DNA of 58,092 nucleotides. It comes from Dehalococcoidia bacterium (lineage in GTDB: Bacteria; Chloroflexota; Dehalococcoidia; GIF9; JAUXIO01). The stretch lies in assembly GCA_030620975.1 (NCBI GenBank), contig JAUXIO010000001.1, positions 1 to 58,092 of the forward strand, given 5' to 3'. How positions within the stretch are numbered: position 1 is the first letter of the stretch; each line of letters begins with the position of its first letter. Below are positions 1 through 58,092 of this stretch, one piece after another. The notes beneath the pieces were generated by a model. It was not told the origin of the DNA and searched no databases. It worked only from the letters and a program-made list of their open reading frames with translations. The position numbers were made by a program, and so were the translations under genes.

Positions 1-1239
1 AAGAGGTTAAATGACCTTATAAGCGCTGCGGTTGAGTTCGATGAAAACGATGGCCGCGATTGTAATGATTTCTTACATTTTATCGACAAGTATGAAGTAC
101 ATGAACTTGCCACTGGAAATGCTGTGCGTGTTATGACTATCCATCAGTCCAAGGGCCTGGGTTTTGATATTGTCATATTACCTGATTTACAGGAGGGTAA
201 CATGACAAAGGCAAGCCAGATTGACCTTGTAGTAGCTCGTGAGCCCAGGACTGCTCGCCCCCTGTGGGCATTGAAGATGCCCCGTAGGGTTATAGCTGAA
301 AACGACCCTGTCCTGGCTACACAGGTGCGGGCAAGCAACGAAACGGAGTGTTTTGATGCCCTGTGCCTGTTGTATGTGGCGTTGACTCGAGCCAGGCAGG
401 GGCTCTACATGGTTACCAGCTTTCCGGGAAAGAGTGCTGCTGCTATGACTCCTGCCGCTTTGCTGAAGTTACAGATGGCAGGAGATATGAAGCCAGCCGA
501 TGGGCCACATGTCACAATCGATGGCGAGGAACTTATTTGCCTCTATGAGACGGGTGAGCGTGATTGGTATACTAAGGTGACTGCGAAGGGACCGCTTGCT
601 GAATCCACTGAACGACGTGAGTTGCCAGAGGGATTTGTGGAACGACCTTCGCGGAGGCGGAGGCTGCTTGGTATATCACCGTCGATGTTTGAGGAAGGCG
701 AGATAAGGGCTGATTCGCTGTTTGCGATTGCTGCTCGTGATAGCATGGAGGTGGGTACAGCCATACATGAACTCTTTGAAAAGGTATCCTGGATCAATGA
801 AGTGGATAATGAAAAGATAATTCAGGAATGGCGAGGGACATCGTCAGTGGTGGAGGAAATAAAGCAAAGGGCCATTGAGCAGTTTCGACAGGCACTTGCT
901 TTTGCAGATGTCCGACAAGCCTTGTCTAAGCCTGAAGGCAATGTTGATTTATGGCGCGAGAAGCATTTCGAGATCGTGCTTGATGACCAGTGGGTAACCG
1001 GTGTTTTCGACCGTGTTACTATTGTGCGAGGTCTGGATAACAAGATATTAGGGGCTACTGTTCTGGATTTCAAAAGTGATGAGGTCACGAATGAGGCTGA
1101 GTTGAATGATAGGGCAGAACGATACCGCTTGCAACTATCTATTTACGGGAAAGCCCTATCCCGGATGCTACGTATTGACCCTTCCCAAGTCACACTCCGT
1201 CTTCTGTTCACCTGCCCGGGCAAAGTGTACGACCTGTGA
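1..1239 (+). CDS. UvrD/AddA-type helicase-nuclease, C-terminal part (5' end outside window)
   Basis: Frame 1 is open from nt 1 into the listed ORF at 124. It carries helicase motif VI-like VMTIHQSKGLGFDIVILPD and LLYVALTRARQGLY. A RecB/Cas4-type PD-(D/E)XK signature follows (GVFDRV, VLDFKSD, QLSIYGKAL). Confidence 0.75.
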   Translation, partial: KRLNDLISAAVEFDENDGRDCNDFLHFIDKYEVHELATGNAVRVMTIHQSKGLGFDIVILPDLQEGNMTKASQIDLVVAREPRTARPLWALKMPRRVIAENDPVLATQVRASNETECFDALCLLYVALTRARQGLYMVTSFPGKSAAAMTPAALLKLQMAGDMKPADGPHVTIDGEELICLYETGERDWYTKVTAKGPLAESTERRELPEGFVERPSRRRRLLGISPSMFEEGEIRADSLFAIAARDSMEVGTAIHELFEKVSWINEVDNEKIIQEWRGTSSVVEEIKQRAIEQFRQALAFADVRQALSKPEGNVDLWREKHFEIVLDDQWVTGVFDRVTIVRGLDNKILGATVLDFKSDEVTNEAELNDRAERYRLQLSIYGKALSRMLRIDPSQVTLRLLFTCPGKVYDL

Positions 1240-1284
1240 TGCCCAACAGAAGTGCGATATTGTGGTCTAGTCAGGAAGTATCTA

Positions 1285-1530
1285 CTAGCCTACATCTGTG
1301 GTGCAGTCCATTTTTTGCTGACGCCGGACACAAATCAGCGAACGATCAGGACTATGACGTGATAGAAGTCTATTGTAGTTGGCCAATTGTACTTTGGGGC
1401 GTAATGTTACCTTAGGGGGGGGCTGCGTTTCATAGCTAGCGTAGATTTCTCTGACAGCATCCTGCACTCGCTTATTAGTTCTATAGAGTGCTTCTTGATA
1501 AAGGGCATTCATATTTAATAAATTCTGCAT
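1285..1530 (-). CDS. hypothetical protein (weak call)
   Basis: This 81-aa ORF is the only ORF in the 1240-1582 gap. No motif recognised and no clear SD. Confidence 0.2.
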   Translation of the reverse strand: MQNLLNMNALYQEALYRTNKRVQDAVREIYASYETQPPPKVTLRPKVQLANYNRLLSRHSPDRSLICVRRQQKMDCTTDVG

Positions 1531-1588
1531 GGAAAGCGCCTATGGTAAAATTAAAGGTGTCTATTAACGAGTTACGCCGGTATTGCCA

Positions 1589-2605
1589 ATGATGCCTATA
1601 GTGTCTACGGATCCAGGCTATATTGCTCTATTTAACTCTGGCGAATTGGAGCGCCGTGCTAATGTACTTGAAGAACGGTTAGCCTCATGTGATATCTGCC
1701 CCAGGGAATGTCATGTCAATCGATTACAAAATGAGCTGGGTTTTTGCCATTCGGGTCATCTCCCCATAGTCTCAGCGGTCTGTGCTCATCAGGGAGAAGA
1801 ACCTGTTATATCGGGAAGCAGGGGGTCAGGTGCAATATTCTTTGGCAATTGCAATATGAGGTGTGTTTATTGCCAGAACTACCAGATAAGTCAGAATTGG
1901 AAAAAGCAAAAATCAAAGCAGATAGATTGCCATTCCCTTGCCCAAAGTATGCTCTACCTTCAGGATGAACTAAGCTGCCACAATATTAATTTTGTTTCAC
2001 CCTCTCACTTTGTTCCCCAGCTGGTTAGGGCAGTCCTAGAAGCTGTGCCTATGGGGCTTCGAGTGCCACTAGTATATAACACTAACAGCTATGATTCTAT
2101 TGCCTCTCTGAAAGAGCTTGACGGTATAATAAGTATTTACCTGCCTGACTTAAGATATGCCTCTGATGATTGGGCTAAAAAACTCTCGCATACTCCAGAT
2201 TATGTAGCACGAGCTCGCCAAGCTATCAAAGAGATGTATAGGCAAGTTGGGAATCTGATGCTGGATGAGTTCGGACTGGCACAACGTGGATTGATTGTGC
2301 GCCATCTTATTCTGCCCAACGGGCTGGCGGGTAGTGAGGAATCATTAATTTGGCTAGCTCGAGAGCTTTCTCCCACGGTGACGGTTAGCATAATGTCTCA
2401 ATACTCACCGTTACATCGGGCTCAGCGAATTCCATTGCTTTCCAGAAAGATTTCAGTAGTTGAGTATGAGGCGGTTCTCTATTTACTATATGACATGGGA
2501 ATAGAAAATGGCTGGATCCAGGAAATGGGAGCAGCGGGGAATTACATCCCTGACTTTGAACGGGAAGGCCATCCTTTCTTTGCCACTCCTAAAAGACAGA
2601 AATGA
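1589..2605 (+). CDS. radical SAM protein, PflX/COG1313-like (pyruvate formate-lyase activase-related)
   Basis: CNMRCVYCQN CX3CX2C motif, plus an N-terminal CDICPRECHVNR...GFC cluster typical of this family. The ATG at 1589 is preferred over the TTG at 1583. Confidence 0.8.
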   Translation: MMPIVSTDPGYIALFNSGELERRANVLEERLASCDICPRECHVNRLQNELGFCHSGHLPIVSAVCAHQGEEPVISGSRGSGAIFFGNCNMRCVYCQNYQISQNWKKQKSKQIDCHSLAQSMLYLQDELSCHNINFVSPSHFVPQLVRAVLEAVPMGLRVPLVYNTNSYDSIASLKELDGIISIYLPDLRYASDDWAKKLSHTPDYVARARQAIKEMYRQVGNLMLDEFGLAQRGLIVRHLILPNGLAGSEESLIWLARELSPTVTVSIMSQYSPLHRAQRIPLLSRKISVVEYEAVLYLLYDMGIENGWIQEMGAAGNYIPDFEREGHPFFATPKRQK

Positions 2606-2853
2606 CACTACTTTTCCACCTCTCTTAATATCACCCTTGGTGTTTGCCCGCTATGTAATTGAATGTAAACCCAAATTGATGATGTAATATGACTCTAGTT
2701 TCTGGGGTATAAAAATTGAGGAAATAGAGTTGTGAACAATGTCGGGGGGCAGGTCACATGAACTGCACAAAAGGCCCGAATGTTTACTGAGGAAGGGTAG
2801 ATAACTTATAATCCAGCAAGTATCAGACTTGAGCGATAAAGGAGGGGAAAATT

Positions 2854-3702
2854 ATGGCAGTGCAAATAGTTACTGATAGCACTTCTGACCTGCCTGATGA
2901 ACTGGCTCAGGAGTTAGGAATTGCGGTGGTACCCATATACGTGCGTTTTGGCAATGAGGTTTTTCGAGATGGTCTGGATATCACTGACGAGCAGTTCTAC
3001 CAACGGTTAACTACTAATTCTGTCCATCCGGCTACTGTCCAGCCAGGACCGCAAGACTTTCTTGAAGTCTACCAGAAACTGTCACCAGAGCCCGATGGTA
3101 TTGTTTCCATCCACCTGAGCAGCAAGCTGAGTGGCACCTATAATTCAGCCTTGCTAGCCAAGCAAATGATAGCCAGTGAACATCCCATCGAGGTGATTGA
3201 TACCCAAACGGTGACCGTAAGTTTAGGTCTAATAAGCATGGCAGCGGCTAGAATAGCCAAAGCGGGGGGAAGTCTGGAGGACGTGTTGACTGAGATAAAC
3301 CAAGCTATCCCCAACACACACTTGCTGGGTCTCCTTGATACCCTCAAGTACCTGCTTCTGGGTGGACGTATAGGTAAGGCTAAGGCACTAGTAGGTTCAG
3401 TACTGGGCATAAAGCCAGTGCTTACCGTACAGGACGGGGAGGTAACACCAGCAGGCCAAGTCCGCACCCGGAGTAGAGGGGTGGAGCGGCTAATTGATGC
3501 AGTAAAGAATGCCTCAAATATCCAAGATTTGGCCATCGCGTACACCACTACAGCTGACGAAGCCCAGAACCTAGCTGAGCAGCTATCTTCCATATTTACT
3601 AAGGAATCGATTAAAGTAATCAGGATAGGCCCTACATTAGGAACACACTTAGGCCCAGGGGCATTGATTGTAGCTTTTAGGGAAGGAGTAGAAAGGGGGT
3701 AA
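2854..3702 (+). CDS. degV: DegV family fatty-acid-binding protein
   Basis: Begins VQIVTDSTSDLP, followed by SIHLSSKLSGTYNSA and DTLKYLLLGGRIGKA. A strong SD (AAAGGAGGGG) lies upstream. Confidence 0.85.
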   Translation: MAVQIVTDSTSDLPDELAQELGIAVVPIYVRFGNEVFRDGLDITDEQFYQRLTTNSVHPATVQPGPQDFLEVYQKLSPEPDGIVSIHLSSKLSGTYNSALLAKQMIASEHPIEVIDTQTVTVSLGLISMAAARIAKAGGSLEDVLTEINQAIPNTHLLGLLDTLKYLLLGGRIGKAKALVGSVLGIKPVLTVQDGEVTPAGQVRTRSRGVERLIDAVKNASNIQDLAIAYTTTADEAQNLAEQLSSIFTKESIKVIRIGPTLGTHLGPGALIVAFREGVERG

Positions 3703-3733
3703 AGAGCGGAATGCACCCCGTTAGAACTGGACT

Positions 3734-3756
3734 GAGGGATAAGTTATAGTTAGGCC
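3734..3756. repeat. left copy of an imperfect ~20-nt direct repeat (gagggataagttatagttaggcc)
   Basis: It matches 6527-6546 (gagggctaaatagttaggct): 18 of 19 aligned positions plus one 3-nt indel, including an exact 10-mer atagttaggc. Confidence 0.3.
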
Positions 3757-3780
3757 ACAGGGAATGGGGGAGCAAGAATC

Positions 3781-4224
3781 ATGACACAAGATTTGTCACA
3801 AGAATTTATTTTTTCAAAAGAAGTTATCAAACAAAACGCACCTACTTCACCTGGTATTTATAAAATCCTTCAGTTACCAGAATACCAACGGTATGAAGGC
3901 AGAACTAGAGTTCTAAAGATCGGACAGTCAGGTTCGGACTTGCAAGCTGAACTTCTGAATCATTTTGCCCGGCATACTACAGCAAATCGTTTAGCACGTA
4001 TTCAGAAACGTTCCGGAGTGCAGGTAACTTTCAAACATATGATTCTTGACTCAGAAGATGCACAAAAAGAAGAGAAATCCTTTTTGCGTCAATTCGAGGA
4101 TAAGCATTGGGATCTCCCGCTACTGAATTCAAAAAGAGGATATGTTCGAGATGAGGACAGGCACTATAGGGTAAAAGTAGTAGCGCAATCAATGCCTCAA
4201 ACATTTTATTCAGGTCTGTGTTAA
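3781..4224 (+). CDS. GIY-YIG-like nuclease superfamily protein (degenerate YIG)
   Basis: PGIYKILQ, then VLKIGQSG after about 15 aa, with later Arg/Glu/Asn positions (KEEKSFLRQFEDKHWDLPLLNS) in GIY-YIG order. SD GGGGGAG lies 8 nt upstream. Confidence 0.55.
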   Translation: MTQDLSQEFIFSKEVIKQNAPTSPGIYKILQLPEYQRYEGRTRVLKIGQSGSDLQAELLNHFARHTTANRLARIQKRSGVQVTFKHMILDSEDAQKEEKSFLRQFEDKHWDLPLLNSKRGYVRDEDRHYRVKVVAQSMPQTFYSGLC

Positions 4225-4316
4225 CTAACCAATTCCCGACTGAATTGAACAAAAGGGCGTTATGTGCAATCCACTGCATCTGGTGGAGCGGAGAAATCCT
4301 GAAACACCTGATACCA

Positions 4317-4343
4317 TTGACATGAGCGGGGGAAAACTATAAT
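4317..4343 (+). promoter_or_regulatory. sigma70-like promoter (TTGACA, 15-nt spacer, TATAAT)
   Basis: Both hexamers are exact consensus (4317-4322 and 4338-4343). The spacer is short at 15 nt. It lies in an otherwise ORF-poor stretch. Confidence 0.3.
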
Positions 4344-4415
4344 TTGACTTGAAGAGAATGTTGGGGAAAATGAGCAGGTAATTACTGAGAAGAGATTAAA
4401 GATGGGGGTATAGAC

Positions 4416-4505
4416 GTGGGTACTAAAGGAAGAAAAAGTGTGAAAAAACCCAAGAAGCAAGTATTGGAAAAGAAAGCACAGAAGGCAGAACAAAAGAAGA
4501 GATAA
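4416..4505 (+). CDS. possible 29-aa lysine-rich micro-protein (speculative)
   Basis: A GTG start preceded by GGGGG encodes (M)GTKGRKSVKKPKKQVLEKKAQKAEQKKR. It lies about 70 nt downstream of the 4317 promoter-like site. It is below the ORF-track size cut-off. Confidence 0.15.
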   Translation: MGTKGRKSVKKPKKQVLEKKAQKAEQKKR

Positions 4506-4885
4506 ACGTACCCATAATGGGATTTAAATAATACTGGTACCCAGGCGTGACAATCGCCTGTTGCTCAGTAGGTAACAAAAGTCCATTTTGTTCAATTCCA
4601 TCTCCCTCTCCAAAGTTGTAGCTACATTCCGCACGCCCAGAAACTCTGTTTTAGGCGTGAAAACTCTACCTGTAATTTAGATGCCCTTGCTGAGCATTCG
4701 TGGCGAGTGATTAATGGGTATACCCCCTGCCTAAGAGTTAGAGCTAGAGTTATCTTCTTCCCAGTCATCTCTCTACCTTCTTACAACTGTGGGGATCAGC
4801 AGCGGAGCTGGAGCCAAGTCACATCATTGTGTAAGTTCGTTGATTCCAGCTTTGTCGCCTCTATCCATTTTTTGTAGAAATATAC

Positions 4886-4914
4886 TTGACAAATGCTAAG
4901 TCCTATGCTATACT
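4886..4914 (+). promoter_or_regulatory. sigma70-like promoter (TTGACA, 17-nt spacer, TATACT)
   Basis: -35 at 4886-4891 and -10 at 4909-4914, about 34 nt upstream of the ATG at 4948. Confidence 0.5.
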
Positions 4915-4947
4915 TGTTTGTAACAAGTGGTTATAGGGGGTGTAGCA

Positions 4948-5406
4948 ATGCCAGTCGTAAGAATTAGCGAGGAACTCTTCAAGGAAATCCAGAAATATGC
5001 AGAGCCGTTGGTTGACAACTTCGAAACTGCATTGTGGAAGGCTCTAAGGTCTGCCAGAAAGGACACTGTAGTAATACCTGCTGAACAAAAATTGCACACA
5101 AGAGGAAACCTGACCCCTCAGAGAGCCTTCTGGAAACCTATCTTGGAAGCCATAGTTGAAGAGGGTGAGCAAGCATCTGCTCAGAAGGTTGTTGAAGTAG
5201 TTGAGAGAAAGATGAAAAATCAGCTAAAGCTAGAAGACCTTGCACTAAACCGTGACGGTACAACCAAATGGATAAAGGCAGTACATTATCAGAGATTGGC
5301 AATGGTTCATGAAGGGTTGTTAGCGAGTGACTCACCTCGCGGTATCTGGTCGACAACCGATAAAGGAAGGCAGTGGCTATCTGAAAATGACATCATGGAA
5401 CGTTAA
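4948..5406 (+). CDS. Mrr_N-like winged-helix protein with a short N-terminal RHH-like segment
   Basis: ATG at 4948 with SD AGGGGG 7 nt upstream (the track ORF begins at a GTG at 4927). The C-terminal pattern PILEAIVEEGE..S..KVVEVVERKM..LKLEDL..NRDGTTKWIKAVHYQRLAMVHEGLLASDSPRGIWSTTDKGRQWL fits Mrr_N-type wHTH domains. Confidence 0.6.
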   Translation: MPVVRISEELFKEIQKYAEPLVDNFETALWKALRSARKDTVVIPAEQKLHTRGNLTPQRAFWKPILEAIVEEGEQASAQKVVEVVERKMKNQLKLEDLALNRDGTTKWIKAVHYQRLAMVHEGLLASDSPRGIWSTTDKGRQWLSENDIMER

Positions 5407-5408
5407 AT

Positions 5409-6119
5409 ATGACTACGATCTATAAAGAAATGGAGAAATGTGTTGTATGCGGAAAGACGAGTGAGCATACAAAATGGGGCTCGACAAACGCCTGTGGGTC
5501 GACTGACCTAGATACGAGACCGCCCGAAATGGAGAGGTCCACTATCGACATGTGGATACAGACTTGTCCGTCATGTGGCTACTGTGCTCCAAGTATATCT
5601 GAGCGAATTAAAAAAGCATCGGAAGTGATTAATAGTAATTCTTATAGGCAGCAACTGAACAATCTGAAATTTCCAAAGCTGGCGAATGCTTTTTTCTGTT
5701 ATTCATTAATTCAGGAAAGTGCCGGCAGACACGCACATGCGGGATGGTCTAGCATTCACGCTGCTTGGGCATGTGACGATGATGGTTCAACTGCCAGTGC
5801 GCAAACATGTCGGAAAAGAGCCGTTAACCTATTACAAAAGGCAAGGGAAAGTAGTCAAAGGTTCGTGGAACAGCCCGGAGGAGAAGGAGCACTAATAGTT
5901 GACTTGCTACGAAGGGCAGGGCAGTTTGAAGAAGCTCTCAGGATCTGTGACAATGGATTGAAGAAAAAACCAGAAAAATTGCTCGCAGACATTTTACGTT
6001 TTGAGAAAATGCTTATTGGTGAAGCAGATAATACTTGTCATTTGCTTTCAGAGGCAACAAAGGAGAGTGAGAACGACGGAAACGCCATCGTTATCCTGAT
6101 AGGAAAGAGACAACTATGA
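5409..6119 (+). CDS. zinc-ribbon plus helical-repeat protein (DUF2225-like layout)
   Basis: Two CxxC pairs (CVVCGK ... CPSCGYC) are followed by an alpha-helical, TPR-like C-terminal half. It starts 2 nt after the upstream stop. Confidence 0.6.
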   Translation: MTTIYKEMEKCVVCGKTSEHTKWGSTNACGSTDLDTRPPEMERSTIDMWIQTCPSCGYCAPSISERIKKASEVINSNSYRQQLNNLKFPKLANAFFCYSLIQESAGRHAHAGWSSIHAAWACDDDGSTASAQTCRKRAVNLLQKARESSQRFVEQPGGEGALIVDLLRRAGQFEEALRICDNGLKKKPEKLLADILRFEKMLIGEADNTCHLLSEATKESENDGNAIVILIGKRQL

Positions 6120-6361
6120 CAACATCACCAGAAATGTGGGATATAATCTTGGGGAAGATGCCTAGACGCCACTGGATACTGCTTGAGGAAATCTACCGAT
6201 TGATTGAACATGAGGCGTCTTTGAGCAACGAAGATTTTGAACCTCAGTCTCCCAACTCAGACATCCCAAAGTGGAAGAGAAATGTACGAAATGTCTTGCA
6301 ATATCGGAAGACAACAGGTGACATCAGGTGGAACGGGAAGGCGGGGTATTATTTATCCTGA
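6116..6361 (+). CDS. small winged-helix protein (81 aa)
   Basis: ATGA start/stop overlap with the upstream gene. The LLEEIYRLIE...DIPKWKRNVRNVLQYRKTTGDIRWNGKAGYY pattern resembles wHTH modules attached to restriction and defence proteins. Confidence 0.55.
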   Translation: MTTSPEMWDIILGKMPRRHWILLEEIYRLIEHEASLSNEDFEPQSPNSDIPKWKRNVRNVLQYRKTTGDIRWNGKAGYYLS

Positions 6362-6526
6362 GGTGCTTTCCGAGGCTCCTGATGTCTCGGATCTGTTTGG
6401 AGCAGCAGGAATGCAATGGATGACAAAATTGCAGAATTGTGCAACGTAGATCACAGTAGCCTGATTTGTTACTTCTTGGTTGCAGGTCATATGCTTTATT
6501 GCTGCAATTACCCTTGATGGGAGTTG

Positions 6527-6546
6527 GAGGGCTAAATAGTTAGGCT
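6527..6546. repeat. right copy of the imperfect ~20-nt direct repeat
   Basis: See 3734-3756. Together the two copies bracket about 2.8 kb carrying the GIY-YIG gene and the three-gene cassette. Confidence 0.3.
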
Positions 6547-6874
6547 AAAAGCCAGTTCGAAAGTTCTACCTATTGTTACCCCAGCTCCACCAACAGTCAT
6601 AGAGACATTTTCTTATATCGTTTGATTAGTCCCAATTCCCGAGTTAGAATCGATATTTATATCGTTTTGAATGAAGATCTCTTATCGTCTTGCGGGGGGA
6701 ATGTGGAATTAAAGATATAAATGCAATGGCTATTACAAGGTTGTTAGATTGTCTATAGCAGTTGTCTTTCAGCGGAATGACCCTAATTCTCGTGCCAGCA
6801 AGAAGATGTCTCTGACTACCGTGCGGAGGCATTACTGGGTAATGGATATTTTAATCAGTATAGAGGGAGAATGC

Positions 6875-7290
6875 TCGACGATGGGCTTCACGTTTAGCAG
6901 CGACCCAGCCCAAGCTGCTGCCCTGGCAATGCGGCCGGTTCTTGCAAGATAGTAGAGAGTGTCCAATATAGCCAGGAAGCTTACCTTGTCAATCATGCTT
7001 CGTGTCACATTAGTCACTTGAGCTGGCGCTGCCCCCTGGCTGGCAATTCGGGCTGCTTCGAGGACAACAAATCCTAAGGCGCCGGATACGGCCCGGCTGT
7101 CAATTACCTCGATGGTGGCGTTGGGGATTACCTCTTTGGCCATTTCCCTAGCTACTAATGCTGTATTGAAGATCTTGCTCTGCAGGCCAGTGAGAGTGAT
7201 GCAGAGTATGCTCTCTGCCTTCTGGCTTAGCTGCTGGTAGGCATCTAGGAAATGTTTTGCTGATGGAGTTGAGGTGGTGGGCAGGTCTTT
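6875..7290 (-). pseudogene. DegV-family gene remnant, truncated at both ends
   Basis: The minus-strand reading PTTSTPSAKHFLDAYQQLSQKAESILCITLTGLQSKIFNTALVAREMAKEVIPNATIEVIDSRAVSG...DTLYYLARTGRIARAAAWAGSLLNVKPIV aligns to residues ~59-189 of the intact degV at 2854. A TGA lies directly upstream at 7291-7293. Homology is lost after KPIV (~6877). The N-terminal ~55 aa and C-terminal ~90 aa are missing. Confidence 0.7.
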
Positions 7291-7339
7291 TCAATTTCTT
7301 AGACAAATTTCCACTTGTAACCTATATCTTGGGGTAGTG

Positions 7340-7368
7340 TTGACCTTTTCTTTATTTATTGGTATTCT
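7340..7368 (+). promoter_or_regulatory. sigma70-like promoter (TTGACC, 17-nt spacer, TATTCT) for the riboswitch-btuC transcript
   Basis: Hexamers at 7340-7345 and 7363-7368, about 25 nt upstream of the riboswitch. Confidence 0.4.
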
Positions 7369-7392
7369 GTAGTCAAATTGAATAGTTTTTAA

Positions 7393-7530
7393 TCCGGGTG
7401 CCCGAACGCGAGAGAGGGCTTAAATGGAGAGCAAGCCGGTGCAATTCCGGCACAGTCCCGCCTGCTGTGATAGTCAGAACGCGGCCCGGATGCAGGTGAC
7501 TGCCTCCGCGAGTGAGGGGGTGGGATTTAT
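7393..7530 (+). promoter_or_regulatory. cobalamin (B12) riboswitch aptamer, copy 1
   Basis: The conserved core is ggcttaaatggagagcaagccGGTGcaATTCCGGcacaGTCCCGCctGCTGTgatagtcagaacgc, including a B12-box-like gtcccgcctgctgt. It sits 5' of a btuC-type permease and is nearly identical in its core to the copy at 15210. Confidence 0.85.
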
Positions 7531-7543
7531 TAATTTAAGTCTC

Positions 7544-7579
7544 AAAAATCCCCTTGTTCTCAAGGCAAGGGGATTTTTA
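7544..7579 (+). terminator. intrinsic terminator / expression platform of riboswitch 1
   Basis: Hairpin aaaatcccctTG-ttctcaagg-CAaggggatttt followed by TTTTT. The 3' arm contains the only SD-like sequence (aagggga) for the ATG at 7584. Confidence 0.6.
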
Positions 7580-7583
7580 TGTT

Positions 7584-8699
7584 ATGGCGAAAGAAAACAT
7601 CGCGAGGAAATCTGCAGCGTTAGAATTATCCCACGTAAGCGCTGGCAAGAAAGTGCTACTTTATCATCTTGGCTGGCGAAATCGGCTATATGCTATAGCC
7701 GGGCTTGGCTTACTTCTGGTACTGGTAATAGTTTTGGCTTCGGCTATAGGTAGCACTCATATTTCCCTCTCTACAGTGGGCAGCATGTTGCTAGCCAGGT
7801 TGCCTTTTGTTGAAATTCCGACTGCTTGGGTAGGCAGCCTAGAAATCATTATTTTTGATATTCGCTTACCTCGGGTAATGTTAGCTGGTCTGGTGGGTGC
7901 TGCTTTGGCGGTTGCCGGGGCTACTTACCAAGGGCTGTTCCGCAATCCCCTTGCTGACCCTTATCTCATTGGTGTGGCCCAAGGGGCGGCTTTGGGAGCT
8001 GTCATTGGTTTCCTTCTGCCGGGAAATTGGCACATAGCCAGTTTTGGTTTTATCCCACTGCTGGCTTTTGCTGGCGCCTTGATGGCGGTGGCTGTTGTTT
8101 ATGCTGTAGCCCGAGTGGGTAAGACTTTGCCAATGACCACGCTGATTCTGGCCGGTGTGGCTTTGGGCGCCTTTTTGGCCTCGATTACTTCTTATTTGGT
8201 TATTACTTCTGGGGAGAAGCTGCACGGCATAGTTACCTGGCTTCTGGGGTCATTCTCATTAGCCAGGTGGGGAGAGGTGATGGTGGTTCTTCCCTATGTG
8301 TTAGTTGGGACAGTGGTTATCTGGTTTTATGCCCGACCATTAAATGTAATGCAGCTTGATGAGGAGCAGGCACAGCAACTGGGCATCAATGTTGAGCGGG
8401 TTAAGTTGATTCTGCTTGCTGCGGCTACTTTAATTACCGCCGCCGCCGTTTGTTTTTGCGGCACCATTGGCTTTGTGGGCATTATCATTCCCCACGCCGT
8501 GCGTCTTATCTGGGGTCCTGACCATCGCTTTCTGTTGCCCTTATCCACCCTGGCCGGCGCCAGCTTCTTAATTTTGGCTGACGCCGTAGCTAGAACTGTA
8601 ATGGCGCCTGCCGAGATACCAATAGGGGTGATAACTGCCTTTCTGGGTGCCCCCTTCTTTCTCTTTCTGTTGCGGCAGAAGAGAAGGGCGATTTTCTGA
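7584..8699 (+). CDS. btuC: FecCD-family ABC permease, B12 importer BtuC-type
   Basis: Multi-TM FecCD pattern (RLPRVMLAGLVGAALAVAGATYQGLFRNPLADPYLIGV...). A riboswitch lies upstream. The ATG at 7584 is preferred because the track start at 7554 falls inside the terminator hairpin. Confidence 0.85.
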   Translation: MAKENIARKSAALELSHVSAGKKVLLYHLGWRNRLYAIAGLGLLLVLVIVLASAIGSTHISLSTVGSMLLARLPFVEIPTAWVGSLEIIIFDIRLPRVMLAGLVGAALAVAGATYQGLFRNPLADPYLIGVAQGAALGAVIGFLLPGNWHIASFGFIPLLAFAGALMAVAVVYAVARVGKTLPMTTLILAGVALGAFLASITSYLVITSGEKLHGIVTWLLGSFSLARWGEVMVVLPYVLVGTVVIWFYARPLNVMQLDEEQAQQLGINVERVKLILLAAATLITAAAVCFCGTIGFVGIIIPHAVRLIWGPDHRFLLPLSTLAGASFLILADAVARTVMAPAEIPIGVITAFLGAPFFLFLLRQKRRAIF

Positions 8700-8701
8700 A
8701 A

Positions 8702-9532
8702 GTGAAGGGGATTAAGGTGCTTGATTTGCGATTGAAGAAAGTTAGCCTGGGCTATGGGGACCAGCTGGTCCTCGAGGGTATTGAACTTGAGGCTAAACCC
8801 GGTGAAATTTTGGGGGTCATTGGACCCAATGGTTGCGGGAAATCAACTTTGATTAGAGGCATTTCCCGCATAATTACACCCAGCTCGGGGCGAATCTTTA
8901 TTGACGGGCAGAATATTGATGTCATGAGTCGAAGTAATTTAGCTCGCATGGTGGCCGTGGTGCCTCAAAGCCCACTTCTACCAGAGTCGTTTACTGCTTT
9001 TGAGCTGGTGCTCATGGGGAGAACTCCCCATCTTGGTCGTTTTAGCTATGAAGGGGAGAAGGATGTAGCTATTGTTCAGAGGGCAATGGAAGTAACTCAG
9101 ACCATTGCTTTTGCCCGTCGTAGATTAAAAGAGCTTTCTGGCGGCGAGAGGCAACGCTTGGTTATCGCCCGGGCTTTAGCTCAGGAGCCCAAGGTAATGC
9201 TTCTCGATGAGCCAACAGCTCACCTTGATATTAATTATCAGGTGGAGATACTTGACCTTGTTAGCCAGCTTTGCCGGCAGCAAGGGTTAATAGTGGTGGC
9301 GACATTACATAACCTTAATTTAGCTTCTCAGTATTGTGACCAACTGGTTATGCTTCACGGGGGAAGAATCTATAGTCGGGGTTCGCCTGGTGCGGTTATC
9401 AATAAACAGGCTATCAAGGAAGTCTATGGGGCTGAAGTTTATGTCTATCCTCACCCGGTTAATAGTTTGCCCATGACTTTTATTGTACCCAGTGAGGATG
9501 GACATAGGCAACGCAGCAGAAAATTAGGTTAA
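8702..9532 (+). CDS. btuD: ABC transporter ATP-binding protein, BtuD/FecE-type
   Basis: Walker A GPNGCGKST, signature LSGGERQR, Walker B MLLDEPTAHLD. Confidence 0.85.
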   Translation: MKGIKVLDLRLKKVSLGYGDQLVLEGIELEAKPGEILGVIGPNGCGKSTLIRGISRIITPSSGRIFIDGQNIDVMSRSNLARMVAVVPQSPLLPESFTAFELVLMGRTPHLGRFSYEGEKDVAIVQRAMEVTQTIAFARRRLKELSGGERQRLVIARALAQEPKVMLLDEPTAHLDINYQVEILDLVSQLCRQQGLIVVATLHNLNLASQYCDQLVMLHGGRIYSRGSPGAVINKQAIKEVYGAEVYVYPHPVNSLPMTFIVPSEDGHRQRSRKLG

Positions 9533-9538
9533 AAATAT

Positions 9539-10468
9539 ATGGAAATTGCAATTATTATCTTGTTGGCCGTTGCTGTTGATATTGCTTTTGGCGAGCTGCC
9601 TAATCCTCTGCATCCAGTGGCTTGGTTGGGTAAGGCTATCTCTTGGGAGACGAAGTGGGTGCCAAGGTGGGGAAAGATAATTGAGCTAATTTACGGCATT
9701 GGCATAGTTCTGGTGACACTGGGGGTGATTGTTACCTGTGTTTATTTTCTTCTAATTTACCTGAAGCAGTTCAGCCCAGTGGCTTATATTTTTGGAGCGG
9801 CTTTTTTGCTTAAGTTCACCTTTTCTCTTAGTGGATTGAAAAAGGCGGCGGTTAAAGTTAGGGACTTTATGGCAGGGGATAACCAAGATGGGGCACGTCG
9901 TCAATTGCGGGCTCTGGTGAGCCGCGATACTACCTCTCTTGATAAGGAACATTTAGTCTCGGCTGTGGTGGAATCAGTGGCTGAAAATAGCTGTGACAGC
10001 TTTGTGGCGCCAATTGGCTATTTCCTCATTTTTGGTGTGCCCGGAGCGGTAGCTTACCGGGTCATCAATACCTTTGATGCCATGGTGGGCTATCATGGGC
10101 ACTGGGAATATTTGGGGAAGTTTGCTGCCAGGCTGGATGATGTGGTTAATTTCTTACCTGCCCGGCTCACCGCCTTAATAATAATCCTGGCTACTTATCT
10201 CCGTAAAAGGGATGTGGCTGGGGCATGGCATATCATGCTTCGCGATCACGGCAGAACAAAAAGCCCCAATGCCGGTTGGACGATGAGCGCCATGGCTGGT
10301 GCCCTGGGAGTGCAGCTAGAAAAGGCAGGATATTATAAGCTGGGTGATAACCATTATTCTTTAGCGCTGGAGACTATAGACTCCTCGCTCCAGTTGATGG
10401 TAATGGTAGCTCTCCTATGGAGCTTGGTATCTGTTTTAACGGGGGTGATGCTCTTTGTTATTGCCTAA
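9539..10468 (+). CDS. cbiB: adenosylcobinamide-phosphate synthase CbiB
   Basis: N-terminal GELPNPLHPVAWLGKAI motif, a membrane protein, in a cobamide operon. Confidence 0.85.
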   Translation: MEIAIIILLAVAVDIAFGELPNPLHPVAWLGKAISWETKWVPRWGKIIELIYGIGIVLVTLGVIVTCVYFLLIYLKQFSPVAYIFGAAFLLKFTFSLSGLKKAAVKVRDFMAGDNQDGARRQLRALVSRDTTSLDKEHLVSAVVESVAENSCDSFVAPIGYFLIFGVPGAVAYRVINTFDAMVGYHGHWEYLGKFAARLDDVVNFLPARLTALIIILATYLRKRDVAGAWHIMLRDHGRTKSPNAGWTMSAMAGALGVQLEKAGYYKLGDNHYSLALETIDSSLQLMVMVALLWSLVSVLTGVMLFVIA

Positions 10469-11558
10469 ACCGGGGATAGATGGGTTTGGACCTTGTGCTC
10501 ATGGGGGGCTTGATTATGGCGAGTTAGAAAAACTGGGTATTGCTCCAGGGGAAATTCTCGATTTTAGCGTCAATTCCAATCCCTTTGGGCCACCGCCGAG
10601 CGTGAAAGAAGCTTTGGCTGATGTGACTATTGAGCGCTATCCCGATTCTGAAGCCATTGAGTTGAAGAGGGCCCTGTCGTTGAAGTTAGGTGTGGCTCCG
10701 CAAAATCTCCTGGTGGGTGGTGGCTCTACTGAGCTGCTCAGGCTGGTGGCACTTGGCTATTTTGGTTGTGATGATTTAGTCCTCATTTCCCAGCCCACCT
10801 TTGGTGAATATGAGGTTGCCTGTCGCTTGGTTGGCGCCCGAGTTCTGATGCAGCAAGCGGAGGAGGAGAATAAGTTTCGGTTGAGAGCGTCGGAGACCGT
10901 GGACTTGATTAAAAGGCATAAGCCCAAAGGTATTTTTTGGGCCAGTCCCAATAATCCCACCGGGCAATATTTTGACAAACGGGAAATTGAGTTAATTCTG
11001 GAAGTGGCTAAAGACAGCTTGGTTATTTTGGATGAGGCTTATATTGCCTTTGTGGCCGAGGCTTGGCCTTCGCTGGATTTAATTGGGTGGGGTAACTTGG
11101 TTGTCTTGCGTTCGATGACCAAGGATTATGCATTAGCTGGGTTGCGTCTTGGCTATGCTGTGGCAGCAGAGTCAATTATTTTTAACCTGCGCCGAGTTCA
11201 ATCGCCGTGGAATGTGAATTGGGCAGCCCAAAGAGCCGGGCTTGCTGCCCTAGCTGAAGATGGATATCTGGAAGAGTGTAAGGTTAAAATTGAAGAAGCA
11301 AAGGAATTCCTTGTAGAAGAACTTACCCGCCTTGGTTTATCCCCCCTGCCATCGCGAGCTAATTTCTTTCTGGTTAAAGTAGGTAAAGCCAGAGAGTTTC
11401 GGCGAACTCTTCTACAGCGGCGAATTCTAGTCCGGGATTGTACCTCTTTTGGCTTAGCTGATTATATTCGGCTGGCTCCCCGAACTTTGCCCGAGTGCCG
11501 CAAGTTAATCGCAGCTATAGAAGATGTCGGAGTTCTGTCAAAAGGTTTGGGTAATTAG
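10455..11558 (+). CDS. cobD: threonine-phosphate decarboxylase (class I/II aminotransferase fold)
   Basis: HGG..., NSNPFGPP, PNNPTG and SMTKDYALAGLRLGY (PLP-Lys region). TTG start overlaps the cbiB stop. Assigned from operon context, so a histidinol-phosphate aminotransferase is not formally excluded. Confidence 0.7.
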   Translation: MLLPKPGIDGFGPCAHGGLDYGELEKLGIAPGEILDFSVNSNPFGPPPSVKEALADVTIERYPDSEAIELKRALSLKLGVAPQNLLVGGGSTELLRLVALGYFGCDDLVLISQPTFGEYEVACRLVGARVLMQQAEEENKFRLRASETVDLIKRHKPKGIFWASPNNPTGQYFDKREIELILEVAKDSLVILDEAYIAFVAEAWPSLDLIGWGNLVVLRSMTKDYALAGLRLGYAVAAESIIFNLRRVQSPWNVNWAAQRAGLAALAEDGYLEECKVKIEEAKEFLVEELTRLGLSPLPSRANFFLVKVGKAREFRRTLLQRRILVRDCTSFGLADYIRLAPRTLPECRKLIAAIEDVGVLSKGLGN

Positions 11559-11608
11559 ACAGAATCTTAGTTTACCTTGAATTTACAGAATAGTCTTTGG
11601 AGGTGATT

Positions 11609-12127
11609 ATGGCTAAGCGCGGTCTTATTCAGGTTTATACCGGTGAGGGCAAGGGTAAAACTACGGCTGCTTTGGGCTTGGCAATGAGGGCTGTGGGACA
11701 GGGGATGAAGGTAATTTTCATTCAATTTGTCAAAGGTGACCCCAACTGTGGCGAGCACCTTTTTGCATCAAAGTATCATCCCTTTGATATAGTCCAGCTC
11801 GCCGTTGGTGATAGTTTTGACAAGACCAAGGAGCAACTCAGTGCAGATGCTCAACGGACTTTGGCTTATGCCGAAGAAGCCATAGTTCACGGCGGCTGTG
11901 ACATGGTTATTCTGGATGAAATTTTTATTGCAGTAAAACAGGGCTCGATAACTACAAAGCAGGTGTTGGACTTAATAGATAAGAAGCCAGAGTCGCTAGA
12001 ATTGGTTTTAACCGGGCGGTATGTCTCCAGAGAAGTGGTGCAGCGAGCTGATTTGGTTACTGAGATGCTCATGATTAAGCACCCTTTTACTGAAGGCATC
12101 CGTGCCCGACCGGGCATTGAGTATTGA
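11609..12127 (+). CDS. cobO: cob(I)yrinic acid a,c-diamide (corrinoid) adenosyltransferase
   Basis: GLIQVYTGEGKGKTTAALGLAMRAVGQG P-loop and VILDE. ATG at 11609 with SD GGAGGTG. Confidence 0.85.
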   Translation: MAKRGLIQVYTGEGKGKTTAALGLAMRAVGQGMKVIFIQFVKGDPNCGEHLFASKYHPFDIVQLAVGDSFDKTKEQLSADAQRTLAYAEEAIVHGGCDMVILDEIFIAVKQGSITTKQVLDLIDKKPESLELVLTGRYVSREVVQRADLVTEMLMIKHPFTEGIRARPGIEY

Positions 12128-13236
12128 TGTGGAGTTTATCTATGACTGATTCCTTAAGCAGAGTCTTGAAAGCAATAAAGCCTTTAGATGAGTCTGCCAT
12201 GGCGGCGGCGCGAAAGCGTCAGGATAGCTTGACTAAACCATTGGGCAGCCTGGGCAGGCTGGAGGAGCTATCAATTAAGATCGCTGGCATCAGGGGTGAG
12301 CCCATGCCCAAGCTTGAACATAAAGCTATTGTAACTATGGCTGCTGACCATGGCGTTGTTGCTGAGGGAGTAAGCCTTTATCCTCAAGAGGTGTCCAGGC
12401 AGATGGTGCTTAATTTTCTCCGTGGTTATGCCGCTATAAATGTTTTAGCCAGTCAAGTGGGAGCAAGAGTGGCAGTGGTTGATATGGGGGTGATTGGCGG
12501 TTTTCCGCCAAATCCCGGTCTGCTGTGCAGGATGATTGACTTTGGCACTGGGAATATGGCGCTGGGACCGGCTATGAGCCGTCAGCAGGCGATAGATGCT
12601 TTGGAAGCGGGCATAGAAGTAGTTGAAGCCGAGATGAGCAAAGGACTTGATATTGTTGCCACTGGCGATATGGGTATTGGCAATACCACGGCCAGCAGTG
12701 CCATTTGTGCGGTTATTACTAGCGAGCCTGTGGAAAAAGTTACCGGGAGGGGTGCCGGGATTGATGATGAGCAATTAATGCATAAAGTTGACATAATCAA
12801 ACGGGCGTTGGAGATTAACCAGCCCGACTCAAAAGACTCAATAGATGTACTGGCTAAAGTTGGCGGCTTTGAGATTGGCGGCTTGGCTGGCGTTATTCTG
12901 GCAGCGGCCGCCCACCGCATTCCAGTGGTTATTGATGGTTTTATCTCCGGAGCTGCGGCCCTCATTGCCGCTGGGCTGTCGCCTCAGGTCAAAGACTATT
13001 TAATCGCCGCTCATGTTTCTGCCGAAGCTGGACATCGAGTTCTGCTTGATTTCCTTGGCTTGAGGCCGCTGCTTGACCTTGAGATGCGTCTCGGCGAAGG
13101 CAGTGGTGCTGCTCTGGGCATTTTTCTTGTTGAAGCCTCGGTAAACATCTTGGCTGGAATGGCTACCTTTAATGAGGCCGGCGTTTCTGAGGCCGAGATA
13201 CCTATGGAAGCTAAACAGAGTGAGGAGGGGGGTTAG
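12127..13236 (+). CDS. cobT: nicotinate-nucleotide--dimethylbenzimidazole phosphoribosyltransferase
   Basis: KPLGSLGRLEEL, GDMGIGNTT and LRLGEGSGAALA-like (MRLGEGSGAALG) motifs. An alternative start lies at 12142. Confidence 0.85.
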   Translation: MWSLSMTDSLSRVLKAIKPLDESAMAAARKRQDSLTKPLGSLGRLEELSIKIAGIRGEPMPKLEHKAIVTMAADHGVVAEGVSLYPQEVSRQMVLNFLRGYAAINVLASQVGARVAVVDMGVIGGFPPNPGLLCRMIDFGTGNMALGPAMSRQQAIDALEAGIEVVEAEMSKGLDIVATGDMGIGNTTASSAICAVITSEPVEKVTGRGAGIDDEQLMHKVDIIKRALEINQPDSKDSIDVLAKVGGFEIGGLAGVILAAAAHRIPVVIDGFISGAAALIAAGLSPQVKDYLIAAHVSAEAGHRVLLDFLGLRPLLDLEMRLGEGSGAALGIFLVEASVNILAGMATFNEAGVSEAEIPMEAKQSEEGG

Positions 13237-13241
13237 GGGAA

Positions 13242-13982
13242 TTGGGCTTTTGGACGGCGCTCCAGTTTTTGACTATATTTCCCACGCCATTACATCGCCA
13301 GGCTAGCATTGAGGAAACTGGCCGTTCCTTGAGCTATTTCCCAGCAGTAGGCTTAATTCTGGGACTTATTCTGCTGGGCGCTGATTACCTATTTAGTTTA
13401 GTTCTGCCCACTTCTGTGGTGAGCGCTTTACTTATTGTTATTCTGGTTGTCCTCAGCGGTGCTCATCATCTTGATGGTTTTATTGATACCTGTGATGGAG
13501 TTGTTGCCGGTAAGTCTAAAGGGGAAAGGCTGGCGATAATGGCAGATAGCAAGGTGGGTGCCTTTGGCATTAGCGGTGCCCTTCTTTTACTTTTGGTTAA
13601 ATATGCAGCCTTGTGGGCGATACTCCAGCAGTTAAGATTGCCCGCTCTGCTGCTCATGCCCACTTTGAGTCGCTGTCTGATGGTTTGGGCTGTCTTTGCT
13701 TTTCCCTACGCTAGGACTTCGGGGACTGGCTTGGCTTTTAAGCGGGGTGTGAGCTGGTCAAAACTAGCTATTGCCACGGTTATAACTCTGGCTGCGTCGC
13801 TGATATTGTTGGGGTGGTGGGGGGCAGCTCTGATGGCAGCCTTGTGGCTCATAGCCTTTGGCATTGCCAGTTATCTGAACTCTAAGCTTGGTGGACTTAC
13901 TGGTGATAGTTATGGCGCTATTAATGAAGTGGGGGAAGTTGTGGTATTAATCTTGCTCATTCCTTTGGCTGGGTGGTTATAG
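13242..13982 (+). CDS. cobS: adenosylcobinamide-GDP ribazoletransferase (cobalamin synthase)
   Basis: A polytopic membrane protein with LQFLTIFP, HLDGFIDTCDG and GGLTGDSYGA motifs. Confidence 0.85.
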   Translation: MGFWTALQFLTIFPTPLHRQASIEETGRSLSYFPAVGLILGLILLGADYLFSLVLPTSVVSALLIVILVVLSGAHHLDGFIDTCDGVVAGKSKGERLAIMADSKVGAFGISGALLLLLVKYAALWAILQQLRLPALLLMPTLSRCLMVWAVFAFPYARTSGTGLAFKRGVSWSKLAIATVITLAASLILLGWWGAALMAALWLIAFGIASYLNSKLGGLTGDSYGAINEVGEVVVLILLIPLAGWL

Positions 13983-14644
13983 TGGCTAAATATGTTGTTT
14001 CCTGGAGCGGCGGTAAGGATAGCTGCCTCGCTTACTGGAAAGCGGTTTGTCAGGGGCTTGAGGTCGCTTACTTGCTGAACTTGGTGAACAAAGATTCGGG
14101 AAAGTCGATGTCTCACGGCTTGGACCCGAAGTTGATAGCTCTTCAGGCGCAGGCAGTGGGCTTGCCCATAATCTACAGGGCAGTTACCTGGGAAAGTTAC
14201 GAGACGGAGTTCAAAGCCGCGCTCAGAGAATTGAAGCCAGAGGGTATTACCGGATTGGTTGCTGGCGATGTTAACCTGCGGGGAGCTGGGGACTGGATGG
14301 ATAGAATTTGTGGTGAAGTTGATGTTGAGCCGGTATTGCCGCTGTGGGGGATGGATGGCTGGGAGATGTTGAATGGCTTCATAGATGCTGGCTTTAGGGC
14401 AATAGTAGTCAGCGTTAAAACGGACTTCTTTGGTAAAGAATGGCTGGGGCAGCCAGTGGATAAGAACCTATTAAGCAGATTCAAGTTGAAACCAGATATT
14501 GACCCCTTAGGTGAATCTGGAGAATACCATACTTTTGTTACCGGTGGGCCGGCCTTTAAGCGTGAGATAAAGATAGAGCAGACTGCTCGGGTATTGAGAG
14601 ATGACCGCTGGTCTCTGGATATTTTGAGGTATAGCCTTGGCTAA
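13973..14644 (+). CDS. MJ0570/Dph6-family PP-loop ATP pyrophosphatase (ATP_bind_4-like)
   Basis: PP-loop VVSWSGGKDSCLA, then PLWGMD, and a C-terminal GESGEYHTFVTGGPAF that matches the GEgGEyhT motif of this family. It overlaps cobS by 10 nt and cobU by 8 nt. Confidence 0.75.
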   Translation: MVIVAKYVVSWSGGKDSCLAYWKAVCQGLEVAYLLNLVNKDSGKSMSHGLDPKLIALQAQAVGLPIIYRAVTWESYETEFKAALRELKPEGITGLVAGDVNLRGAGDWMDRICGEVDVEPVLPLWGMDGWEMLNGFIDAGFRAIVVSVKTDFFGKEWLGQPVDKNLLSRFKLKPDIDPLGESGEYHTFVTGGPAFKREIKIEQTARVLRDDRWSLDILRYSLG

Positions 14645-15203
14645 GGGATGCATTCTTGTTCTTGGCGGCGCTCGCAGCGGCAAGAGCCATTTTGCTCAGG
14701 AATTAGCCGCTAAACTGGGAAGCAGAGTGCTCTTTGTAGCTACCGGTGAGGCTTTAGATGAAGAAATGCTTTATCGGATTAGCCAGCATAAGAAGCTTCG
14801 CCCTCAGAGCTGGCGGACTTTAGAGGTGTCTAAAGAGGTGGGGAAGAAGATAATGGAGCATATTGGTGATGCCGAGGTGGTTGTTATTGATTGTCTTACT
14901 CTGCTTGCCTCCAACGTTGTCACTGAAGGTGAACTTTGGCGGGAACCGGCACGGGCTGAAGAAGAGATGCTGGCTGAAATAAGTGAAATTATTGATTGCA
15001 TGGATAAACTTGCCGTCAGCTTTATCGTCGTCTCTAATGAAGTTGGTATGGGGTTGGTGCCTGAGAATGAGCTGGGCCGCCTTTATCGTGACCTTCTAGG
15101 TAGGGGCAACCAGCTCATTGCTCAGCGTGCTGGCGAGGTTTATCTTCTCGCGGCGGGCGTGCCGGTGAAAATAAAGGAGAAGGACAGTGTAACTGAAAGC
15201 TGA
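14637..15203 (+). CDS. cobU: adenosylcobinamide kinase / adenosylcobinamide-phosphate guanylyltransferase
   Basis: P-loop LVLGGARSGKSHFAQ, about 188 aa, VSNEVGMGLVPEN. Confidence 0.85.
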   Translation: MAKGCILVLGGARSGKSHFAQELAAKLGSRVLFVATGEALDEEMLYRISQHKKLRPQSWRTLEVSKEVGKKIMEHIGDAEVVVIDCLTLLASNVVTEGELWREPARAEEEMLAEISEIIDCMDKLAVSFIVVSNEVGMGLVPENELGRLYRDLLGRGNQLIAQRAGEVYLLAAGVPVKIKEKDSVTES

Positions 15204-15209
15204 AAAGTT

Positions 15210-15345
15210 AAGAGGTGCCTGAGGGTGACCGAAGGCTTAAATGGGGAGCAAGTCGGTGTAATTCCGGCACAGTCTCGCCTGCTGTTAAAGTCAGAACGCC
15301 TGCCTCATTTTAAGTAAGCCTCCGCGGAGAAAGGGGGTGGGAAGA
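15210..15345 (+). promoter_or_regulatory. cobalamin (B12) riboswitch aptamer, copy 2
   Basis: Core ggcttaaatggggagcaagtcGGTGtaATTCCGGcacaGTCTCGCctGCTGTtaaagtcagaacgc and gcctccgcggagaaagggggtggga are nearly identical to copy 1. It sits 5' of btuF. Confidence 0.85.
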
Positions 15346-15425
15346 ATGAATCGAGCAACATTTATGAACCCCCTTGCTCTTTGGAGCTGGGGATTTTTGT
15401 TTGTAGCAAAGCTGAGGAGGTTTTG

Positions 15426-16439
15426 ATGAAAAGATATATTTTAGCGTTTTTGAGTTTATTGATGGTAGTTGGGCTGCTTCTTTCGGCTGCCTGTGCCCCC
15501 GCAGAGGCACCAGTGGCGCCGCCGCCAGAGGCACCGCCGTCTGAGGCACCTTCTGAACTGCCAGCACCACCGCCCGAGCTGGAGGAGCCGCTGCCCAGCT
15601 TTCCTATAACCGTGGTTGATGATTTAGGAAGAACGGTAGAAATTGAGAAGCTGCCACAGCGGGTTATTTCCCTTTCTCCAGGTAATACTGAGATTCTCTT
15701 TGCCTTAGGTTTGGATGATGAAATAGTCGGGGTCACCGCATATTGTAACTACCCCGAGGCGGCTAAGACCAAGCCGAGGGTAGGCGGCTATTATCCTCCA
15801 GATATAGAGAAGATAGTTTCCCTGGAGCCAGATTTGGTATTTGCCGACGCAATCCATGAAAAAGCTGTACTTCCGGCTCTGGAGGATGTGGGACTGACAG
15901 TGGTTGTTAACGCTGCTGAATCTATAGATGCCGTGCTGCACGATATCACCTTGATGGGTCAGATTGTGGGAAAGAGCAGAAGAGCTTCTCAACTGGTTGC
16001 TGACTTGACTGAGAGAATTGAGGCGATAACTGCAAAAACGGGGGCATTAACTCCAGAGCAGCGTCCTCGGGTTCTTTATGTCTGCTGGCATGACCCGATA
16101 TGGACGCAGGGCTCCAAGACTTTCATTGACGATTTGATTGGGAAAGCCGGCGGCATGAATATTGCCAGCGATTTTGAAAAATCTCGGATTATATCGCTGG
16201 AGGCGGTTGTTGCCAGAGATCCTCAAGTGATTGTCGTCAGCGGGATGGGCACAACCGGGGGACTGATTTTCAGCTCCATTAAAAACGAGCCGAGATTGAG
16301 GGGGACGGAGGCGATAGTTAAGGGGCAGATCTATGAAATTGATTCAGACCTCATCGACCGTCCCGGCCCCCGAATAGTAGATGCTTTAGAGCAGGTAGCT
16401 AAGTTCATTTACCCCGAAATATTTGGAATGCCTGATTAA
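15426..16439 (+). CDS. btuF: periplasmic-binding-protein lipoprotein, BtuF-type corrinoid binder
   Basis: ATG at 15426 with SD GAGGAGG. Lipoprotein signal MKRYILAFLSLLMVVGLLLSAAC. A Pro/Ala/Glu-rich linker (APAEAPVAPPPEAPPSEAPSELPAPPPELEEP) precedes the class-8 PBP core VISLSPGNTEILFALGL. Confidence 0.8.
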   Translation: MKRYILAFLSLLMVVGLLLSAACAPAEAPVAPPPEAPPSEAPSELPAPPPELEEPLPSFPITVVDDLGRTVEIEKLPQRVISLSPGNTEILFALGLDDEIVGVTAYCNYPEAAKTKPRVGGYYPPDIEKIVSLEPDLVFADAIHEKAVLPALEDVGLTVVVNAAESIDAVLHDITLMGQIVGKSRRASQLVADLTERIEAITAKTGALTPEQRPRVLYVCWHDPIWTQGSKTFIDDLIGKAGGMNIASDFEKSRIISLEAVVARDPQVIVVSGMGTTGGLIFSSIKNEPRLRGTEAIVKGQIYEIDSDLIDRPGPRIVDALEQVAKFIYPEIFGMPD

Positions 16440-16492
16440 GAGATTAGCAGGTTCAAAGCTTCTTTTCAGTCCGAAGTTCAAAGGAGGTTAAT

Positions 16493-19400
16493 GTGAGATT
16501 AAAAGTCTGGGGGCAAATATTAATAATTGCATTGTTATTCAGCTCTTTCTTTTTGGCTAATCCCAGGCCGGCGGCAGCGGATGAGGGGGTTCTTCAGTGG
16601 ATGCGGTTAAATACTCCTCAAAACGGTGTCGCTGGGGAGTATGTGATAGCGAGCAATAGCGAGGTTAACCGCATTGCCATCGGCGCTGATGGCAATGCAA
16701 TTTACGCTTTGGATAGCCAGAACTCGCGGTTATATAAGTCTGGCGATGGCGGTTATGCTTGGCTTGAGCTGTCGGCTTATGTTGGTGGTGGTGCCGCTTG
16801 GACTAATTTGGCGGTATCTCCTGATGATGCCACTATCGTGGCTGTAGTTACCGATGGCGGGACTAATGTCTGGGCATCTCTAGATGGCGGGAATAGCTTT
16901 TTTAATACCAATGTGCCAGCTTTAGGTGCTGCCGAAACCATTACCTGCATTGCCATATCTCCTTGCTATGGTGGATTGTCCGCTGCAGCTAGAGATATAG
17001 CCATTGGCACTGCCGATGCACTGGCTGGCAGCGGCACTGGTCGCGTTTTTATCATGGCTTTGGGTTCCTTCCCCCTGGCCTGGACCGATGTGAGCACCGG
17101 GGCTACCGGCTGGATAAAGCCGCCAATAGCAGCCGTTGATGTCTTTGCTGTAGCTTATCCCGCGGGGTACGGAGCCGATAAGGTAATGTTGGCCATTGTG
17201 GCTGACGTGGCCGCTGGCAGTGGTGACACTTATCTTTACGCTGGACAAAGGGATGCTACCGGCGTTGTTACCTGGAATATCTGGACTGATTACCCGGTGG
17301 AAATTGCTAAAAGTGGGGAGGATTCGCCTCCGTCGCCATTGACTTATGCCTCCTTGGCTTTACCTTCGGACTATTTTGGTGGTGATGCGGCTACACGCCG
17401 CATCTATGCTTCCTGGTCTGACGGCGTTGGCGGCAATGCCAATGACGATGTTTACCGACTGGATGATACCACCGTGGTGCGCCTCGATGCCGGCAGCGGC
17501 GTTGAATTTGTTTGCAGCACTTTGGCTTACTGGGGCACATGTGATGAAGGGAAACTTCTGGCGGGGAGGCGAGCCAGCGCCTGGCCGGCACCTATGGCGC
17601 CCAGCGTTCAGGTACGCAGCACTTCGGAGCCGCAGTTGAGGTTTCCCACCTGGCGAAATAGCCGCAAGCCCCCCACCGGCGTCAATGAGGCTCAGGCGGC
17701 TTGGTCTGCCGACGGCAAGGTGGCTTATTGCGGCACCAGCACCATTGGTGGTGCCGCTAACGATGAGAGTGCCGTATCACAGAGTACCAATGATGGCTTG
17801 AGCTGGAACCAGGTCGGCCTTATTGATACCGTCATTACGCGCGTTAACGATATCGAGCCTGCGCCCCAGGGAGATGTTCTGTTCATGACCACTGTGAATG
17901 CTGGTGCTGCTAAGGCTGATAGCTTGTGGCGCGCTAAAGGCAGCTTACCGTATAGGAAGTGGGAAAGGGTATTAGCTCGCTCAAGCCTTGGTACTGGTGA
18001 CAATCCCCTGATTAGAATTGACCCCGATTATGCCAGTACTGAAACGCTGTGGTGTGTTAACGCCGACCCTGTAAAGGCATTTCAGGAGCTATTTCTTTTT
18101 AAAGACGGTGGTGAAACTTATTTGCCTCGCGGCTGCAATGTAGTTCTGGTTGACCTTGCTGTTGAGGACGAGAATGCCATTTATGGGCTTGATGCTAACG
18201 GTCTTGCCAGTAGGAGCGCTGATGGCGGCTGGACATGGGAAATGCCGGTAGATACTCAACTTGGCAGCGGTTACTCTATAGCCTGTGCTCGCGCAGCTAC
18301 CACCCCGGACAATTATAAGGGCAACATATTGGTTGGCGGCAGGGGTACCGGCACCTATGATGTGGCTTATTCCACCGACGGCGCTGCCAGCTTCACTCCA
18401 ATTACTGAGCTGCTTCCCTTCCGCGATAACACTCTGGTAGCTGCCAGCTCCGGCTACAAGAGCGATGGCAGCATCTTGGCGATTAATTCAGGGGGAATGT
18501 ACTGCTGGGGGATTTTCTCCGGAAAAACTGAGTGGGAGCAGTGGTGGTGGGGGAGCGTGAGCGGCCTGGCGCTGTCCAGGAATTATGGCTTCTACTTTCC
18601 CACCCCAGCCAGTCTATGGGCTCCGGCTACAGTGCAGGTGCGCTGGTGTGCGGCTAATGCCGGGCTTGATGCCGGTATTACTTTCGGCCCTCAACCTAGC
18701 AGGGGAGAGCTGAGGCTCTCCGGTGGTCTGGTGGCTAACGAGCCGGTTACCGCTTGGATTATTGTCCGGCGCCTCTACGGCCCGCCTGCAGGTGGTGTCT
18801 GGTGTTATGTGGATACTTTGTCCTGGCTTGGTCCTGCCCCGGTTACGCCGGCAAGTAGAGCCCTGGTGGATTATGACCCGGTATCGGGGAGAAGTGGAGC
18901 AGTCAGCTTTAAGTGGAAGCCGAGGTCCTTGTCTAAGGGATATCAGATTCAGGTAGCAGCAGATAGAGACTTTAATATAAGCGTCATTGATATTGGCGGC
19001 GGATGGGCTGGTCCCTTTTACAATCCTTCTGCCTTGGCGGAGCCAGCCTTAGTTCTGCCTCCCGGCGGCGGCACAGTTATTGATGGCAGCGGTAACAATT
19101 GGCCGGTTCCCGCTCTCGCTGCTGGCAGGACCTACTACTGGAGAGTTAAAATTCGGGATGTGGCTACTGGTGATGCCATCGCTAGTCCTTGGTCCTGGAC
19201 GGAGGGCTTCATTGTGGAGGCCGGCGTGCCGGTGAGAGCTTCCTCTCCCGGCTTGCTCATTATGAGTCCGTGTAATGGCGCTGCCAGCGTTACCTGCCAG
19301 CCGGCTTTTTCCTGGTCAACTATGCATGGAGCTGCTGAGTATGAGTTTGTCTTAGCTGAAGACGCGGCAATGACCGATGTTGTGATGCAGACGGGAGTAG

Positions 19401-19648
19401 CTGCTTCAGCCTATAAGCATGATGGTTGGCTTGAATGGGGCAAGACTTATTTCTGGCGAGCGAGAGTGACTAAACCAACCCCGGGGGATTGGAGTTCTGT
19501 AGCCACTTTCACAGTGATGGAGCAGTCTTTCCCTGCCGGCGTGGGTGCAGCTGGGGAATTGCCATCAACGCCTATCTGGGCGTGGGCAATTATCGCTATG
19601 GGGGCGGTATCTATACTTGTTGTGCTCGTTCTTATTCTCCGCATGTGA
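16493..19648 (+). CDS. large cell-surface BNR/Asp-box repeat protein with C-terminal TM anchor (S-layer-like)
   Basis: GTG start with SD AAGGAGG. Signal peptide ends at AAADEG. At least 6 Asp-box-like motifs: SGDGGYAW, SLDGGNSF, STNDGLSW, FKDGGETY, SADGGWTW, STDGAASF. The C-terminal Ig/FN3-like modules end in YYWRVK and YFWRARV. The terminal TM is WAWAIIAMGAVSILVVLVLILRM. Confidence 0.75.
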   Translation: MRLKVWGQILIIALLFSSFFLANPRPAAADEGVLQWMRLNTPQNGVAGEYVIASNSEVNRIAIGADGNAIYALDSQNSRLYKSGDGGYAWLELSAYVGGGAAWTNLAVSPDDATIVAVVTDGGTNVWASLDGGNSFFNTNVPALGAAETITCIAISPCYGGLSAAARDIAIGTADALAGSGTGRVFIMALGSFPLAWTDVSTGATGWIKPPIAAVDVFAVAYPAGYGADKVMLAIVADVAAGSGDTYLYAGQRDATGVVTWNIWTDYPVEIAKSGEDSPPSPLTYASLALPSDYFGGDAATRRIYASWSDGVGGNANDDVYRLDDTTVVRLDAGSGVEFVCSTLAYWGTCDEGKLLAGRRASAWPAPMAPSVQVRSTSEPQLRFPTWRNSRKPPTGVNEAQAAWSADGKVAYCGTSTIGGAANDESAVSQSTNDGLSWNQVGLIDTVITRVNDIEPAPQGDVLFMTTVNAGAAKADSLWRAKGSLPYRKWERVLARSSLGTGDNPLIRIDPDYASTETLWCVNADPVKAFQELFLFKDGGETYLPRGCNVVLVDLAVEDENAIYGLDANGLASRSADGGWTWEMPVDTQLGSGYSIACARAATTPDNYKGNILVGGRGTGTYDVAYSTDGAASFTPITELLPFRDNTLVAASSGYKSDGSILAINSGGMYCWGIFSGKTEWEQWWWGSVSGLALSRNYGFYFPTPASLWAPATVQVRWCAANAGLDAGITFGPQPSRGELRLSGGLVANEPVTAWIIVRRLYGPPAGGVWCYVDTLSWLGPAPVTPASRALVDYDPVSGRSGAVSFKWKPRSLSKGYQIQVAADRDFNISVIDIGGGWAGPFYNPSALAEPALVLPPGGGTVIDGSGNNWPVPALAAGRTYYWRVKIRDVATGDAIASPWSWTEGFIVEAGVPVRASSPGLLIMSPCNGAASVTCQPAFSWSTMHGAAEYEFVLAEDAAMTDVVMQTGVAASAYKHDGWLEWGKTYFWRARVTKPTPGDWSSVATFTVMEQSFPAGVGAAGELPSTPIWAWAIIAMGAVSILVVLVLILRM

Positions 19649-19815
19649 CCCCAGGCTTCGTGGAATCTGGAGTGGTATACAGGTGAAGGCAAACTGACCA
19701 GACAATTGGGCTTTTCTGGTAGCCGCCTCTTGGTTATTCAAATGATTTTTAACTATTATCTGGGTGGGGGGTCTTCCCCACTGCCAGCCATTCAGCATAT
19801 AATTAGAGTGTCCAA

Positions 19816-21429
19816 ATGATATATGATGTGAGTCATTACGAGAGGATATGTGACAAGTTCAAATGGGATATACCGGAGCGATTCAATTTTACCTTTGATG
19901 TTGTGGATAAATGGGCGAGGGAAGACCGTAGCAAACTGGCGCTGGTGAGTGTTGATGATTCTGGCGGCGAGGCGCAGAGACACACATTCTGGGAACTTTC
20001 AAATTTTTCAAGCAAATTTGCGAATATCTTAAAAGGACATGGAATAAGTAAGGGCGATCGTATTCTGGTCATGCTCCCCGCTGTACCTGAATGGTATGTC
20101 GCCGTATTAGGTGCAATTAGGCTTGGTGCTATTTTTATGCCAACGCCGACACTTTCAACCCTAAAGGACATTCAATATAGAATTGAGCAGTCTGAGGCAA
20201 TAGCGGTTGTTACAAGCAGCGAGTTTGCCTCTCGGTTTCGAGAGATAAAAGGCCATTGTCCTTCCTTGAAGAAGCTGATACTTACCGATGGCGATATGAA
20301 TGGCTGGGTGAGTTACCAGAGGGAGATGGTCTGGGCTTCTGCGGAGTTCCAGCTACAAGTGAGAACGAAGAGCAGCGATCCTATGCTTATATATTTTACG
20401 TCCGGGACTACGGGTTATCCCAAGATGGTGCTGCATACGCATTCATATGCTATTGCTCATATTGCTACCGCTAAATATGTTCATGATCTTAGACCTACAG
20501 ATTTGCATTGGACGTTTGCGGATACTGGCTGGGCAAAGACAGCCTGGGGGAAACTGTTTGGACAGTGGATTTTAGGCACCGCAGTGCTTCAGTATAACTT
20601 CAATGGGAAATTTGTTCCCCAGAAAGCGCTAAAAGTGCTTGAGAAATATAGAGTAACCACTTTCTGTGCTCCGCCGACCATCTACCGTATGTTAATTCTC
20701 AAGGATGTTGAGGCGTATGACCTCAGCAATCTGCGGCACTGCGTGAGTGCTGGAGAGCCATTGAATGCTGAGGTTATACGTACTTGGAAGAGACTTACTG
20801 GGCTTGAGCTTCGTGACTGTTATGGCCAGACGGAAACCATTTGTTTGGTTGCTAATTACCCATTCATGCCAATTAAGCCTGGATCGATGGGTAAACCTAC
20901 ACCGGGTCACATCGTTTCCATAATTGATGAACAGGGCAACGAGTTACCGCCTAGGAAAGCAGGTGGAATCGGAGTAAAAGTTAAGCCTGTTCACCCACCG
21001 GGTTTGCTAAGGGAATATTGGAAGAATCCTGAAGCTACAGAGAAGTCTTTTTGCGGTGATTGGTACTATACGGGAGATATGGCTTATACTGATGAGGATG
21101 GTTATTTTTGGTTTGTTGGGCGTGACGATGACATCATAAAGTCCTCTGGCTATCGCATTGGCCCGTTTGAAGTTGAAAGCATTCTCCAAGAACACCCTGC
21201 GGTTGCAGAGTCTGCGGTTGTAGGGGTTCCGGACCCGCTTCGTGGACAGATCGTCAAGGCGTTTGTCGTTCTGACTCCGGGATGTGAAGGCAGGGATGAG
21301 CTTACCAGGGAGCTACAGGAGCTTGTAAAGAAAGCTACTGCCCCTTATAAATATCCCCGTGAGATCGAGTATGTTGCTGAATTACCCAAGACCGCCAGCG
21401 GCAAAATACTTCGCACTGAGCTGCGTTAA
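19816..21429 (+). CDS. AMP-forming acyl-CoA synthetase (medium-chain type)
   Basis: YFTSGTTGYPKMV AMP-binding motif, YGQTE, GDMAYTDEDGYFWFVGRDDD, and C-terminal PKTASGKILR. Confidence 0.85.
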   Translation: MIYDVSHYERICDKFKWDIPERFNFTFDVVDKWAREDRSKLALVSVDDSGGEAQRHTFWELSNFSSKFANILKGHGISKGDRILVMLPAVPEWYVAVLGAIRLGAIFMPTPTLSTLKDIQYRIEQSEAIAVVTSSEFASRFREIKGHCPSLKKLILTDGDMNGWVSYQREMVWASAEFQLQVRTKSSDPMLIYFTSGTTGYPKMVLHTHSYAIAHIATAKYVHDLRPTDLHWTFADTGWAKTAWGKLFGQWILGTAVLQYNFNGKFVPQKALKVLEKYRVTTFCAPPTIYRMLILKDVEAYDLSNLRHCVSAGEPLNAEVIRTWKRLTGLELRDCYGQTETICLVANYPFMPIKPGSMGKPTPGHIVSIIDEQGNELPPRKAGGIGVKVKPVHPPGLLREYWKNPEATEKSFCGDWYYTGDMAYTDEDGYFWFVGRDDDIIKSSGYRIGPFEVESILQEHPAVAESAVVGVPDPLRGQIVKAFVVLTPGCEGRDELTRELQELVKKATAPYKYPREIEYVAELPKTASGKILRTELR

Positions 21430-21489
21430 AATGGAGGCGGTAGCCGCAAGCTAGTCTGGCTATGCCCTATATTATTTCTGATTGAGAAG

Positions 21490-22602
21490 ATGGAAAGAGC
21501 TACAGGTCTGGGCGGGATTTCTAAAATTCGAATACGGTTACATTATACCTGGTTTGTTGCTTTTGTCTTAGTTGTGGTAGGTATAGTGGTTATCTTCCCT
21601 GCGGCTTATCCCATGTGGCAGAGGATAGCCCTTGGCGTAGCCGCTGATGTGCTTTTCCTCGCTTCCATGGCTGGGCGTGAAATAGTCCGCAATTTCGTAG
21701 CCGTCAATAGAGGCATCCCGGTGAAGAATGTTACCTTGTTTGTCTTTGGTGGAGTGCCTCAGATAGCTGAAGAGTCCACTTCTCCCATTCTTGAGCTGTT
21801 GCTGGCTGCGGTTGGACTTTTATCCAGCCTGATAATAGCCGGGATATTTTACGGAGTTTATTTTGCGCTGGCGGGGACCAGTGCGGTTCTAGCTGCCGGG
21901 CTTGTCCAATGGCTGGGTTTTATCAATATTATGCTGGTTTTCTTTAATCTTATTCCCGGTTTTCCTCTAGATGGAGGCAGGACTCTCCGGGCATTTCTGT
22001 GGATGAAGAGCGGTAATTATGCTTGGGCAATGCATATTACCGTCTTGATTGGACGCGGTATCGGTTTCCTCTTCATCGTCGGGGGCATTTTGGCGGTGGT
22101 CCTTGCCAGCGAGTGGTTTGCCGGGCTGCTGCTGGTTTTTGTGGGCTGGCTTTTAGAAAGAGCGGCGGCGGTCATTTATCGTCAGGTGCTGCTGCACAAG
22201 GCGCTTCATGGCGTTACAGCCCAGGATATAATGAGCGGGGATTATCCCCTCGTTGATCAACAACTTAGCCTTGGGCAATTGGTGCATGACTACGTTCTGC
22301 GTACGGGGCAGCGCTACTTTGTGGTGGTTGATGAGGGTGGCTTGCAGGGGATTGTGACCCTGCGCGATATAAAGTCAGTGCCTCAAAAGCGCTGGGACTC
22401 TACCCGCGTGGGTGAAATAATGATACCTGCCAGCGAGCTCAGGACCGCTTACCCGGGTCAACCGGGGGTAAGCCTGCTTGGGCAGATGGATGAGTGGGAT
22501 ATACACCAAGTACCGGTGCTGGAGGGAGGTAGGGTAGTTGGCGTGGTAGCTCGGGATGACTTAGTTCGATTCCGCAGCACAAGAGCTGAGCTTGGAATGT
22601 AA
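21490..22602 (+). CDS. M50 (site-2 protease) family membrane protein with CBS pair; HExxH replaced by RExxR
   Basis: FNLIPGFPLDGGR motif and GIPVKNVTLFVFGGV are conserved. The position of HExxH reads GREIVRN. The C-terminus carries two CBS-like repeats. Confidence 0.8.
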   Translation: MERATGLGGISKIRIRLHYTWFVAFVLVVVGIVVIFPAAYPMWQRIALGVAADVLFLASMAGREIVRNFVAVNRGIPVKNVTLFVFGGVPQIAEESTSPILELLLAAVGLLSSLIIAGIFYGVYFALAGTSAVLAAGLVQWLGFINIMLVFFNLIPGFPLDGGRTLRAFLWMKSGNYAWAMHITVLIGRGIGFLFIVGGILAVVLASEWFAGLLLVFVGWLLERAAAVIYRQVLLHKALHGVTAQDIMSGDYPLVDQQLSLGQLVHDYVLRTGQRYFVVVDEGGLQGIVTLRDIKSVPQKRWDSTRVGEIMIPASELRTAYPGQPGVSLLGQMDEWDIHQVPVLEGGRVVGVVARDDLVRFRSTRAELGM

Positions 22603-24064
22603 TTTTTTGAGCGGTCTCCAGCAGCAATGATTGGGTGGGAATTTCGTCAATAACTTTTCTCTGTCTGCTTTCTTTACAATAAACTCTCCATTCGGCCTTG
22701 AACCACTGGAAGGGGCTTTCTGCCTCTGACCATATTTGCATTCTCAAGTCGCGGGGACTATTGCTTGCCCATGACACGCCTCTGATGTTAGTCAAGGGCG
22801 TGCCGCTGGCTATTTCAACTTCATAATGGTCGCGCTTGGCCCCCGCGGGCAGCAGCCCCTGTCCGTAGATATTCCAATCTACCTGTAGATAATTTCGGGG
22901 GCCAGCTCTAGTCCGCAAGTAGAGCTGGCAATTCTCAGGCTCATCGGGATTAAGCCAGCGCAATTCCTCAATGCTGGTAAAGAGCACGGAGGACCGCACT
23001 CGATTGATTTGGTAGCTGCTCCTCTTGTCTCCGCGAAGGCGATTCCCAACCACATCCTCCCATTCCTGCCACTTGGTGTAGGACTCATTCCAGTGCCACA
23101 CCGTGCCGCTGCTGATGGGAACTTCGCCGACGAGGTCCTGCCAGTAGTCTTTTCCCAGCAACCAGTCAGATTCATGTTCAAGGCTGCCGCCTTTAGCGAA
23201 GGTGGAGCATTCTATATTCCCGCCAAAAAGGTAGCTCAAAGTTTCGCTCGCCATGAAGCCGGCCACCTTATTCAGGGCTTCAAAATCGCTGTGACCGTGC
23301 TCCCCGTAGTAGACTATATCGGCCTCATCGGAATATTGAGCTGACACTGGCACCACGCCATCATCCATATCCCAGGGATAGGGGTCAACTCCGCCAAAAT
23401 CAAACTGCTTGCTGAGCGGCGCGCTTTCACCTGATATGAAGGCCAGCCAGTGTTTATAGCGGCCTACCCAGTCCCCGTCTTCAGAGCTGTCGTGATAGGC
23501 TATAGAAGTGCAGACACCGCGGTCGGAAAGTAGCCATCGGGCTCGACAGTAGTCTAGCGTCGAGCCGCCACCGCTGACGCGGTACCTGGCTAGAGGCTTA
23601 ATGGGAGCGTTAATGGTAACCACCAGCGCCACCTTGTCGGCTAAATCACCCACATTCCTTGCTGCCGCATAAATGGCTGTCTTGCCTCCCATGCTGTGTC
23701 CAATCAGGATGAGGTTTCTCTTATCATGAAAGTGCTTGTTAATGCTATCGGCGATGTTATCAGCCCAGGTGGTGATATTAACATCGTTGGGATAACATCG
23801 GTTCAAGCTGTGAGCCCGAATCTTAATATTGGGATTGGAATGCTCGTAGTTGAGGATGTATGTCGGTAATTGCTCCGCGATGGAATCAGCTAGAAGTTGC
23901 GTGGCACAGGTAGTGCCGCCAGCACCGTGGAGGAAAACAAAATTTAACTCTTTGTATTCGGTGGGGCTTTCTTGAGTTGACTGGACTGGACTGTAGAGGC
24001 CGAGTTGAAGGCAGAGTGCAATGGTTATTAATAGCGCTAATCGTTTTGGGGCCATTTTGGGCAT
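22439..24064 (-). CDS. secreted alpha/beta-hydrolase (lipase/esterase-like) with a ~300-aa C-terminal region of unknown function
   Basis: Signal-like N-terminus MPKMAPKRLALLITIALCLQLGLYSPVQS, then FVFLHGAGG and the nucleophile elbow GHSMGG. The last ~55 codons run antisense through the 3' end of the M50/CBS gene. Confidence 0.7.
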   Translation of the reverse strand: MPKMAPKRLALLITIALCLQLGLYSPVQSTQESPTEYKELNFVFLHGAGGTTCATQLLADSIAEQLPTYILNYEHSNPNIKIRAHSLNRCYPNDVNITTWADNIADSINKHFHDKRNLILIGHSMGGKTAIYAAARNVGDLADKVALVVTINAPIKPLARYRVSGGGSTLDYCRARWLLSDRGVCTSIAYHDSSEDGDWVGRYKHWLAFISGESAPLSKQFDFGGVDPYPWDMDDGVVPVSAQYSDEADIVYYGEHGHSDFEALNKVAGFMASETLSYLFGGNIECSTFAKGGSLEHESDWLLGKDYWQDLVGEVPISSGTVWHWNESYTKWQEWEDVVGNRLRGDKRSSYQINRVRSSVLFTSIEELRWLNPDEPENCQLYLRTRAGPRNYLQVDWNIYGQGLLPAGAKRDHYEVEIASGTPLTNIRGVSWASNSPRDLRMQIWSEAESPFQWFKAEWRVYCKESRQRKVIDEIPTQSLLLETAQKITFQAQLLCCGIELSHPELPRQLPYLPPAPVLGVYPTHPSAQAGLPPVDPGKRS

Positions 24065-24083
24065 TATATCAAATAAGAGGCGT

Positions 24084-25016
24084 CTAGATAACGACGTTCA
24101 AAGCGGTGGGCAAGATGCTGAAGCGGGCAGGGGCTTCTCCCAAGAGCTCGCCGTCAGCTTGGAGGTACATCTGTTGTGTGGAGCGTACTTCTATCTCTCG
24201 CGCTCTCTTTACGGTGACTTTGGGATGGGTGATGTGAGTACCCTTATAGATTTTCCGCAGTGACCAGAGGAGGTCTAGTTTGCTCAAATTACCTATTATC
24301 ACTACATCAAGAAGGCCATCTGCGGGGTCTGCATTGGGCGCAGTAAGCATGCCCCCTCCTCCATATCTGCCATTGCTCATCAAGACGGCGCAAACCTTCC
24401 TTTCCTCTGTTTCCCCGTCCACCGTAAGCGATATCTCCTTACTTTCGTAAAGCAGAAAAGTAGTGAGTAGTCCTGCAAGGTAAGAGGGCGTGTCACCCAG
24501 AGCTTTAAACCTCTGGGTGGTGGCCTTAACTACTTCGGCATCGAAACCCAAGCCGGCGAAGTTTACAAAGAGTCGCTTTACCAGCTGCCCGTTATCTGTG
24601 TATTCGATGGCGCCAAGGTCTACCGTGTGCCTTCTCGGGTTTAGCAGACGTTGGCAAGCTTCTTTGTAGGAGTGGGGAATGCCAATGGTGCGAATGTAGT
24701 CGCAACCTGTTCCGGTGCATATAATGCCCAGCATTACATCGCCGAGGCCATCGGTGTCATATAGACCGTTCACGACCTCATTTATCGTGCCATCGCCGCC
24801 TACGGATACCACCAACTCACAGCCTTTCTCAACCGCTGATTTGGCGAGCTCTGTGGCATGCCCTGGAGCTTCTGTGAAATCGTGTTCGAAGCGCAGGCCG
24901 ATACTTTCCAAAAGCCCCATGATGTTCGGCCATTTCTTGGCGGTTCTGCCAGCACCGGCGATTGGATTGACGATTACTCGGGCATATGGCGTGGGACTCA
25001 CCTTTCTAATAGTCAA
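24084..25016 (-). CDS. diacylglycerol/lipid kinase family protein (YegS/DagK-like)
   Basis: VIVNPIAGAGR and VSVGGDGTINEV motifs. About 310 aa. Confidence 0.85.
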   Translation of the reverse strand: MTIRKVSPTPYARVIVNPIAGAGRTAKKWPNIMGLLESIGLRFEHDFTEAPGHATELAKSAVEKGCELVVSVGGDGTINEVVNGLYDTDGLGDVMLGIICTGTGCDYIRTIGIPHSYKEACQRLLNPRRHTVDLGAIEYTDNGQLVKRLFVNFAGLGFDAEVVKATTQRFKALGDTPSYLAGLLTTFLLYESKEISLTVDGETEERKVCAVLMSNGRYGGGGMLTAPNADPADGLLDVVIIGNLSKLDLLWSLRKIYKGTHITHPKVTVKRAREIEVRSTQQMYLQADGELLGEAPARFSILPTALNVVI

Positions 25017-25109
25017 TGTTCTTTATCTTGCTTTTAACCTTACCACCCATCAGTATATCACAGTTGATTAACTGGGGGCTTAATTCGTTAAGTAGTGGTC
25101 TCAGCGGGG

Positions 25110-25138
25110 TTGCAATTCCAGCGCGTTTTTAATATATT
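25110..25138 (+). promoter_or_regulatory. sigma70-like promoter (TTGCAA, 17-nt spacer, TATATT) upstream of plsY
   Basis: Hexamers at 25110-25115 and 25133-25138, in the divergent intergenic region. Confidence 0.3.
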
Positions 25139-25211
25139 AAGCTCATTATTGAGTGGTTTTTACTCTCTTGCATGATTGACTTTTATAGCTGTGGTTTCCG
25201 TTTTGGGTGTT

Positions 25212-25841
25212 ATGGCTGCTGAAGTATATATTGCTGTAATCGCCATAGTCTGTGCCTACATCATCGGCTCCTTTCCCTCTGCTTACATTGCCGGCCGCCT
25301 CAGAAGGGGGATAGACATTCGCGAGGTGGGGAGCCGAAATATGGGCGCCATGAATGTCCTGTACAAAGTTGGCGTAATGGAAGGCATTCTGGTTCTAGCA
25401 GTGGATATAGGTAAGGGGGCAGCTGCAGTTGCCCTGGCTCGCTGGCTGGGGACGGCGGAAATAGTTCAGCTTCTTGGTGGGGCGGCTGCTATAGTGGGGC
25501 ACAGCTTTCCGGTATTTCTGAAATTCCACGGAGGGAAGGGAGGAGCTACCTGCATTGGCATCCTCGTATTCTTGATGCCCTGGAGCGTCCCCTTTTTCTT
25601 GGGCATCTTTGGAGCAGCCCTGCTTTTCACTCGTTATCTTACCCTCAGCTACAGCTTGGCTTTCATTTGTATGCCTTTTGTTGCCTGGCTGGTCTATGGG
25701 TCGGGCATGCTGGTAGCTTTTTCAATAGCGCTGCCACTGCTGGTTGGAACAAGGTATATCCCGCGAGTAAAAGAAATGCGCTCAGTTGGAGGTAGCTGGC
25801 GCCGAGTTGCCCTGCGCAGAAACTTGAAGGACAGGTTCTGA
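25212..25841 (+). CDS. plsY: acyl-phosphate:glycerol-3-phosphate acyltransferase PlsY
   Basis: GSFPSAYIAG, GSRNMGAMNV and GHSFPVFLKFHGGKG motifs. The ATG at 25212 is preferred to the longer track ORF. Confidence 0.85.
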   Translation: MAAEVYIAVIAIVCAYIIGSFPSAYIAGRLRRGIDIREVGSRNMGAMNVLYKVGVMEGILVLAVDIGKGAAAVALARWLGTAEIVQLLGGAAAIVGHSFPVFLKFHGGKGGATCIGILVFLMPWSVPFFLGIFGAALLFTRYLTLSYSLAFICMPFVAWLVYGSGMLVAFSIALPLLVGTRYIPRVKEMRSVGGSWRRVALRRNLKDRF

Positions 25842-25898
25842 GCTCGTTAGCTTTCTCCACGTGGACACGAAGGCGAAGCTAAAGCTTATAATTCGCTT

Positions 25899-26429
25899 AT
25901 GGTTTATTCTCCTCAGACTAAAGTTCTTTTTACCAGAGACGAGATTCAACGGGTTGTCAACAGGCTTGCCTTGGAAATCAGAAGTGATTATACAGGCAAA
26001 CGATTACTTGTTGTTGGTATCCTCAAAGGCAGCTTCGTGTTTATGGCTGACCTTATTCGCCAGCTCGCCTTACCCGTGGAGGTTGAATTTGTCAGGCTTT
26101 CTAGCTACGGCGCGGGCAAAGAAACTTCGGGCGAGGTCAGAATGGTTCAGGGATTGGAGACAGCAATAGAGGGCAGAGATGTGCTGGTAGTTGAAGATAT
26201 AGTGGATACTGGACTCAGCATTTCCCTCCTTTTAAATTACTTGCGCGAGAAGAGGCCGGCATCTCTAAAGCTTTGCTCTCTTGCCGATAAGCCCTCGCGG
26301 CGTAAAGTGCCGGTAACCATTGATTATCTTGGTTTTACCGTACCTTATAAATTTATCGTTGGTTATGGTATAGACTTTGATGAGAAGTTCCGTTATTTGC
26401 CTGATATATGTTTCATAGATGAGGATTGA
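25899..26429 (+). CDS. hpt: hypoxanthine phosphoribosyltransferase
   Basis: VVGILKGSFVFMADL, the PRPP loop VLVVEDIVDTGLS, and VGYGIDF. Confidence 0.9.
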   Translation: MVYSPQTKVLFTRDEIQRVVNRLALEIRSDYTGKRLLVVGILKGSFVFMADLIRQLALPVEVEFVRLSSYGAGKETSGEVRMVQGLETAIEGRDVLVVEDIVDTGLSISLLLNYLREKRPASLKLCSLADKPSRRKVPVTIDYLGFTVPYKFIVGYGIDFDEKFRYLPDICFIDED

Positions 26430-26432
26430 GTA

Positions 26433-28130
26433 ATGGGTTTAGCTGAGCTGATTTCGGTAGCTAAGGGGGAAAATCCCGCAGATTTGCTGCTTACCAATGC
26501 CAGGATAGTAAACGCTTTCGTTGGTGATATAGAGCGGGGCAATGTGGCTATTTATGGCGATAGGATTGCCGGAGTTGGCGATTATCAGAAGGGGAAGGAA
26601 GTGATTGATTTAAAGGGGAGCTACCTGGCCCCGGGGTTGATTAATGGTCACACTCATATAGAGAGTTCAATGCTCCACCCAGCTCAGTATGCGCGCGCGG
26701 TGATTCCAAGAGGTACTCTGGCTTTAGTTACTGATTTACACGAAATTTCCAATGTCTGCGGGCTCGATGGCATGAAGCTCATGATGAGGTGGGCAGAGAA
26801 GTTGCCCTTAGATATGTTCTTTATGGCTCCTTCTTGCGTGCCGGCAACTTCTCTGGAGACATCTGGCGCCAAAATTGGTGCCAAGGATATAAAGATGACC
26901 TTGAAGTTGCAGAATGTCATTGGGTTGGGGGAAATGATGAATTTTCCGGGCGTGGTTGCTTGCGATGAGGAGGTTTTGAGCAAGATTCTGGCTGCTCAGG
27001 GTAAAGTGGTTGATGGGCATGCTCCCGGGCTTGGGGGCAGGGAATTGAATGCTTATATGGCAGCGGGCATTTATTCTGACCACGAGTCAACCACCTTTGA
27101 GGAGGGTAGAGATAAACTCAGGCGGGGAATGTACTTGATGATTCGTGAGGGCTCTTCAGAGAAAAATCTGGATGCTCTTTTGCCATTGGTTACCGATGAT
27201 ACTTATAAGAGGTGTTTTTTTGTGGTGGATGACCGAAGTTGTTTTGATTTGCTTAATGAAGGTGATATTGATGCCGTGGTGAGAAAGGCGATTTACCGGG
27301 GGCTGGAGCCAGTGCGGGCTCTACAAATGGCGACCATCAATGCTGCCGAGTATTTCAGGTTATATGGCAGGGGGGCCATTGCCCCAGGCTATGTGGCTGA
27401 TCTGGTTACTATCACTGACCTTCCTCGGCTGGAAATAGACATGGTCTTTTATAATGGGCAGTTGGTGGCAAGAAATGGCAATTGCTTATTTTCTGTGCCC
27501 GAAGCTGCTGCTGAACTAACTGATACCGTCCACATTAAGCCGGTTGGTGCCGATGCGTTAACCTTAGCTGCTAAAGGGGAGACTCATCCAGTTATTGAAA
27601 TTGTCCCCGGTCAGATAGTTACCAGGAAAAGAATGGAGAAGGTAAAGGTTGAGAACGGAATTATGGAGCCCGATGTGGATGGTGATATTTTGAAATTAGT
27701 GGTGGTGGAGAGGCATAAAGCCAGCGGCAATATTGGCGTGGGATTGGTTAAGGGCTTTGGCTTGAAACGGGGGGCTTTAGCTTCATCGGTGGCTCACGAT
27801 TCCCATAATATAGTAATTGTGGGCACCAATGATGCCGACATCATGGCGGCGATTGCGGAGGTAGAAAGACTGCAGGGGGGATTGGTAGTCTGTGCTCAGG
27901 GTGAAGTTTTAGCTGCTTTGCCCCTGCCTATTGCCGGCTTACTTTCTCCGCAGCCGCTGAAGGTTGTTGCCAATGAATTTGAAAGGGTAGAAAAAGCTGC
28001 GCTTAGCTTGGGAGATGTCCCGCCATCACCGTTTGCCATTCTTTCTTTCTTAGCTTTGCCGGTGATTCCAGAGCTGAGACTAACTGACCTGGGACTGGTG
28101 GATGTGGTAACTTTTAAGTTGCTCAAGTGA
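26433..28130 (+). CDS. ade: adenine deaminase
   Basis: PGLINGHTHIESSM metal-binding motif, 565 aa, SVAHDSHNIVIVG. Confidence 0.9.
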   Translation: MGLAELISVAKGENPADLLLTNARIVNAFVGDIERGNVAIYGDRIAGVGDYQKGKEVIDLKGSYLAPGLINGHTHIESSMLHPAQYARAVIPRGTLALVTDLHEISNVCGLDGMKLMMRWAEKLPLDMFFMAPSCVPATSLETSGAKIGAKDIKMTLKLQNVIGLGEMMNFPGVVACDEEVLSKILAAQGKVVDGHAPGLGGRELNAYMAAGIYSDHESTTFEEGRDKLRRGMYLMIREGSSEKNLDALLPLVTDDTYKRCFFVVDDRSCFDLLNEGDIDAVVRKAIYRGLEPVRALQMATINAAEYFRLYGRGAIAPGYVADLVTITDLPRLEIDMVFYNGQLVARNGNCLFSVPEAAAELTDTVHIKPVGADALTLAAKGETHPVIEIVPGQIVTRKRMEKVKVENGIMEPDVDGDILKLVVVERHKASGNIGVGLVKGFGLKRGALASSVAHDSHNIVIVGTNDADIMAAIAEVERLQGGLVVCAQGEVLAALPLPIAGLLSPQPLKVVANEFERVEKAALSLGDVPPSPFAILSFLALPVIPELRLTDLGLVDVVTFKLLK

Positions 28131-28158
28131 GGAGGGCGTGGTTGAGTCCTTACCAAGC

Positions 28159-28458
28159 TTACTTCTTCTTTAAACCGGCGGCGAATTCATCCACGCCAAT
28201 GGCTGCCATGGTCATGGTCTGAAGTGTTCCCCGGGCACCCAAGTTCAGGGCTACCTTGCTTATGGTTTCGTTGTCGGGAGCTTCCAGAATATTGACGAAA
28301 TCATAGGGGCCGAGAAGGGCATACTGGCTTAGCACCTTAGCTCCCATGGCATCAACTTCTTTATTTACTTCCTTTATTCTCTCCGGGTTGTTTTTTACCG
28401 TTCTTCTACCTTCATCAGTTAAGCTCGTCAGCATCACATAAATTGCCATTATCGCCAC
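28159..28458 (-). CDS. GYD domain protein
   Basis: About 99 aa, with the LLGPYDFVNILEAPD (GYD) signature. Confidence 0.8.
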   Translation of the reverse strand: MAIMAIYVMLTSLTDEGRRTVKNNPERIKEVNKEVDAMGAKVLSQYALLGPYDFVNILEAPDNETISKVALNLGARGTLQTMTMAAIGVDEFAAGLKKK

Positions 28459-28564
28459 CTCCTATATAAATTTGAATTGCTTTGTCCACGCCCTCCGTCT
28501 GAGTTAATTCTATCAGCTATTGGGAATAATTCAAGGATTTTCGCCTATTAGTTTTTCGGCATAT

Positions 28565-28708
28565 TCAAGGAGAACCTTCTGGTGGGTTTTCACATAAGAC
28601 TTGGTGCTCATGAATATGTCCCAAAGCTATGTAGTCGAATGCGGGCTGAGCCATATTGCCGGAAGTCTCCACCCCCAAATGAAGGTCGGCAAAATGAAGA
28701 AATTTCAT
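28565..28708 (-). pseudogene. collapsed remnant of an SbcD/Mre11-type nuclease gene
   Basis: The 47-codon ORF is MKFLHFADLHLGVETSGNMAQPAFDYIALGHIHEHQVLCENPPEGSP. Phosphoesterase motif I (FLHFADLHLG) is followed after only ~13 aa by the late motif DYIALGHIH, normally ~150-200 aa away. Its ATG overlaps the glyQS TGA (ATGA). Confidence 0.5.
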
Positions 28709-30072
28709 TTTTGTCTGGTTGCCCACAGGGGCTGAGTGCTGAGAGGTTCACCGGCGAGTTTGGCCCGTAAAGTTTCCTCCAGCTCGTTTATGGGTATCCT
28801 GATCTGGGCCATGCTGTCCCGCTCGCGAATGGTAGCCTGGTTGTCTTCCAAGGATTGGAAGTCAATGGTAATGCAGAATGGGGTGCCAATTTCATCCTGG
28901 CGTCGGTATCTGCGGCCTATACTTTGAGCGTCATCATACTGTGTTGTGAAGTTCCGACGTAGATTGGTGTAAATCTCTTTGGCCAGGGGAGTGAGTTTTT
29001 CGTTTCTGCTCAGGGGGAGAACAGCTACTTTAATTGGTGCCATTGGGGGCTGGAGGCGTAAAATTACTCTGGTTTCTCCCTCTACCTTTTCTTCATCGTA
29101 GGCATCAATCAGCAAAGCCAGAGCTGAGCGGTCAACGCCGGCGGAGGGTTCGATGATGTAGGGAACATAGCGTTCGTCAGTTTCCTCGTCGTAATAACTT
29201 AAGTTCTTGCCGCTATATCTGGCGTGCTGGACAAGGTCGAAATCACCTCGATTGGCGATGCCCTCCAGTTCAGCCCAGCCCATGGGGAATAGATATTCGA
29301 TGTCGTAGCACTGCTTGGCGTAATGGGCAAGTTCATCTTTGCCGTGCTGGCGTAGGCGAAGGTTTTCCTCTTTGATACCAAGTCTGACATACCAATCAAG
29401 GCGCTCTTTCAGCCAGTAGTCAAACCACTGCTCATCGGTTCCCGGTTTAACGAAGTATTCAATTTCCATCTGTTCAAACTCTCTGGTTCTGAAGATGAAG
29501 TTACCCGGGGTAATCTCGTTGCGGAATGATTTACCTATCTGGGCTATGCCGAAGGGCAGCTTTTTTCGCGAAGTGGCAAGTATATTTTCAAAGTTGACAA
29601 ACATGCCCTGGGCTGTCTCTGGGCGAAGATAGGTAACACTTGCCTCCTCCTCAACGGGACCCATGAAAGTTTTAAACATGAGATTGAACATGCGGGGCTC
29701 AGTTAGCTCACCGCCACATTGGGGGCAATTTTGACCGTTGGCCTCGGTGGCTCGCCACCTTAGGTGGCAGGCTTTGCATTCCACCAAGGGGTCGCTAAAT
29801 CCACTCACATGGCCGCTGGCTACCCAGGTTTGAGGATGCATCAGAATGCTGGATTCTAGTCCCACCATGTCGTCTCGTTCTCTAATGTTGGTTTGCCACC
29901 ACGCATTTTTAATATTCTGTTTGAGCTCTACTCCCAGAGGACCATAGTCCCAGCAGCTTGCCAGGCCTCCGTAAATCTCACTGCCCGGGAAAGCAAATCC
30001 CCGCCGTTTACATAGCGAGACAATCCTTTCCATATCTACTTTGCTGGTATCTTTTGGCAAGCGCTCCCCCAA
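28705..30072 (-). CDS. glyQS: glycine--tRNA ligase (class II, single-chain GlyQS type)
   Basis: IVSLCKRRGFAFPGSEIYGGLASCWDYGPLG, and class II motifs including FRNEITPGNFIFRTREFEQME. The listed start is TTG. The ATG at 30033 (MERIVSL...) is an alternative. Confidence 0.9.
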   Translation of the reverse strand: MGERLPKDTSKVDMERIVSLCKRRGFAFPGSEIYGGLASCWDYGPLGVELKQNIKNAWWQTNIRERDDMVGLESSILMHPQTWVASGHVSGFSDPLVECKACHLRWRATEANGQNCPQCGGELTEPRMFNLMFKTFMGPVEEEASVTYLRPETAQGMFVNFENILATSRKKLPFGIAQIGKSFRNEITPGNFIFRTREFEQMEIEYFVKPGTDEQWFDYWLKERLDWYVRLGIKEENLRLRQHGKDELAHYAKQCYDIEYLFPMGWAELEGIANRGDFDLVQHARYSGKNLSYYDEETDERYVPYIIEPSAGVDRSALALLIDAYDEEKVEGETRVILRLQPPMAPIKVAVLPLSRNEKLTPLAKEIYTNLRRNFTTQYDDAQSIGRRYRRQDEIGTPFCITIDFQSLEDNQATIRERDSMAQIRIPINELEETLRAKLAGEPLSTQPLWATRQK

Positions 30073-30140
30073 TTTTCGATTTTTCCTAGCTTATCAACTT
30101 CGCCATGAAGTGTCAAAAGCCTATGTTATAATACTGACGT

Positions 30141-31142
30141 ATGAAAGTCTTGGGTATTGAGACTTCCTGTGATGAGACTGCGGCCGCAGTTGTTGAAGAC
30201 GGCATTACCATTCTGTCTAATATTGTGGCTTCACAGGTAGATATTCACGCCCGCTATGGTGGTATAGTTCCCGAGGTGGCTTCAAGACAGCATCTGCTTA
30301 CCATCTTGCCTGTGGTGCGTGAGGCAATGAATGAGGCCAAGGTTACTTGGCGGGAGTTGGGAGGTATTGCAGTAACTTTTGGTCCGGGTTTAGCCGGTTC
30401 ATTGCTGGTGGGAGTTAATGTGGCTAAGGCGGTTGCCTTGGCTTGTGGACTACCGCTTATTGGGGTCAATCATCTTGAAGGTCATGTCTATGCTAACTGG
30501 CTGGGGAGGGATAATCTGCCGCCTTTCCCGTCTCTTTGCCTCATTGTTTCCGGGGGGCATACTGACCTGGTGCTGATGAGGGGGCATGGGCAATTTGATG
30601 GTGTGGGGCGAACGCGTGATGATGCCGCCGGTGAGGCTTTTGATAAGGCAGCTCGAATTTTGGGATTGGCTTACCCTGGGGGCCCGGCTATTGAACGGGC
30701 AGCGCAGGCTGGGACGCCTTCTCTCCCTTTACCTCGCGCTTGGCTTAAAGGAAGTGATGATTTTAGCTTTAGCGGCTTAAAAACAGCCTTGCTGCATCTT
30801 GTTCGGCAAGGGGAGATTTTGTCCCAGGCCTTCTTGGTGGCTGATGCCGCCGCCAGCTTTCAGCAGGCAGTTGTTGATGTTCTGGTTACCAAAACAATAG
30901 CTGCGTCAGAAAAACTAAGAGTTAAGCAGATCTTGCTGGCTGGTGGAGTTGCCGCAAATGGGCAGCTGCGGGATAACTTTGTGCGCTTGTCTCCCCTTCC
31001 CGTTACTATGCCTGAGCCGGCCTTGTGCACTGATAACGCCGCCATGATAGCTGCCTGTGGTTATTATCATTTCCAGAACGGTAAAGTTAGCGGTTATGAC
31101 CTAGATGTGGTGCCTAACCTCAGTCTGGCTCGCTCAGCCTAG
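30141..31142 (+). CDS. tsaD: tRNA N6-adenosine threonylcarbamoyltransferase TsaD
   Basis: [23 protein letters not shown] and SGGHT motifs. Confidence 0.9.
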
Positions 31143-31265
31143 TCGGTTGATAGACTGAGTGTGGCAGCGTGGCGCAGTGAGCTTGAAGGATGCCTGTTGT
31201 TTTAGCTAAAGGATGTTTTTGGATTTCAAGAATTGGCCTAACTCCACTTATTCAGGGAGGCAGAG

Positions 31266-32852
31266 ATGGAAAATATTACCTTAAAGCATATATTAAGCGG
31301 GCATGTCCAGCATTTCCCAGACAAGACGGCTATCATTTTCAGCGACCCGAAGCTGTCGGCAACTGAGCGAAAGTTGACTTACCGGGAGTTTAACTCCAGG
31401 TGTTGTAGACTGGCGAACGGCCTGTTGAATATGGGTTTTAGGAAGGGCGACCACATTGCCATGCTGTCTATGAATAGCAGCCAGTATGCTGAGCTTTATT
31501 GGGGTTTTCCCAAGGCTGGCTTGGTTATGGTTCCCATAAATTTCAGGTTTGTGGCCGATGAAGTAGCATACATCGTTAACCATTCCGATGCCAAAGCCAT
31601 AATTTTCGAGGAGCAATATCTGGACCTTATAAATTCTACCCGCTCACAGTTTGATAAAGTGAGGAGCGATGGCTACATCATCATTGGTGATAAGGCTCCA
31701 CAGGGCATGATTAATTATGAAAAGCTGTTAGCTAAATCTGCCGATACTGAACCGCAGATTGAGGTCGAGGAAATGGACCCAAGCATACTCATTTATACTT
31801 CAGGGACTACTGCCAGACCAAAGGGGGTATTGAAAACGGAGGGGGCTGTCCTCTGGCTTGCCCTTCAGTTTCTCTATCATTGTGGCTGGTCACGTGATAC
31901 GGCAACTATATTAGCTACGCCGCATTATCATTTGGGTGGCACATTTCCCACTCACGCCGCCATTTATGCTGGCGGCACATTGATTATCCAGCGCGAGTTT
32001 GACTCATTGAACTGGCTTGAATTGGTGGCTAAGTATCGGGTAAGTAGATTCTGGATAGTGCCAACCATGCTTAACCTGATTGTTAACTTACCTGAGGCGG
32101 TAAGGAGTAAATATGATGTTAGTTGTGTGGGCGACATAATGACATCGGGGGCTCCGCTTCATGCTGAGACCTGGGATAGGGCATTGAAGGCATTTCCCAA
32201 TAGCAAAATTCATAATCTCTATGCTTCCACTGAGCACGGTGGCGCCACCATTCTTTATCAACGGGAAAAGGATGAGCACAATTTGCCATCAGAGTGCATT
32301 GGGCTGCCCGCTCTGGGGGCGAATGTTAAGATTGGTAATAATCAGGGTAATGAACTTCCTCGCGGCGAGACCGGTGAGATCTGGGTGAAGGTGCCTTCTA
32401 ATCCCATCGAGTATTACAAAAACCCAGAAGCAACTGAGGAAGGGTTCAAAGATGGTTGGGTATCGGTGGGCGACTTGGGCAGGCAGGATGAAAATGGCTA
32501 CTATTATATTGTTGATAGAAAAAAGGACATGATTATCAGCGGTGGTGAAAATATTTCCCCAAGGGAAATTGAGGAGGTAATTTACAGGCATCCCAAGGTT
32601 TTGGAGGCGGTGGTGGTAGGGGTTGCCGATGCCAAGTGGGGTGAGGTGGTTAAGGCGGTGGTTGTCTTGCGCTCGGGCGAGAAGGCTAGCCAGGATGAGA
32701 TAATTAGTTTCTGCCGGGGTAAAATAGCCGGTTATAAGATTCCCAAATCTGTTGATTTCGTGGACCATTTGCCGAAAACTCCCACTGGGAAGATACTCAA
32801 GCGCAATATTAGAGAGAGCTATTGGGCGGCTCACGAGGGGAGAGTTTATTAG
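31266..32852 (+). CDS. AMP-dependent acyl-CoA ligase (long-chain-fatty-acid-CoA-ligase-like)
   Basis: YTSGTTARPKGV, GDLGRQDENGYYYIVDRKKD, and PKTPTGKILKR. Confidence 0.85.
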   Translation: MENITLKHILSGHVQHFPDKTAIIFSDPKLSATERKLTYREFNSRCCRLANGLLNMGFRKGDHIAMLSMNSSQYAELYWGFPKAGLVMVPINFRFVADEVAYIVNHSDAKAIIFEEQYLDLINSTRSQFDKVRSDGYIIIGDKAPQGMINYEKLLAKSADTEPQIEVEEMDPSILIYTSGTTARPKGVLKTEGAVLWLALQFLYHCGWSRDTATILATPHYHLGGTFPTHAAIYAGGTLIIQREFDSLNWLELVAKYRVSRFWIVPTMLNLIVNLPEAVRSKYDVSCVGDIMTSGAPLHAETWDRALKAFPNSKIHNLYASTEHGGATILYQREKDEHNLPSECIGLPALGANVKIGNNQGNELPRGETGEIWVKVPSNPIEYYKNPEATEEGFKDGWVSVGDLGRQDENGYYYIVDRKKDMIISGGENISPREIEEVIYRHPKVLEAVVVGVADAKWGEVVKAVVVLRSGEKASQDEIISFCRGKIAGYKIPKSVDFVDHLPKTPTGKILKRNIRESYWAAHEGRVY

Positions 32853-32963
32853 GCAAATGGACATCGACTACTATTTGGATCTCACTGCCTTTGAGCAGGT
32901 GAATAAATTCTGACTCAGAGCGGGTACTTGTCCCCAATGTGTATATGGTTTGCCCACCGCCAA

Positions 32964-34199
32964 TCAATATGGGTCGGCTCCTTGGCGTTTTCTGTGCAGC
33001 ATGGTTTCTTGGAGGGCCAGAGCGCTGTTGGCGGCTCCGGCGATTACATTGGCAATCTGCTCTGGAGTAGCTCCGGTGAATTCATACCCAGGCTGATTAA
33101 ATGTCTTCGTTATGACATCAGTTACTGATTTACGGTCTGTGGCATCTAACCCTATCAGTCCAGCTATCACTTTCTCATCGGTATCGGTTGGCACTATAAA
33201 GTAATCTCCAGTTAGCATCATATCGTGAATCTTGCAGTCCTCATCAATGGCTATGGCTACCTGAATCATTTTGAAATATTTCTCTTGATAAAAACCAGTG
33301 ATAGCTTTACCTCGGTTTCTAGCTATGAACTTATGTGTGGACCTTCTCCAGATGAAATCTTCACTTAAGATTTCAGGTGAGTATTTTTGCCATACCGCTT
33401 TTTCCTCTTCTCGCAGCTCCCGCTGCATCAGATCGATATTGGCATACTTTTTGAAGTTTCTGGTCAGAGCTTCTTTGACCTCTTTCATAGTGGGTACATG
33501 ACTTCCGTCGGTTTCTGCTGAGGCTACATATTTGGTAAATTCTTTTATCTCCTTGTCCTTGAATTTTTCCGGGGGAATATTAAGTGTTAAGGAACTCAGT
33601 TCCATGTCTGGTAAGTATCTATTGAAGGAGTAGTTTCCCAGCATGAAGTTCCCCATGGTCTCAAATGCGCTGCCCACTATTTTCTTGCCCGGCGGCACCC
33701 TTAGATCGTTTGGGTATCTATAGTAGGCATTGGCAACGCCGAGGTCTTTAAGCGTCTCTGTCAATATCTGACCGACGTAAAGGTAATAGGCTTCATCGGT
33801 GTTTGCCATCTCTCTCAGTGGTTGCGCAGTCTCCATAAATGCCGTATGTTCCCCGAGAAAGACGGTACCTCCGCCCAGGTGCCACCTTCTTACCGGATAA
33901 ACATTTAGCGCTTGGCAATTTAACCAATTAATCTCCCTGTCCATATCGCTATAGTAGCCCACTGTGGGGAAAGGCTTATTGTAACTGATGAGCAGACAGG
34001 TGGGCGGAAACTCCTTCAGCTCTCGCCTTCTATGGGCATCCAGCAGAATTCCCAATAAATTATTCCATATGGGCTCCACATCAAGATAGAAGAGCAGCCT
34101 CCATTCGCGCGGCGATGAGCTAAACCCCTTCCTTTCTCGCTTGAATTTGTCAAACTCCAGCATTTTGATTTTTTCTATGTCAGCTGTGGATTCGTTCAC
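32964..34199 (-). CDS. divergent biotin/lipoate protein ligase family (LplA-like) protein
   Basis: RRWHLGGGTVFLGEH resembles the RRxSGGGAVYHD motif. DLRVPPGKKIVGSAFE resembles the DLxxxGKKISGSAQ lysine motif. It has an N-terminal ~60-aa extension and a GTG start. Confidence 0.5.
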   Translation of the reverse strand: MNESTADIEKIKMLEFDKFKRERKGFSSSPREWRLLFYLDVEPIWNNLLGILLDAHRRRELKEFPPTCLLISYNKPFPTVGYYSDMDREINWLNCQALNVYPVRRWHLGGGTVFLGEHTAFMETAQPLREMANTDEAYYLYVGQILTETLKDLGVANAYYRYPNDLRVPPGKKIVGSAFETMGNFMLGNYSFNRYLPDMELSSLTLNIPPEKFKDKEIKEFTKYVASAETDGSHVPTMKEVKEALTRNFKKYANIDLMQRELREEEKAVWQKYSPEILSEDFIWRRSTHKFIARNRGKAITGFYQEKYFKMIQVAIAIDEDCKIHDMMLTGDYFIVPTDTDEKVIAGLIGLDATDRKSVTDVITKTFNQPGYEFTGATPEQIANVIAGAANSALALQETMLHRKRQGADPY

Positions 34200-34315
34200 T
34201 TGCGCTTCTCCTCTAAGAATTTCGTAAATCTTGAAGCATCGCCAAACATCGTTATGTTGCTAAATAGAAAGTAAGTTCGCATGTTTCCGATGTTCTCGCT
34301 ATTTTCTATGAAGCG

Positions 34316-34442
34316 TGCTGGACATTGGAAGATTATTACCTTCGCCCTCTCTGCGCCATTTTGAAGCGGTGTCAAGGGAAGGGGGTCTGTAGAAGGCTTG
34401 TTGCACTTCTACCAGTTTGAAGTGGGGGAAGTAGCGCTTCAT
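34316..34442 (-). pseudogene. DUF72 (UPF0759)-like gene remnant
   Basis: The short ORF MKRYFPHFKLVEVQQAFYRPPSLDTASKWRRE... matches the DUF72 N-terminal pattern (Y..F..VE.N.tFY..P...t...W). An adjacent frame reads VIIFQCPARF, which resembles the DUF72 QlPPsF motif. Most of the ~250-aa family length is missing. Confidence 0.4.
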
Positions 34443-34506
34443 CCTCAATTAGTCCTTTCCCAGAACGGAAGCCTTTCCTCAGTTTACACGTTTACGTGTA
34501 GATATG

Positions 34507-34749
34507 TCAAGAGGCCTTGGCGGATTTTGAAGGCTCTGGTTCATAGTCAAAACTACTGCGCTCAGCAACCAAATTGAGTAAAGTAACTGAGGTGCCTCTG
34601 GGCTGGTACATTCCCGTCTCCCACTCGCTGACAGTTTGTTGGCGGATGCCCAATTCCTTGGCCAGTTTGGCTTGAGTGAGCCTAAGGTGTTGCCTCAGCG
34701 CTCGAATGCGTTTCTTATCCCAGTTATTGTGCTTTTGTCGTTGCCGCAT
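34507..34749 (-). CDS. XRE-family helix-turn-helix transcriptional regulator
   Basis: LRLTQAKLAKELGIRQQTVSEWETG is a classic HTH_3 motif. 80 aa. Confidence 0.75.
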   Translation of the reverse strand: MRQRQKHNNWDKKRIRALRQHLRLTQAKLAKELGIRQQTVSEWETGMYQPRGTSVTLLNLVAERSSFDYEPEPSKSAKAS

Positions 34750-34827
34750 TGTTGGTAAATGTTACACGGTCGAGTGTAATAAATCAACGAATCAAGATTT
34801 TCTTTTTGTCAAATTCCTTAAAAACTA

Positions 34828-34855
34828 TTGCAATCTAAGTTTTTTATGCTAAAAT
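34828..34855 (+). promoter_or_regulatory. groESL promoter (TTGCAA, 16-nt spacer, TAAAAT)
   Basis: Hexamers at 34828-34833 and 34850-34855, immediately upstream of the CIRCE element. Confidence 0.5.
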
Positions 34856-34856
34856 A

Positions 34857-34883
34857 TTAGCAGTCTCAGGACGAGAGTGCTAA
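34857..34883 (+). promoter_or_regulatory. CIRCE operator (HrcA binding site)
   Basis: TTAGCAGTC-tcaggacga-GAGTGCTAA has one mismatch to the consensus TTAGCACTC-N9-GAGTGCTAA. It lies between the promoter and groES. Confidence 0.85.
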
Positions 34884-34929
34884 TATAAGTGGTAAGTATG
34901 TGTTATTAAATTCGGGAAAGGAGGGCAGG

Positions 34930-35226
34930 ATGGCAGTAAAACTTCAGCCTTTGGGAGATAGGGTAGTGATTAAACCGCTACCTAAGGAGGAGGTGACTAA
35001 GGGAGGTATCGTTTTACCAGACACAGTTAAAGAGAAACCTCAAGAAGGAGAGGTTATTGCTGTTGGGCCGGGTAAGCTGTCTGAGGATGGCAAGCGCATG
35101 GCCATGGAAGTGAAAGTGAGAGACAAGGTAATTTATGCTAAATATGCAGGTACCGAGTATAAGGAGGATGACGAGGAATTAATTATCTTGCGCGAAAGTG
35201 ATATTTTAGCTAAAAAGACTTCGTAA
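34930..35226 (+). CDS. groES: co-chaperonin GroES
   Basis: [16 protein letters not shown]...GGIVLPDT. The ATG at 34930 is preferred to the longer track ORF. Confidence 0.95.
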
Positions 35227-35238
35227 AGGGAGGATAAA

Positions 35239-36849
35239 ATGGCAAAACAGGTTCTTCAGGGTGAAGAGGCGAGGCGAGCGCTGAAGTTGGGTATAGATAC
35301 CCTGGCGGATGCAGTTAAAGTGACTTTGGGCCCCCGTGGGCGCCCGGTGGCATTGGATAGGAAGTTTGGTGCGCCCACGGTGCTTAACGATGGCGTTTCC
35401 GTCGCCAAGGAAATTGAGTTACCCGATCCCTTTGAGAACATGGGGGCGCAATTGGTAAAGGAAGCGGCAACTAAGACCAATGATAAATGCGGTGATGGTA
35501 CTACTACGGCTACTGTATTAGCTCAGGCCATTGTTGCTGGGGGTTTCAAGAATATTGCCGCCGGGGCTGACCCTATGGGTTTGAAGCGGGGGATTGAGAA
35601 GGGGGTGGAGGCAGTGGTTGAGGAGCTAAAGAAGAAGTCTATCCCGGTAACGGGCAAGGAGCAAGTGGCTCAAGTGGCGACTATCTCGGCTGCTGACCCA
35701 GAAATAGGCAAGCTCATTGCCGAGGTTATGGAAAAAGTGGGTAAGGATGGGGTAATTACGGTTGAGGAATCCAAGGGCTTAAAGTATGAAACTGAGTATG
35801 TTGAAGGGATGGAATTTGATCGGGGCTATATTAGTCCCTATTTCATTACCAATCCCGAAGTCATGAAGACCGAGCTTGAAGAGCCCTATGTTCTGATTAC
35901 CGACAAGAAGATTTCGGCGATAAGTGATATTTTACCCGGTTTGGAGAAGTTCCTTCAGGTTTCCAAGAACTTGGTCATTATAGCTGAGGACGTGGAAGGC
36001 GAAGCCTTAGCTACCTTGGTGGTTAATAAGCTGAGGGGTACGCTGAATTGTCTGGCAGTAAAGGCGCCTGGTTTTGGAGACAGGCGTAAGGCAATGCTGG
36101 AAGATATAGCTACCCTTACTGGTGGGAAAGTCATCTCTGAGGAGGTGGGCAGGAAACTGGACTCGGTGACGGTAGCTGACCTTGGTCGAGCCCGCAGAGT
36201 AGTTGCGGATAAAGATAACACCACCATTATTGAAGGAAAGGGTGCAACCGAAGCTATTCAAGCTCGAATCAAGCAAATTAAAGCCCAGATAGATGAGACC
36301 ACATCCGATTATGACAAAGAAAAGCTTCAGGAAAGGCTGGCAAAATTAGCTGGTGGCGTGGCAGTAATCAAGGTGGGTGCGGCTACCGAAACTGAGCTTA
36401 AGGAGAAAAAGCATCGGGTTGAGGATGCCTTGTCAGCAACTCGGGCTGGAGTGGAAGAGGGCATTCTACCTGGTGGCGGGGTTGCGTTCATAGATGCACT
36501 CCCGGTGCTGGATAAACTTGAGCTCGAAGGGGATGAGGCTGTCGGTGTTGACATACTTAAGCGGGCCTTAGAGGAGCCGCTTCGCTGGATTGTTATTAAT
36601 GCCGGTAAGGAGGGTTCAGTGGTGCTGGATGCGGTGAAGAAGAGCCCTGTGGGAACTGGCTATGATGCGGCGAAGGATGAATTTGGTGACATGGTAAAGA
36701 AGGGCATTATTGATCCGCTTAAAGTGACCAGAACCGGTTTGGAGAATGGGTCCAGCATCGCCAGCATGATTTTGACTACCGAATTGCTGGTGACTGATAT
36801 CCCGGAGAAGGAAAAGCCGATGCCGTCAGGCATGCCACCTGAGTATTGA
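35239..36849 (+). CDS. groEL: chaperonin GroEL
   Basis: [26 protein letters not shown]. 536 aa. Confidence 0.95.
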
Positions 36850-36870
36850 AAAGATGTAAGGTGTAGAGGA

Positions 36871-36900
36871 AGAGCCGCCCCATGTGGCGGCTCTTTTTTT
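36871..36900 (+). terminator. intrinsic terminator after groEL
   Basis: Perfect 9-bp stem agagccgcc / ggcggctct, 6-nt loop, then a T-run. Confidence 0.8.
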
Positions 36901-36902
36901 GC

Positions 36903-38186
36903 TTAAAGTTCAAGCAGTTCTATTAGAGATTCTTCTGTTTTAATAGGTCCAACGATAGCTAGATTGAGCTTTTGGCTGATTAGGAGTTGCTGAGCGACCC
37001 GCTTCAAGTCATCAACGCTGATGGCATCGACTATGGATATAACATCCTCTACAGTGAGGATGCGCTGGCAGAGTAGCTCTTGAGCTCCCAGCCACCCACT
37101 AACAGCCCGGCTATCCTCCATGCGTAACAGCAATCTCCCTTTGGATAGCTGTTTAGCTTTGGTGAGTTCATTTTCTGAGATCTCTTCTTTGACTTGGGAA
37201 AGTTCCCGAAGAATGGCTGTTACCGCAACTCTAACTTTTCGGGGGTCGACTCCAGCATAGATAGTAAATGAACCGGTATTGAGAAAGTGCTCGACGTAGC
37301 TGTGAATGCTGTAGGCCAGGCCTTGATGTTCCCGAATCTCGGTAAAAAGTCGGCTGCTCATTCCCTCTCCCAATAGCGTGCTGAGTAAATCAAGGGCAAA
37401 ACGGTCGGGATGAAAGAGCGACAGACCGTGTACGGCAAGGCAGAGGTGGGCTTGTTCAGTATCCCTGGGTTCTATATGTAGCTTGGGTGCGGTTTGATTA
37501 TCGTCAGTGGGATAGCCGCTTTGCACTTCATTACCAATCCAATCGGCAAAGACTTGTGTAACCAGGTTAACTGCCCGTTGATGACGGATATTACCGGCGA
37601 TGCTAATCACGGCTTTGCTGGGTGAATAGCGTCGGGCAATATAACTGAGCATTTGCTCACGAGTTAGATTAGTTACCGTTTCTTTGCTTCCGGCGACGTC
37701 GCGTCCCAGAGGTTGCCCAGGCCAGAGAAGCTCATCACTGAGCATCCCTAGTCGGTGTTGTGGAGAATCAAGGCTCATATTAATTTCCTCAATAACTACC
37801 TGGCGCTCTTTTTGTATATCTTCGCTATCAAATCGAGAATTAAGTAGTAAGTCGGTAAGCACATCTAAAGTTAAGGGGAAGTGAGGGCTGGCTGTCTTAC
37901 ACCAGAAAATAGTTAACTCCCTATCTGTGCCCGCGTTAATTATGCCGCCGACCCCTTCAATGGCCGCGCTAATTTCTCTGGCGGTTGGCCGCCGTTTTGT
38001 TCCCTTGAAGCAGAGATGTTCAATAAAATGGGAAATGCCAGCTTCGTTTTCAGCTTCGTAAGCTGAGCCAGTGCCAATAAAAATGGCGGTACACACGGAG
38101 TGGGTATGGGGCATGAAACTGGTAACAACGCGCAACCCATTTTTTAGAACAGTTTTACGATACATTGTGTGACGAATTCTACTCAA
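36903..38186 (-). CDS. M16 (pitrilysin/insulinase) family zinc peptidase
   Basis: Inverted zinc motif HFIEHLCFKGT. About 427 aa, two-domain length. Confidence 0.85.
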   Translation of the reverse strand: MSRIRHTMYRKTVLKNGLRVVTSFMPHTHSVCTAIFIGTGSAYEAENEAGISHFIEHLCFKGTKRRPTAREISAAIEGVGGIINAGTDRELTIFWCKTASPHFPLTLDVLTDLLLNSRFDSEDIQKERQVVIEEINMSLDSPQHRLGMLSDELLWPGQPLGRDVAGSKETVTNLTREQMLSYIARRYSPSKAVISIAGNIRHQRAVNLVTQVFADWIGNEVQSGYPTDDNQTAPKLHIEPRDTEQAHLCLAVHGLSLFHPDRFALDLLSTLLGEGMSSRLFTEIREHQGLAYSIHSYVEHFLNTGSFTIYAGVDPRKVRVAVTAILRELSQVKEEISENELTKAKQLSKGRLLLRMEDSRAVSGWLGAQELLCQRILTVEDVISIVDAISVDDLKRVAQQLLISQKLNLAIVGPIKTEESLIELLEL

Positions 38187-38252
38187 GTCTAGTACTTTCT
38201 GCCAATATGAACTTCGCTTGACTTAGGTGAAAGGGCAAGATAACATTGCTAT

Positions 38253-39593
38253 TTGAGGTTAGAATTGTTAACCAGAGAAACTTCCTCTAAGCTTAACCTA
38301 TTTCCATTAACCGCGCAAGTGGATGAGCATGGGCATCTCCATATTGGTGGCTGCGATGTGGTTGAGTTGGTCAAAGAATATGGTAGCCCACTTTATCTTT
38401 TTGATGAATTTACCCTTCGTCATAAGTGCCGTGAATTTAAAGCTGAATTTACCAAACGGTATTCAAATACGCTGGTCATCTATGCTGCCAAGGCTTTTCT
38501 TAATCGAGCTTTAGCGCTTATTTTCAAAGAGGAAGGCTTGGGTCTTGATGTCGTTTCTGGGGGGGAACTGTCTATTGCTCGATCCGCGGCTTTTCCTTTG
38601 GGCAAGGTCTATTTTCATGGCAACAATAAGACGGTTGATGAACTGAAGCTAGCTTTAGATTGGGGCGTTGGTCGGATTGTGGTGGATAATTTTTATGAGC
38701 TTGAGTTAGTTAACAGGCTGGCCATGGAAAGGAATATTAATCAGGATATTTTGCTCCGCATCACTCCCGGGGTTGATGCCCATACTCATCGGTATACTAC
38801 CACTGGAATCATTGATAGTAAGTTTGGTTTTCCGTTGACTACAGGGCAGGCCGAGACTGCTTTAATTCAGGCGATGTCAGCTGCTAATCTTAATCTCTTG
38901 GGCCTTCACTTTCATCTTGGCTCCCCCGTGTCGGATATATTGCCATATCAGGTAGCTATAGACCTCGTTCTTCGCTTCGCCGCTGAAGTCAAAGCAAAGT
39001 ATGGCTTTCAGCTTGCTGAGTTTTCTCCCGGCGGTGGCTTTGCCGTCCAGTATATTCTGGATTCCCCAGTGCCCGCTGCGGCTGAGTACGCCGAGGCTAT
39101 AGTGTCCAAGCTAACTGGTCTCAGTGGGGAGGTGGGGTTGACGCCTCCCTGCCTGATCATTGAGCCGGGGAGGGGTATCGTTGGGCAAGCTGGGGTGGCA
39201 TTATATACGGTGGGAGCGGTGAAGGATATACCTCAAATACGGAAATATATTTGTGTTGATGGTGGCATAGGTGATAATGTTCGCGCAGCCTTTTATGGTG
39301 CGAAATATGAGGCTTTAGTAGCTAATAAAGCTCTACAGGCAGAGACTGAAAGGGTTACCATTGCCGGCAAGTTTTGTGAGTCCGGTGATATTTTGGCTCG
39401 AGATATTAAGCTGGCTTCGGTTTTACCCGGTGACATTATTGCCATTCCTGTTTGTGGCGCTTACTGCATTCCCATGTCGAGTAATTATAATGCTTCGCTA
39501 AGGCCGACTATTCTGATGGCTAACCAAAGTAAGGCGCGTCTTATTCGGCGCCGGGAAAGCTATGAGGATTTAACCAGATTAGACCTAGTTTAA
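38253..39593 (+). CDS. lysA: diaminopimelate decarboxylase
   Basis: YGSPLYLFDE, the PLP-Lys region YAAKAF, EPGRGIVG, and CESGD. The listed start is TTG, and the true start is uncertain. Confidence 0.9.
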   Translation: MRLELLTRETSSKLNLFPLTAQVDEHGHLHIGGCDVVELVKEYGSPLYLFDEFTLRHKCREFKAEFTKRYSNTLVIYAAKAFLNRALALIFKEEGLGLDVVSGGELSIARSAAFPLGKVYFHGNNKTVDELKLALDWGVGRIVVDNFYELELVNRLAMERNINQDILLRITPGVDAHTHRYTTTGIIDSKFGFPLTTGQAETALIQAMSAANLNLLGLHFHLGSPVSDILPYQVAIDLVLRFAAEVKAKYGFQLAEFSPGGGFAVQYILDSPVPAAAEYAEAIVSKLTGLSGEVGLTPPCLIIEPGRGIVGQAGVALYTVGAVKDIPQIRKYICVDGGIGDNVRAAFYGAKYEALVANKALQAETERVTIAGKFCESGDILARDIKLASVLPGDIIAIPVCGAYCIPMSSNYNASLRPTILMANQSKARLIRRRESYEDLTRLDLV

Positions 39594-39601
39594 GGCGCGA
39601 A

Positions 39602-40696
39602 ATGTGGCAGGTAATTGGGCAACCACAAACTATAGCTTTGTTGGAGCATAGCTTAAGTGCTGGGAGCTTAGCTCACGCTTATCTTTTTCTTGGTCCACCT
39701 CATGTGGGTAAAGGCACCTTAGCTCTCAATCTGGCTCAAGCATTGAACTGCGAAGGCGATGAGCCTCCCTGCGGTCAATGCCAGTCTTGCCGCAGAATTG
39801 CTGAGGGCAAATATGCTGATGTCAGAGTTATAGCTTTGAATTCATCCGGAGATTCTGACAGCGTGAAACAGCAAAAACAAATTGGCATTAATGACATTAA
39901 GGAGATTCAGCATATTGCCAGTTTGCCGCCTTATGAAGGTAAGTATAAGGTATTTATTATTGATGGTGCTGAATATTTATCAAGTGAGGCTGCCAACTGC
40001 TTGCTCAAGCTTCTTGAGGAGCCACCGCCTAGGGTAGTGCTGCTGCTGTTGGCAGTTGAGGAGGGGCGTCTTTTAGCTACGATTATTTCTCGGTGTCAGC
40101 GCATAGAATTGAAGCCAATTTCCGTCAAGGAGGTGGAAAAGATACTTGTTGATTCTCACGGCGTTGACTGTGAGAAGGCTCGACTTATAGCTAGACTTTC
40201 TGAAGGCTGCCTTGGCTGGGCGCTAAATGTTTTGATTGAGGACAATTTACTTTCTCGGCGGATTCAAAGGATAGATAAATTAGTTTCACTGCTTTCTGCT
40301 GGCTGGGAGGAGCGTCTCGCCTACGCTGCTGAGTTGGCAGGCCAGTTTGATAGAAGTCGTAAATCTGCGGATGAAATGATTAGGCTTTGGTTTGTGTGGT
40401 GGCGTGACTTGCTGCTGGCCAAAAGTGGTTGCGAAAATGCTATTATAAATATTGATTATGAGTTGACTCTTCGGGAGGGGGCGAGAGGGTTTAGCCTAGT
40501 TCAGATTAAGGATGTGCTTGGTAATTTGCAAAGAGCAAGAGAACAAATCTCTAAGAATGTCAATCCTCGTTTGGTGTTTGAGGTATTAATGCTTAGTTTG
40601 CCCGGAAAGGGGGAAGGTTGCGGGGTGACAGGAGGATTATCCATACCCCGTTCATCTCAATATATTGATGTCCAAGATAATCGGTGTGCGTTTTAA
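39602..40696 (+). CDS. holB: DNA polymerase III delta' subunit
   Basis: HAYLFLGPPHVGKGTLA, a CGQCQSC zinc module, and SRCQRIEL. Confidence 0.85.
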   Translation: MWQVIGQPQTIALLEHSLSAGSLAHAYLFLGPPHVGKGTLALNLAQALNCEGDEPPCGQCQSCRRIAEGKYADVRVIALNSSGDSDSVKQQKQIGINDIKEIQHIASLPPYEGKYKVFIIDGAEYLSSEAANCLLKLLEEPPPRVVLLLLAVEEGRLLATIISRCQRIELKPISVKEVEKILVDSHGVDCEKARLIARLSEGCLGWALNVLIEDNLLSRRIQRIDKLVSLLSAGWEERLAYAAELAGQFDRSRKSADEMIRLWFVWWRDLLLAKSGCENAIINIDYELTLREGARGFSLVQIKDVLGNLQRAREQISKNVNPRLVFEVLMLSLPGKGEGCGVTGGLSIPRSSQYIDVQDNRCAF

Positions 40697-41480
40697 ACAA
40701 GCTGGCAAGCTACATTATTTTGATGCTGCAGATATTCCCTTAAAAGTAAATGACTATGTAGTAGTAGAAACTGCCAATGGGCTAGAATTGGGTAAAGCTG
40801 CTATCTCCTCCGATAGCAAAGCCAGTGGCATTACTGAATCTTTAAGGCCCGTGTTACGCAAAGCAGAGCCTGAGGATATAGGGCAAGCTCGGCGGTGGGC
40901 TGGTAGGGAGAAGAATGCTTTAGTCAAGTGTGAGGAGTTGGCAACTGAGCTTAACCTGGCAATGAAGCCCCTCTGTGCCAGTTACAATCTTGATGGCAGC
41001 CAGCTTAATTTACTTTTTAGCGCTGAGGAGAGAATTGACTTCCGAGAGCTCATTCGCAGATTGTCTCGTAGCCTTAGAACCCGTGTTAAATTGAGACAGG
41101 TGGGACCAAGGGATGAGGCTAAACTAGTGGGGGGGATAGGTAAGTGCGGGCGCCCTTTGTGCTGTATGACCTTTCTCAGTGAGTTTACTCCCGTTTCTAT
41201 TAGGATGGCTAAAGAACAAGCGCTAACTTTAAACCCGATGAAAATTTCTGGTATCTGCGGTCGCCTTCTCTGTTGCCTTGGATATGAAAGTGACCTATAC
41301 CACGCTATGAAGGGGGAGTTACCTAAGACGGGTCAGAGGGTATCGACACCCCGGGGTGAGGCTAAGGTAGTTGGCAGCAATCCATTGAAAGAAGCGGTGC
41401 TGGTGAGACTGGAAAGCGGAGCTACTGTGGAGTTGTCCTTGAGACAGGTAACTTGGCAGAAGAAACCAGAGAAGCAGTAG
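40668..41480 (+). CDS. ricT: PSP1 domain protein (YaaT/RicT-like)
   Basis: IIGVRFKQAGKLHYFD start and a Cys-rich GKCGRPLCCMTFL...CGRLLCCLGYE region. It follows holB, the conserved holB-yaaT arrangement. Confidence 0.8.
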   Translation: MSKIIGVRFKQAGKLHYFDAADIPLKVNDYVVVETANGLELGKAAISSDSKASGITESLRPVLRKAEPEDIGQARRWAGREKNALVKCEELATELNLAMKPLCASYNLDGSQLNLLFSAEERIDFRELIRRLSRSLRTRVKLRQVGPRDEAKLVGGIGKCGRPLCCMTFLSEFTPVSIRMAKEQALTLNPMKISGICGRLLCCLGYESDLYHAMKGELPKTGQRVSTPRGEAKVVGSNPLKEAVLVRLESGATVELSLRQVTWQKKPEKQ

Positions 41481-41492
41481 AGGGGGGGGTAA

Positions 41493-42056
41493 TTACTGAG
41501 GTAGGTACTTTTGCCATTCCTCATGGAGTTGGAGGTAGTGATGGGGGATATAGAAACCGTTATCTTGCGGTGGCTTTGGTTCGCGGAGAAGAGTCATTTT
41601 GGCTTCGCTGGGAGTATGTCCGGCTTTATGACGATTACAAGATATACATGCGCTGGCAACATTTTCCCAGGTGTGCTTTCCACCTCGCCGTTTCGGAATA
41701 ACATGGTCTAGAGTAAGCTCTTTGGTTTGTTTACTACAATATTGGCAGGTATAGTGGTCGCGATTAAAGACTTCAAATTTGGTCAATTTTGGCTGTCCTC
41801 GGGGCCGCTTGACCATATAAATCAGGTGGACCACTGAGGGGATTAGGAAGGTTTCCCTGACCGAGTGAAGCATGCCCGAATTGTTTTCTAGCGCCTCAGC
41901 TTTGCCGCGAAGAATTAGAACTAGGGCTCGACGTACCAGACAGATATTGAGTGGTTCATAGTTTTGATTAAGCACTAGAACCGGCAGATTTACCAATGGC
42001 TTAATATCCTCCCGCTTAAGATAAGCCATTTTAGCAGAGAGGATTTCAGGTTGCAA
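41493..42056 (-). CDS. HNH endonuclease (McrA-like)
   Basis: CQYCSKQTKELTLDHVIPKRRGGKHTWENVASACISCNRHKAGH is a complete HNH/zinc motif. It starts 7 nt after the dnaC-like stop. Confidence 0.8.
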   Translation of the reverse strand: MQPEILSAKMAYLKREDIKPLVNLPVLVLNQNYEPLNICLVRRALVLILRGKAEALENNSGMLHSVRETFLIPSVVHLIYMVKRPRGQPKLTKFEVFNRDHYTCQYCSKQTKELTLDHVIPKRRGGKHTWENVASACISCNRHKAGHTPSEAKMTLLREPKPPQDNGFYIPHHYLQLHEEWQKYLPQ

Positions 42057-42063
42057 TATTGCC

Positions 42064-43485
42064 CTAGGGGCGGCGACCTCGTTTTAAATACCGCCTTGGT
42101 GCTCTAGTATCCCGGCCTACATTTATATCACCGCGATAATCGGGCACGGTGATGTTGAACACCAGACTGAGGCTGGGATCTACCATTCGTGAGCTGATGC
42201 GAGCCTCAATTTCCTCTAAGGAAAAGCAGGTGGTGATCACCGTTGGTAGCCGAGCATTGTACCTGTAATTGATTAATTGGTAGAGTTTTTCCTGTGCCCA
42301 AGGTGTGGTTGATTGCTCACCGAAGTCGTCGAGGATGAGCAGAGGTGTTTTTTTAACCTGTTCAAAAACTTTATCATAAGATACTTTGCTGTCTGGACTG
42401 AAGGTAGAACGCAGGTAATCAAGGAGGTCGGCAACAACTATAAACAAAGCCGGCTCGCCGACTTGAAGCCGATAGTTGGCAATGGCGCAGGCTAGGTGGG
42501 TTTTGCCACAGCCATTACCTCCCTGGAATACTAGCCAGCCTTGGGGAGATTGAGCGAAGTTTAGAGCAATGTGGAAGGCCTGCTCTAGATTTTGGCGCTG
42601 CTGAGGCAAGAGGTTCAGCCGTTTAGAATCAAAATTCTCAAAAGTCATATTCCGCAGTAGCTCTAATTCTAAACCATCTAGCTGTTTTAGAGCCGATACT
42701 GGACTTTCTTCAATTACATACATCTGGCAGAATTGGGAATCAGCAAGGCGGCTGCGTAAACTCTCCTCTAATCTCTCTAAAGGTACATTAGTGGTAATTA
42801 CTGTGGGCAGCTCAATATTGAAGCGGTGATCTAGCAATTGATCCAATTTCTGTTTTGCCCAAGCGGTGGCATTCTCAGTATTTAGGTCGTCCAGTATTAG
42901 GAGGGCGGCATTGCTTACTTGTTCAAAAAGCTCATCGTAGGCTGTCTGGCTGCTGGGGCTGAAGGTGGAGCGGAGATGGTCTAGCAGGTCGGCAGCCCTT
43001 ATATAGAAAACCGGCTGTGTCGAGCTCAAACGGTAGTTGGCGATAGCACAGACTAGGTGGGTCTTACCACAACCAGTGGGACCCAAAAAGACTAGCCAAT
43101 TTTGAGGGTTACTGGCAAAAATTTTGGCAGCTTCATAGGCGAGGGAAAAATGCTTTTGCGAGGTGGCATTTCCCCATCGTCCTCTGGGTGAAAGATTATC
43201 GAAAGTAAACCGGGATAAGTGACCTAAATTGCTGTAGCGCTCAAGATAGTTAAGCTGCTTTTTTTGTAATTCTTTCGTGGTGCAGGGGCAAGGCCTTACT
43301 CGGCTAAAATCGGGGCGATTTGAAGCTAGAAGGGGGTGAATGAAGCCAGAACCCTTGCAAAGGGGACAGTTGGGGTCGGGAACATCCTCTTCCCCTTGGC
43401 TAGCGTTTGACCAGGTGTCCGTATTTACCCCTGATGTATTTGTTGGGGTCGGTTTCCTTTTTAGAATATCTCCTAGGCTTTCCAT
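42064..43485 (-). CDS. tandem-duplicated DnaC/DnaI-like AAA+ helicase loader with an N-terminal CxxCxGxG zinc finger
   Basis: Two homologous modules each carry Walker A (GPTGCGKTH / GGNGCGKTH) and Walker B (LLILDD). The N-terminus has CPLCKGSGF plus CPC. The ATG at 43485 (SD-like GAGGG) is preferred. The track ORF starts at a TTG at 43527. Confidence 0.75.
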   Translation of the reverse strand: MESLGDILKRKPTPTNTSGVNTDTWSNASQGEEDVPDPNCPLCKGSGFIHPLLASNRPDFSRVRPCPCTTKELQKKQLNYLERYSNLGHLSRFTFDNLSPRGRWGNATSQKHFSLAYEAAKIFASNPQNWLVFLGPTGCGKTHLVCAIANYRLSSTQPVFYIRAADLLDHLRSTFSPSSQTAYDELFEQVSNAALLILDDLNTENATAWAKQKLDQLLDHRFNIELPTVITTNVPLERLEESLRSRLADSQFCQMYVIEESPVSALKQLDGLELELLRNMTFENFDSKRLNLLPQQRQNLEQAFHIALNFAQSPQGWLVFQGGNGCGKTHLACAIANYRLQVGEPALFIVVADLLDYLRSTFSPDSKVSYDKVFEQVKKTPLLILDDFGEQSTTPWAQEKLYQLINYRYNARLPTVITTCFSLEEIEARISSRMVDPSLSLVFNITVPDYRGDINVGRDTRAPRRYLKRGRRP

Positions 43486-44122
43486 CGTCTTTGCCCTCGG
43501 TGGTCCAGCGTTCGAGGATGCGAGCAATGTACCTCCAGTTACGCTTATTTAAGGCTACAGCCTCTCTAAAGGCGCTTTCAATCCACTCTGGTGGGTAGAG
43601 TTTTTCAGCCTCTCGAAGTTCCTCAGCAATCATTGGCGTTAGCATACCTACATTTTGCTCGTAGAGGCTGAAAATATTTGGCGGCTGAGCAATGCTTATG
43701 GGCGTTTCTCTCCTGAGAGTTAGCTCTCCCAGGGAAAGCTCTCCACGTTGGATTTTATCTACAGTTTTCCTTTCCTTTTCAGTGTTGAGGAAATAAATAT
43801 CTTCGGTTTTGCCATCCCTATCTAGAGTTAGATGGAGTATAGTGCCGCGTTCAATCGCCAAATCCAAGGCGTGGCGAATCATTTCTGCTGGGTGCTTCAT
43901 TTCTTCTTTTATTTCGCTCCCCAGGGGGCTAGCTGATATAAGTTCATCTTGGGTGACGAGGCGGGGGTAACCGCGCTTTTGGTAAAGTAGCCAGAAGATA
44001 TGCAGCGTCACCTTGAGTTCGGCAATGTCCTCAATTTTGGGCATAAGTTCGGTCAAAAAAAAGTTGGGCACGGGAGTAAACTCCATTCTTGCCGGGAAAC
44101 CTGAGAAATGCTTCTTTTTCAT
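43400..44122 (-). CDS. DnaD-domain replication/primosome protein
   Basis: IFSLYEQNVGMLTPMIAEELREAEKLYPPEWIESAFREAVALNKRNWRYIARILERW matches the DnaD/DnaB_2 C-terminal domain pattern. Confidence 0.75.
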   Translation of the reverse strand: MKKKHFSGFPARMEFTPVPNFFLTELMPKIEDIAELKVTLHIFWLLYQKRGYPRLVTQDELISASPLGSEIKEEMKHPAEMIRHALDLAIERGTILHLTLDRDGKTEDIYFLNTEKERKTVDKIQRGELSLGELTLRRETPISIAQPPNIFSLYEQNVGMLTPMIAEELREAEKLYPPEWIESAFREAVALNKRNWRYIARILERWTTEGKDDGKPRRYSKKETDPNKYIRGKYGHLVKR

Positions 44123-44132
44123 CTTCTTGGTC

Positions 44133-45509
44133 TTAGATAAATGGACTTGGTTCAGCCTCTAAACTATCGAATTTTACGCTTCTGGCTATAAACCTTAGCT
44201 TTATCTGTCCTATGGGGCCATTCCGATGCTTAGCTATAAAAATATCGGCAATGCCACGAGGGTAAGGCTCCTTCTCGGCATCGTGAGTTTTATACCACTC
44301 GTCTGCAGTATAGTAAACTTCATCGCGGTAAATGAAGAGAACAACATCGGCGTCCTGCTCGATACTCCCACTCTCTCTCAAGTCGGCAAGCTGGGGTATA
44401 TGTGAAGCTCGCCATTCCACGGCGCGGCTAAGTTGAGATACGGCTAGTACCGGCACACCCAATTCTCTGGCGAGTGCCTTCAAGTAGCGAGTCACCTCGC
44501 TAATTTCTTGGACTCGGCTTTCACTCTTAGTATCTCCCTGTACCAGTTGGAGGTAGTCAATGATGATTAAGTCGACGGTATTCTCAAAATCGAGGCGTCG
44601 CGCTTTGCTTCGTATCTCCGATATTCGGAGCTGAGGTGAATCATCAATATATATTGGGAGCTCAGATAGTTTTCCGCTGGCTTCCATAATTTTTCTCTCC
44701 TCCTGCTCGTTGAAAAGCCCAAGGCGGACGTGCTTGGAATCTACCCCAGCTTCGCTGGATAGGAGGCGTTGAACTGCTGTCTCTCTGGACATTTCCAGAC
44801 TGAAGAAGGCCACACAGGCTTTCTGATTGACCGCTGCATTTCTGGCGACGCTCAAAGCTAAGCTGGTTTTACCTAAGCTTGGTCTGCCGGCTAAAATGAT
44901 CAAATCGGACCGCTGTAACCCTCCTAAGAAATCATCTAATGCTGTAAAACCGGTGAGGATGTGAGGGATCTCTCCCTCCCGGAGTTGTATTGGGCCAGCT
45001 TCTTCAAAGTACTGGCTGAGAACTTGGCGAATGGAGACAAAGTCTCTCACGCTCTTTGTCCCCCAGACTCTGAATAGGGCATCTTCGGCCCTGCTAAGGG
45101 CGGCGTTGGTATCCGGCTCAGCTTCATAGCCGATGGCCGCAATTTGGCCGGCAGCGCTGATTAAGTGTCGCATTATTGCTAGCCTAGATACGATTTGAGC
45201 GTAATATTCGATGTGAAGGGATGTGGGCACGATGGACACTAAGTGACTTAGATAGGCAGCTCCGCCGATGTCCTCTAACTTTCCTCGGCGTGCTAACTCG
45301 TGGGCCACGGTAATCTGGTTTATGCCTTCATTGCGCTGGTATAGGGAAAGACAAGCCTTATAGAGCCGTTGATGTCTATCTACAAAGAAATCTTCGGGTT
45401 TAAGTAGCGTAGTAATTTTGAGTATCGCTTCGCTATCTATGAGCAGAGACCCAATTACCGCCTCCTCGGCTTCAATGTCATGGGGAGGTAATTTTTCATT
45501 GGTCGTCAT
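44133..45509 (-). CDS. dnaB: replicative DNA helicase
   Basis: PPHDIEAEEAVIGSLL, Walker A GRPSLGKTS, IIIDYLQL, and SQLSRAVE. Confidence 0.95.
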   Translation of the reverse strand: MTTNEKLPPHDIEAEEAVIGSLLIDSEAILKITTLLKPEDFFVDRHQRLYKACLSLYQRNEGINQITVAHELARRGKLEDIGGAAYLSHLVSIVPTSLHIEYYAQIVSRLAIMRHLISAAGQIAAIGYEAEPDTNAALSRAEDALFRVWGTKSVRDFVSIRQVLSQYFEEAGPIQLREGEIPHILTGFTALDDFLGGLQRSDLIILAGRPSLGKTSLALSVARNAAVNQKACVAFFSLEMSRETAVQRLLSSEAGVDSKHVRLGLFNEQEERKIMEASGKLSELPIYIDDSPQLRISEIRSKARRLDFENTVDLIIIDYLQLVQGDTKSESRVQEISEVTRYLKALARELGVPVLAVSQLSRAVEWRASHIPQLADLRESGSIEQDADVVLFIYRDEVYYTADEWYKTHDAEKEPYPRGIADIFIAKHRNGPIGQIKLRFIARSVKFDSLEAEPSPFI

Positions 45510-45961
45510 TAGGCTTCTTCTTCCTCGACAATCACTGTAATCTTAGGTTCCAAGTCTTTAGCTAATTTAACTGTTAACTCGTAAATACCTAGCTGGTGCA
45601 GGGGTTCTTTTAGCTCAATTTTCCTCTTGTCAATATTGAGGTGGGTGAGTCGTCTAAGTTCATTAGCTATGTCACTGCTGGTAATAGAGCCATAAAGGCG
45701 GTCTTTAATACCTGCTCGAGCCTTTAGTCGAATCTCTTTTCCTTCAAGGGATTGGGCTAGTTCAGCTAACTGGGTCTGGCTGAGAATCTGGCGTTGAGCT
45801 TCTCTTTGAAATTGTGCCTCAACCTGCTCAACTCCTGCCGCTGTGGCCGCCGCTGCTAGCCCTTTGGGTAAGAGAAAATTTCTGGCATAGCCTGGGGTTA
45901 CTTCCTTTATCTCGCCTGCCTTCGCCTTGTTTGGGATGTCTTTTAGGAAGATTACCTTCAT
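45509..45961 (-). CDS. rplI: 50S ribosomal protein L9
   Basis: MKVIFLKD...[21 protein letters not shown]. Confidence 0.95.
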
Positions 45962-45992
45962 TTCAATTCAACATGCTCCAATCTTACTTAAT

Positions 45993-46913
45993 CTATATTC
46001 GATTTAGAAACTTTTCTGCAGAAAGTGCGGCGGTAGCCCCATCGCCTGCAGCGGTTATGGCTTGTCTGGCTGAGTTGTGCCGAATATCTCCAGCGGCAAA
46101 AATACTGGGTATTGATGTTTCCATCACGTCATTAGTAATTATATACCCCGCCTCGTCCAGAGGTAAAATCCCTTTTAAGAATTGGGTATTGGGTTTTAAT
46201 CCAATGGCAATGAAGATGCCGGCTACTTCTAAAGTAAATATTTTATCAGTTTTCAATTGCTTTAGCTTGAGTTGCTTAACTGCGTTCTTACCCTCAATTT
46301 CTCTAACTATGGTGTTCCATAGGATATCTATTTTCCCTTCGACTAAAGCTCTTTCTTGTAAAACTTTACTGGCGCGAAGCTGATTGCGGCGATGGATAAG
46401 CTTAACCGATGAGGCGAACTTGCTGAGGGCAAGAGCCTCGGTGAGGGCAACGTCGCCTCCACCAACCACAGCTACTGCTTTGTTTTGAAAGAAGGGGGCA
46501 TCACAAGTGGCACAGAAAGAAACCCCTTTACCGATGAACCTGTCTTCGTTGGGCAACCCCAGTTTGCGGCGTTGTGAGCCTGCAGCCAGAATTACCGCAT
46601 CGGCTGTAAAACTGCCTTCTGTAGTATCCACTATTTTATTTTTGTTTTGAAGTTTCAGGCTGGTAACTTCGGCAATCAGAGTTTCAAGCCCATAGCTTGT
46701 TGCTTGCTGATACATGAACTGACCCAACTCGAAGCCAGAAATACCTTTGGAGAAACCGGGATAATTCTCAATCTGCTCTGCATTTACTATCTGCCCACCC
46801 ATTGCCCCCCTCTCTATGAGCAAGGTATGAAGTTTAGCTCTGGAGGTATAGAGTCCGGCGCTAAGCCCGGCGGGACCACCGCCAATGATTATCACTCGAT
46901 AATTTCTGCTCAT
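45993..46913 (-). CDS. trxB: thioredoxin-disulfide reductase
   Basis: IIIGGGPAGLSAG, the redox-active CATCD, and GGGDVA. Confidence 0.9.
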   Translation of the reverse strand: MSRNYRVIIIGGGPAGLSAGLYTSRAKLHTLLIERGAMGGQIVNAEQIENYPGFSKGISGFELGQFMYQQATSYGLETLIAEVTSLKLQNKNKIVDTTEGSFTADAVILAAGSQRRKLGLPNEDRFIGKGVSFCATCDAPFFQNKAVAVVGGGDVALTEALALSKFASSVKLIHRRNQLRASKVLQERALVEGKIDILWNTIVREIEGKNAVKQLKLKQLKTDKIFTLEVAGIFIAIGLKPNTQFLKGILPLDEAGYIITNDVMETSIPSIFAAGDIRHNSARQAITAAGDGATAALSAEKFLNRI

Positions 46914-46916
46914 AAG

Positions 46917-47894
46917 TCAAAGATCTTTGTGGCTGGTAGCTGTCCTTTCCCACAGATCGCAGCGCCCTCCCCACCTAGCTAAAACCTTACCGTTAAGCGA
47001 GAGTTGAATGATCTCACACTGATTGGGGCAGGCTTTGCATTCAAAAGCGGAGGTATGGTATTTCGCTTCGCTGGTGCTAAATCCTCTAAATTGTGTCTTA
47101 TTACCATTAATGTCCGTTTCTTCGTGTACTAATAGAGCGGCACCAATGGCTCCCAGAACTTCATGGTGAGGGGGGACGATGATTTGGGTGTTTAGATTCT
47201 CCTCTAGTGCTTTGACCATGCCCTGATTAAAGGCAACTCCACCTTGAAATACCACCGGAGGCTGAATTTCCTTCCCCAGGGCGACGTTATTGAGGTAATT
47301 ACGCGCTAAGGCCTGGCATAAGCCATAGAGAATGTCTTCGGTTTGGTGCCCCATCTGCTGCTTGTGAATCATATCCGATTCAGCGAACACAGTGCACCGT
47401 CCGGCTATGCGGACTGGCATTTTGCTTTTCAGAGCGCGCTGTCCAAACTCCTCAATGCCTACGTTGAGGCGCGAAGCTTGATGGTCAAGAAAGCTGCCGG
47501 TGCCTGCGGCGCATACCGTGTTCATACCGAAGTCAGTGACTATGCCATCGCGGATGATTATAATTTTACTATCCTGCCCCCCGATTTCGATGACGGTGCG
47601 CACATTGGGTATATAATGCATGGTGGCGATTGCCTGGGTGGTAATTTCATTTTTTACTAAATCAGCGCCCATGATCACCCCAGCTAGATACCGAGCGCTG
47701 CCGGTAGTGGCCACTCCGCAAATCTCTGCATTTGGGGGCATCTGCCGCTCAATCTGTTTTAGCCCCTCTTGAATTACGGCAATGGGTTTTCCCTGGGTGT
47801 GTAGATAGTTGGCAGTGATGAGCTGGTTATCTTGGTCAAGCAGGGCCAGCTTGGTGGTTACTGAACCGACATCAATGCCAAGATAAGTTTTCAC
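46917..47894 (-). CDS. BadF/BadG/BcrA/BcrD-type ATPase (2-hydroxyacyl-CoA dehydratase activase-like)
   Basis: LGIDVGSVTTK, CAAGTGSFLD, and GRCTVFAESDMI (bridging-cluster Cys positions). A Cys-rich tail (CKACPNQCEI...GGRCD) follows. Confidence 0.85.
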   Translation of the reverse strand: MKTYLGIDVGSVTTKLALLDQDNQLITANYLHTQGKPIAVIQEGLKQIERQMPPNAEICGVATTGSARYLAGVIMGADLVKNEITTQAIATMHYIPNVRTVIEIGGQDSKIIIIRDGIVTDFGMNTVCAAGTGSFLDHQASRLNVGIEEFGQRALKSKMPVRIAGRCTVFAESDMIHKQQMGHQTEDILYGLCQALARNYLNNVALGKEIQPPVVFQGGVAFNQGMVKALEENLNTQIIVPPHHEVLGAIGAALLVHEETDINGNKTQFRGFSTSEAKYHTSAFECKACPNQCEIIQLSLNGKVLARWGGRCDLWERTATSHKDL

Positions 47895-48993
47895 GATTTC
47901 CCCTCGTCCCGCTTGTGAGTTTGGGCCTCCTCCGTCTGAACTTTAGAAGATCGACGAAGGCTTCGAGCCTGGTTAACATTCCTGGCTTAGCCATTTGTTC
48001 ATCGCATAGAATGGTAAGTACTGGGATATCCTCCTTGGTTGAGGGCATAATATTCTGGGCTACCGTTTCCGGCATACAGGTAAAGGGGGCCACGTGAATT
48101 ATACCATCGTACTCTTTGGCGTGAAGTACTTTTTCTCCCACTGATTCCCAACCGTCACCACCAACATCGCGCTTTAGATAAGGCATAGCTGCTTTATGAA
48201 CCCTTTTCCATTCGTCTATGCCCAGCGAGTTGAGGAAGAGGCTAAATTTAGTCCATTGGGAGAAGAAGAGGCTCCGCTTTACTTCCACCCCCAACTTGCC
48301 TAATTCTACCTCAAGATCCATATTGGAGAAAGGGTCTAGAACAACAAAAATCTCGCCAATTATGCCCACCTTGAGTGGGTCTGCTCGGTCATCTTTTGCC
48401 ATTTGGCCCAGCTTTTCAATGTATTCTGTGGTTATCTTTTTTAGGGCAGCGTGCTCACTCAGCTCGTCAATGGCCTTGATGCTCTCCTTAAATATCTTGT
48501 TGGCGGTTCCCTTTTCTAGCTCCACTGCCCTCACTTTGTGAATTACCTTCTCTATGTTATCTAGAGCTGCCAGCTTGGCTAAGCCAAAGTGGAAGGCGGA
48601 GATGATTTTCGACCAGGGGGAATTGTTGGACACGCGCTTGATGAGCTGAAGAAGACCGACGAGTTTGTTTTGAGATACGTCGAAGGTGAGCATCTCAATA
48701 TCGTAGCCCAAATCATGAAGAATTTGCTTTTGAACTTTGGCATAGTAACTTAATCGGCAGATACCGATCCCCCCTGCCTGGAGCACGCTATCTGCTCCTA
48801 GCTCGCAGGCTTCGATAAGATTGCCCAAGGTGAGCTTGAAGGGGAGACATGTTCCCTCGGGAGCGTACCGGACTCCAAGGTCTAGCGTCCTCCGAGTACT
48901 TGGCGGTGGTACTACTAATTCAGTGCCCAGCTCTTTAAATATGGTTCTCAGTGGGATATAAATGTTACCAGCATGAGGGATGCCTACGCGCAT
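47872..48993 (-). CDS. acyl-CoA dehydratase activase-related protein (DUF2229-like), copy B
   Basis: The RVGIPHAGNIYIP...EGTCLPFKLTLGNL N-terminal pattern is paralogous to 48984-49979. It overlaps both neighbouring genes. Confidence 0.65.
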   Translation of the reverse strand: MRVGIPHAGNIYIPLRTIFKELGTELVVPPPSTRRTLDLGVRYAPEGTCLPFKLTLGNLIEACELGADSVLQAGGIGICRLSYYAKVQKQILHDLGYDIEMLTFDVSQNKLVGLLQLIKRVSNNSPWSKIISAFHFGLAKLAALDNIEKVIHKVRAVELEKGTANKIFKESIKAIDELSEHAALKKITTEYIEKLGQMAKDDRADPLKVGIIGEIFVVLDPFSNMDLEVELGKLGVEVKRSLFFSQWTKFSLFLNSLGIDEWKRVHKAAMPYLKRDVGGDGWESVGEKVLHAKEYDGIIHVAPFTCMPETVAQNIMPSTKEDIPVLTILCDEQMAKPGMLTRLEAFVDLLKFRRRRPKLTSGTRGNRENLSWH

Positions 48994-49979
48994 GATTGCC
49001 CTCTTTTTCTCCTCTTAACCATATCCAAGAAAGCCTCAAGGCGGGTGAGCATTCCCCCCTCAGCGGTGTGTTCGTCTAAAGTGAGATAGAGGAAGGGAGC
49101 CTTAAGTTGTCTGGCGCGCCTTTGTATTATATTCATCATCATCGAGTCGGGACCGCAGGCAAAAGCGGCAAGGCCAATTATACCATCAACTTTTGTCTGG
49201 AGATAATATCCTCCGGCTCCAACTACATCAGCTTCATAGGTCCAGCGAGGGTTACCTACTAAGCTGGTCATAGCTGCATCAAGTGCCTGCTCACTTACCA
49301 TTTCGGGGGTTAGGACTTTGGCTCCCATGGCCTGCACTTGAGTGATGAGTCGGTGATTAATATAGTCATCGTAGATAAGGTAAGGATGTCCAATAACGGC
49401 GATGTTCAATAGTGGAGGCGAATCATTTTCAGCTAAGTCCACTTGATGGCGTTTGTCACACATCTTGTCGGTGATTTGGGTTGGCATTAGCCCTTCGCTG
49501 GACATTTTTTGGCGATAAGCCAAATAAATTTTCCAGGCCTTTTTCGTTGCCTTTTCAATCCTAAGTGGATTCTTGGTGAAGTGGCGGCCCAAGCTGTAAA
49601 TGGCGCGGTATAGGGAATATTTACTTTTGTTAGCGTCTATTTCAATATCAAGTATGGGTGGGGATTCTGGAATCACAGCTTTGGTTATATCGGGCAAACC
49701 GAGGAGCTTGGAGCAGTTGTAAGCATTCTTTCCCATGCTGCGGATAACTGGGATAAACATGTAGTCACATTTATCTGCTAGGGAGAGGACGTGGCCACAG
49801 AATATCTTTACTGGCAGGCAAGTTTCGGCAACAGTTCGAGAGCAACCTGAGGTAACTATATCTTTGGTTGTTGGTGGCGAGATAGCCGTTTCTACGCCAA
49901 ATTCCTCAAAGAAAGCTTGCCACATGGGGTAATATTGATAATAAAGCAGAGCTCTGGGGATACCTACTCTGGTCGTCAT
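48984..49979 (-). CDS. acyl-CoA dehydratase activase-related protein (DUF2229-like), copy A
   Basis: RVGIPRALLYYQYYPMWQAFFEEFGVE...ETCLPVKIFCGHV is typical of the uncharacterised domain fused to activases in many anaerobes. Confidence 0.65.
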   Translation of the reverse strand: MTTRVGIPRALLYYQYYPMWQAFFEEFGVETAISPPTTKDIVTSGCSRTVAETCLPVKIFCGHVLSLADKCDYMFIPVIRSMGKNAYNCSKLLGLPDITKAVIPESPPILDIEIDANKSKYSLYRAIYSLGRHFTKNPLRIEKATKKAWKIYLAYRQKMSSEGLMPTQITDKMCDKRHQVDLAENDSPPLLNIAVIGHPYLIYDDYINHRLITQVQAMGAKVLTPEMVSEQALDAAMTSLVGNPRWTYEADVVGAGGYYLQTKVDGIIGLAAFACGPDSMMMNIIQRRARQLKAPFLYLTLDEHTAEGGMLTRLEAFLDMVKRRKRGQSCA

Positions 49980-51145
49980 TTTTGCCGAAAAGCCTCTTTA
50001 ATGCTGGTTAAAGTCTCGGGCTCGCTGAGAACATCAACTGCGGTCATGGCCATTGCTTTAGCTGCATCTACTAGCGCGGCGTGGCCGGCTTCTGATGCGG
50101 CCGCCTTGGCAAATTCAGGTGTGTGCGTTGATACTTCGTCTGGGGCGATGGTCACTGAGGCGTGAATGCTGGGCACTAGTTGACTGACGTTACCCATATC
50201 TGTGCTGCCAAAGCCAAAGCGAGTTTCGTAGGGCTCTATCTTTCTTCCCAAGGATTCCAAGTTGTGGCTGAACAACTGAGCTAGAACTGGATTATTGTTC
50301 ATTGGTGCGTAGGTTTTGTCTCCCCACTCATATTTGAGTTGGGCTCCAGTAGCTAAAGATGCCCCGATAAAGCAGTCTAATAATTTTTCTTTTAGCTCCT
50401 CAAGGTAGGCGCTGTCCTCGGCGCGGACTAGAAATTTGGCAGCACTATGGGCTGGCACCACATTAGCCGCTTTACCGCCATCGGTAATGATGCCGTGGAT
50501 GCGTGCTTTCTCCCTTATCTGTTGGCGAAGAGAGTTTATGGCAGTAAAGGCCATAATCATAGCTTCTAGAGCATTGATGCCTTTGTGGGGTTGAGCTGCG
50601 GCATGAGCCGACTTGCCAATAAACTCAACACAGAGGGGTATACAGGCTAGCGTTTGGGTGGTCGCCATATTCCGTGTCCCTGGATGTACCATCATGGCTA
50701 TATCTACTTTATCGAAGGCTCCTCTTTCTACCATTATTATCTTACCTCCAAAAAGCTCCTCGCCCGGGGTGCCCAGGATTAAGATGCTGCCTCCAACTTG
50801 GTCAATGGCGACCTTGCTGGCAATCCCAGCCCCAATTGCCGAGCTGGCTATTATATTGTGACCGCAGCCATGCCCAAGTTCAGGCAGGGCGTCATATTCG
50901 GCAACTAGAGCAATTAGCGGTTTACCACTGCCATATATGCCTCGAAATGCCGTCTTTAAACCGGTTATACCTCTTTCTACTCGGAAGCCATTTTTTTCAA
51001 TATAGTCACTTAGCCAAGCTGCTGCTTTCCTTTCCTGTAAACCTAGCTCGGGATTGGCATGAATCTTTAGGCTTAGTTCAATAAGCTCTTGATGGCGAAG
51101 ATTTACTTGCTCCTTTACTTTTGTCTTTAATTCTTCCTTTTTCAA
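49976..51145 (-). CDS. M20 family amidohydrolase/peptidase
   Basis: ALPELGHGCGHN metal-binding region, GTPGEE, and M20D-like length (389 aa). Confidence 0.85.
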   Translation of the reverse strand: MKKEELKTKVKEQVNLRHQELIELSLKIHANPELGLQERKAAAWLSDYIEKNGFRVERGITGLKTAFRGIYGSGKPLIALVAEYDALPELGHGCGHNIIASSAIGAGIASKVAIDQVGGSILILGTPGEELFGGKIIMVERGAFDKVDIAMMVHPGTRNMATTQTLACIPLCVEFIGKSAHAAAQPHKGINALEAMIMAFTAINSLRQQIREKARIHGIITDGGKAANVVPAHSAAKFLVRAEDSAYLEELKEKLLDCFIGASLATGAQLKYEWGDKTYAPMNNNPVLAQLFSHNLESLGRKIEPYETRFGFGSTDMGNVSQLVPSIHASVTIAPDEVSTHTPEFAKAAASEAGHAALVDAAKAMAMTAVDVLSEPETLTSIKEAFRQK

Positions 51146-51292
51146 TCGCTTGCCCCTTTCATACAGATATTATAACCCATGGAGTATGAGGGCTTCTAGG
51201 CTAGGAATGGTGAGATAATGGTATCCAGCTTGACACTAAAGCCGTCTGAACTTATAATAAGCCCAGTTTTTATCTTTGCTGTGAAAATAGAA

Positions 51293-51850
51293 ATGAGTAG
51301 TGGGCAAAAGGGAGCTAATAAAGACTCCTTGTGGAGTGGGATAAATGTTGCCCGATTGCTGGAGGAGCCCGTCGGTTCGACCCGCAATTATCATATGGAT
51401 GAATCTATTGGGGAAGAAACCATGCACTTCATCAAGGGAGAGGTAACCTTGACTCGTAGCAGTCAAGGTATTTTAATGCAGGGAACATTAACAGCTCATG
51501 TAGAGCTGGTCTGCAGTCGCTGCCTGAATGCCTTCGATCTTCCCATTAATTTCAATATTGCTGAAGAATTCTTACCTACGTTTGATGTGCATACTGGTTT
51601 GCCGCTAGCTTTACCTGAGGAGTGTGATAACCTCACTATTGACGAGGACCACGTTCTTGATTTTGGTGAAGTGGTACGTCAGTATATTTTACTCAATATG
51701 CCCATGAGGCCGCTTTGCCATCCTGATTGTGCTGGATTTTACTTATCCGCTGACCATAGTCCCGGTCGAAATTCACATGAAACTGAGCGTTGTGATTATC
51801 GGTGGTCGAAACTCAAACAACTGAATTTGGACAGGCGAGGTAAAGTTTAA
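51293..51850 (+). CDS. yceD: YceD/DUF177 family protein
   Basis: Conserved position immediately upstream of rpmF. CSRCL...C-terminal CHPDC pattern. The start is uncertain (the track ORF begins at 51218). Confidence 0.7.
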   Translation: MSSGQKGANKDSLWSGINVARLLEEPVGSTRNYHMDESIGEETMHFIKGEVTLTRSSQGILMQGTLTAHVELVCSRCLNAFDLPINFNIAEEFLPTFDVHTGLPLALPEECDNLTIDEDHVLDFGEVVRQYILLNMPMRPLCHPDCAGFYLSADHSPGRNSHETERCDYRWSKLKQLNLDRRGKV

Positions 51851-52051
51851 GTGTCACCTGTACCTAAGAGAAAATATGCTAAAGCCCGCCAGGGGAAAAG
51901 GCGCAGTCATCTTCATTTAAGCCTGCCTCCATTGGATGAGTGTCCCCAGTGTCACAGCCCCAAGCTGGCTCATCGCGTTTGCCCCACTTGTGGTAGCTAT
52001 GCTGGTAGGGAAGTTATTCGGATCAAAAGTCCAAAGAAAAAAGCTAGCTGA
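51851..52051 (+). CDS. rpmF: 50S ribosomal protein L32
   Basis: PVPKRKYAKARQGKRRSH and a CPQC...CPTCG zinc ribbon. GTG start. Confidence 0.9.
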   Translation: MSPVPKRKYAKARQGKRRSHLHLSLPPLDECPQCHSPKLAHRVCPTCGSYAGREVIRIKSPKKKAS

Positions 52052-52083
52052 TGTTTTTGGGGAGTTGCTGAAGGAGGCAAATT

Positions 52084-53031
52084 TTGCTTAGGACCTCCCT
52101 TTGTGATCTGCTGGGCATCGAGTACCCAATCATTCAAGGGGGGATGGCACATCTGGGGACGGCAGAACTCGTATCAGCCGTGTCTAACGCTGGTGGGTTA
52201 GGTGTGATTGGTAGTGCGGCTGCTTCTCCAGATTGGTTGACAAAGCAAATCCACTTGACTAGGGACAGGACCGATAAGCCATTTGCCGTGAATATTGTGT
52301 TGCTAGCTCCTTTCCTTGAAGAGAATCTAGAAGTTGCTTTAAAGGAGAGGGTAGGTATTGTCATTTTTGGTGGGGGTAACCCGAGCGCTTATATTCATAA
52401 ATTGAAAGAGGCTGGAGTGAAGGTGATATCGGTTATTTCCAGTGTAGCTTTGGCTAGACGTTTGGAAAGATTTGGAGTGGATGGCATCATTGCTGAAGGA
52501 ATGGAGGCGGGTGGGCACATTGGTGAGGTCACTACTATGGCTTTGGTTCCCCAGGTGGCAGACGGTGTTAGGCTGCCGGTAGTAGCTGCGGGTGGGATTG
52601 CTGATGGTCGAGGCATGGCAGCTGCTTTGGCCTTGGGAGCTCAAGGCGTGCAGATGGGGACGCGTTTTATTTGTTCCGAAGAATGCATTGCTCATCTCGG
52701 GTTTAAAGAGCGAATTCTTAAAGCGCATGACAGAGCTACTGTAGTTACTGGGGGAACGACGGGGCATCCAGTACGTTGTCTTGAAAATAAGGTGACTCGC
52801 CAGTTTATTGCGCTGGAGCGGGATGGGGTGGCTAAGGAGGTATTGGAGGAATTTGGCATGGGCAGGTTGTATTTGGGAGTCATTGAGGGTAATATGGATG
52901 AAGGCTCGCTTATGGCGGGGCAGATAGCTGGATTGATAAGGGGAATAAAGCCAGCTAAGGCTATTGTTGAGGATATTGTGGCTGAAGCCGAGGAAGTGAT
53001 TAATAAACTTGAGGAGGTAGTTCATGGTTGA
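52084..53031 (+). CDS. fabK: enoyl-ACP reductase FabK-type (NPD/nitronate monooxygenase fold flavoprotein)
   Basis: LLGIEYPIIQGGMA, AEGMEAGGHIG, and AAGGIADGRG. TTG start with SD AAGGAGG. Confidence 0.75.
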   Translation: MLRTSLCDLLGIEYPIIQGGMAHLGTAELVSAVSNAGGLGVIGSAAASPDWLTKQIHLTRDRTDKPFAVNIVLLAPFLEENLEVALKERVGIVIFGGGNPSAYIHKLKEAGVKVISVISSVALARRLERFGVDGIIAEGMEAGGHIGEVTTMALVPQVADGVRLPVVAAGGIADGRGMAAALALGAQGVQMGTRFICSEECIAHLGFKERILKAHDRATVVTGGTTGHPVRCLENKVTRQFIALERDGVAKEVLEEFGMGRLYLGVIEGNMDEGSLMAGQIAGLIRGIKPAKAIVEDIVAEAEEVINKLEEVVHG

Positions 53032-53968
53032 GCAAGTAAAGGTTGCCTATGTGTTCCCAGGACAGAGTTCATGGGCAGTTGGTATGGGGCTTGATATTGT
53101 CGTTCACTATGCTTCTGCAAGGGAGGTTTTTGATGAGGTGGATAGGGTTTTAGGTTTTCCTCTCTCGAGATTGTGTTTTGAAGGCCCTGAGGAAGAGCTC
53201 ATTCAGACCTTCAATATCCAGCCAGCGGTGTTGACAACAAGTATTGCTTGTCTTAAAGCTGCCCAAGAGGTCAGTGGCGAAAGCATGCCAGCGGCTACTT
53301 TTCTTGCCGGGCATGGTTTGGGTGAGTATGCGGCACTGGTAGCTGGCAATGCGGTTAGCTTGGCTGATGCAGTGTGTCTTGTTCGAGAGCGGGGGCGGCT
53401 GATGCATGAGGCTGGTCGCAGAAAACCAGGGGGAATGTTGACCATAGTAGGCCTTAAACAAGATATTGTTGAGTATATTTGCCTTAATACCGGCACCACG
53501 ATTTCCAATATTAATTCTCCGAGCCAGATTGTGATTAGCGGCGCCGAGGACAATCTGACTAAAGCGTGGAGGCTGGCTCGGACAAAGGGCGCGCGCCGCA
53601 TTATCCCTCTAAAGGTGAGCGGTGCTTTTTATTCTTCTATGATGGAGCCGGCCACGGCTGGCTTGAGTGAAGCTATCTCAAGTTTTACCTTTCGTGATTC
53701 GTCAGTCCCAATCGTAGCTAATGTCACTGCTCAGCCGGTGACCGATGTCAAGTCAATAAAGGAGGAACTGGTCAGTCAGCTATATCGTTGCATCCAATGG
53801 CGAGATTCCATAGAGAACATGATAGCTAGAGGGGTAACTAACTTTTTTGAGATAGGTCATGGCGAAGTTCTTACCGGCCTAATCAAGCAAATTAGTCCCG
53901 GGGTGCGGACTTTCAATGTCGGAGACTTGACCAGCGTTAGAGAAATAGCAAAGTGGCGGAGGATGTGA
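53024..53968 (+). CDS. fabD: malonyl-CoA:ACP transacylase homologue with a substituted catalytic dyad
   Basis: Overall FabD pattern (FPGQ..., RERGRLM, IQW, GHGEVLTGL). However, GHSLGE reads GHGLGE (codon 53315-53317) and GAFHS reads GAFYS (codon 53630-53632). Confidence 0.75.
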   Translation: MVEQVKVAYVFPGQSSWAVGMGLDIVVHYASAREVFDEVDRVLGFPLSRLCFEGPEEELIQTFNIQPAVLTTSIACLKAAQEVSGESMPAATFLAGHGLGEYAALVAGNAVSLADAVCLVRERGRLMHEAGRRKPGGMLTIVGLKQDIVEYICLNTGTTISNINSPSQIVISGAEDNLTKAWRLARTKGARRIIPLKVSGAFYSSMMEPATAGLSEAISSFTFRDSSVPIVANVTAQPVTDVKSIKEELVSQLYRCIQWRDSIENMIARGVTNFFEIGHGEVLTGLIKQISPGVRTFNVGDLTSVREIAKWRRM

Positions 53969-53979
53969 CTGCATGACTG

Positions 53980-54858
53980 ATGTTAAGGTCGAGTTCACCC
54001 ACCAAAACTGTTCGTAAATGTAAGCATTGTGGAAGAGAATCGCCTCTCATTTCTTAAAGCTTGGGGATGTGCCTAGATTACATTCGGCGTCATCTTGAGG
54101 AAGTCAGTTCAGATATTTATGAGGCTCATGGCAAGTCGCGGGAGGTTTTTAAGTTACCGGCTCGGCCGCCAAAAGCAGAAGATGGCATAAGTTGTCATCT
54201 TTGCCTTAATGAGTGTCGTCTCCTTGAAGGCGATGTAAGTTATTGCGGCTTGCGTGGCGTTGAAGGTGGTAAGCTTGTTGGTGCCTCTGCAGAGTTAGGT
54301 AATGTGAGCTGGTATCATGACCCTTTACCGACGAATTGCGTCGCCGATTGTGTTAGCCCTTTACAATTAGCTGAGGCCGTTGATGAGCATACGTCGTGCA
54401 TCTGTTGGGAAACCAATGGTTCAATGCAGCCAGCTTTGCTTAAGCAAGCTGCCGAACTTTCTCTCGATTCAGGTGGCTGTATTAAGTTTGATCTCAAGGC
54501 TTGGGATGAGGGACTGCATATTGCCCTTTGTGGGGTGAGTAATAAAAGAACTTTTGAGAACTTCCGCCTTTTGGCTGGTTATATTGAGAGAAGACTCTCT
54601 CCGCCCTTCCTAGTAGCTAGCACTCTGCTTATCCCTGGCTATGTGGATAGGGAAGAAGTGTCTGAGATTGCCACTTTTATCTCCTCGTTGGACGCAAGTA
54701 TTCCCTATGCTCTTCTGGCATTTCATCCTGATTTCCTAATGGCGGATTTACCAGCCACATCGCTACATCATGCCCAGGAGTGCTTGGAGGCAGCTAAGGC
54801 TGCTGGGTTAAAGCGAGTGCGTTTGGGCAACATCCATTTGCCAGGGAACAATTATTAG
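53980..54858 (+). pseudogene. radical-SAM activase-like gene, decayed (in-frame stop, CX3CX2C segment absent)
   Basis: The reading from the ATG at 53980 (MLRSSSPTKTVRKCKHCGRESPLIS) hits an in-frame TAA at 54055-54057 and then continues in the same frame as SLGMCLDYIRR. The body keeps the family's flanks (SWYHDPLPTNCVAD ... LIPGYVD ... FHPDF...GNIHL). No CX3CX2C motif is present anywhere. Confidence 0.6.
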
Positions 54859-54859
54859 A

Positions 54860-55303
54860 ATGGCTGGCAGCAGGCGAAAAGCTAGGGTTATTGCCCTTCA
54901 GACGCTTTATGAGATTGAGTATGTGGACCATGAGCCACGGGAAATTCTAAGTCGGTTAGTGAAGGAGAAGGCTTTACCGGAGGAGGCGGCTAGCTTCGCT
55001 CAAGAACTTGTCAGCGGAGTTCTTCAGAATAGGCAGAAACTTGATGATGTTATTGGTAGATTTACCCTCTCTTTTTCAGTGGAGCAAATGGCTGCCATTG
55101 ATAAGAGCATCCTTCGCATTGCTATTTTCGAAGTTTTATTTGATAATAAAGTTCCAATCAAAGTCGCCATCAATGAAGCTGTAGAGTTAGCCAAAGCTTT
55201 TGGCAGCGACAACTCTCCGAAGTTTGTTAACGGAGTTTTAGGTTCAGTAGTTGGTGCAGTTCCAGCGAGTGAGAAAGAACGAAGTAATGAAAGGAAAGAG
55301 TGA
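54860..55303 (+). CDS. nusB: transcription antitermination factor NusB
   Basis: [16 protein letters not shown]... and the [13 protein letters not shown] pattern. 147 aa. Confidence 0.9.
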
Positions 55304-55583
55304 ACTGATTGGTGGAGATGAGAAGTTGGCAACTATTTTTGAGCGGTTGAAGAGGATAATCGTAGACCAACTGGGAGTTGATGAAGCTCAAGTGGTGCCT
55401 TCAACTTCTTTTGCCAAGGACCTCAATGTTGATTCTTCAGAATTCGCCGAGCTCATCATGGCCATAGAGGAGGAATTTAGCGGCTCGGGAAGGAAGCCTG
55501 AAATACCAGATGAGGATGTTGAGAGGATTACCACCGTTCAGGATGCCATTGATTATCTCCGGGACTGTGGCATAGAAGATTAG
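55287..55583 (+). CDS. acpP: acyl carrier protein
   Basis: [40 protein letters not shown], with the DS phosphopantetheine site present. The ATG at 55287 overlaps the nusB end by 17 nt. It has a small SGSGRKP insertion relative to typical ACPs. Confidence 0.8.
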
Positions 55584-55752
55584 GTGGGAACAATGGGAGA
55601 AGGTATATTTAGAGAGAGTAAATGTTTCTAGGAATTGTTTTAAGGTGTTGTTTTTAGCATTATTAATGTGCTAAAATGTCTATTTGGTTTAATACCTTGT
55701 GCAGAGAGATTAGTTTGGGGACATAATACAGTTAGTTTAAGGAGGTTTGTTT

Positions 55753-57723
55753 ATGGCAGATGAAAAAATTATTACTTCGATGATGGAGGAGAAGCGCGTT
55801 TTTCCTCCTCCAAAGGAGCTCAGCGAGAAGGCCTATATTAAGAGCATGGATGAATACAAGAAAATCTACAAGGAGTCCATTGAGAATCCGGAGAAGTTCT
55901 GGGGCGAGATGGCTGAGCAGTTAGACTGGTATAAGAAGTGGGATAAGGTATTAGTTGAGGACTTTGTCGAGGGCAAACATGAATGGTTTGTGGGTGGCAA
56001 GCTAAATGTTAGCTATAACTGTCTTGACCGCCACTTAAAGACTTGGCGCAAGAACAAGGCTGCCCTTATTTGGGAGGGTGAGCCGGAGGGTGAGAGCAAA
56101 ACCTATACCTATCAACAGCTTCACTATGAAGTGTGCAAGTTTGCCAATGTTTTGAAGAAATTTGGCGTGAAGAAGGGCGATCGGGTTTCTATTTACTTGC
56201 CCATGATTCCCGAGTTAGCCATTGCGATGCTTGCCTGTGCCCGAATAGGGGCAATGCACAGCGTGGTTTTTGGTGGCTTCAGTGCCGAGGCACTCAGGGA
56301 TAGAATGCTGGATGGCGGCTCCAAAATTCTCATCTGCGGCGATGGTTATTGGCGCAATGGGAGGGTGGTCAACAGTAAAGCTAATGCAGACGCAGCTATG
56401 GAGCAGTGCCCTGATGTGAAAGATTGTATTGTTGTTAAGAGAATGGGCAACGAAGCTAATATGAAGGAAGGGCGTGATGTGTGGTGGCATGAGCAGGTGC
56501 TGGCTGAAGATATCAAGCCCGAGTGCGAGCCAGAGGTAATGGATTCTGAAGACCCATTGTTTATCCTCTATACCAGCGGCAGCACTGGCAAGCCCAAGGG
56601 AGTTCTTCATACTTCGGCCGGTTATCTTCTCTTCTGCTATCAGAATTTCAAGTGGATATTTGATATAAAGGATGAGGATACCTTCTGGTGCACTGCGGAT
56701 ATTGGCTGGGTAACCGGGCACAGCTTTATCGTTTATGGTCCTTTGGCATTTGGTGGTACGAGCTTAATGTTTGAAGGCGTGCCCTCGTTCCCCAAACCGG
56801 ACCGGTTCTGGGAGATAATAGAGAAATACAAGGTGAATGTTTTCTACACTGCACCGACTGCACTGCGGTCCATAATGAGGGAAGGTGACGAATGGCCCAA
56901 CAAGCGAGACCTCTCTTCGCTGCGCATATTGGGAACTGTGGGTGAGCCTATAAATCCTGAAGCCTGGATGTGGTATTACAAGGTGATTGGCAAGGAGAAG
57001 TGCCCGATTGTGGATACCTGGTGGCAGACGGAGACCGGCGGTATACTAATCACTCCTTTACCCGGCGCCATAGCAACTAAGCCCGGTTCAGCTACTGTGC
57101 CCTTCCCTGGAGTTGATGTTCAAATCCTGAGGGAGGATGGTACACCCGCCGGTGTTAATGAAGGTGGTTATCTGGTTATCAAGCGGCCGTGGCCGGGGCT
57201 GATGCGTCGAGTTTTTGGCGAACCTGAAAGGTTCAAGAATACGTACTTTGTCCAATTCCCTGGAGTATATACTACAGGTGATGGCGCTCGAAAGGATGAA
57301 GATGGCTACTACTGGTTGATGGGGCGGATAGATGATGTCATCAATGTGTCTGGTCACCGCATTGGAAGTGCTGAAGTGGAGAGCGCACTGGTATCCCATG
57401 AGAAAGTTGCCGAGGCAGCGATAGTGGGCATGCCACATGACATTAAAGGGCAGGGCATTTATGCCTTTGTTACCCTTAAGGTTGGCGAAGCCAAGGATGA
57501 GGCGTTGAAGAAAGCCCTGGTGGCTCACGTGCGTAAGGAGATTGGTCCCATTGCTTCGCCGGATAAGATTCAATTTGCCGATGGTTTACCCAAGACCAGA
57601 AGTGGCAAGATTATGAGGAGAATACTGGTGAAGATCGCTGCTGGTGACATTAGTGCTATTGGCGATACCAGCACTTTGGCTGACCCTTCGGTGGTAGATG
57701 ATCTGGTTAAGCATAGAGTGTAA
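55753..57723 (+). CDS. acs: acetyl-CoA synthetase (AMP-forming)
   Basis: [44 protein letters not shown], and [11 protein letters not shown]. About 656 aa. ATG at 55753 with SD AAGGAGG. Confidence 0.95.
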
Positions 57724-57751
57724 GGTAGTGAGGGTGAGTTAACAAGAAATA

Positions 57752-57779
57752 TTAGAGGGGGTTTTGAAACCCCCTCTAA
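57752..57779 (+). terminator. strong hairpin after acs (terminator candidate, weak U-tract)
   Basis: Perfect 12-bp stem ttagagggggtt / aaccccctctaa with a 4-nt loop. Only TT follows. Confidence 0.55.
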
Positions 57780-57877
57780 TTATATAAGTGGGGCTATTAA
57801 GAAAATTTGGGACAATAAAGACAAATCTAGAACCAGGGTAAAACTAAAACAGCATAAATTACTTGAGGAGGTGAATC

Positions 57878-58092
57878 TTGGCGACAGCGACTAATAGATG
57901 GAATATCATTATCAGTGGATTCCTGCTGAATCTGATGCTGGGAATCGTATATGCATGGAGTGTTTTTGTTCGCCCGCTGATGGAAACTTACGGCTGGACA
58001 AAGACAGTAGCCACCTTGCCATTCACGATATTTCTGGTAGTTTTTGCCCTGATGATGATTCCTGCAGGAAGGGCTCAGGATAGAATGGGACC
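57878..58092 (+). CDS. MFS transporter, oxalate/formate antiporter (OFA)-like, N-terminal part (3' end outside window)
   Basis: A TTG start 7 nt after SD GAGGAGG gives (M)ATATNRWNIIISGFLLNLMLGIVYAWSVFVRPLMETYGWTKTVATLPFTIFLVVFALMMIPAGRAQDRMG. This is hydrophobic TM1-TM2 with an OFA-like YAWSVF..PL motif. Confidence 0.65.
   Translation, partial: MATATNRWNIIISGFLLNLMLGIVYAWSVFVRPLMETYGWTKTVATLPFTIFLVVFALMMIPAGRAQDRMG

Follow-up and report, generated by a model that had tools for sequence, protein, structure and literature searches.

A bacterial DUF71-B12-type PP-loop ATP pyrophosphatase encoded between cobS and cobU in a riboswitch-headed corrinoid salvage operon

The gene at 13973–14644 (+) in a 58,092-nucleotide stretch of a Dehalococcoidia bacterium contig (the window) encodes a PP-loop ATP pyrophosphatase of COG2102/PF01902, a bacterial representative of the DUF71-B12 subgroup. 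This gene and its product, here called X, belong to an operon that is predicted to be under riboswitch repression and to serve in importing corrinoids and rebuilding usable cobamide. The link between X and the genes for taking up corrinoids and assembling the nucleotide loop is a conserved one, found in many phyla. On balance we favor the view that X is a PP-loop enzyme that adenylates a salvaged corrinoid within this cobamide-rebuilding operon. The subgroup was defined by de Crecy-Lagard et al. (2012, Biol Direct 7:32; PMC3541065), who already counted Chloroflexi among its carriers, along with Bacteroidetes, Clostridium perfringens, Thermotogae and gamma-proteobacteria, and predicted a B12-salvage role for it, so that the statement in the sequence-only reading of this DNA that the family has no assigned role in cobamide metabolism does not hold. 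A link of this family to B12 salvage was thus predicted by comparative genomics in 2012, and conceptually the locus described here brings nothing new to it. A 2016 review (PMC5041015) still gives the function of DUF71-B12 as unknown, and our literature searches for experimental follow-up turned up only the 2012 paper and papers that cite it.

X matches a single Pfam model, PF01902 (Diphthami_syn_2), with an E-value of 1.5e-48 and with residues 6–221 aligned to positions 2–218 of the 219 in the model; it contains neither a histidine-phosphatase fold or RHG motif nor a CbiZ domain. Profile hits to PH1257 and PF0828 had E-values of about 1e-40. The AlphaFold2 model of X (pLDDT 90.9) has the Dph6 fold, with TM-scores of 0.86–0.89 to PH1257 and 28–30% identity to the Dph6-type matches, and the next-best fold matches (QueC, LarE, NAD synthetase, GMP synthetase and argininosuccinate synthetase) reach TM-scores of about 0.4. 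The profile and structural matches together confirm the earlier placement of X in the PP-loop family of Dph6/MJ0570 type. The PP-loop motif SWSGGKDS occupies residues 10–17 and the C-terminal motif GESGEYHTF residues 180–188, and across 22 relatives the residues S12, G13, G14, K15, D16, H48, E181, G183, E184 and T187 of X are invariant. The invariant residues fall on the positions listed as ATP-phosphate ligands common to both subfamilies (S12, G13, G14, K15, D16, H48 and T189 in PF0828 numbering; PMC3541065), and by this alignment all predicted ATP/pyrophosphate-binding residues of X are intact. The alignment also shows a conserved Trp-rich surface (W11, W22, W73, W108, W125 and W157), a candidate corrin pocket.

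What sets X apart from Dph6 (EC 6.3.1.14; PF0828, PH1257 and yeast YLR143W), with which it shares the fold, the ATP-binding residues and the C-terminal GExGE-x-x-TF pattern, is the residue at the catalytic position, a bacterial host without diphthamide and the location in a cobamide operon. His 186 of X aligns with the catalytic Glu 188 in the EGGE/DxE motif of Dph6, which is the last Glu of GEGGEFE in PH1257 and PF0828, and a histidine occupies this position in all 83 homologues with a readable motif (from the 80 species loci and from metagenome loci). The DUF71-B12 subgroup is marked by the motif ENGE[F/Y]H, in which His replaces Glu 188, and by clustering with btuCDF and cbiB, its members lying beside btuCDF in 75 of 102 cases and beside cbiB in 18 of 102, and the EF-2-binding residues of Dph6 are not conserved in it (PMC3541065). 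X has the full-length PF01902 match, the SGGKDS motif with its ATP-site residues, the His motif, the clustering with B12 genes including btuCDF and cbiB, a bacterial host and no cbiZ in the 58-kb window, and departs from the published motif by a Ser for the Asn (GESGEYH); among the 83 homologues this second position is N, S, A, T, K or E. The score of X against the TIGR03679 equivalog of NCBIfam is 142.2 bits, below the cut-off of 197.3.

As listed among the open reading frames, X comprises 223 residues from a GTG start and overlaps cobS by 10 nt and cobU by 8 nt. Homologues of X, including P0001 (96% identical, 220 residues), begin at the residue matching a second GTG at 13982, a codon that overlaps the cobS stop as TAGTG and has a GGTGG Shine-Dalgarno-like motif ahead of it. 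X therefore probably starts at 13982, is 220 residues long and overlaps cobS by 1 nt. The overlaps given in the sequence-only reading are thus correct at the limits set by the ORF tool, with the exception that the cobS figure is probably 1 nt; the 8-nt overlap with cobU is kept in the relatives at L001 and L002. X is predicted to be co-transcribed with cobS and cobU and is probably translationally coupled with them.

The operon has the order btuC-btuD-cbiB-cobD-cobA-cobT-cobS-X-cobU, all on the + strand, as are the other elements described here. It is headed by a cobalamin riboswitch aptamer (RF00174, 7379–7503; 38 bits against a gathering threshold of 31.5, E 4e-6), 5' of which lies a candidate sigma-70-like promoter (7340–7368; TTGACC-17-TATTCT with a TG extension, a consensus match only), and just 3' of which a terminator-like hairpin (7500–7523) is likely to be the expression platform. 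The first two genes are a btuC-like FecCD permease (7554–8699) and a btuD-like ABC ATPase (8702–9532), both assigned from position and homology, their homologues in related loci matching PF01032 and PF00005, respectively. The other neighbors were checked against Pfam and NCBIfam. They are cbiB, the adenosylcobinamide-phosphate synthase gene (9539–10468; PF03186, E 1.5e-85; TIGR00380, 268.7 bits over a cut-off of 165.9); a class I/II aminotransferase-fold gene of cobD type (10455–11558; PF00155), a threonine-phosphate decarboxylase candidate whose assignment rests on context because its TIGR01140 score of 250.9 bits is below the cut-off of 290.55; the corrinoid adenosyltransferase gene cobA/cobO (11597–12127; PF02572, E 9e-59; TIGR00708, 168.8 bits over 167.75); cobT, for the NaMN:base phosphoribosyltransferase (12124–13236; TIGR03160, 457.9 bits); cobS, for cobamide-5'-phosphate synthase (13242–13982; PF02654, E 1.7e-51; TIGR00317, 139.4 bits over 110); and, following X, the cobinamide kinase/cobinamide-phosphate guanylyltransferase gene cobU (14637–15203; PF02283, E 8e-56; NF004469, 190.2 bits over 161). 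No convincing internal terminator was found within the operon. A second cobalamin riboswitch aptamer (15196–15321; 32.6 bits against the gathering threshold of 31.5) overlaps the cobU stop codon and precedes a gene for a btuF-like periplasmic substrate-binding protein (Peripla_BP_2; 15381–16439). The operon context and its upstream riboswitch, both read from the letters alone at the outset, are in this way verified.

The same holds for the reported absence of cobC and cbiZ. Six-frame ORFs of at least 50 residues across the window contained no match (E ≤ 10) to cobC, cbiZ or cbiP when searched with profiles from 16 CobC-like, 3 CbiZ and 12 CbiP proteins of related loci. The first CobC seed was the E. 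coli protein, and its matches were confirmed independently by Pfam. By Pfam annotation the remaining ORFs of the window are housekeeping genes only, and no threonine kinase of the PduX/BluE type was noticed in the operon with Pfam and NCBIfam.

An alignment-based (A1) scan of genome contigs identified close relatives of X in at least 579 species genomes; a scan with the single X sequence found none. Gene contexts were counted in 80 species-level loci with up to 10 kb of flank on each side. The closest homologues and the syntenic loci are from Dehalococcoidia, and the order cobS-X-cobU recurs in relatives 59–61% identical to X. X lies within cob/btu clusters in 41 of the 80 loci, spread over at least eight phyla, most often directly after cobS (13 loci) and directly before cobU (8 loci), and the loci contain cobS in 29 cases, cobT in 28, btuF in 27 and cobU in 25. 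A TonB-dependent receptor gene directly follows X in 17. The recurrence of cobS-X-cobU at this level of identity, together with the 41 clustered loci, indicates that the linkage is not due to chance, and the synteny on which the original suggestion had been staked is indeed conserved. The tightest partners of X, here and in most of the 80 species, are cobS, cobT and cobU, as opposed to the btuCDF and cbiB emphasized for DUF71-B12 in 2012. In the other 39 loci no cob or btu gene is in reach of X; no neighbor of these orphan copies is conserved in more than five loci, the recurrent ones being generic ABC ATPases and aminotransferases. Since an Rfam search of 17 such loci revealed no cobalamin riboswitch, the orphan copies are not visibly B12-regulated, and part of the family may conceivably have a role outside corrinoid metabolism.

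Two relatives are fusion proteins, each with the His motif: in P0228 X is joined to a PduO-type cobalamin adenosyltransferase and in P0204 to the Cys-rich domain PF04071, which also ends the CobD-type protein of the archaeal locus L040. In the Methanosarcina CobD (MM2060) the Cys-rich domain reportedly supports threonine kinase activity.

In the mechanism that we propose, X would bind ATP and adenylate an (adenosyl)corrinoid at a carbonyl or carboxyl oxygen, releasing PPi, and a nucleophile would then resolve the acyl-adenylate. In the preferred version the nucleophile would be free ammonia, as in Dph6, and the substrate a side-chain carboxylate of an imported corrinoid that is incompletely amidated or deamidated; X would repair or mature salvaged corrinoids before their completion by CbiB, CobU and CobS. 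The chemistry has precedent: Dph6 converts the diphthine carboxylate to an amide by adenylation and reaction with NH3, and a C=O oxygen is adenylated by QueC, LarE, NAD synthetase and GMP synthetase. We put forward ammonia-dependent amidation of a corrinoid side-chain carboxylate tentatively, by analogy with Dph6. Re-amidation of corrinoid carboxylic acids is the chemically most conservative reading and our favored guess, unproven as it is. For X we identified neither a glutamine amidotransferase partner nor an ammonia-channel feature. Against amidation, CbiP, the amidating enzyme for side chains b, d, e and g, is encoded in the X cluster in 10 of the 80 loci, so that X could be redundant there, and the bacterial anticorrelation with CbiZ described in 2012 is left without explanation. 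It is possible, again with clear reservation, that X is the founding member of a class of ATP-dependent corrinoid-tailoring enzymes that either re-amidate deamidated cobamides or exchange or cleave the f-side-chain amide. If so, the former would be a cofactor damage-repair step, for which we know of no enzyme, and the latter a third, mechanistically new remodeling route beside CbiZ and CbiR; either would explain why X accompanies corrinoid importers and cobS/cobU across many uncultivated phyla.

Rather less probable, in our estimate, is the CbiZ-like role proposed in 2012 (PMC3541065), by which X would strip unusable cobamides, adenosyl-pseudocobalamin for example, of their lower ligand or nucleotide loop, or open a different route to this end, and yield adenosylcobyric acid, to be rebuilt by CbiB, CobD, CobU, CobT and CobS. 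In its favor stand the strict anticorrelation between DUF71-B12 and CbiZ in bacterial genomes, those with CbiB carrying one or the other (PMC3541065), and the window operon, which lacks cbiZ and contains cbiB and cobD, needed only for a cobyric acid intermediate; the PF04071 fusion likewise ties X to the linker branch, and CbiZ occurs in only 2 of the 80 species loci, both archaeal. However, CbiZ and X share one operon in the bacterial Dehalococcoidia locus L003/L004 (btuFCD-cbiZ-cbiB-cobD-cbiP-cobT-cobS-X-cobU) and in the archaeal L010 and L040 (CbiZ confirmed by Pfam), so the expected correlation of X with cbiZ absence holds locally in most bacterial loci and fails in these. Moreover, cbiB is near X in only 11 of the 41 clustered loci, and in many loci with the order btuFCD-cobC-cobU-cobT-cobS-X-btuB neither cbiB nor cobD lies within 10 kb; unless another part of those genomes encodes cbiB, cobyric acid would lead nowhere there. 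The ATP-binding PP-loop is also strictly conserved in X, and to our knowledge no PP-loop enzyme acts as a simple amidohydrolase. X might also act with CbiB and CobD in the aminopropanol-linker branch, by using ATP to activate the f-propionate carboxylate of cobyric acid toward an amide or by helping to supply or attach the linker. Adenylation of a carboxylate followed by amide formation is Dph6-type chemistry, X adjoins cbiB in L067, L071 and L076 as did 18 of the 102 published members, the domain to which it is fused is otherwise found on CobD-type proteins, and the operon has no evident threonine kinase. We nevertheless consider this unlikely, since 30 of the 41 X clusters lack both cbiB and cobD and PP-loop enzymes, which split ATP to AMP and PPi, are not kinases. 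CbiB is moreover regarded as sufficient for the ATP-dependent ligation of the linker (EC 6.3.1.10).

The position of X had suggested that it stands where cobC is expected and might track its absence. The Dehalogenimonas and Dehalococcoides modules have the order cobTSCU (PMC13390414), with X here in the cobC slot, and the window has no His_Phos_1 gene, which would fit X as the replacement for CobC, the alpha-ribazole-phosphate/cobamide-5'-phosphate phosphatase. This we judge to be very improbable and the suggestion fails, because a Pfam-confirmed His_Phos_1 cobC is found in the X cluster in 16 of the 29 species loci containing cobS, in Dehalococcoidia even beside X (L017, cobT-cobS-cobC-X-cobU; L083, cobS-cobC-X), and a PP-loop fold with an intact ATP site offers no precedent for a phosphomonoesterase. 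The shared slot thus reflects loss or relocation of cobC. It is only slightly less improbable that X is a genuine diphthine-ammonia ligase or a non-corrinoid housekeeping protein hitch-hiking in the operon, as the name "diphthine--ammonia ligase" given to close homologues by NCBI and JGI and the orphan copies, with no conserved neighbors and, in the 17 loci searched, no riboswitch, might suggest. Bacteria have EF-G and no diphthamide. The replacement of Glu 188, the sub-threshold TIGR03679 score and the closest relatives being bacteria, in which diphthamide does not occur (PMC3541065), speak against the ligase; the start/stop overlaps with cobS and cobU kept at about 60% identity, and the reappearance of X among cob/btu genes in at least eight phyla and in cob-related fusions, speak against hitch-hiking. 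Two further candidates were rejected: a threonine kinase, considered for want of PduX or BluE in the operon, as X also appears in clusters that lack cobD and kinase activity is foreign to PP-loop enzymes, and a substitute for CbiB, because X and cbiB occur together in 11 loci including the window.

Cobamide salvage and remodeling shape which microbes live on whose vitamin B12, and organohalide-respiring as well as marine and subsurface Dehalococcoidia are unable to make the corrin ring. The PF01902-like family as a whole falls into 3,599 representative clusters at the 50% identity level. The large DUF71-B12 family, widely misnamed diphthine--ammonia ligase in bacteria, has no assigned reaction 14 years after it was flagged; that reaction, once known, would close one of the few gaps still left in reconstructing salvage pathways and correct thousands of annotations. 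X and its relatives narrow the options in that they do not substitute for CobC, do not strictly alternate with CbiZ, and have their closest ties to cobS/cobU and uptake. Compared with the 2012 data set, they include bacterial operons shared with CbiZ and with CobC.

Like X, CbiZ (PF01955) and CbiR are accessory genes of corrinoid salvage clusters, beside transporters, cobU, cobT and cobS, CbiZ being mostly mutually exclusive with X in bacterial loci and sometimes co-occurring with it. Their folds are unrelated to that of X, and they are ATP-independent hydrolases of demonstrated activity, CbiZ an adenosylcobinamide/pseudocobalamin amidohydrolase and CbiR the cobamide phosphodiesterase of Akkermansia (PMC7733943), whereas X keeps a predicted ATP-pyrophosphatase site. 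With QueC, LarE and the NAD, GMP and argininosuccinate synthetases X shares the Rossmann-like PP-loop core and the cleavage of ATP to AMP and PPi predicted from it, but only the N-terminal nucleotide-binding core aligns, and the C-terminal substrate half of X is Dph6-specific.

The PP-loop gene between cobS and cobU (here X) is placed by the ORF tool at 13973–14644 on the forward strand, with a GTG start and 223 aa, and these limits confirm the overlaps of 10 nt with cobS (13242–13982) and 8 nt with cobU (14637–15203) noted in the sequence-only reading, the latter overlap being found in relatives as well. Most relatives, including the 96% identical P0001, start three residues later, which corresponds to GTG 13982, a codon that is preceded by GGTGG and overlaps the cobS stop as TAGTG. 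Because homologue N-termini, TAGTG overlap and GGTGG all point to GTG 13982, the protein is probably 220 aa long; the ORF-tool start at GTG 13973 would then probably be 9 nt too early. As reported earlier, the 223-aa translation contains SWSGGKDS (aa 10–17) and GESGEYHTF (aa 180–188), and Pfam assigns it to PF01902 (Diphthami_syn_2, formerly DUF71/ATP_bind_4; E 1.5e-48) over a near-complete model.

The operon is preceded by a promoter-like site (7340–7368), a cobalamin riboswitch (7379–7503; RF00174, 38 bits) and a terminator-like hairpin (7500–7523), after which follow btuC, btuD, cbiB, cobD, cobA, cobT, cobS, X and cobU, spaced by at most 38 nt or overlapping, and with no convincing internal terminator. 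The RF00174 match and the identified neighbours (cobS and cobU by Pfam and NCBIfam) bear out the description of a B12-riboswitch-led operon around X. Overlapping the stop codon of cobU, and ahead of a btuF-like gene, is a second cobalamin riboswitch aptamer (15196–15321, forward strand; 32.6 bits, barely over the gathering score), so that the btuF-like gene and a large surface protein appear to be regulated apart from btuCD and the cob genes. Profiles built from 16 CobC-like, 3 CbiZ and 12 CbiP proteins of related loci matched none of the six-frame ORFs of the window, in which cobC and cbiZ had already been reported missing; its other ORFs are housekeeping genes.

The 1051 aa encoded by the gene after btuF, behind the second riboswitch (16493–19648, forward strand), begin with a signal peptide and end in a membrane anchor; Asp-box/BNR motifs (SxDxGxxW) lie at aa 83, 129, 431 and 575, and there is no solid Pfam match. 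Other Dehalococcoidia have homologues at the end of their version of this B12 operon (L001, 14822–17689, E 5e-79; L002; L058, 3381–6530, E 1e-44). One possible role for the product is to capture corrinoids as a propeller on the cell surface of monoderm Chloroflexota, which would make it a functional analogue of Bacteroides BtuG.

The only solved proteins matched by a profile of 22 relatives are PH1257 (2d13) and PF0828 (3rjz/3rk0/3rk1), with E ~1e-40, and the AlphaFold2 model of X (pLDDT 90.9, pTM 0.87) superimposes on them with TM scores of 0.86–0.89 for the predicted structure. The next structural matches, at TM ~0.4, are the PP-loop adenylating enzymes QueC, LarE, argininosuccinate and GMP synthetases, TtuA and TilS. 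Whereas the C-terminal motif of the archaeal PH1257 and PF0828 structures is GEGGEFETF, X has GESGEYHTF, with a His at the aligned residue. De Crecy-Lagard, Forouhar, Brochier-Armanet, Tong and Hunt (Biol Direct 2012; PMC3541065) described the 'DUF71-B12' subgroup, which is defined by this substitution: DUF71 copies of bacteria, and some additional ones of archaea, have ENGEF/YH188 instead of EGGE/DxE188 and retain the ATP-phosphate ligands S12, G13, G14, K15, D16, H48 and T189. In our alignment every ATP-site residue named there is invariant across X and 21 relatives, and the His is present in all homologues with a readable motif (83 of 87 ORFs). The Glu-to-His substitution and the invariant ATP site thus make X a member of the computationally defined DUF71-B12 subgroup; both the family with its signature and the link to B12 salvage have been published before, and this locus is a further member. 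The name 'diphthine--ammonia ligase', given by NCBI and JGI to Dehalococcoidia homologues of X, is an over-annotation: there is no catalytic Glu, X scores 142 bits against the archaeal Dph6 equivalog TIGR03679 (NCBIfam), well short of its cut-off of 197, and to our knowledge bacteria lack diphthamide. The same name is carried by P0007, P0015, P0055, P0082 and many JGI entries for bacterial His-type proteins, a public naming that, judged by sequence, is systematic over-annotation.

A word-indexed search with X gave 2,395 matches at E ≤ 1e-10, the nearest 96% identical and every other at most 65%, the named ones being Dehalococcoidia; when 1.84 billion representatives were searched exhaustively, the clusters numbered 3,599 at E ≤ 1e-3, 1,788 at E ≤ 1e-10 and 163 at E ≤ 1e-30. 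Guided by a profile, a scan over GTDB with a single genome for each species yielded 579 relatives, and the best 80 loci were retained, with hosts in Dehalococcoidia, other Chloroflexota, Omnitrophota, Nitrospirota, Elusimicrobia, Planctomycetia, Thermodesulfobacteriota and Atribacterota as well as Bathyarchaeia, Methanocellales, Methanosarcinales and others. Locus genes were sought with the window's own proteins plus CbiZ, CbiP and CobC seeds. At least one specific cob/btu gene occurs in 41 of these best 80 of 579, which is a minimum given the many short contigs: cobS in 29 loci, cobT in 28, btuF in 27, cobU and btuC in 25 each, cobC in 16, cbiB and cobA in 11 each, cbiP in 10 and cbiZ in 2. 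In the same set the top immediate neighbours of X are cobS upstream (13 loci) and cobU downstream (8 loci), and in diderm phyla 17 loci have a TonB-dependent receptor (Plug and barrel) directly 3' of X, in many cases together with a TonB-like gene. Synteny beside cobS and cobU, which the sequence-only reading had singled out for comparison, is conserved, order and overlaps being kept at 59–61% identity on the contigs of P0045 and P0120; the operons there read btuFCD-cbiB-cobD-cbiP-cobA-cobT-cobS-X-cobU and btuFCD-cbiZ-cbiB-cobD-cbiP-cobT-cobS-X-cobU. The remaining 39 loci show no recurrent neighbour of X, and no cobalamin riboswitch was found in the 17 of them checked. A neighbour-joining tree places the window protein within a Dehalococcoidia clade whose members are all clustered with cob/btu genes; elsewhere orphan and clustered copies are intermixed.

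Two cob/btu clusters from Omnitrophota/Planctomycetia each hold two His-type X paralogues (L051, 7663–8388 and 10251–10943; L082, 9983–10669 and 12546–13217), with a TonB-dependent receptor between and a ~450-aa radical SAM/SPASM protein before them; the latter is also present in L067 and L076. In an Atribacterota contig (L039), group II intron domains (2034–2283 and 3836–3991, forward strand) lie immediately 3' of the X homologue.

X also occurs fused to a PduO-type cobalamin adenosyltransferase (P0228; PF01923, 32.8 bits against a gathering score of 24), to PF04071 (P0204), to Cys_rich_CWC (P0233, P0247), behind a GNAT domain (P0238) and in tandem (P0129), with the His motif present in every case. 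The PF04071 Cys-rich domain, reportedly tied to threonine kinase activity in Methanosarcina CobD, also ends the CobD-type protein of a Methanosarcinales locus that itself encodes X (L040). On sequence grounds, the fusions strengthen a putative link of X to adenosyl-corrinoid chemistry. That CobD-type protein (2191–3558, reverse strand) and a fusion of a PgpA-type phosphatase with CbiZ (212–1288, reverse strand) both adjoin btuFCD-cobT-X. In P0168 (2455 aa; additionally with kinase-like, DIT1_PvcA and HAD regions) and P0264 (523 aa), PF01902 is joined to DUF4116 repeats; both are probably of eukaryotic or giant-virus origin and unrelated to B12.

The Dph6 fold, the intact PP-loop and ATP site, the Glu-to-His change at the substrate-side catalytic position, the conserved synteny, the cob-related fusions and the apparent co-expression, under riboswitch control, with genes for corrinoid uptake and for assembly of the nucleotide loop point to X as, rather likely, an ATP-dependent corrinoid-modifying salvage enzyme. 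It would adenylate a C=O oxygen of an (adenosyl)corrinoid, and a nucleophile would resolve the adenylate. The most conservative version would be Dph6 chemistry (carboxylate + ATP + NH3 -> amide + AMP + PPi) on side-chain carboxylates of imported corrinoids, which was also the first guess from sequence; such specific re-amidation is a tentative proposal within the broader one. It is compatible with X beside CbiZ, CobC, CbiB or CbiP, beside transporters and in unclustered 'housekeeping' copies, but does not explain the CbiZ anticorrelation and may overlap with CbiP.

That anticorrelation in bacteria, with neighbouring btuCDF (75/102) and cbiB (18/102), accompanied the 2012 proposal that DUF71-B12 fills the job of bacterial CbiZ or provides another pseudo-B12 salvage route, for which experiments were urged (PMC3541065); a full-text literature search found no experimental characterisation of DUF71-B12. 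The presence of cbiB and cobD without cbiZ in the window agrees with this idea, yet Pfam-confirmed cbiZ accompanies X in a bacterial operon (L003/L004) as well as in the archaeal loci L010 and L040, cbiB is missing within 10 kb of X in most clusters, and a plain amidohydrolase is hard to square with the strictly kept ATP site. The CbiZ-equivalent reading is weakened, and a CbiZ-like role is unlikely; action in the linker branch with CbiB/CobD is more doubtful still, and a non-corrinoid role or true Dph6 activity slightly less probable again. The CobC-like genes of X loci are genuine His_Phos_1 (Pfam, E 1e-57 to 1e-61) and share a cluster with X in 16 species loci (best 80 of 579), which excludes X as a CobC substitute and makes a CobC-like role highly improbable. 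In Dehalococcoidia the two occur together as cobT-cobS-cobC-X-cobU (L017) and cobT-cobS-cobC-X (L083), and cobTSCU is the module order given for Dehalogenimonas and Dehalococcoides (PMC13390414), so the window's cobT-cobS-X-cobU looks like the L017 order minus cobC. The earlier placement of X where cobC is expected stands as to the slot; gene order indicates that cobC was lost or relocated and that X did not replace it.

This analysis adds that X is tightly coupled with cobS and cobU in Dehalococcoidia and that this coupling is conserved; that nucleotide-loop genes and TonB receptors are prevalent among its neighbours in uncultivated phyla; that it occurs alongside CobC and occasionally CbiZ; and that it exists in fusions with adenosyltransferase and Cys-rich domains. 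The DUF71-B12 reaction is a real, testable question raised before this finding.

Elsewhere in the window, a 103-aa ORF just upstream of the first riboswitch (6832–7143, reverse strand) matches only mid-DegV (model positions 102–190 of 280); an intact DegV gene lies at 2854–3702 (forward strand), with Mrr_N-like and DUF2225 genes (4927–6119) between the two, and the partial ORF region may be a remnant of rearrangement or insertion. On the reverse strand at 41493–45509, an HNH endonuclease gene (41493–42056) and the gene of a 487-aa protein (42064–43527) that combines two AAA+ modules, IstB-like and DnaA-like, adjoin dnaB (44133–45509); the two-module protein may be an unusual duplicated helicase-loader-like protein.

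Follow-up and report, generated by a model that had tools for sequence, protein, structure and literature searches.

Organization of the locus

The window analysed here is a stretch of 58,092 nucleotides from contig JAUXIO010000001.1 of a Dehalococcoidia bacterium. On its plus strand lies a series of genes that runs from yceD through rpmF, a FabK-type enoyl-ACP reductase gene and a FabD-like gene to nusB and an acyl carrier protein (ACP) gene, with a decayed radical-SAM gene between the FabD-like gene and nusB (Table 1). We will refer to the product of the FabD-like gene as FabD*. In the other genomes examined, the fabD that best matches the window copy is found in the order yceD-rpmF-fabD-(radical SAM)-nusB-acp, and the window gene occupies this ancestral Dehalococcoidales locus. 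An M20 peptidase gene often lies beside the locus in relatives.

The sequence suggests an operon that appears to run from a promoter-like site matching the consensus at 12 of 12 positions, and a scan of positions 51000-58000 finds no terminator-like site on the plus strand downstream of 51659. Translation of yceD probably begins after the promoter-like site, near position 51293. The FabK-type protein matches PF03060 and scores 437.7 bits against TIGR03151, below the cut-off of 453.1, and its gene has a dN/dS of 0.21 between the window and the second strain described below. The FabD* frame starts with an ATG that has a GAGGAGG Shine-Dalgarno sequence 8 nt upstream.

Table 1. Features of the yceD-acp locus and of the FabD* coding sequence, in window positions
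Feature	Position	Strand	Basis
Promoter-like site TTGACA-17-TATAAT (12/12), ahead of yceD	51230..51258	+	consensus match only
yceD (DUF177)	51218..51850	+	PF02620; conserved first gene of the locus in other genomes examined
rpmF (ribosomal protein L32)	51851..52051	+	ORF, synteny
FabK-type enoyl-ACP reductase; 8-nt overlap with the start of the fabD-like gene	52084..53031	+	TIGR03151, PF03060
FabD-like putative pseudoenzyme (FabD*), 314 aa	53024..53968	+	ORF, profile, alignment, model, codon reading
Oxyanion-loop codons S15-S16-W17 (canonical G-S-Q)	53066..53074	+	codons, alignment of relatives
Gly98 (GGT), nucleophile position (canonical Ser)	53315..53317	+	codons, phmmer alignment
Arg123 (CGG), malonyl-carboxylate Arg of RERGRLM, kept	53390..53392	+	codons; invariant in 64/64 aligned relatives
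Thr140 (ACC; canonical Ala); Ser/Thr in other Ser-less clades at the same column	53441..53443	+	alignment
Tyr203 (TAT), general-base position (canonical His)	53630..53632	+	codons, phmmer alignment
Gln289 (CAA), at the position of E. coli Arg287	53888..53890	+	codons, alignment
Decayed radical-SAM gene	53980..54858	+	profile, strain comparison, alignment to relatives
nusB	54860..55303	+	PF01029
Locus ACP, overlapping the end of nusB	55287..55583	+	profile, alignment, codons

The radical-SAM gene, which the initial annotation already described as decayed, is a true relic. Compared with the approximately 350-aa homologues of relatives, two in-frame deletions have taken out the CxxxCxxC and GGDP regions, an in-frame TAA (54055-54057) is present in the window copy only, and 19 synonymous against 24 non-synonymous differences from the second strain give a dN/dS of 0.36. 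The locus ACP keeps its cofactor serine (TCT at 55434-55436) but reads DSSE where the canonical sequence is DSLD, and a 12-residue stretch of its helix II differs from DLNADSLDLVEL. By tblastn there are no homologues of FabF, FabG, HadAB-like proteins, AcpS or the carboxyltransferase within the window, in agreement with the earlier observation that fabG and fabF are not encoded there.

A FabD homologue lacking the catalytic residues

That the gene is a full-length fabD homologue, as first annotated, is borne out by several comparisons. FabD* scores 295.8 bits against the TIGR00128 fabD profile (cut-off 260.9) and 104 bits against PF00698, and phmmer against PDB sequences aligns it end-to-end with solved FabDs (E = 2.5e-61), to which it is 36-38% identical. 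An AF2 model (pLDDT 92.8, pTM 0.92) has the alpha/beta-hydrolase-like core and the ferredoxin-like subdomain, and Foldseek gives it a TM-score of 0.91 both to the E. coli FabD-AcpP complex 6u0j and to 1mla. The FPGQ, RERGRLM and IQW motifs are retained, and of the 96 columns in which canonical relatives reach 95% conservation or more, FabD* keeps 85 and changes 11.

The changes extend to the active site itself. The nucleophile motif GHSLGE reads GHGLGE, the general-base motif GAFHS reads GAFYS and the oxyanion loop GQGSQ reads GQSSW (G13-Q14-S15-S16-W17, positions 53060-53074); all three had been noticed in the initial annotation, and direct reading of the codons confirms them. The same annotation had allowed for the motifs being mis-registered. 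The register is correct: when phmmer aligns the protein with solved FabDs, GHGLGE falls on GHSLGE and GAFYS on VPSHC, the segment that carries the His, and Gly98, Tyr203 and Arg123 of FabD* are equivalent to Ser92, His201 and Arg117 of E. coli FabD. Positions 15, 17, 98 and 203 are G, Q, S and H respectively in 100% of 109 canonical Dehalococcoidales relatives.

FabD* consequently lacks the nucleophilic Ser, the general-base His and the GQGSQ loop that go with membership of the FabD family, while keeping the equivalent of Arg117. Because these three defining catalytic features fail, FabD* should not, on our reading of the sequence, be filed as an ACP S-malonyltransferase, which is the name that the Ser-less proteins described here carry in databases. 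As to contacts with ACP, the K189/R190 pair of E. coli FabD touches ACP Glu41 and the 3'-phosphate of CoA, and Arg287 reaches Asp35 and Asp38 of the ACP and packs against the adenine of CoA (bioRxiv 10.1101/2020.05.15.098798). The basic pair corresponds to R191/R192 of FabD*, which are invariant or nearly so among relatives.

A second, canonical fabD elsewhere in the genome

The genome that contains the window (1.02 Mb in 71 contigs, 94.65% complete) has a second fabD, a possibility that the initial annotation had proposed to check. It lies on contig 26, scores 336.8 bits, has canonical motifs throughout (GQGSQ, GHSLGE, RERGRLM, GAFHT) and encodes a protein 53% identical to the window copy. 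Around it are genes for FabF (614.8 bits), FabG (348.5 bits), an ACP with canonical DSLD, AcpS, an acyl-CoA ligase, a carboxyltransferase and two HadAB-like hot-dog proteins that are dehydratase-like, and a further FabF is encoded on contig 18. The closest sampled relatives of the contig-26 FabD (71%) and FabG (79%) belong to another Dehalococcoidales MAG, where they sit in a yceD-rpmF-fabK-fabD-fabG-nusB-acp locus.

The fab genes missing from the window were thus found in part: fabF and fabG are on contig 26, whereas for FabH none of 41 genomes, that of the window included, had a hit that passed the cut-off. As FabH is absent order-wide by this measure, its absence is uninformative on the present genome. 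PlsX was not found in the window genome at its 94.65% completeness, nor in eight genomes that lack fatty-acid synthesis (FAS) genes. With the fab set of contig 26, the FabF of contig 18 and the FabK of the window, the organism looks able to make fatty acids using the contig-26 FabD, and since a canonical copy exists elsewhere, FabD* would not be the working FabD of this genome.

Comparison with a second strain

A large protein database contains a protein, P0002, that is 97% identical to FabD* and has the same GQSSW, GHGLGE and GAFYS motifs. It is encoded in two other assemblies, ENA ERZ26661670 (on an 85-kb contig) and Logan SRR21487742. The ENA contig shares 15 kb with the window, in which the two DNAs are 97.7% identical, and therefore comes from a different strain. 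That an ordinary fabD was misread or misassembled, one of the options in the initial annotation, would be in keeping with the fact that both dyad changes are single-base ones (AGT to GGT and CAT to TAT). However, these residues recur in a strain that is 2.3% diverged in its DNA and was assembled independently, and eleven conserved columns are altered rather than two, so that we regard this explanation as refuted and give it virtually no weight.

The FabD* genes of the two strains show 39 differences, of which 30 are synonymous and 9 non-synonymous, which puts dN/dS at 0.086 for this one strain pair, and a binomial test against neutrality yields p = 4e-12. All 9 amino-acid differences fall outside strictly conserved columns, and the substitution counts differ from those of the radical-SAM relic (Fisher test, p = 0.003). 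The frame is open in both strains, with neither the disruption nor the neutral pattern of a pseudogene. The FabD* gene is under strong purifying selection and is not decaying; it combines this with homology to an active enzyme whose catalytic residues have been replaced, two of the properties that characterize a pseudoenzyme. The dS of the gene is 0.147, compared with 0.02-0.04 in most of its neighbours, which recombination could explain.

These data also bear on whether we are looking at a young pseudogene, made redundant by the contig-26 fabD and with its frame open by chance. The redundant canonical copy is indeed there, the genome is small and has other relics including the adjacent radical-SAM gene, and FabD* and P0002 form a lineage of their own on a long stem (0.27, against 0.03-0.2 in canonical sisters). 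Nevertheless we consider a young pseudogene very unlikely, given the low dN/dS and its departure from neutrality, the avoidance of strictly conserved columns by 9 of 9 strain differences, and an intact start codon, Shine-Dalgarno sequence and 8-nt overlap with the upstream fabK-like gene. The true relic next door, in contrast, shows deletions, a stop codon and a much higher dN/dS, and the Ser-less state has been long maintained across a whole sister family (see below). The earlier suggestion of a gene recently inactivated in a lipid-scavenging organism finds no support in view of the same dN/dS, the conserved columns kept and the full second FAS set on contig 26.

Recurrent loss of the catalytic residues in Dehalococcoidales

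In phylogenetic trees FabD* belongs to a clade, here called type A, that is marked by a C-terminal ..EIxxWRxG tail and among whose members are canonical FabDs sharing 68-72% identity with it. In f2, a sister family, the locus FabD is Ser-less in all but one of 17 sampled genomes. The nucleophile motif there takes the forms GHG[SAC]GE, GHGIGA and GHD[VM]G[TI], the oxyanion loop is GQE[SA]x, and the His is either retained or replaced by Tyr or Asn. Homologues from metagenomes add more variants, including intermediates with GQESY in which Ser and His are intact.

To place these losses we used a tree of 166 sequences with the five trait columns removed, a quick tree with SH-aLRT support only and weakly supported deep branches, in which the starred branches force at least six changes of the Ser-less state. 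The window lineage groups with canonical sisters (SH-aLRT 93), although this branch is not one of the starred ones. A single origin of all Ser-less forms, that of the window included, was rejected on the position of the window lineage among canonical sisters in this larger tree and on the minimum of six changes. A first small tree had left a single origin possible.

The columns that change are also shared. The window protein has 5 of its 11 changed columns in common with each of three further clades that are Ser-less or altered in the oxyanion loop (hypergeometric p = 0.004, 0.009 and 0.00014); columns 15, 17 and 140 are common to all three clades, and 98, 203, 65 and 289 to one or two. Judging from these trees and alignments, the locus FabD has lost Ser, His or both several times over, the same five positions being affected.

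Motif scans over 202 species genomes of the order indicate how widespread the Ser-less form is. The AGHG-type pattern is present in 40 genomes and the AGHD-type in 26, compared with 3 and 4 matches for the reversed-pattern controls. Once matches outside this locus are removed, a Ser-less form remains in about 60 of the 202; nearly all of these carriers belong to f2, the window genome being an addition to them.

Ser-less FabD in genomes with and without FabF

Among the 41 genomes of the comparison set, 7 have FabF together with a Ser-less locus FabD, and in 7/7 there is a second, canonical FabD. In the 23 genomes with a canonical locus FabD a second copy is found in 0/23. The probability of such a split is 1 in C(30,7), or about 5e-7, a figure that ignores shared ancestry. 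No case was seen in the 41 genomes of a Ser-less FabD as the only FabD of a FabF-containing genome. Because every FabF genome with a Ser-less locus copy keeps a canonical second one, we infer that the Ser-less protein cannot stand in for FabD in fatty-acid synthesis.

A different situation obtains in 11 f2 genomes without FabF, where the Ser-less FabD is the sole FabD homologue. These genomes are 91-99% complete, which limits calls of gene absence; AcpS is missing in 10/11 and PlsX in 8/11. In the 10 that lack AcpS, the nusB-adjacent ACP is the only ACP homologue and its cofactor serine is replaced (D-P-D, D-P-P, D-A-D, D-A-S and similar), while the equivalents of Asp35, Asp38 and Glu41 are retained in Ser-less ACPs. 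In the genomes without FAS the dN/dS is 0.03-0.09 for the Ser-less FabD and 0.06-0.13 for the Ser-less ACP, compared with 0.07-0.20 for NusB, 0.03-0.26 for L32 and 0.10-0.25 for YceD. Both are as constrained as L32 or NusB, and this constraint in FabF-less genomes suggests that the Ser-less FabD, together with the ACP, has another selected function.

That function could conceivably still be catalytic, with FabD* an enzyme of altered chemistry that uses Arg123, Gln14 and His97 for malonyl transfer in a ternary complex, for decarboxylation or hydrolysis of a malonyl thioester, or for some other carboxy-acyl substrate. Ser-less forms keep all three residues with few or no exceptions, and the changes in the five active-site columns follow a recurrent pattern rather than a random one. 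In some relatives the nucleophile is replaced by Asp, or the oxyanion loop contains Glu/Asp, side chains that could in principle act in catalysis, and there are the intermediates with a changed oxyanion loop and intact Ser and His. We think this unlikely, however, as in 10 relatives there would be no thiol acceptor, the sole ACP being without a cofactor serine and AcpS being absent, and the Ser-less FabD is equally constrained there. Moreover, the residue replacing Ser varies (Gly, Asp), as does that replacing His (Tyr, Asn, or His kept), which argues against one new catalytic mechanism, and among the sampled genomes none with FabF has a Ser-less FabD alone.

Discussion

We propose that FabD* is a conserved pseudoenzyme derived from FabD, non-catalytic and most likely ACP-binding, with the same FAS-independent function as its counterparts in relatives that lack FAS. 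We hold this to be probable, and among the three options of the initial annotation the non-catalytic, ACP-binding role is the best supported. In this model FabD* would form no malonyl-Ser intermediate and thus could not load ACP by a ping-pong mechanism, and loading for fatty-acid synthesis would be carried out by the contig-26 FabD. The active-site pocket would be remodelled, partly through the substitutions G15S, Q17W, A140T and H203Y, in which smaller or similar side chains give way to bulkier ones that may fill the emptied pocket.

FabD* would then act by binding rather than by catalysis, most likely with the operon's own ACP, whose gene follows three places further down. It would serve the FAS-independent function for which relatives that do not synthesise fatty acids keep a Ser-less FabD paired with a Ser-less ACP. 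Partner and ligand in this genome can be named only tentatively, as the window ACP keeps the cofactor serine and R289Q drops one known contact to ACP and CoA. With Gln289 in place of Arg287 and DSSE in place of DSLD in the ACP, the interface in the window organism may have shifted. The retained Arg123 could still allow a carboxylated substrate to be bound, and perhaps turned over.

The operon partners YceD, L32 and NusB may point to rRNA or ribosome biogenesis. In a more specific form, to which we would assign only a small chance, the locus FabD and ACP would make up a cofactor-free module that works with NusB, L32 and YceD in rRNA transcription or ribosome assembly. This would be an old second job of the pair, one that calls for neither catalysis nor the phosphopantetheine arm, and a bacterial counterpart to what human MCAT does in assembling the small mitoribosomal subunit. 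The window FabD* would have specialised for it convergently once the second fab cluster had released it from lipid synthesis. For a newly gained RNA-binding surface we found no support, as pI and net charge show no shift towards basicity in the Ser-less proteins (median pI 5.8 and net charge -3, against 6.0 and -3 in canonical type-A proteins).

Compared with FabD/MCAT as known from E. coli (PDB 1MLA, 6U0J), FabD* has the same full-length homology, two-subdomain fold, FPGQ, RERGRLM, basic pair and IQW, and its gene likewise lies in a yceD-rpmF-...-acp operon. It departs from E. coli FabD in the replacement of Ser92 by Gly, His201 by Tyr, GQGSQ by GQSSW and Arg287 by Gln, and its Ser-less relatives, unlike FabD/MCAT, persist without FabF and mostly also without AcpS. 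With the Ser-less FabD/ACP pairs of f2 it shares the ancestral locus, the type A clade and tail, the five altered columns and strong purifying selection. In contrast to them, the window lineage lost its residues separately on the tree (the SH-aLRT 93 grouping, not starred), has Ser/Trp in the oxyanion loop rather than Glu/Asp plus His/Lys/Arg, and is found in a FAS-competent genome with an ACP partner that has the cofactor Ser.

Precedents for a second role of these proteins exist in mitochondria. Human MCAT is an assembly factor of the small mitoribosomal subunit that binds rRNA h31/h42 (Harper et al. 2022, PMC9892005), a FabD fold with a non-lipid role, and the window gene has yceD, rpmF and nusB for near neighbours. 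Unlike FabD*, human MCAT keeps its catalytic residues, and the tie of FabD* to the ribosome is one of gene order only. The mitochondrial ACP of Plasmodium is without the phosphopantetheine serine and is essential through binding Isd11-Nfs1 after the loss of FAS II (Falekun et al. 2021, PMC8547962). The Ser-less ACP and FabD of the FAS-less Dehalococcoidales resemble it as parts of FAS II kept without the cofactor, although the Plasmodium case concerns a eukaryotic organelle and the ACP only, and the window ACP keeps its serine.

In the literature on FAS and ACP in Dehalococcoidia, on FabD pseudoenzymes and on Ser-less ACP we found no description of such a protein. It is new as a pseudoenzyme derived from FabD, pseudoenzymes as a kind being already known.

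About 30% of the species genomes of the order appear to carry the Ser-less form, and for these organisms, taking the presence of FabD or ACP as evidence of fatty-acid synthesis would lead to wrong metabolic reconstructions. The catalytic residues appear to have been lost repeatedly at the same positions while strong selection continued. The window genome would be an intermediate, with a dead FabD beside a complete FAS II gene set and a Ser-bearing ACP, and its FabD*/ACP pair is therefore well suited to heterologous binding tests. As the Ser-less proteins are retained in genomes without FabF, most of them also without AcpS and PlsX, we infer that the FabD fold and ACP have a lipid-independent function in free-living bacteria, which may link them to the mitochondrial moonlighting of MCAT and ACP in eukaryotes.

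Comparison of the window with the corresponding locus of the 97% strain, a strain of the same species, provides further insights into the genes around fabD*, which encodes the FabD-like pseudoenzyme lacking the Ser nucleophile and His base. Synonymous divergence is uneven, at 0.10-0.15 in fabD*, the adjacent radical-SAM relic and acs and just 0.02-0.04 in most neighbouring genes, and could mark recombination tracts. Downstream of acs, the 97% strain has an MFS gene and then a DegV (FakB-like fatty-acid-binding) gene, the latter at a position beyond the end of the window contig.

The radical-SAM relic (dN/dS = 0.36) has lost CSFDCLFCQNW and the GGDP region through two in-frame deletions, relative to the ~350-aa homologues of relatives, and carries an in-frame TAA that is absent from the copy in the 97% strain. 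In several sister genomes the gene is missing or has shrunk to ~54 codons. Further upstream, a perfect TTGACA-17-TATAAT match falls inside the 5' end of the mechanically called yceD ORF; it may be the operon promoter, and the true yceD start is probably near 51293.

Coordinates of features in the window and in relatives
Feature	Sequence	Position	Remark
TTGACA-17-TATAAT	window	51230-51258	candidate promoter
fabD*	window	53024-53968	high divergence
Radical-SAM relic	window	53980-54858	AmmeMemoRadiSam-like; high divergence
In-frame TAA	window	54055-54057	in relic
Locus ACP	window	55287-55583	overlaps nusB end
Cofactor Ser codon	window	55434-55436	TCT
acs	window	55753-57723	high divergence
DegV gene	L074 (97% strain)	16313-17173	
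Example locus from a genome without FabF/AcpS/PlsX	L072	4247-6726	
f2 locus	L054 (G040)	3011-9554	yceD-rpmF-acp-fabF-acpS-fabK-fabD(canonical)-rSAM-nusB-acp(Ser-less, DLNVGPSD)

The locus ACP of the window retains its cofactor Ser, and its helix II has two changes (DLNV.. and ..AEL) common to the Ser-less ACPs of relatives; contig 26 of the same genome encodes a second, canonical ACP. In G040, a genome of the sister family f2, the locus encodes a canonical FabD but a nusB-adjacent ACP from which the serine has gone, and therefore the order in which ACP and FabD lose these residues differs among lineages.

Eight Dehalococcoidales genomes (91-99% complete; G001, G009, G012, G018, G020, G024, G032 and G036) have a Ser-less protein as their sole ACP, and we see no FabF, AcpS or PlsX in them. 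Across 41 Dehalococcoidales genomes, most of which have FabF, often in two or three copies, no FabH match passes the curated cut-off; the start of fatty-acid synthesis in this order must be independent of FabH.
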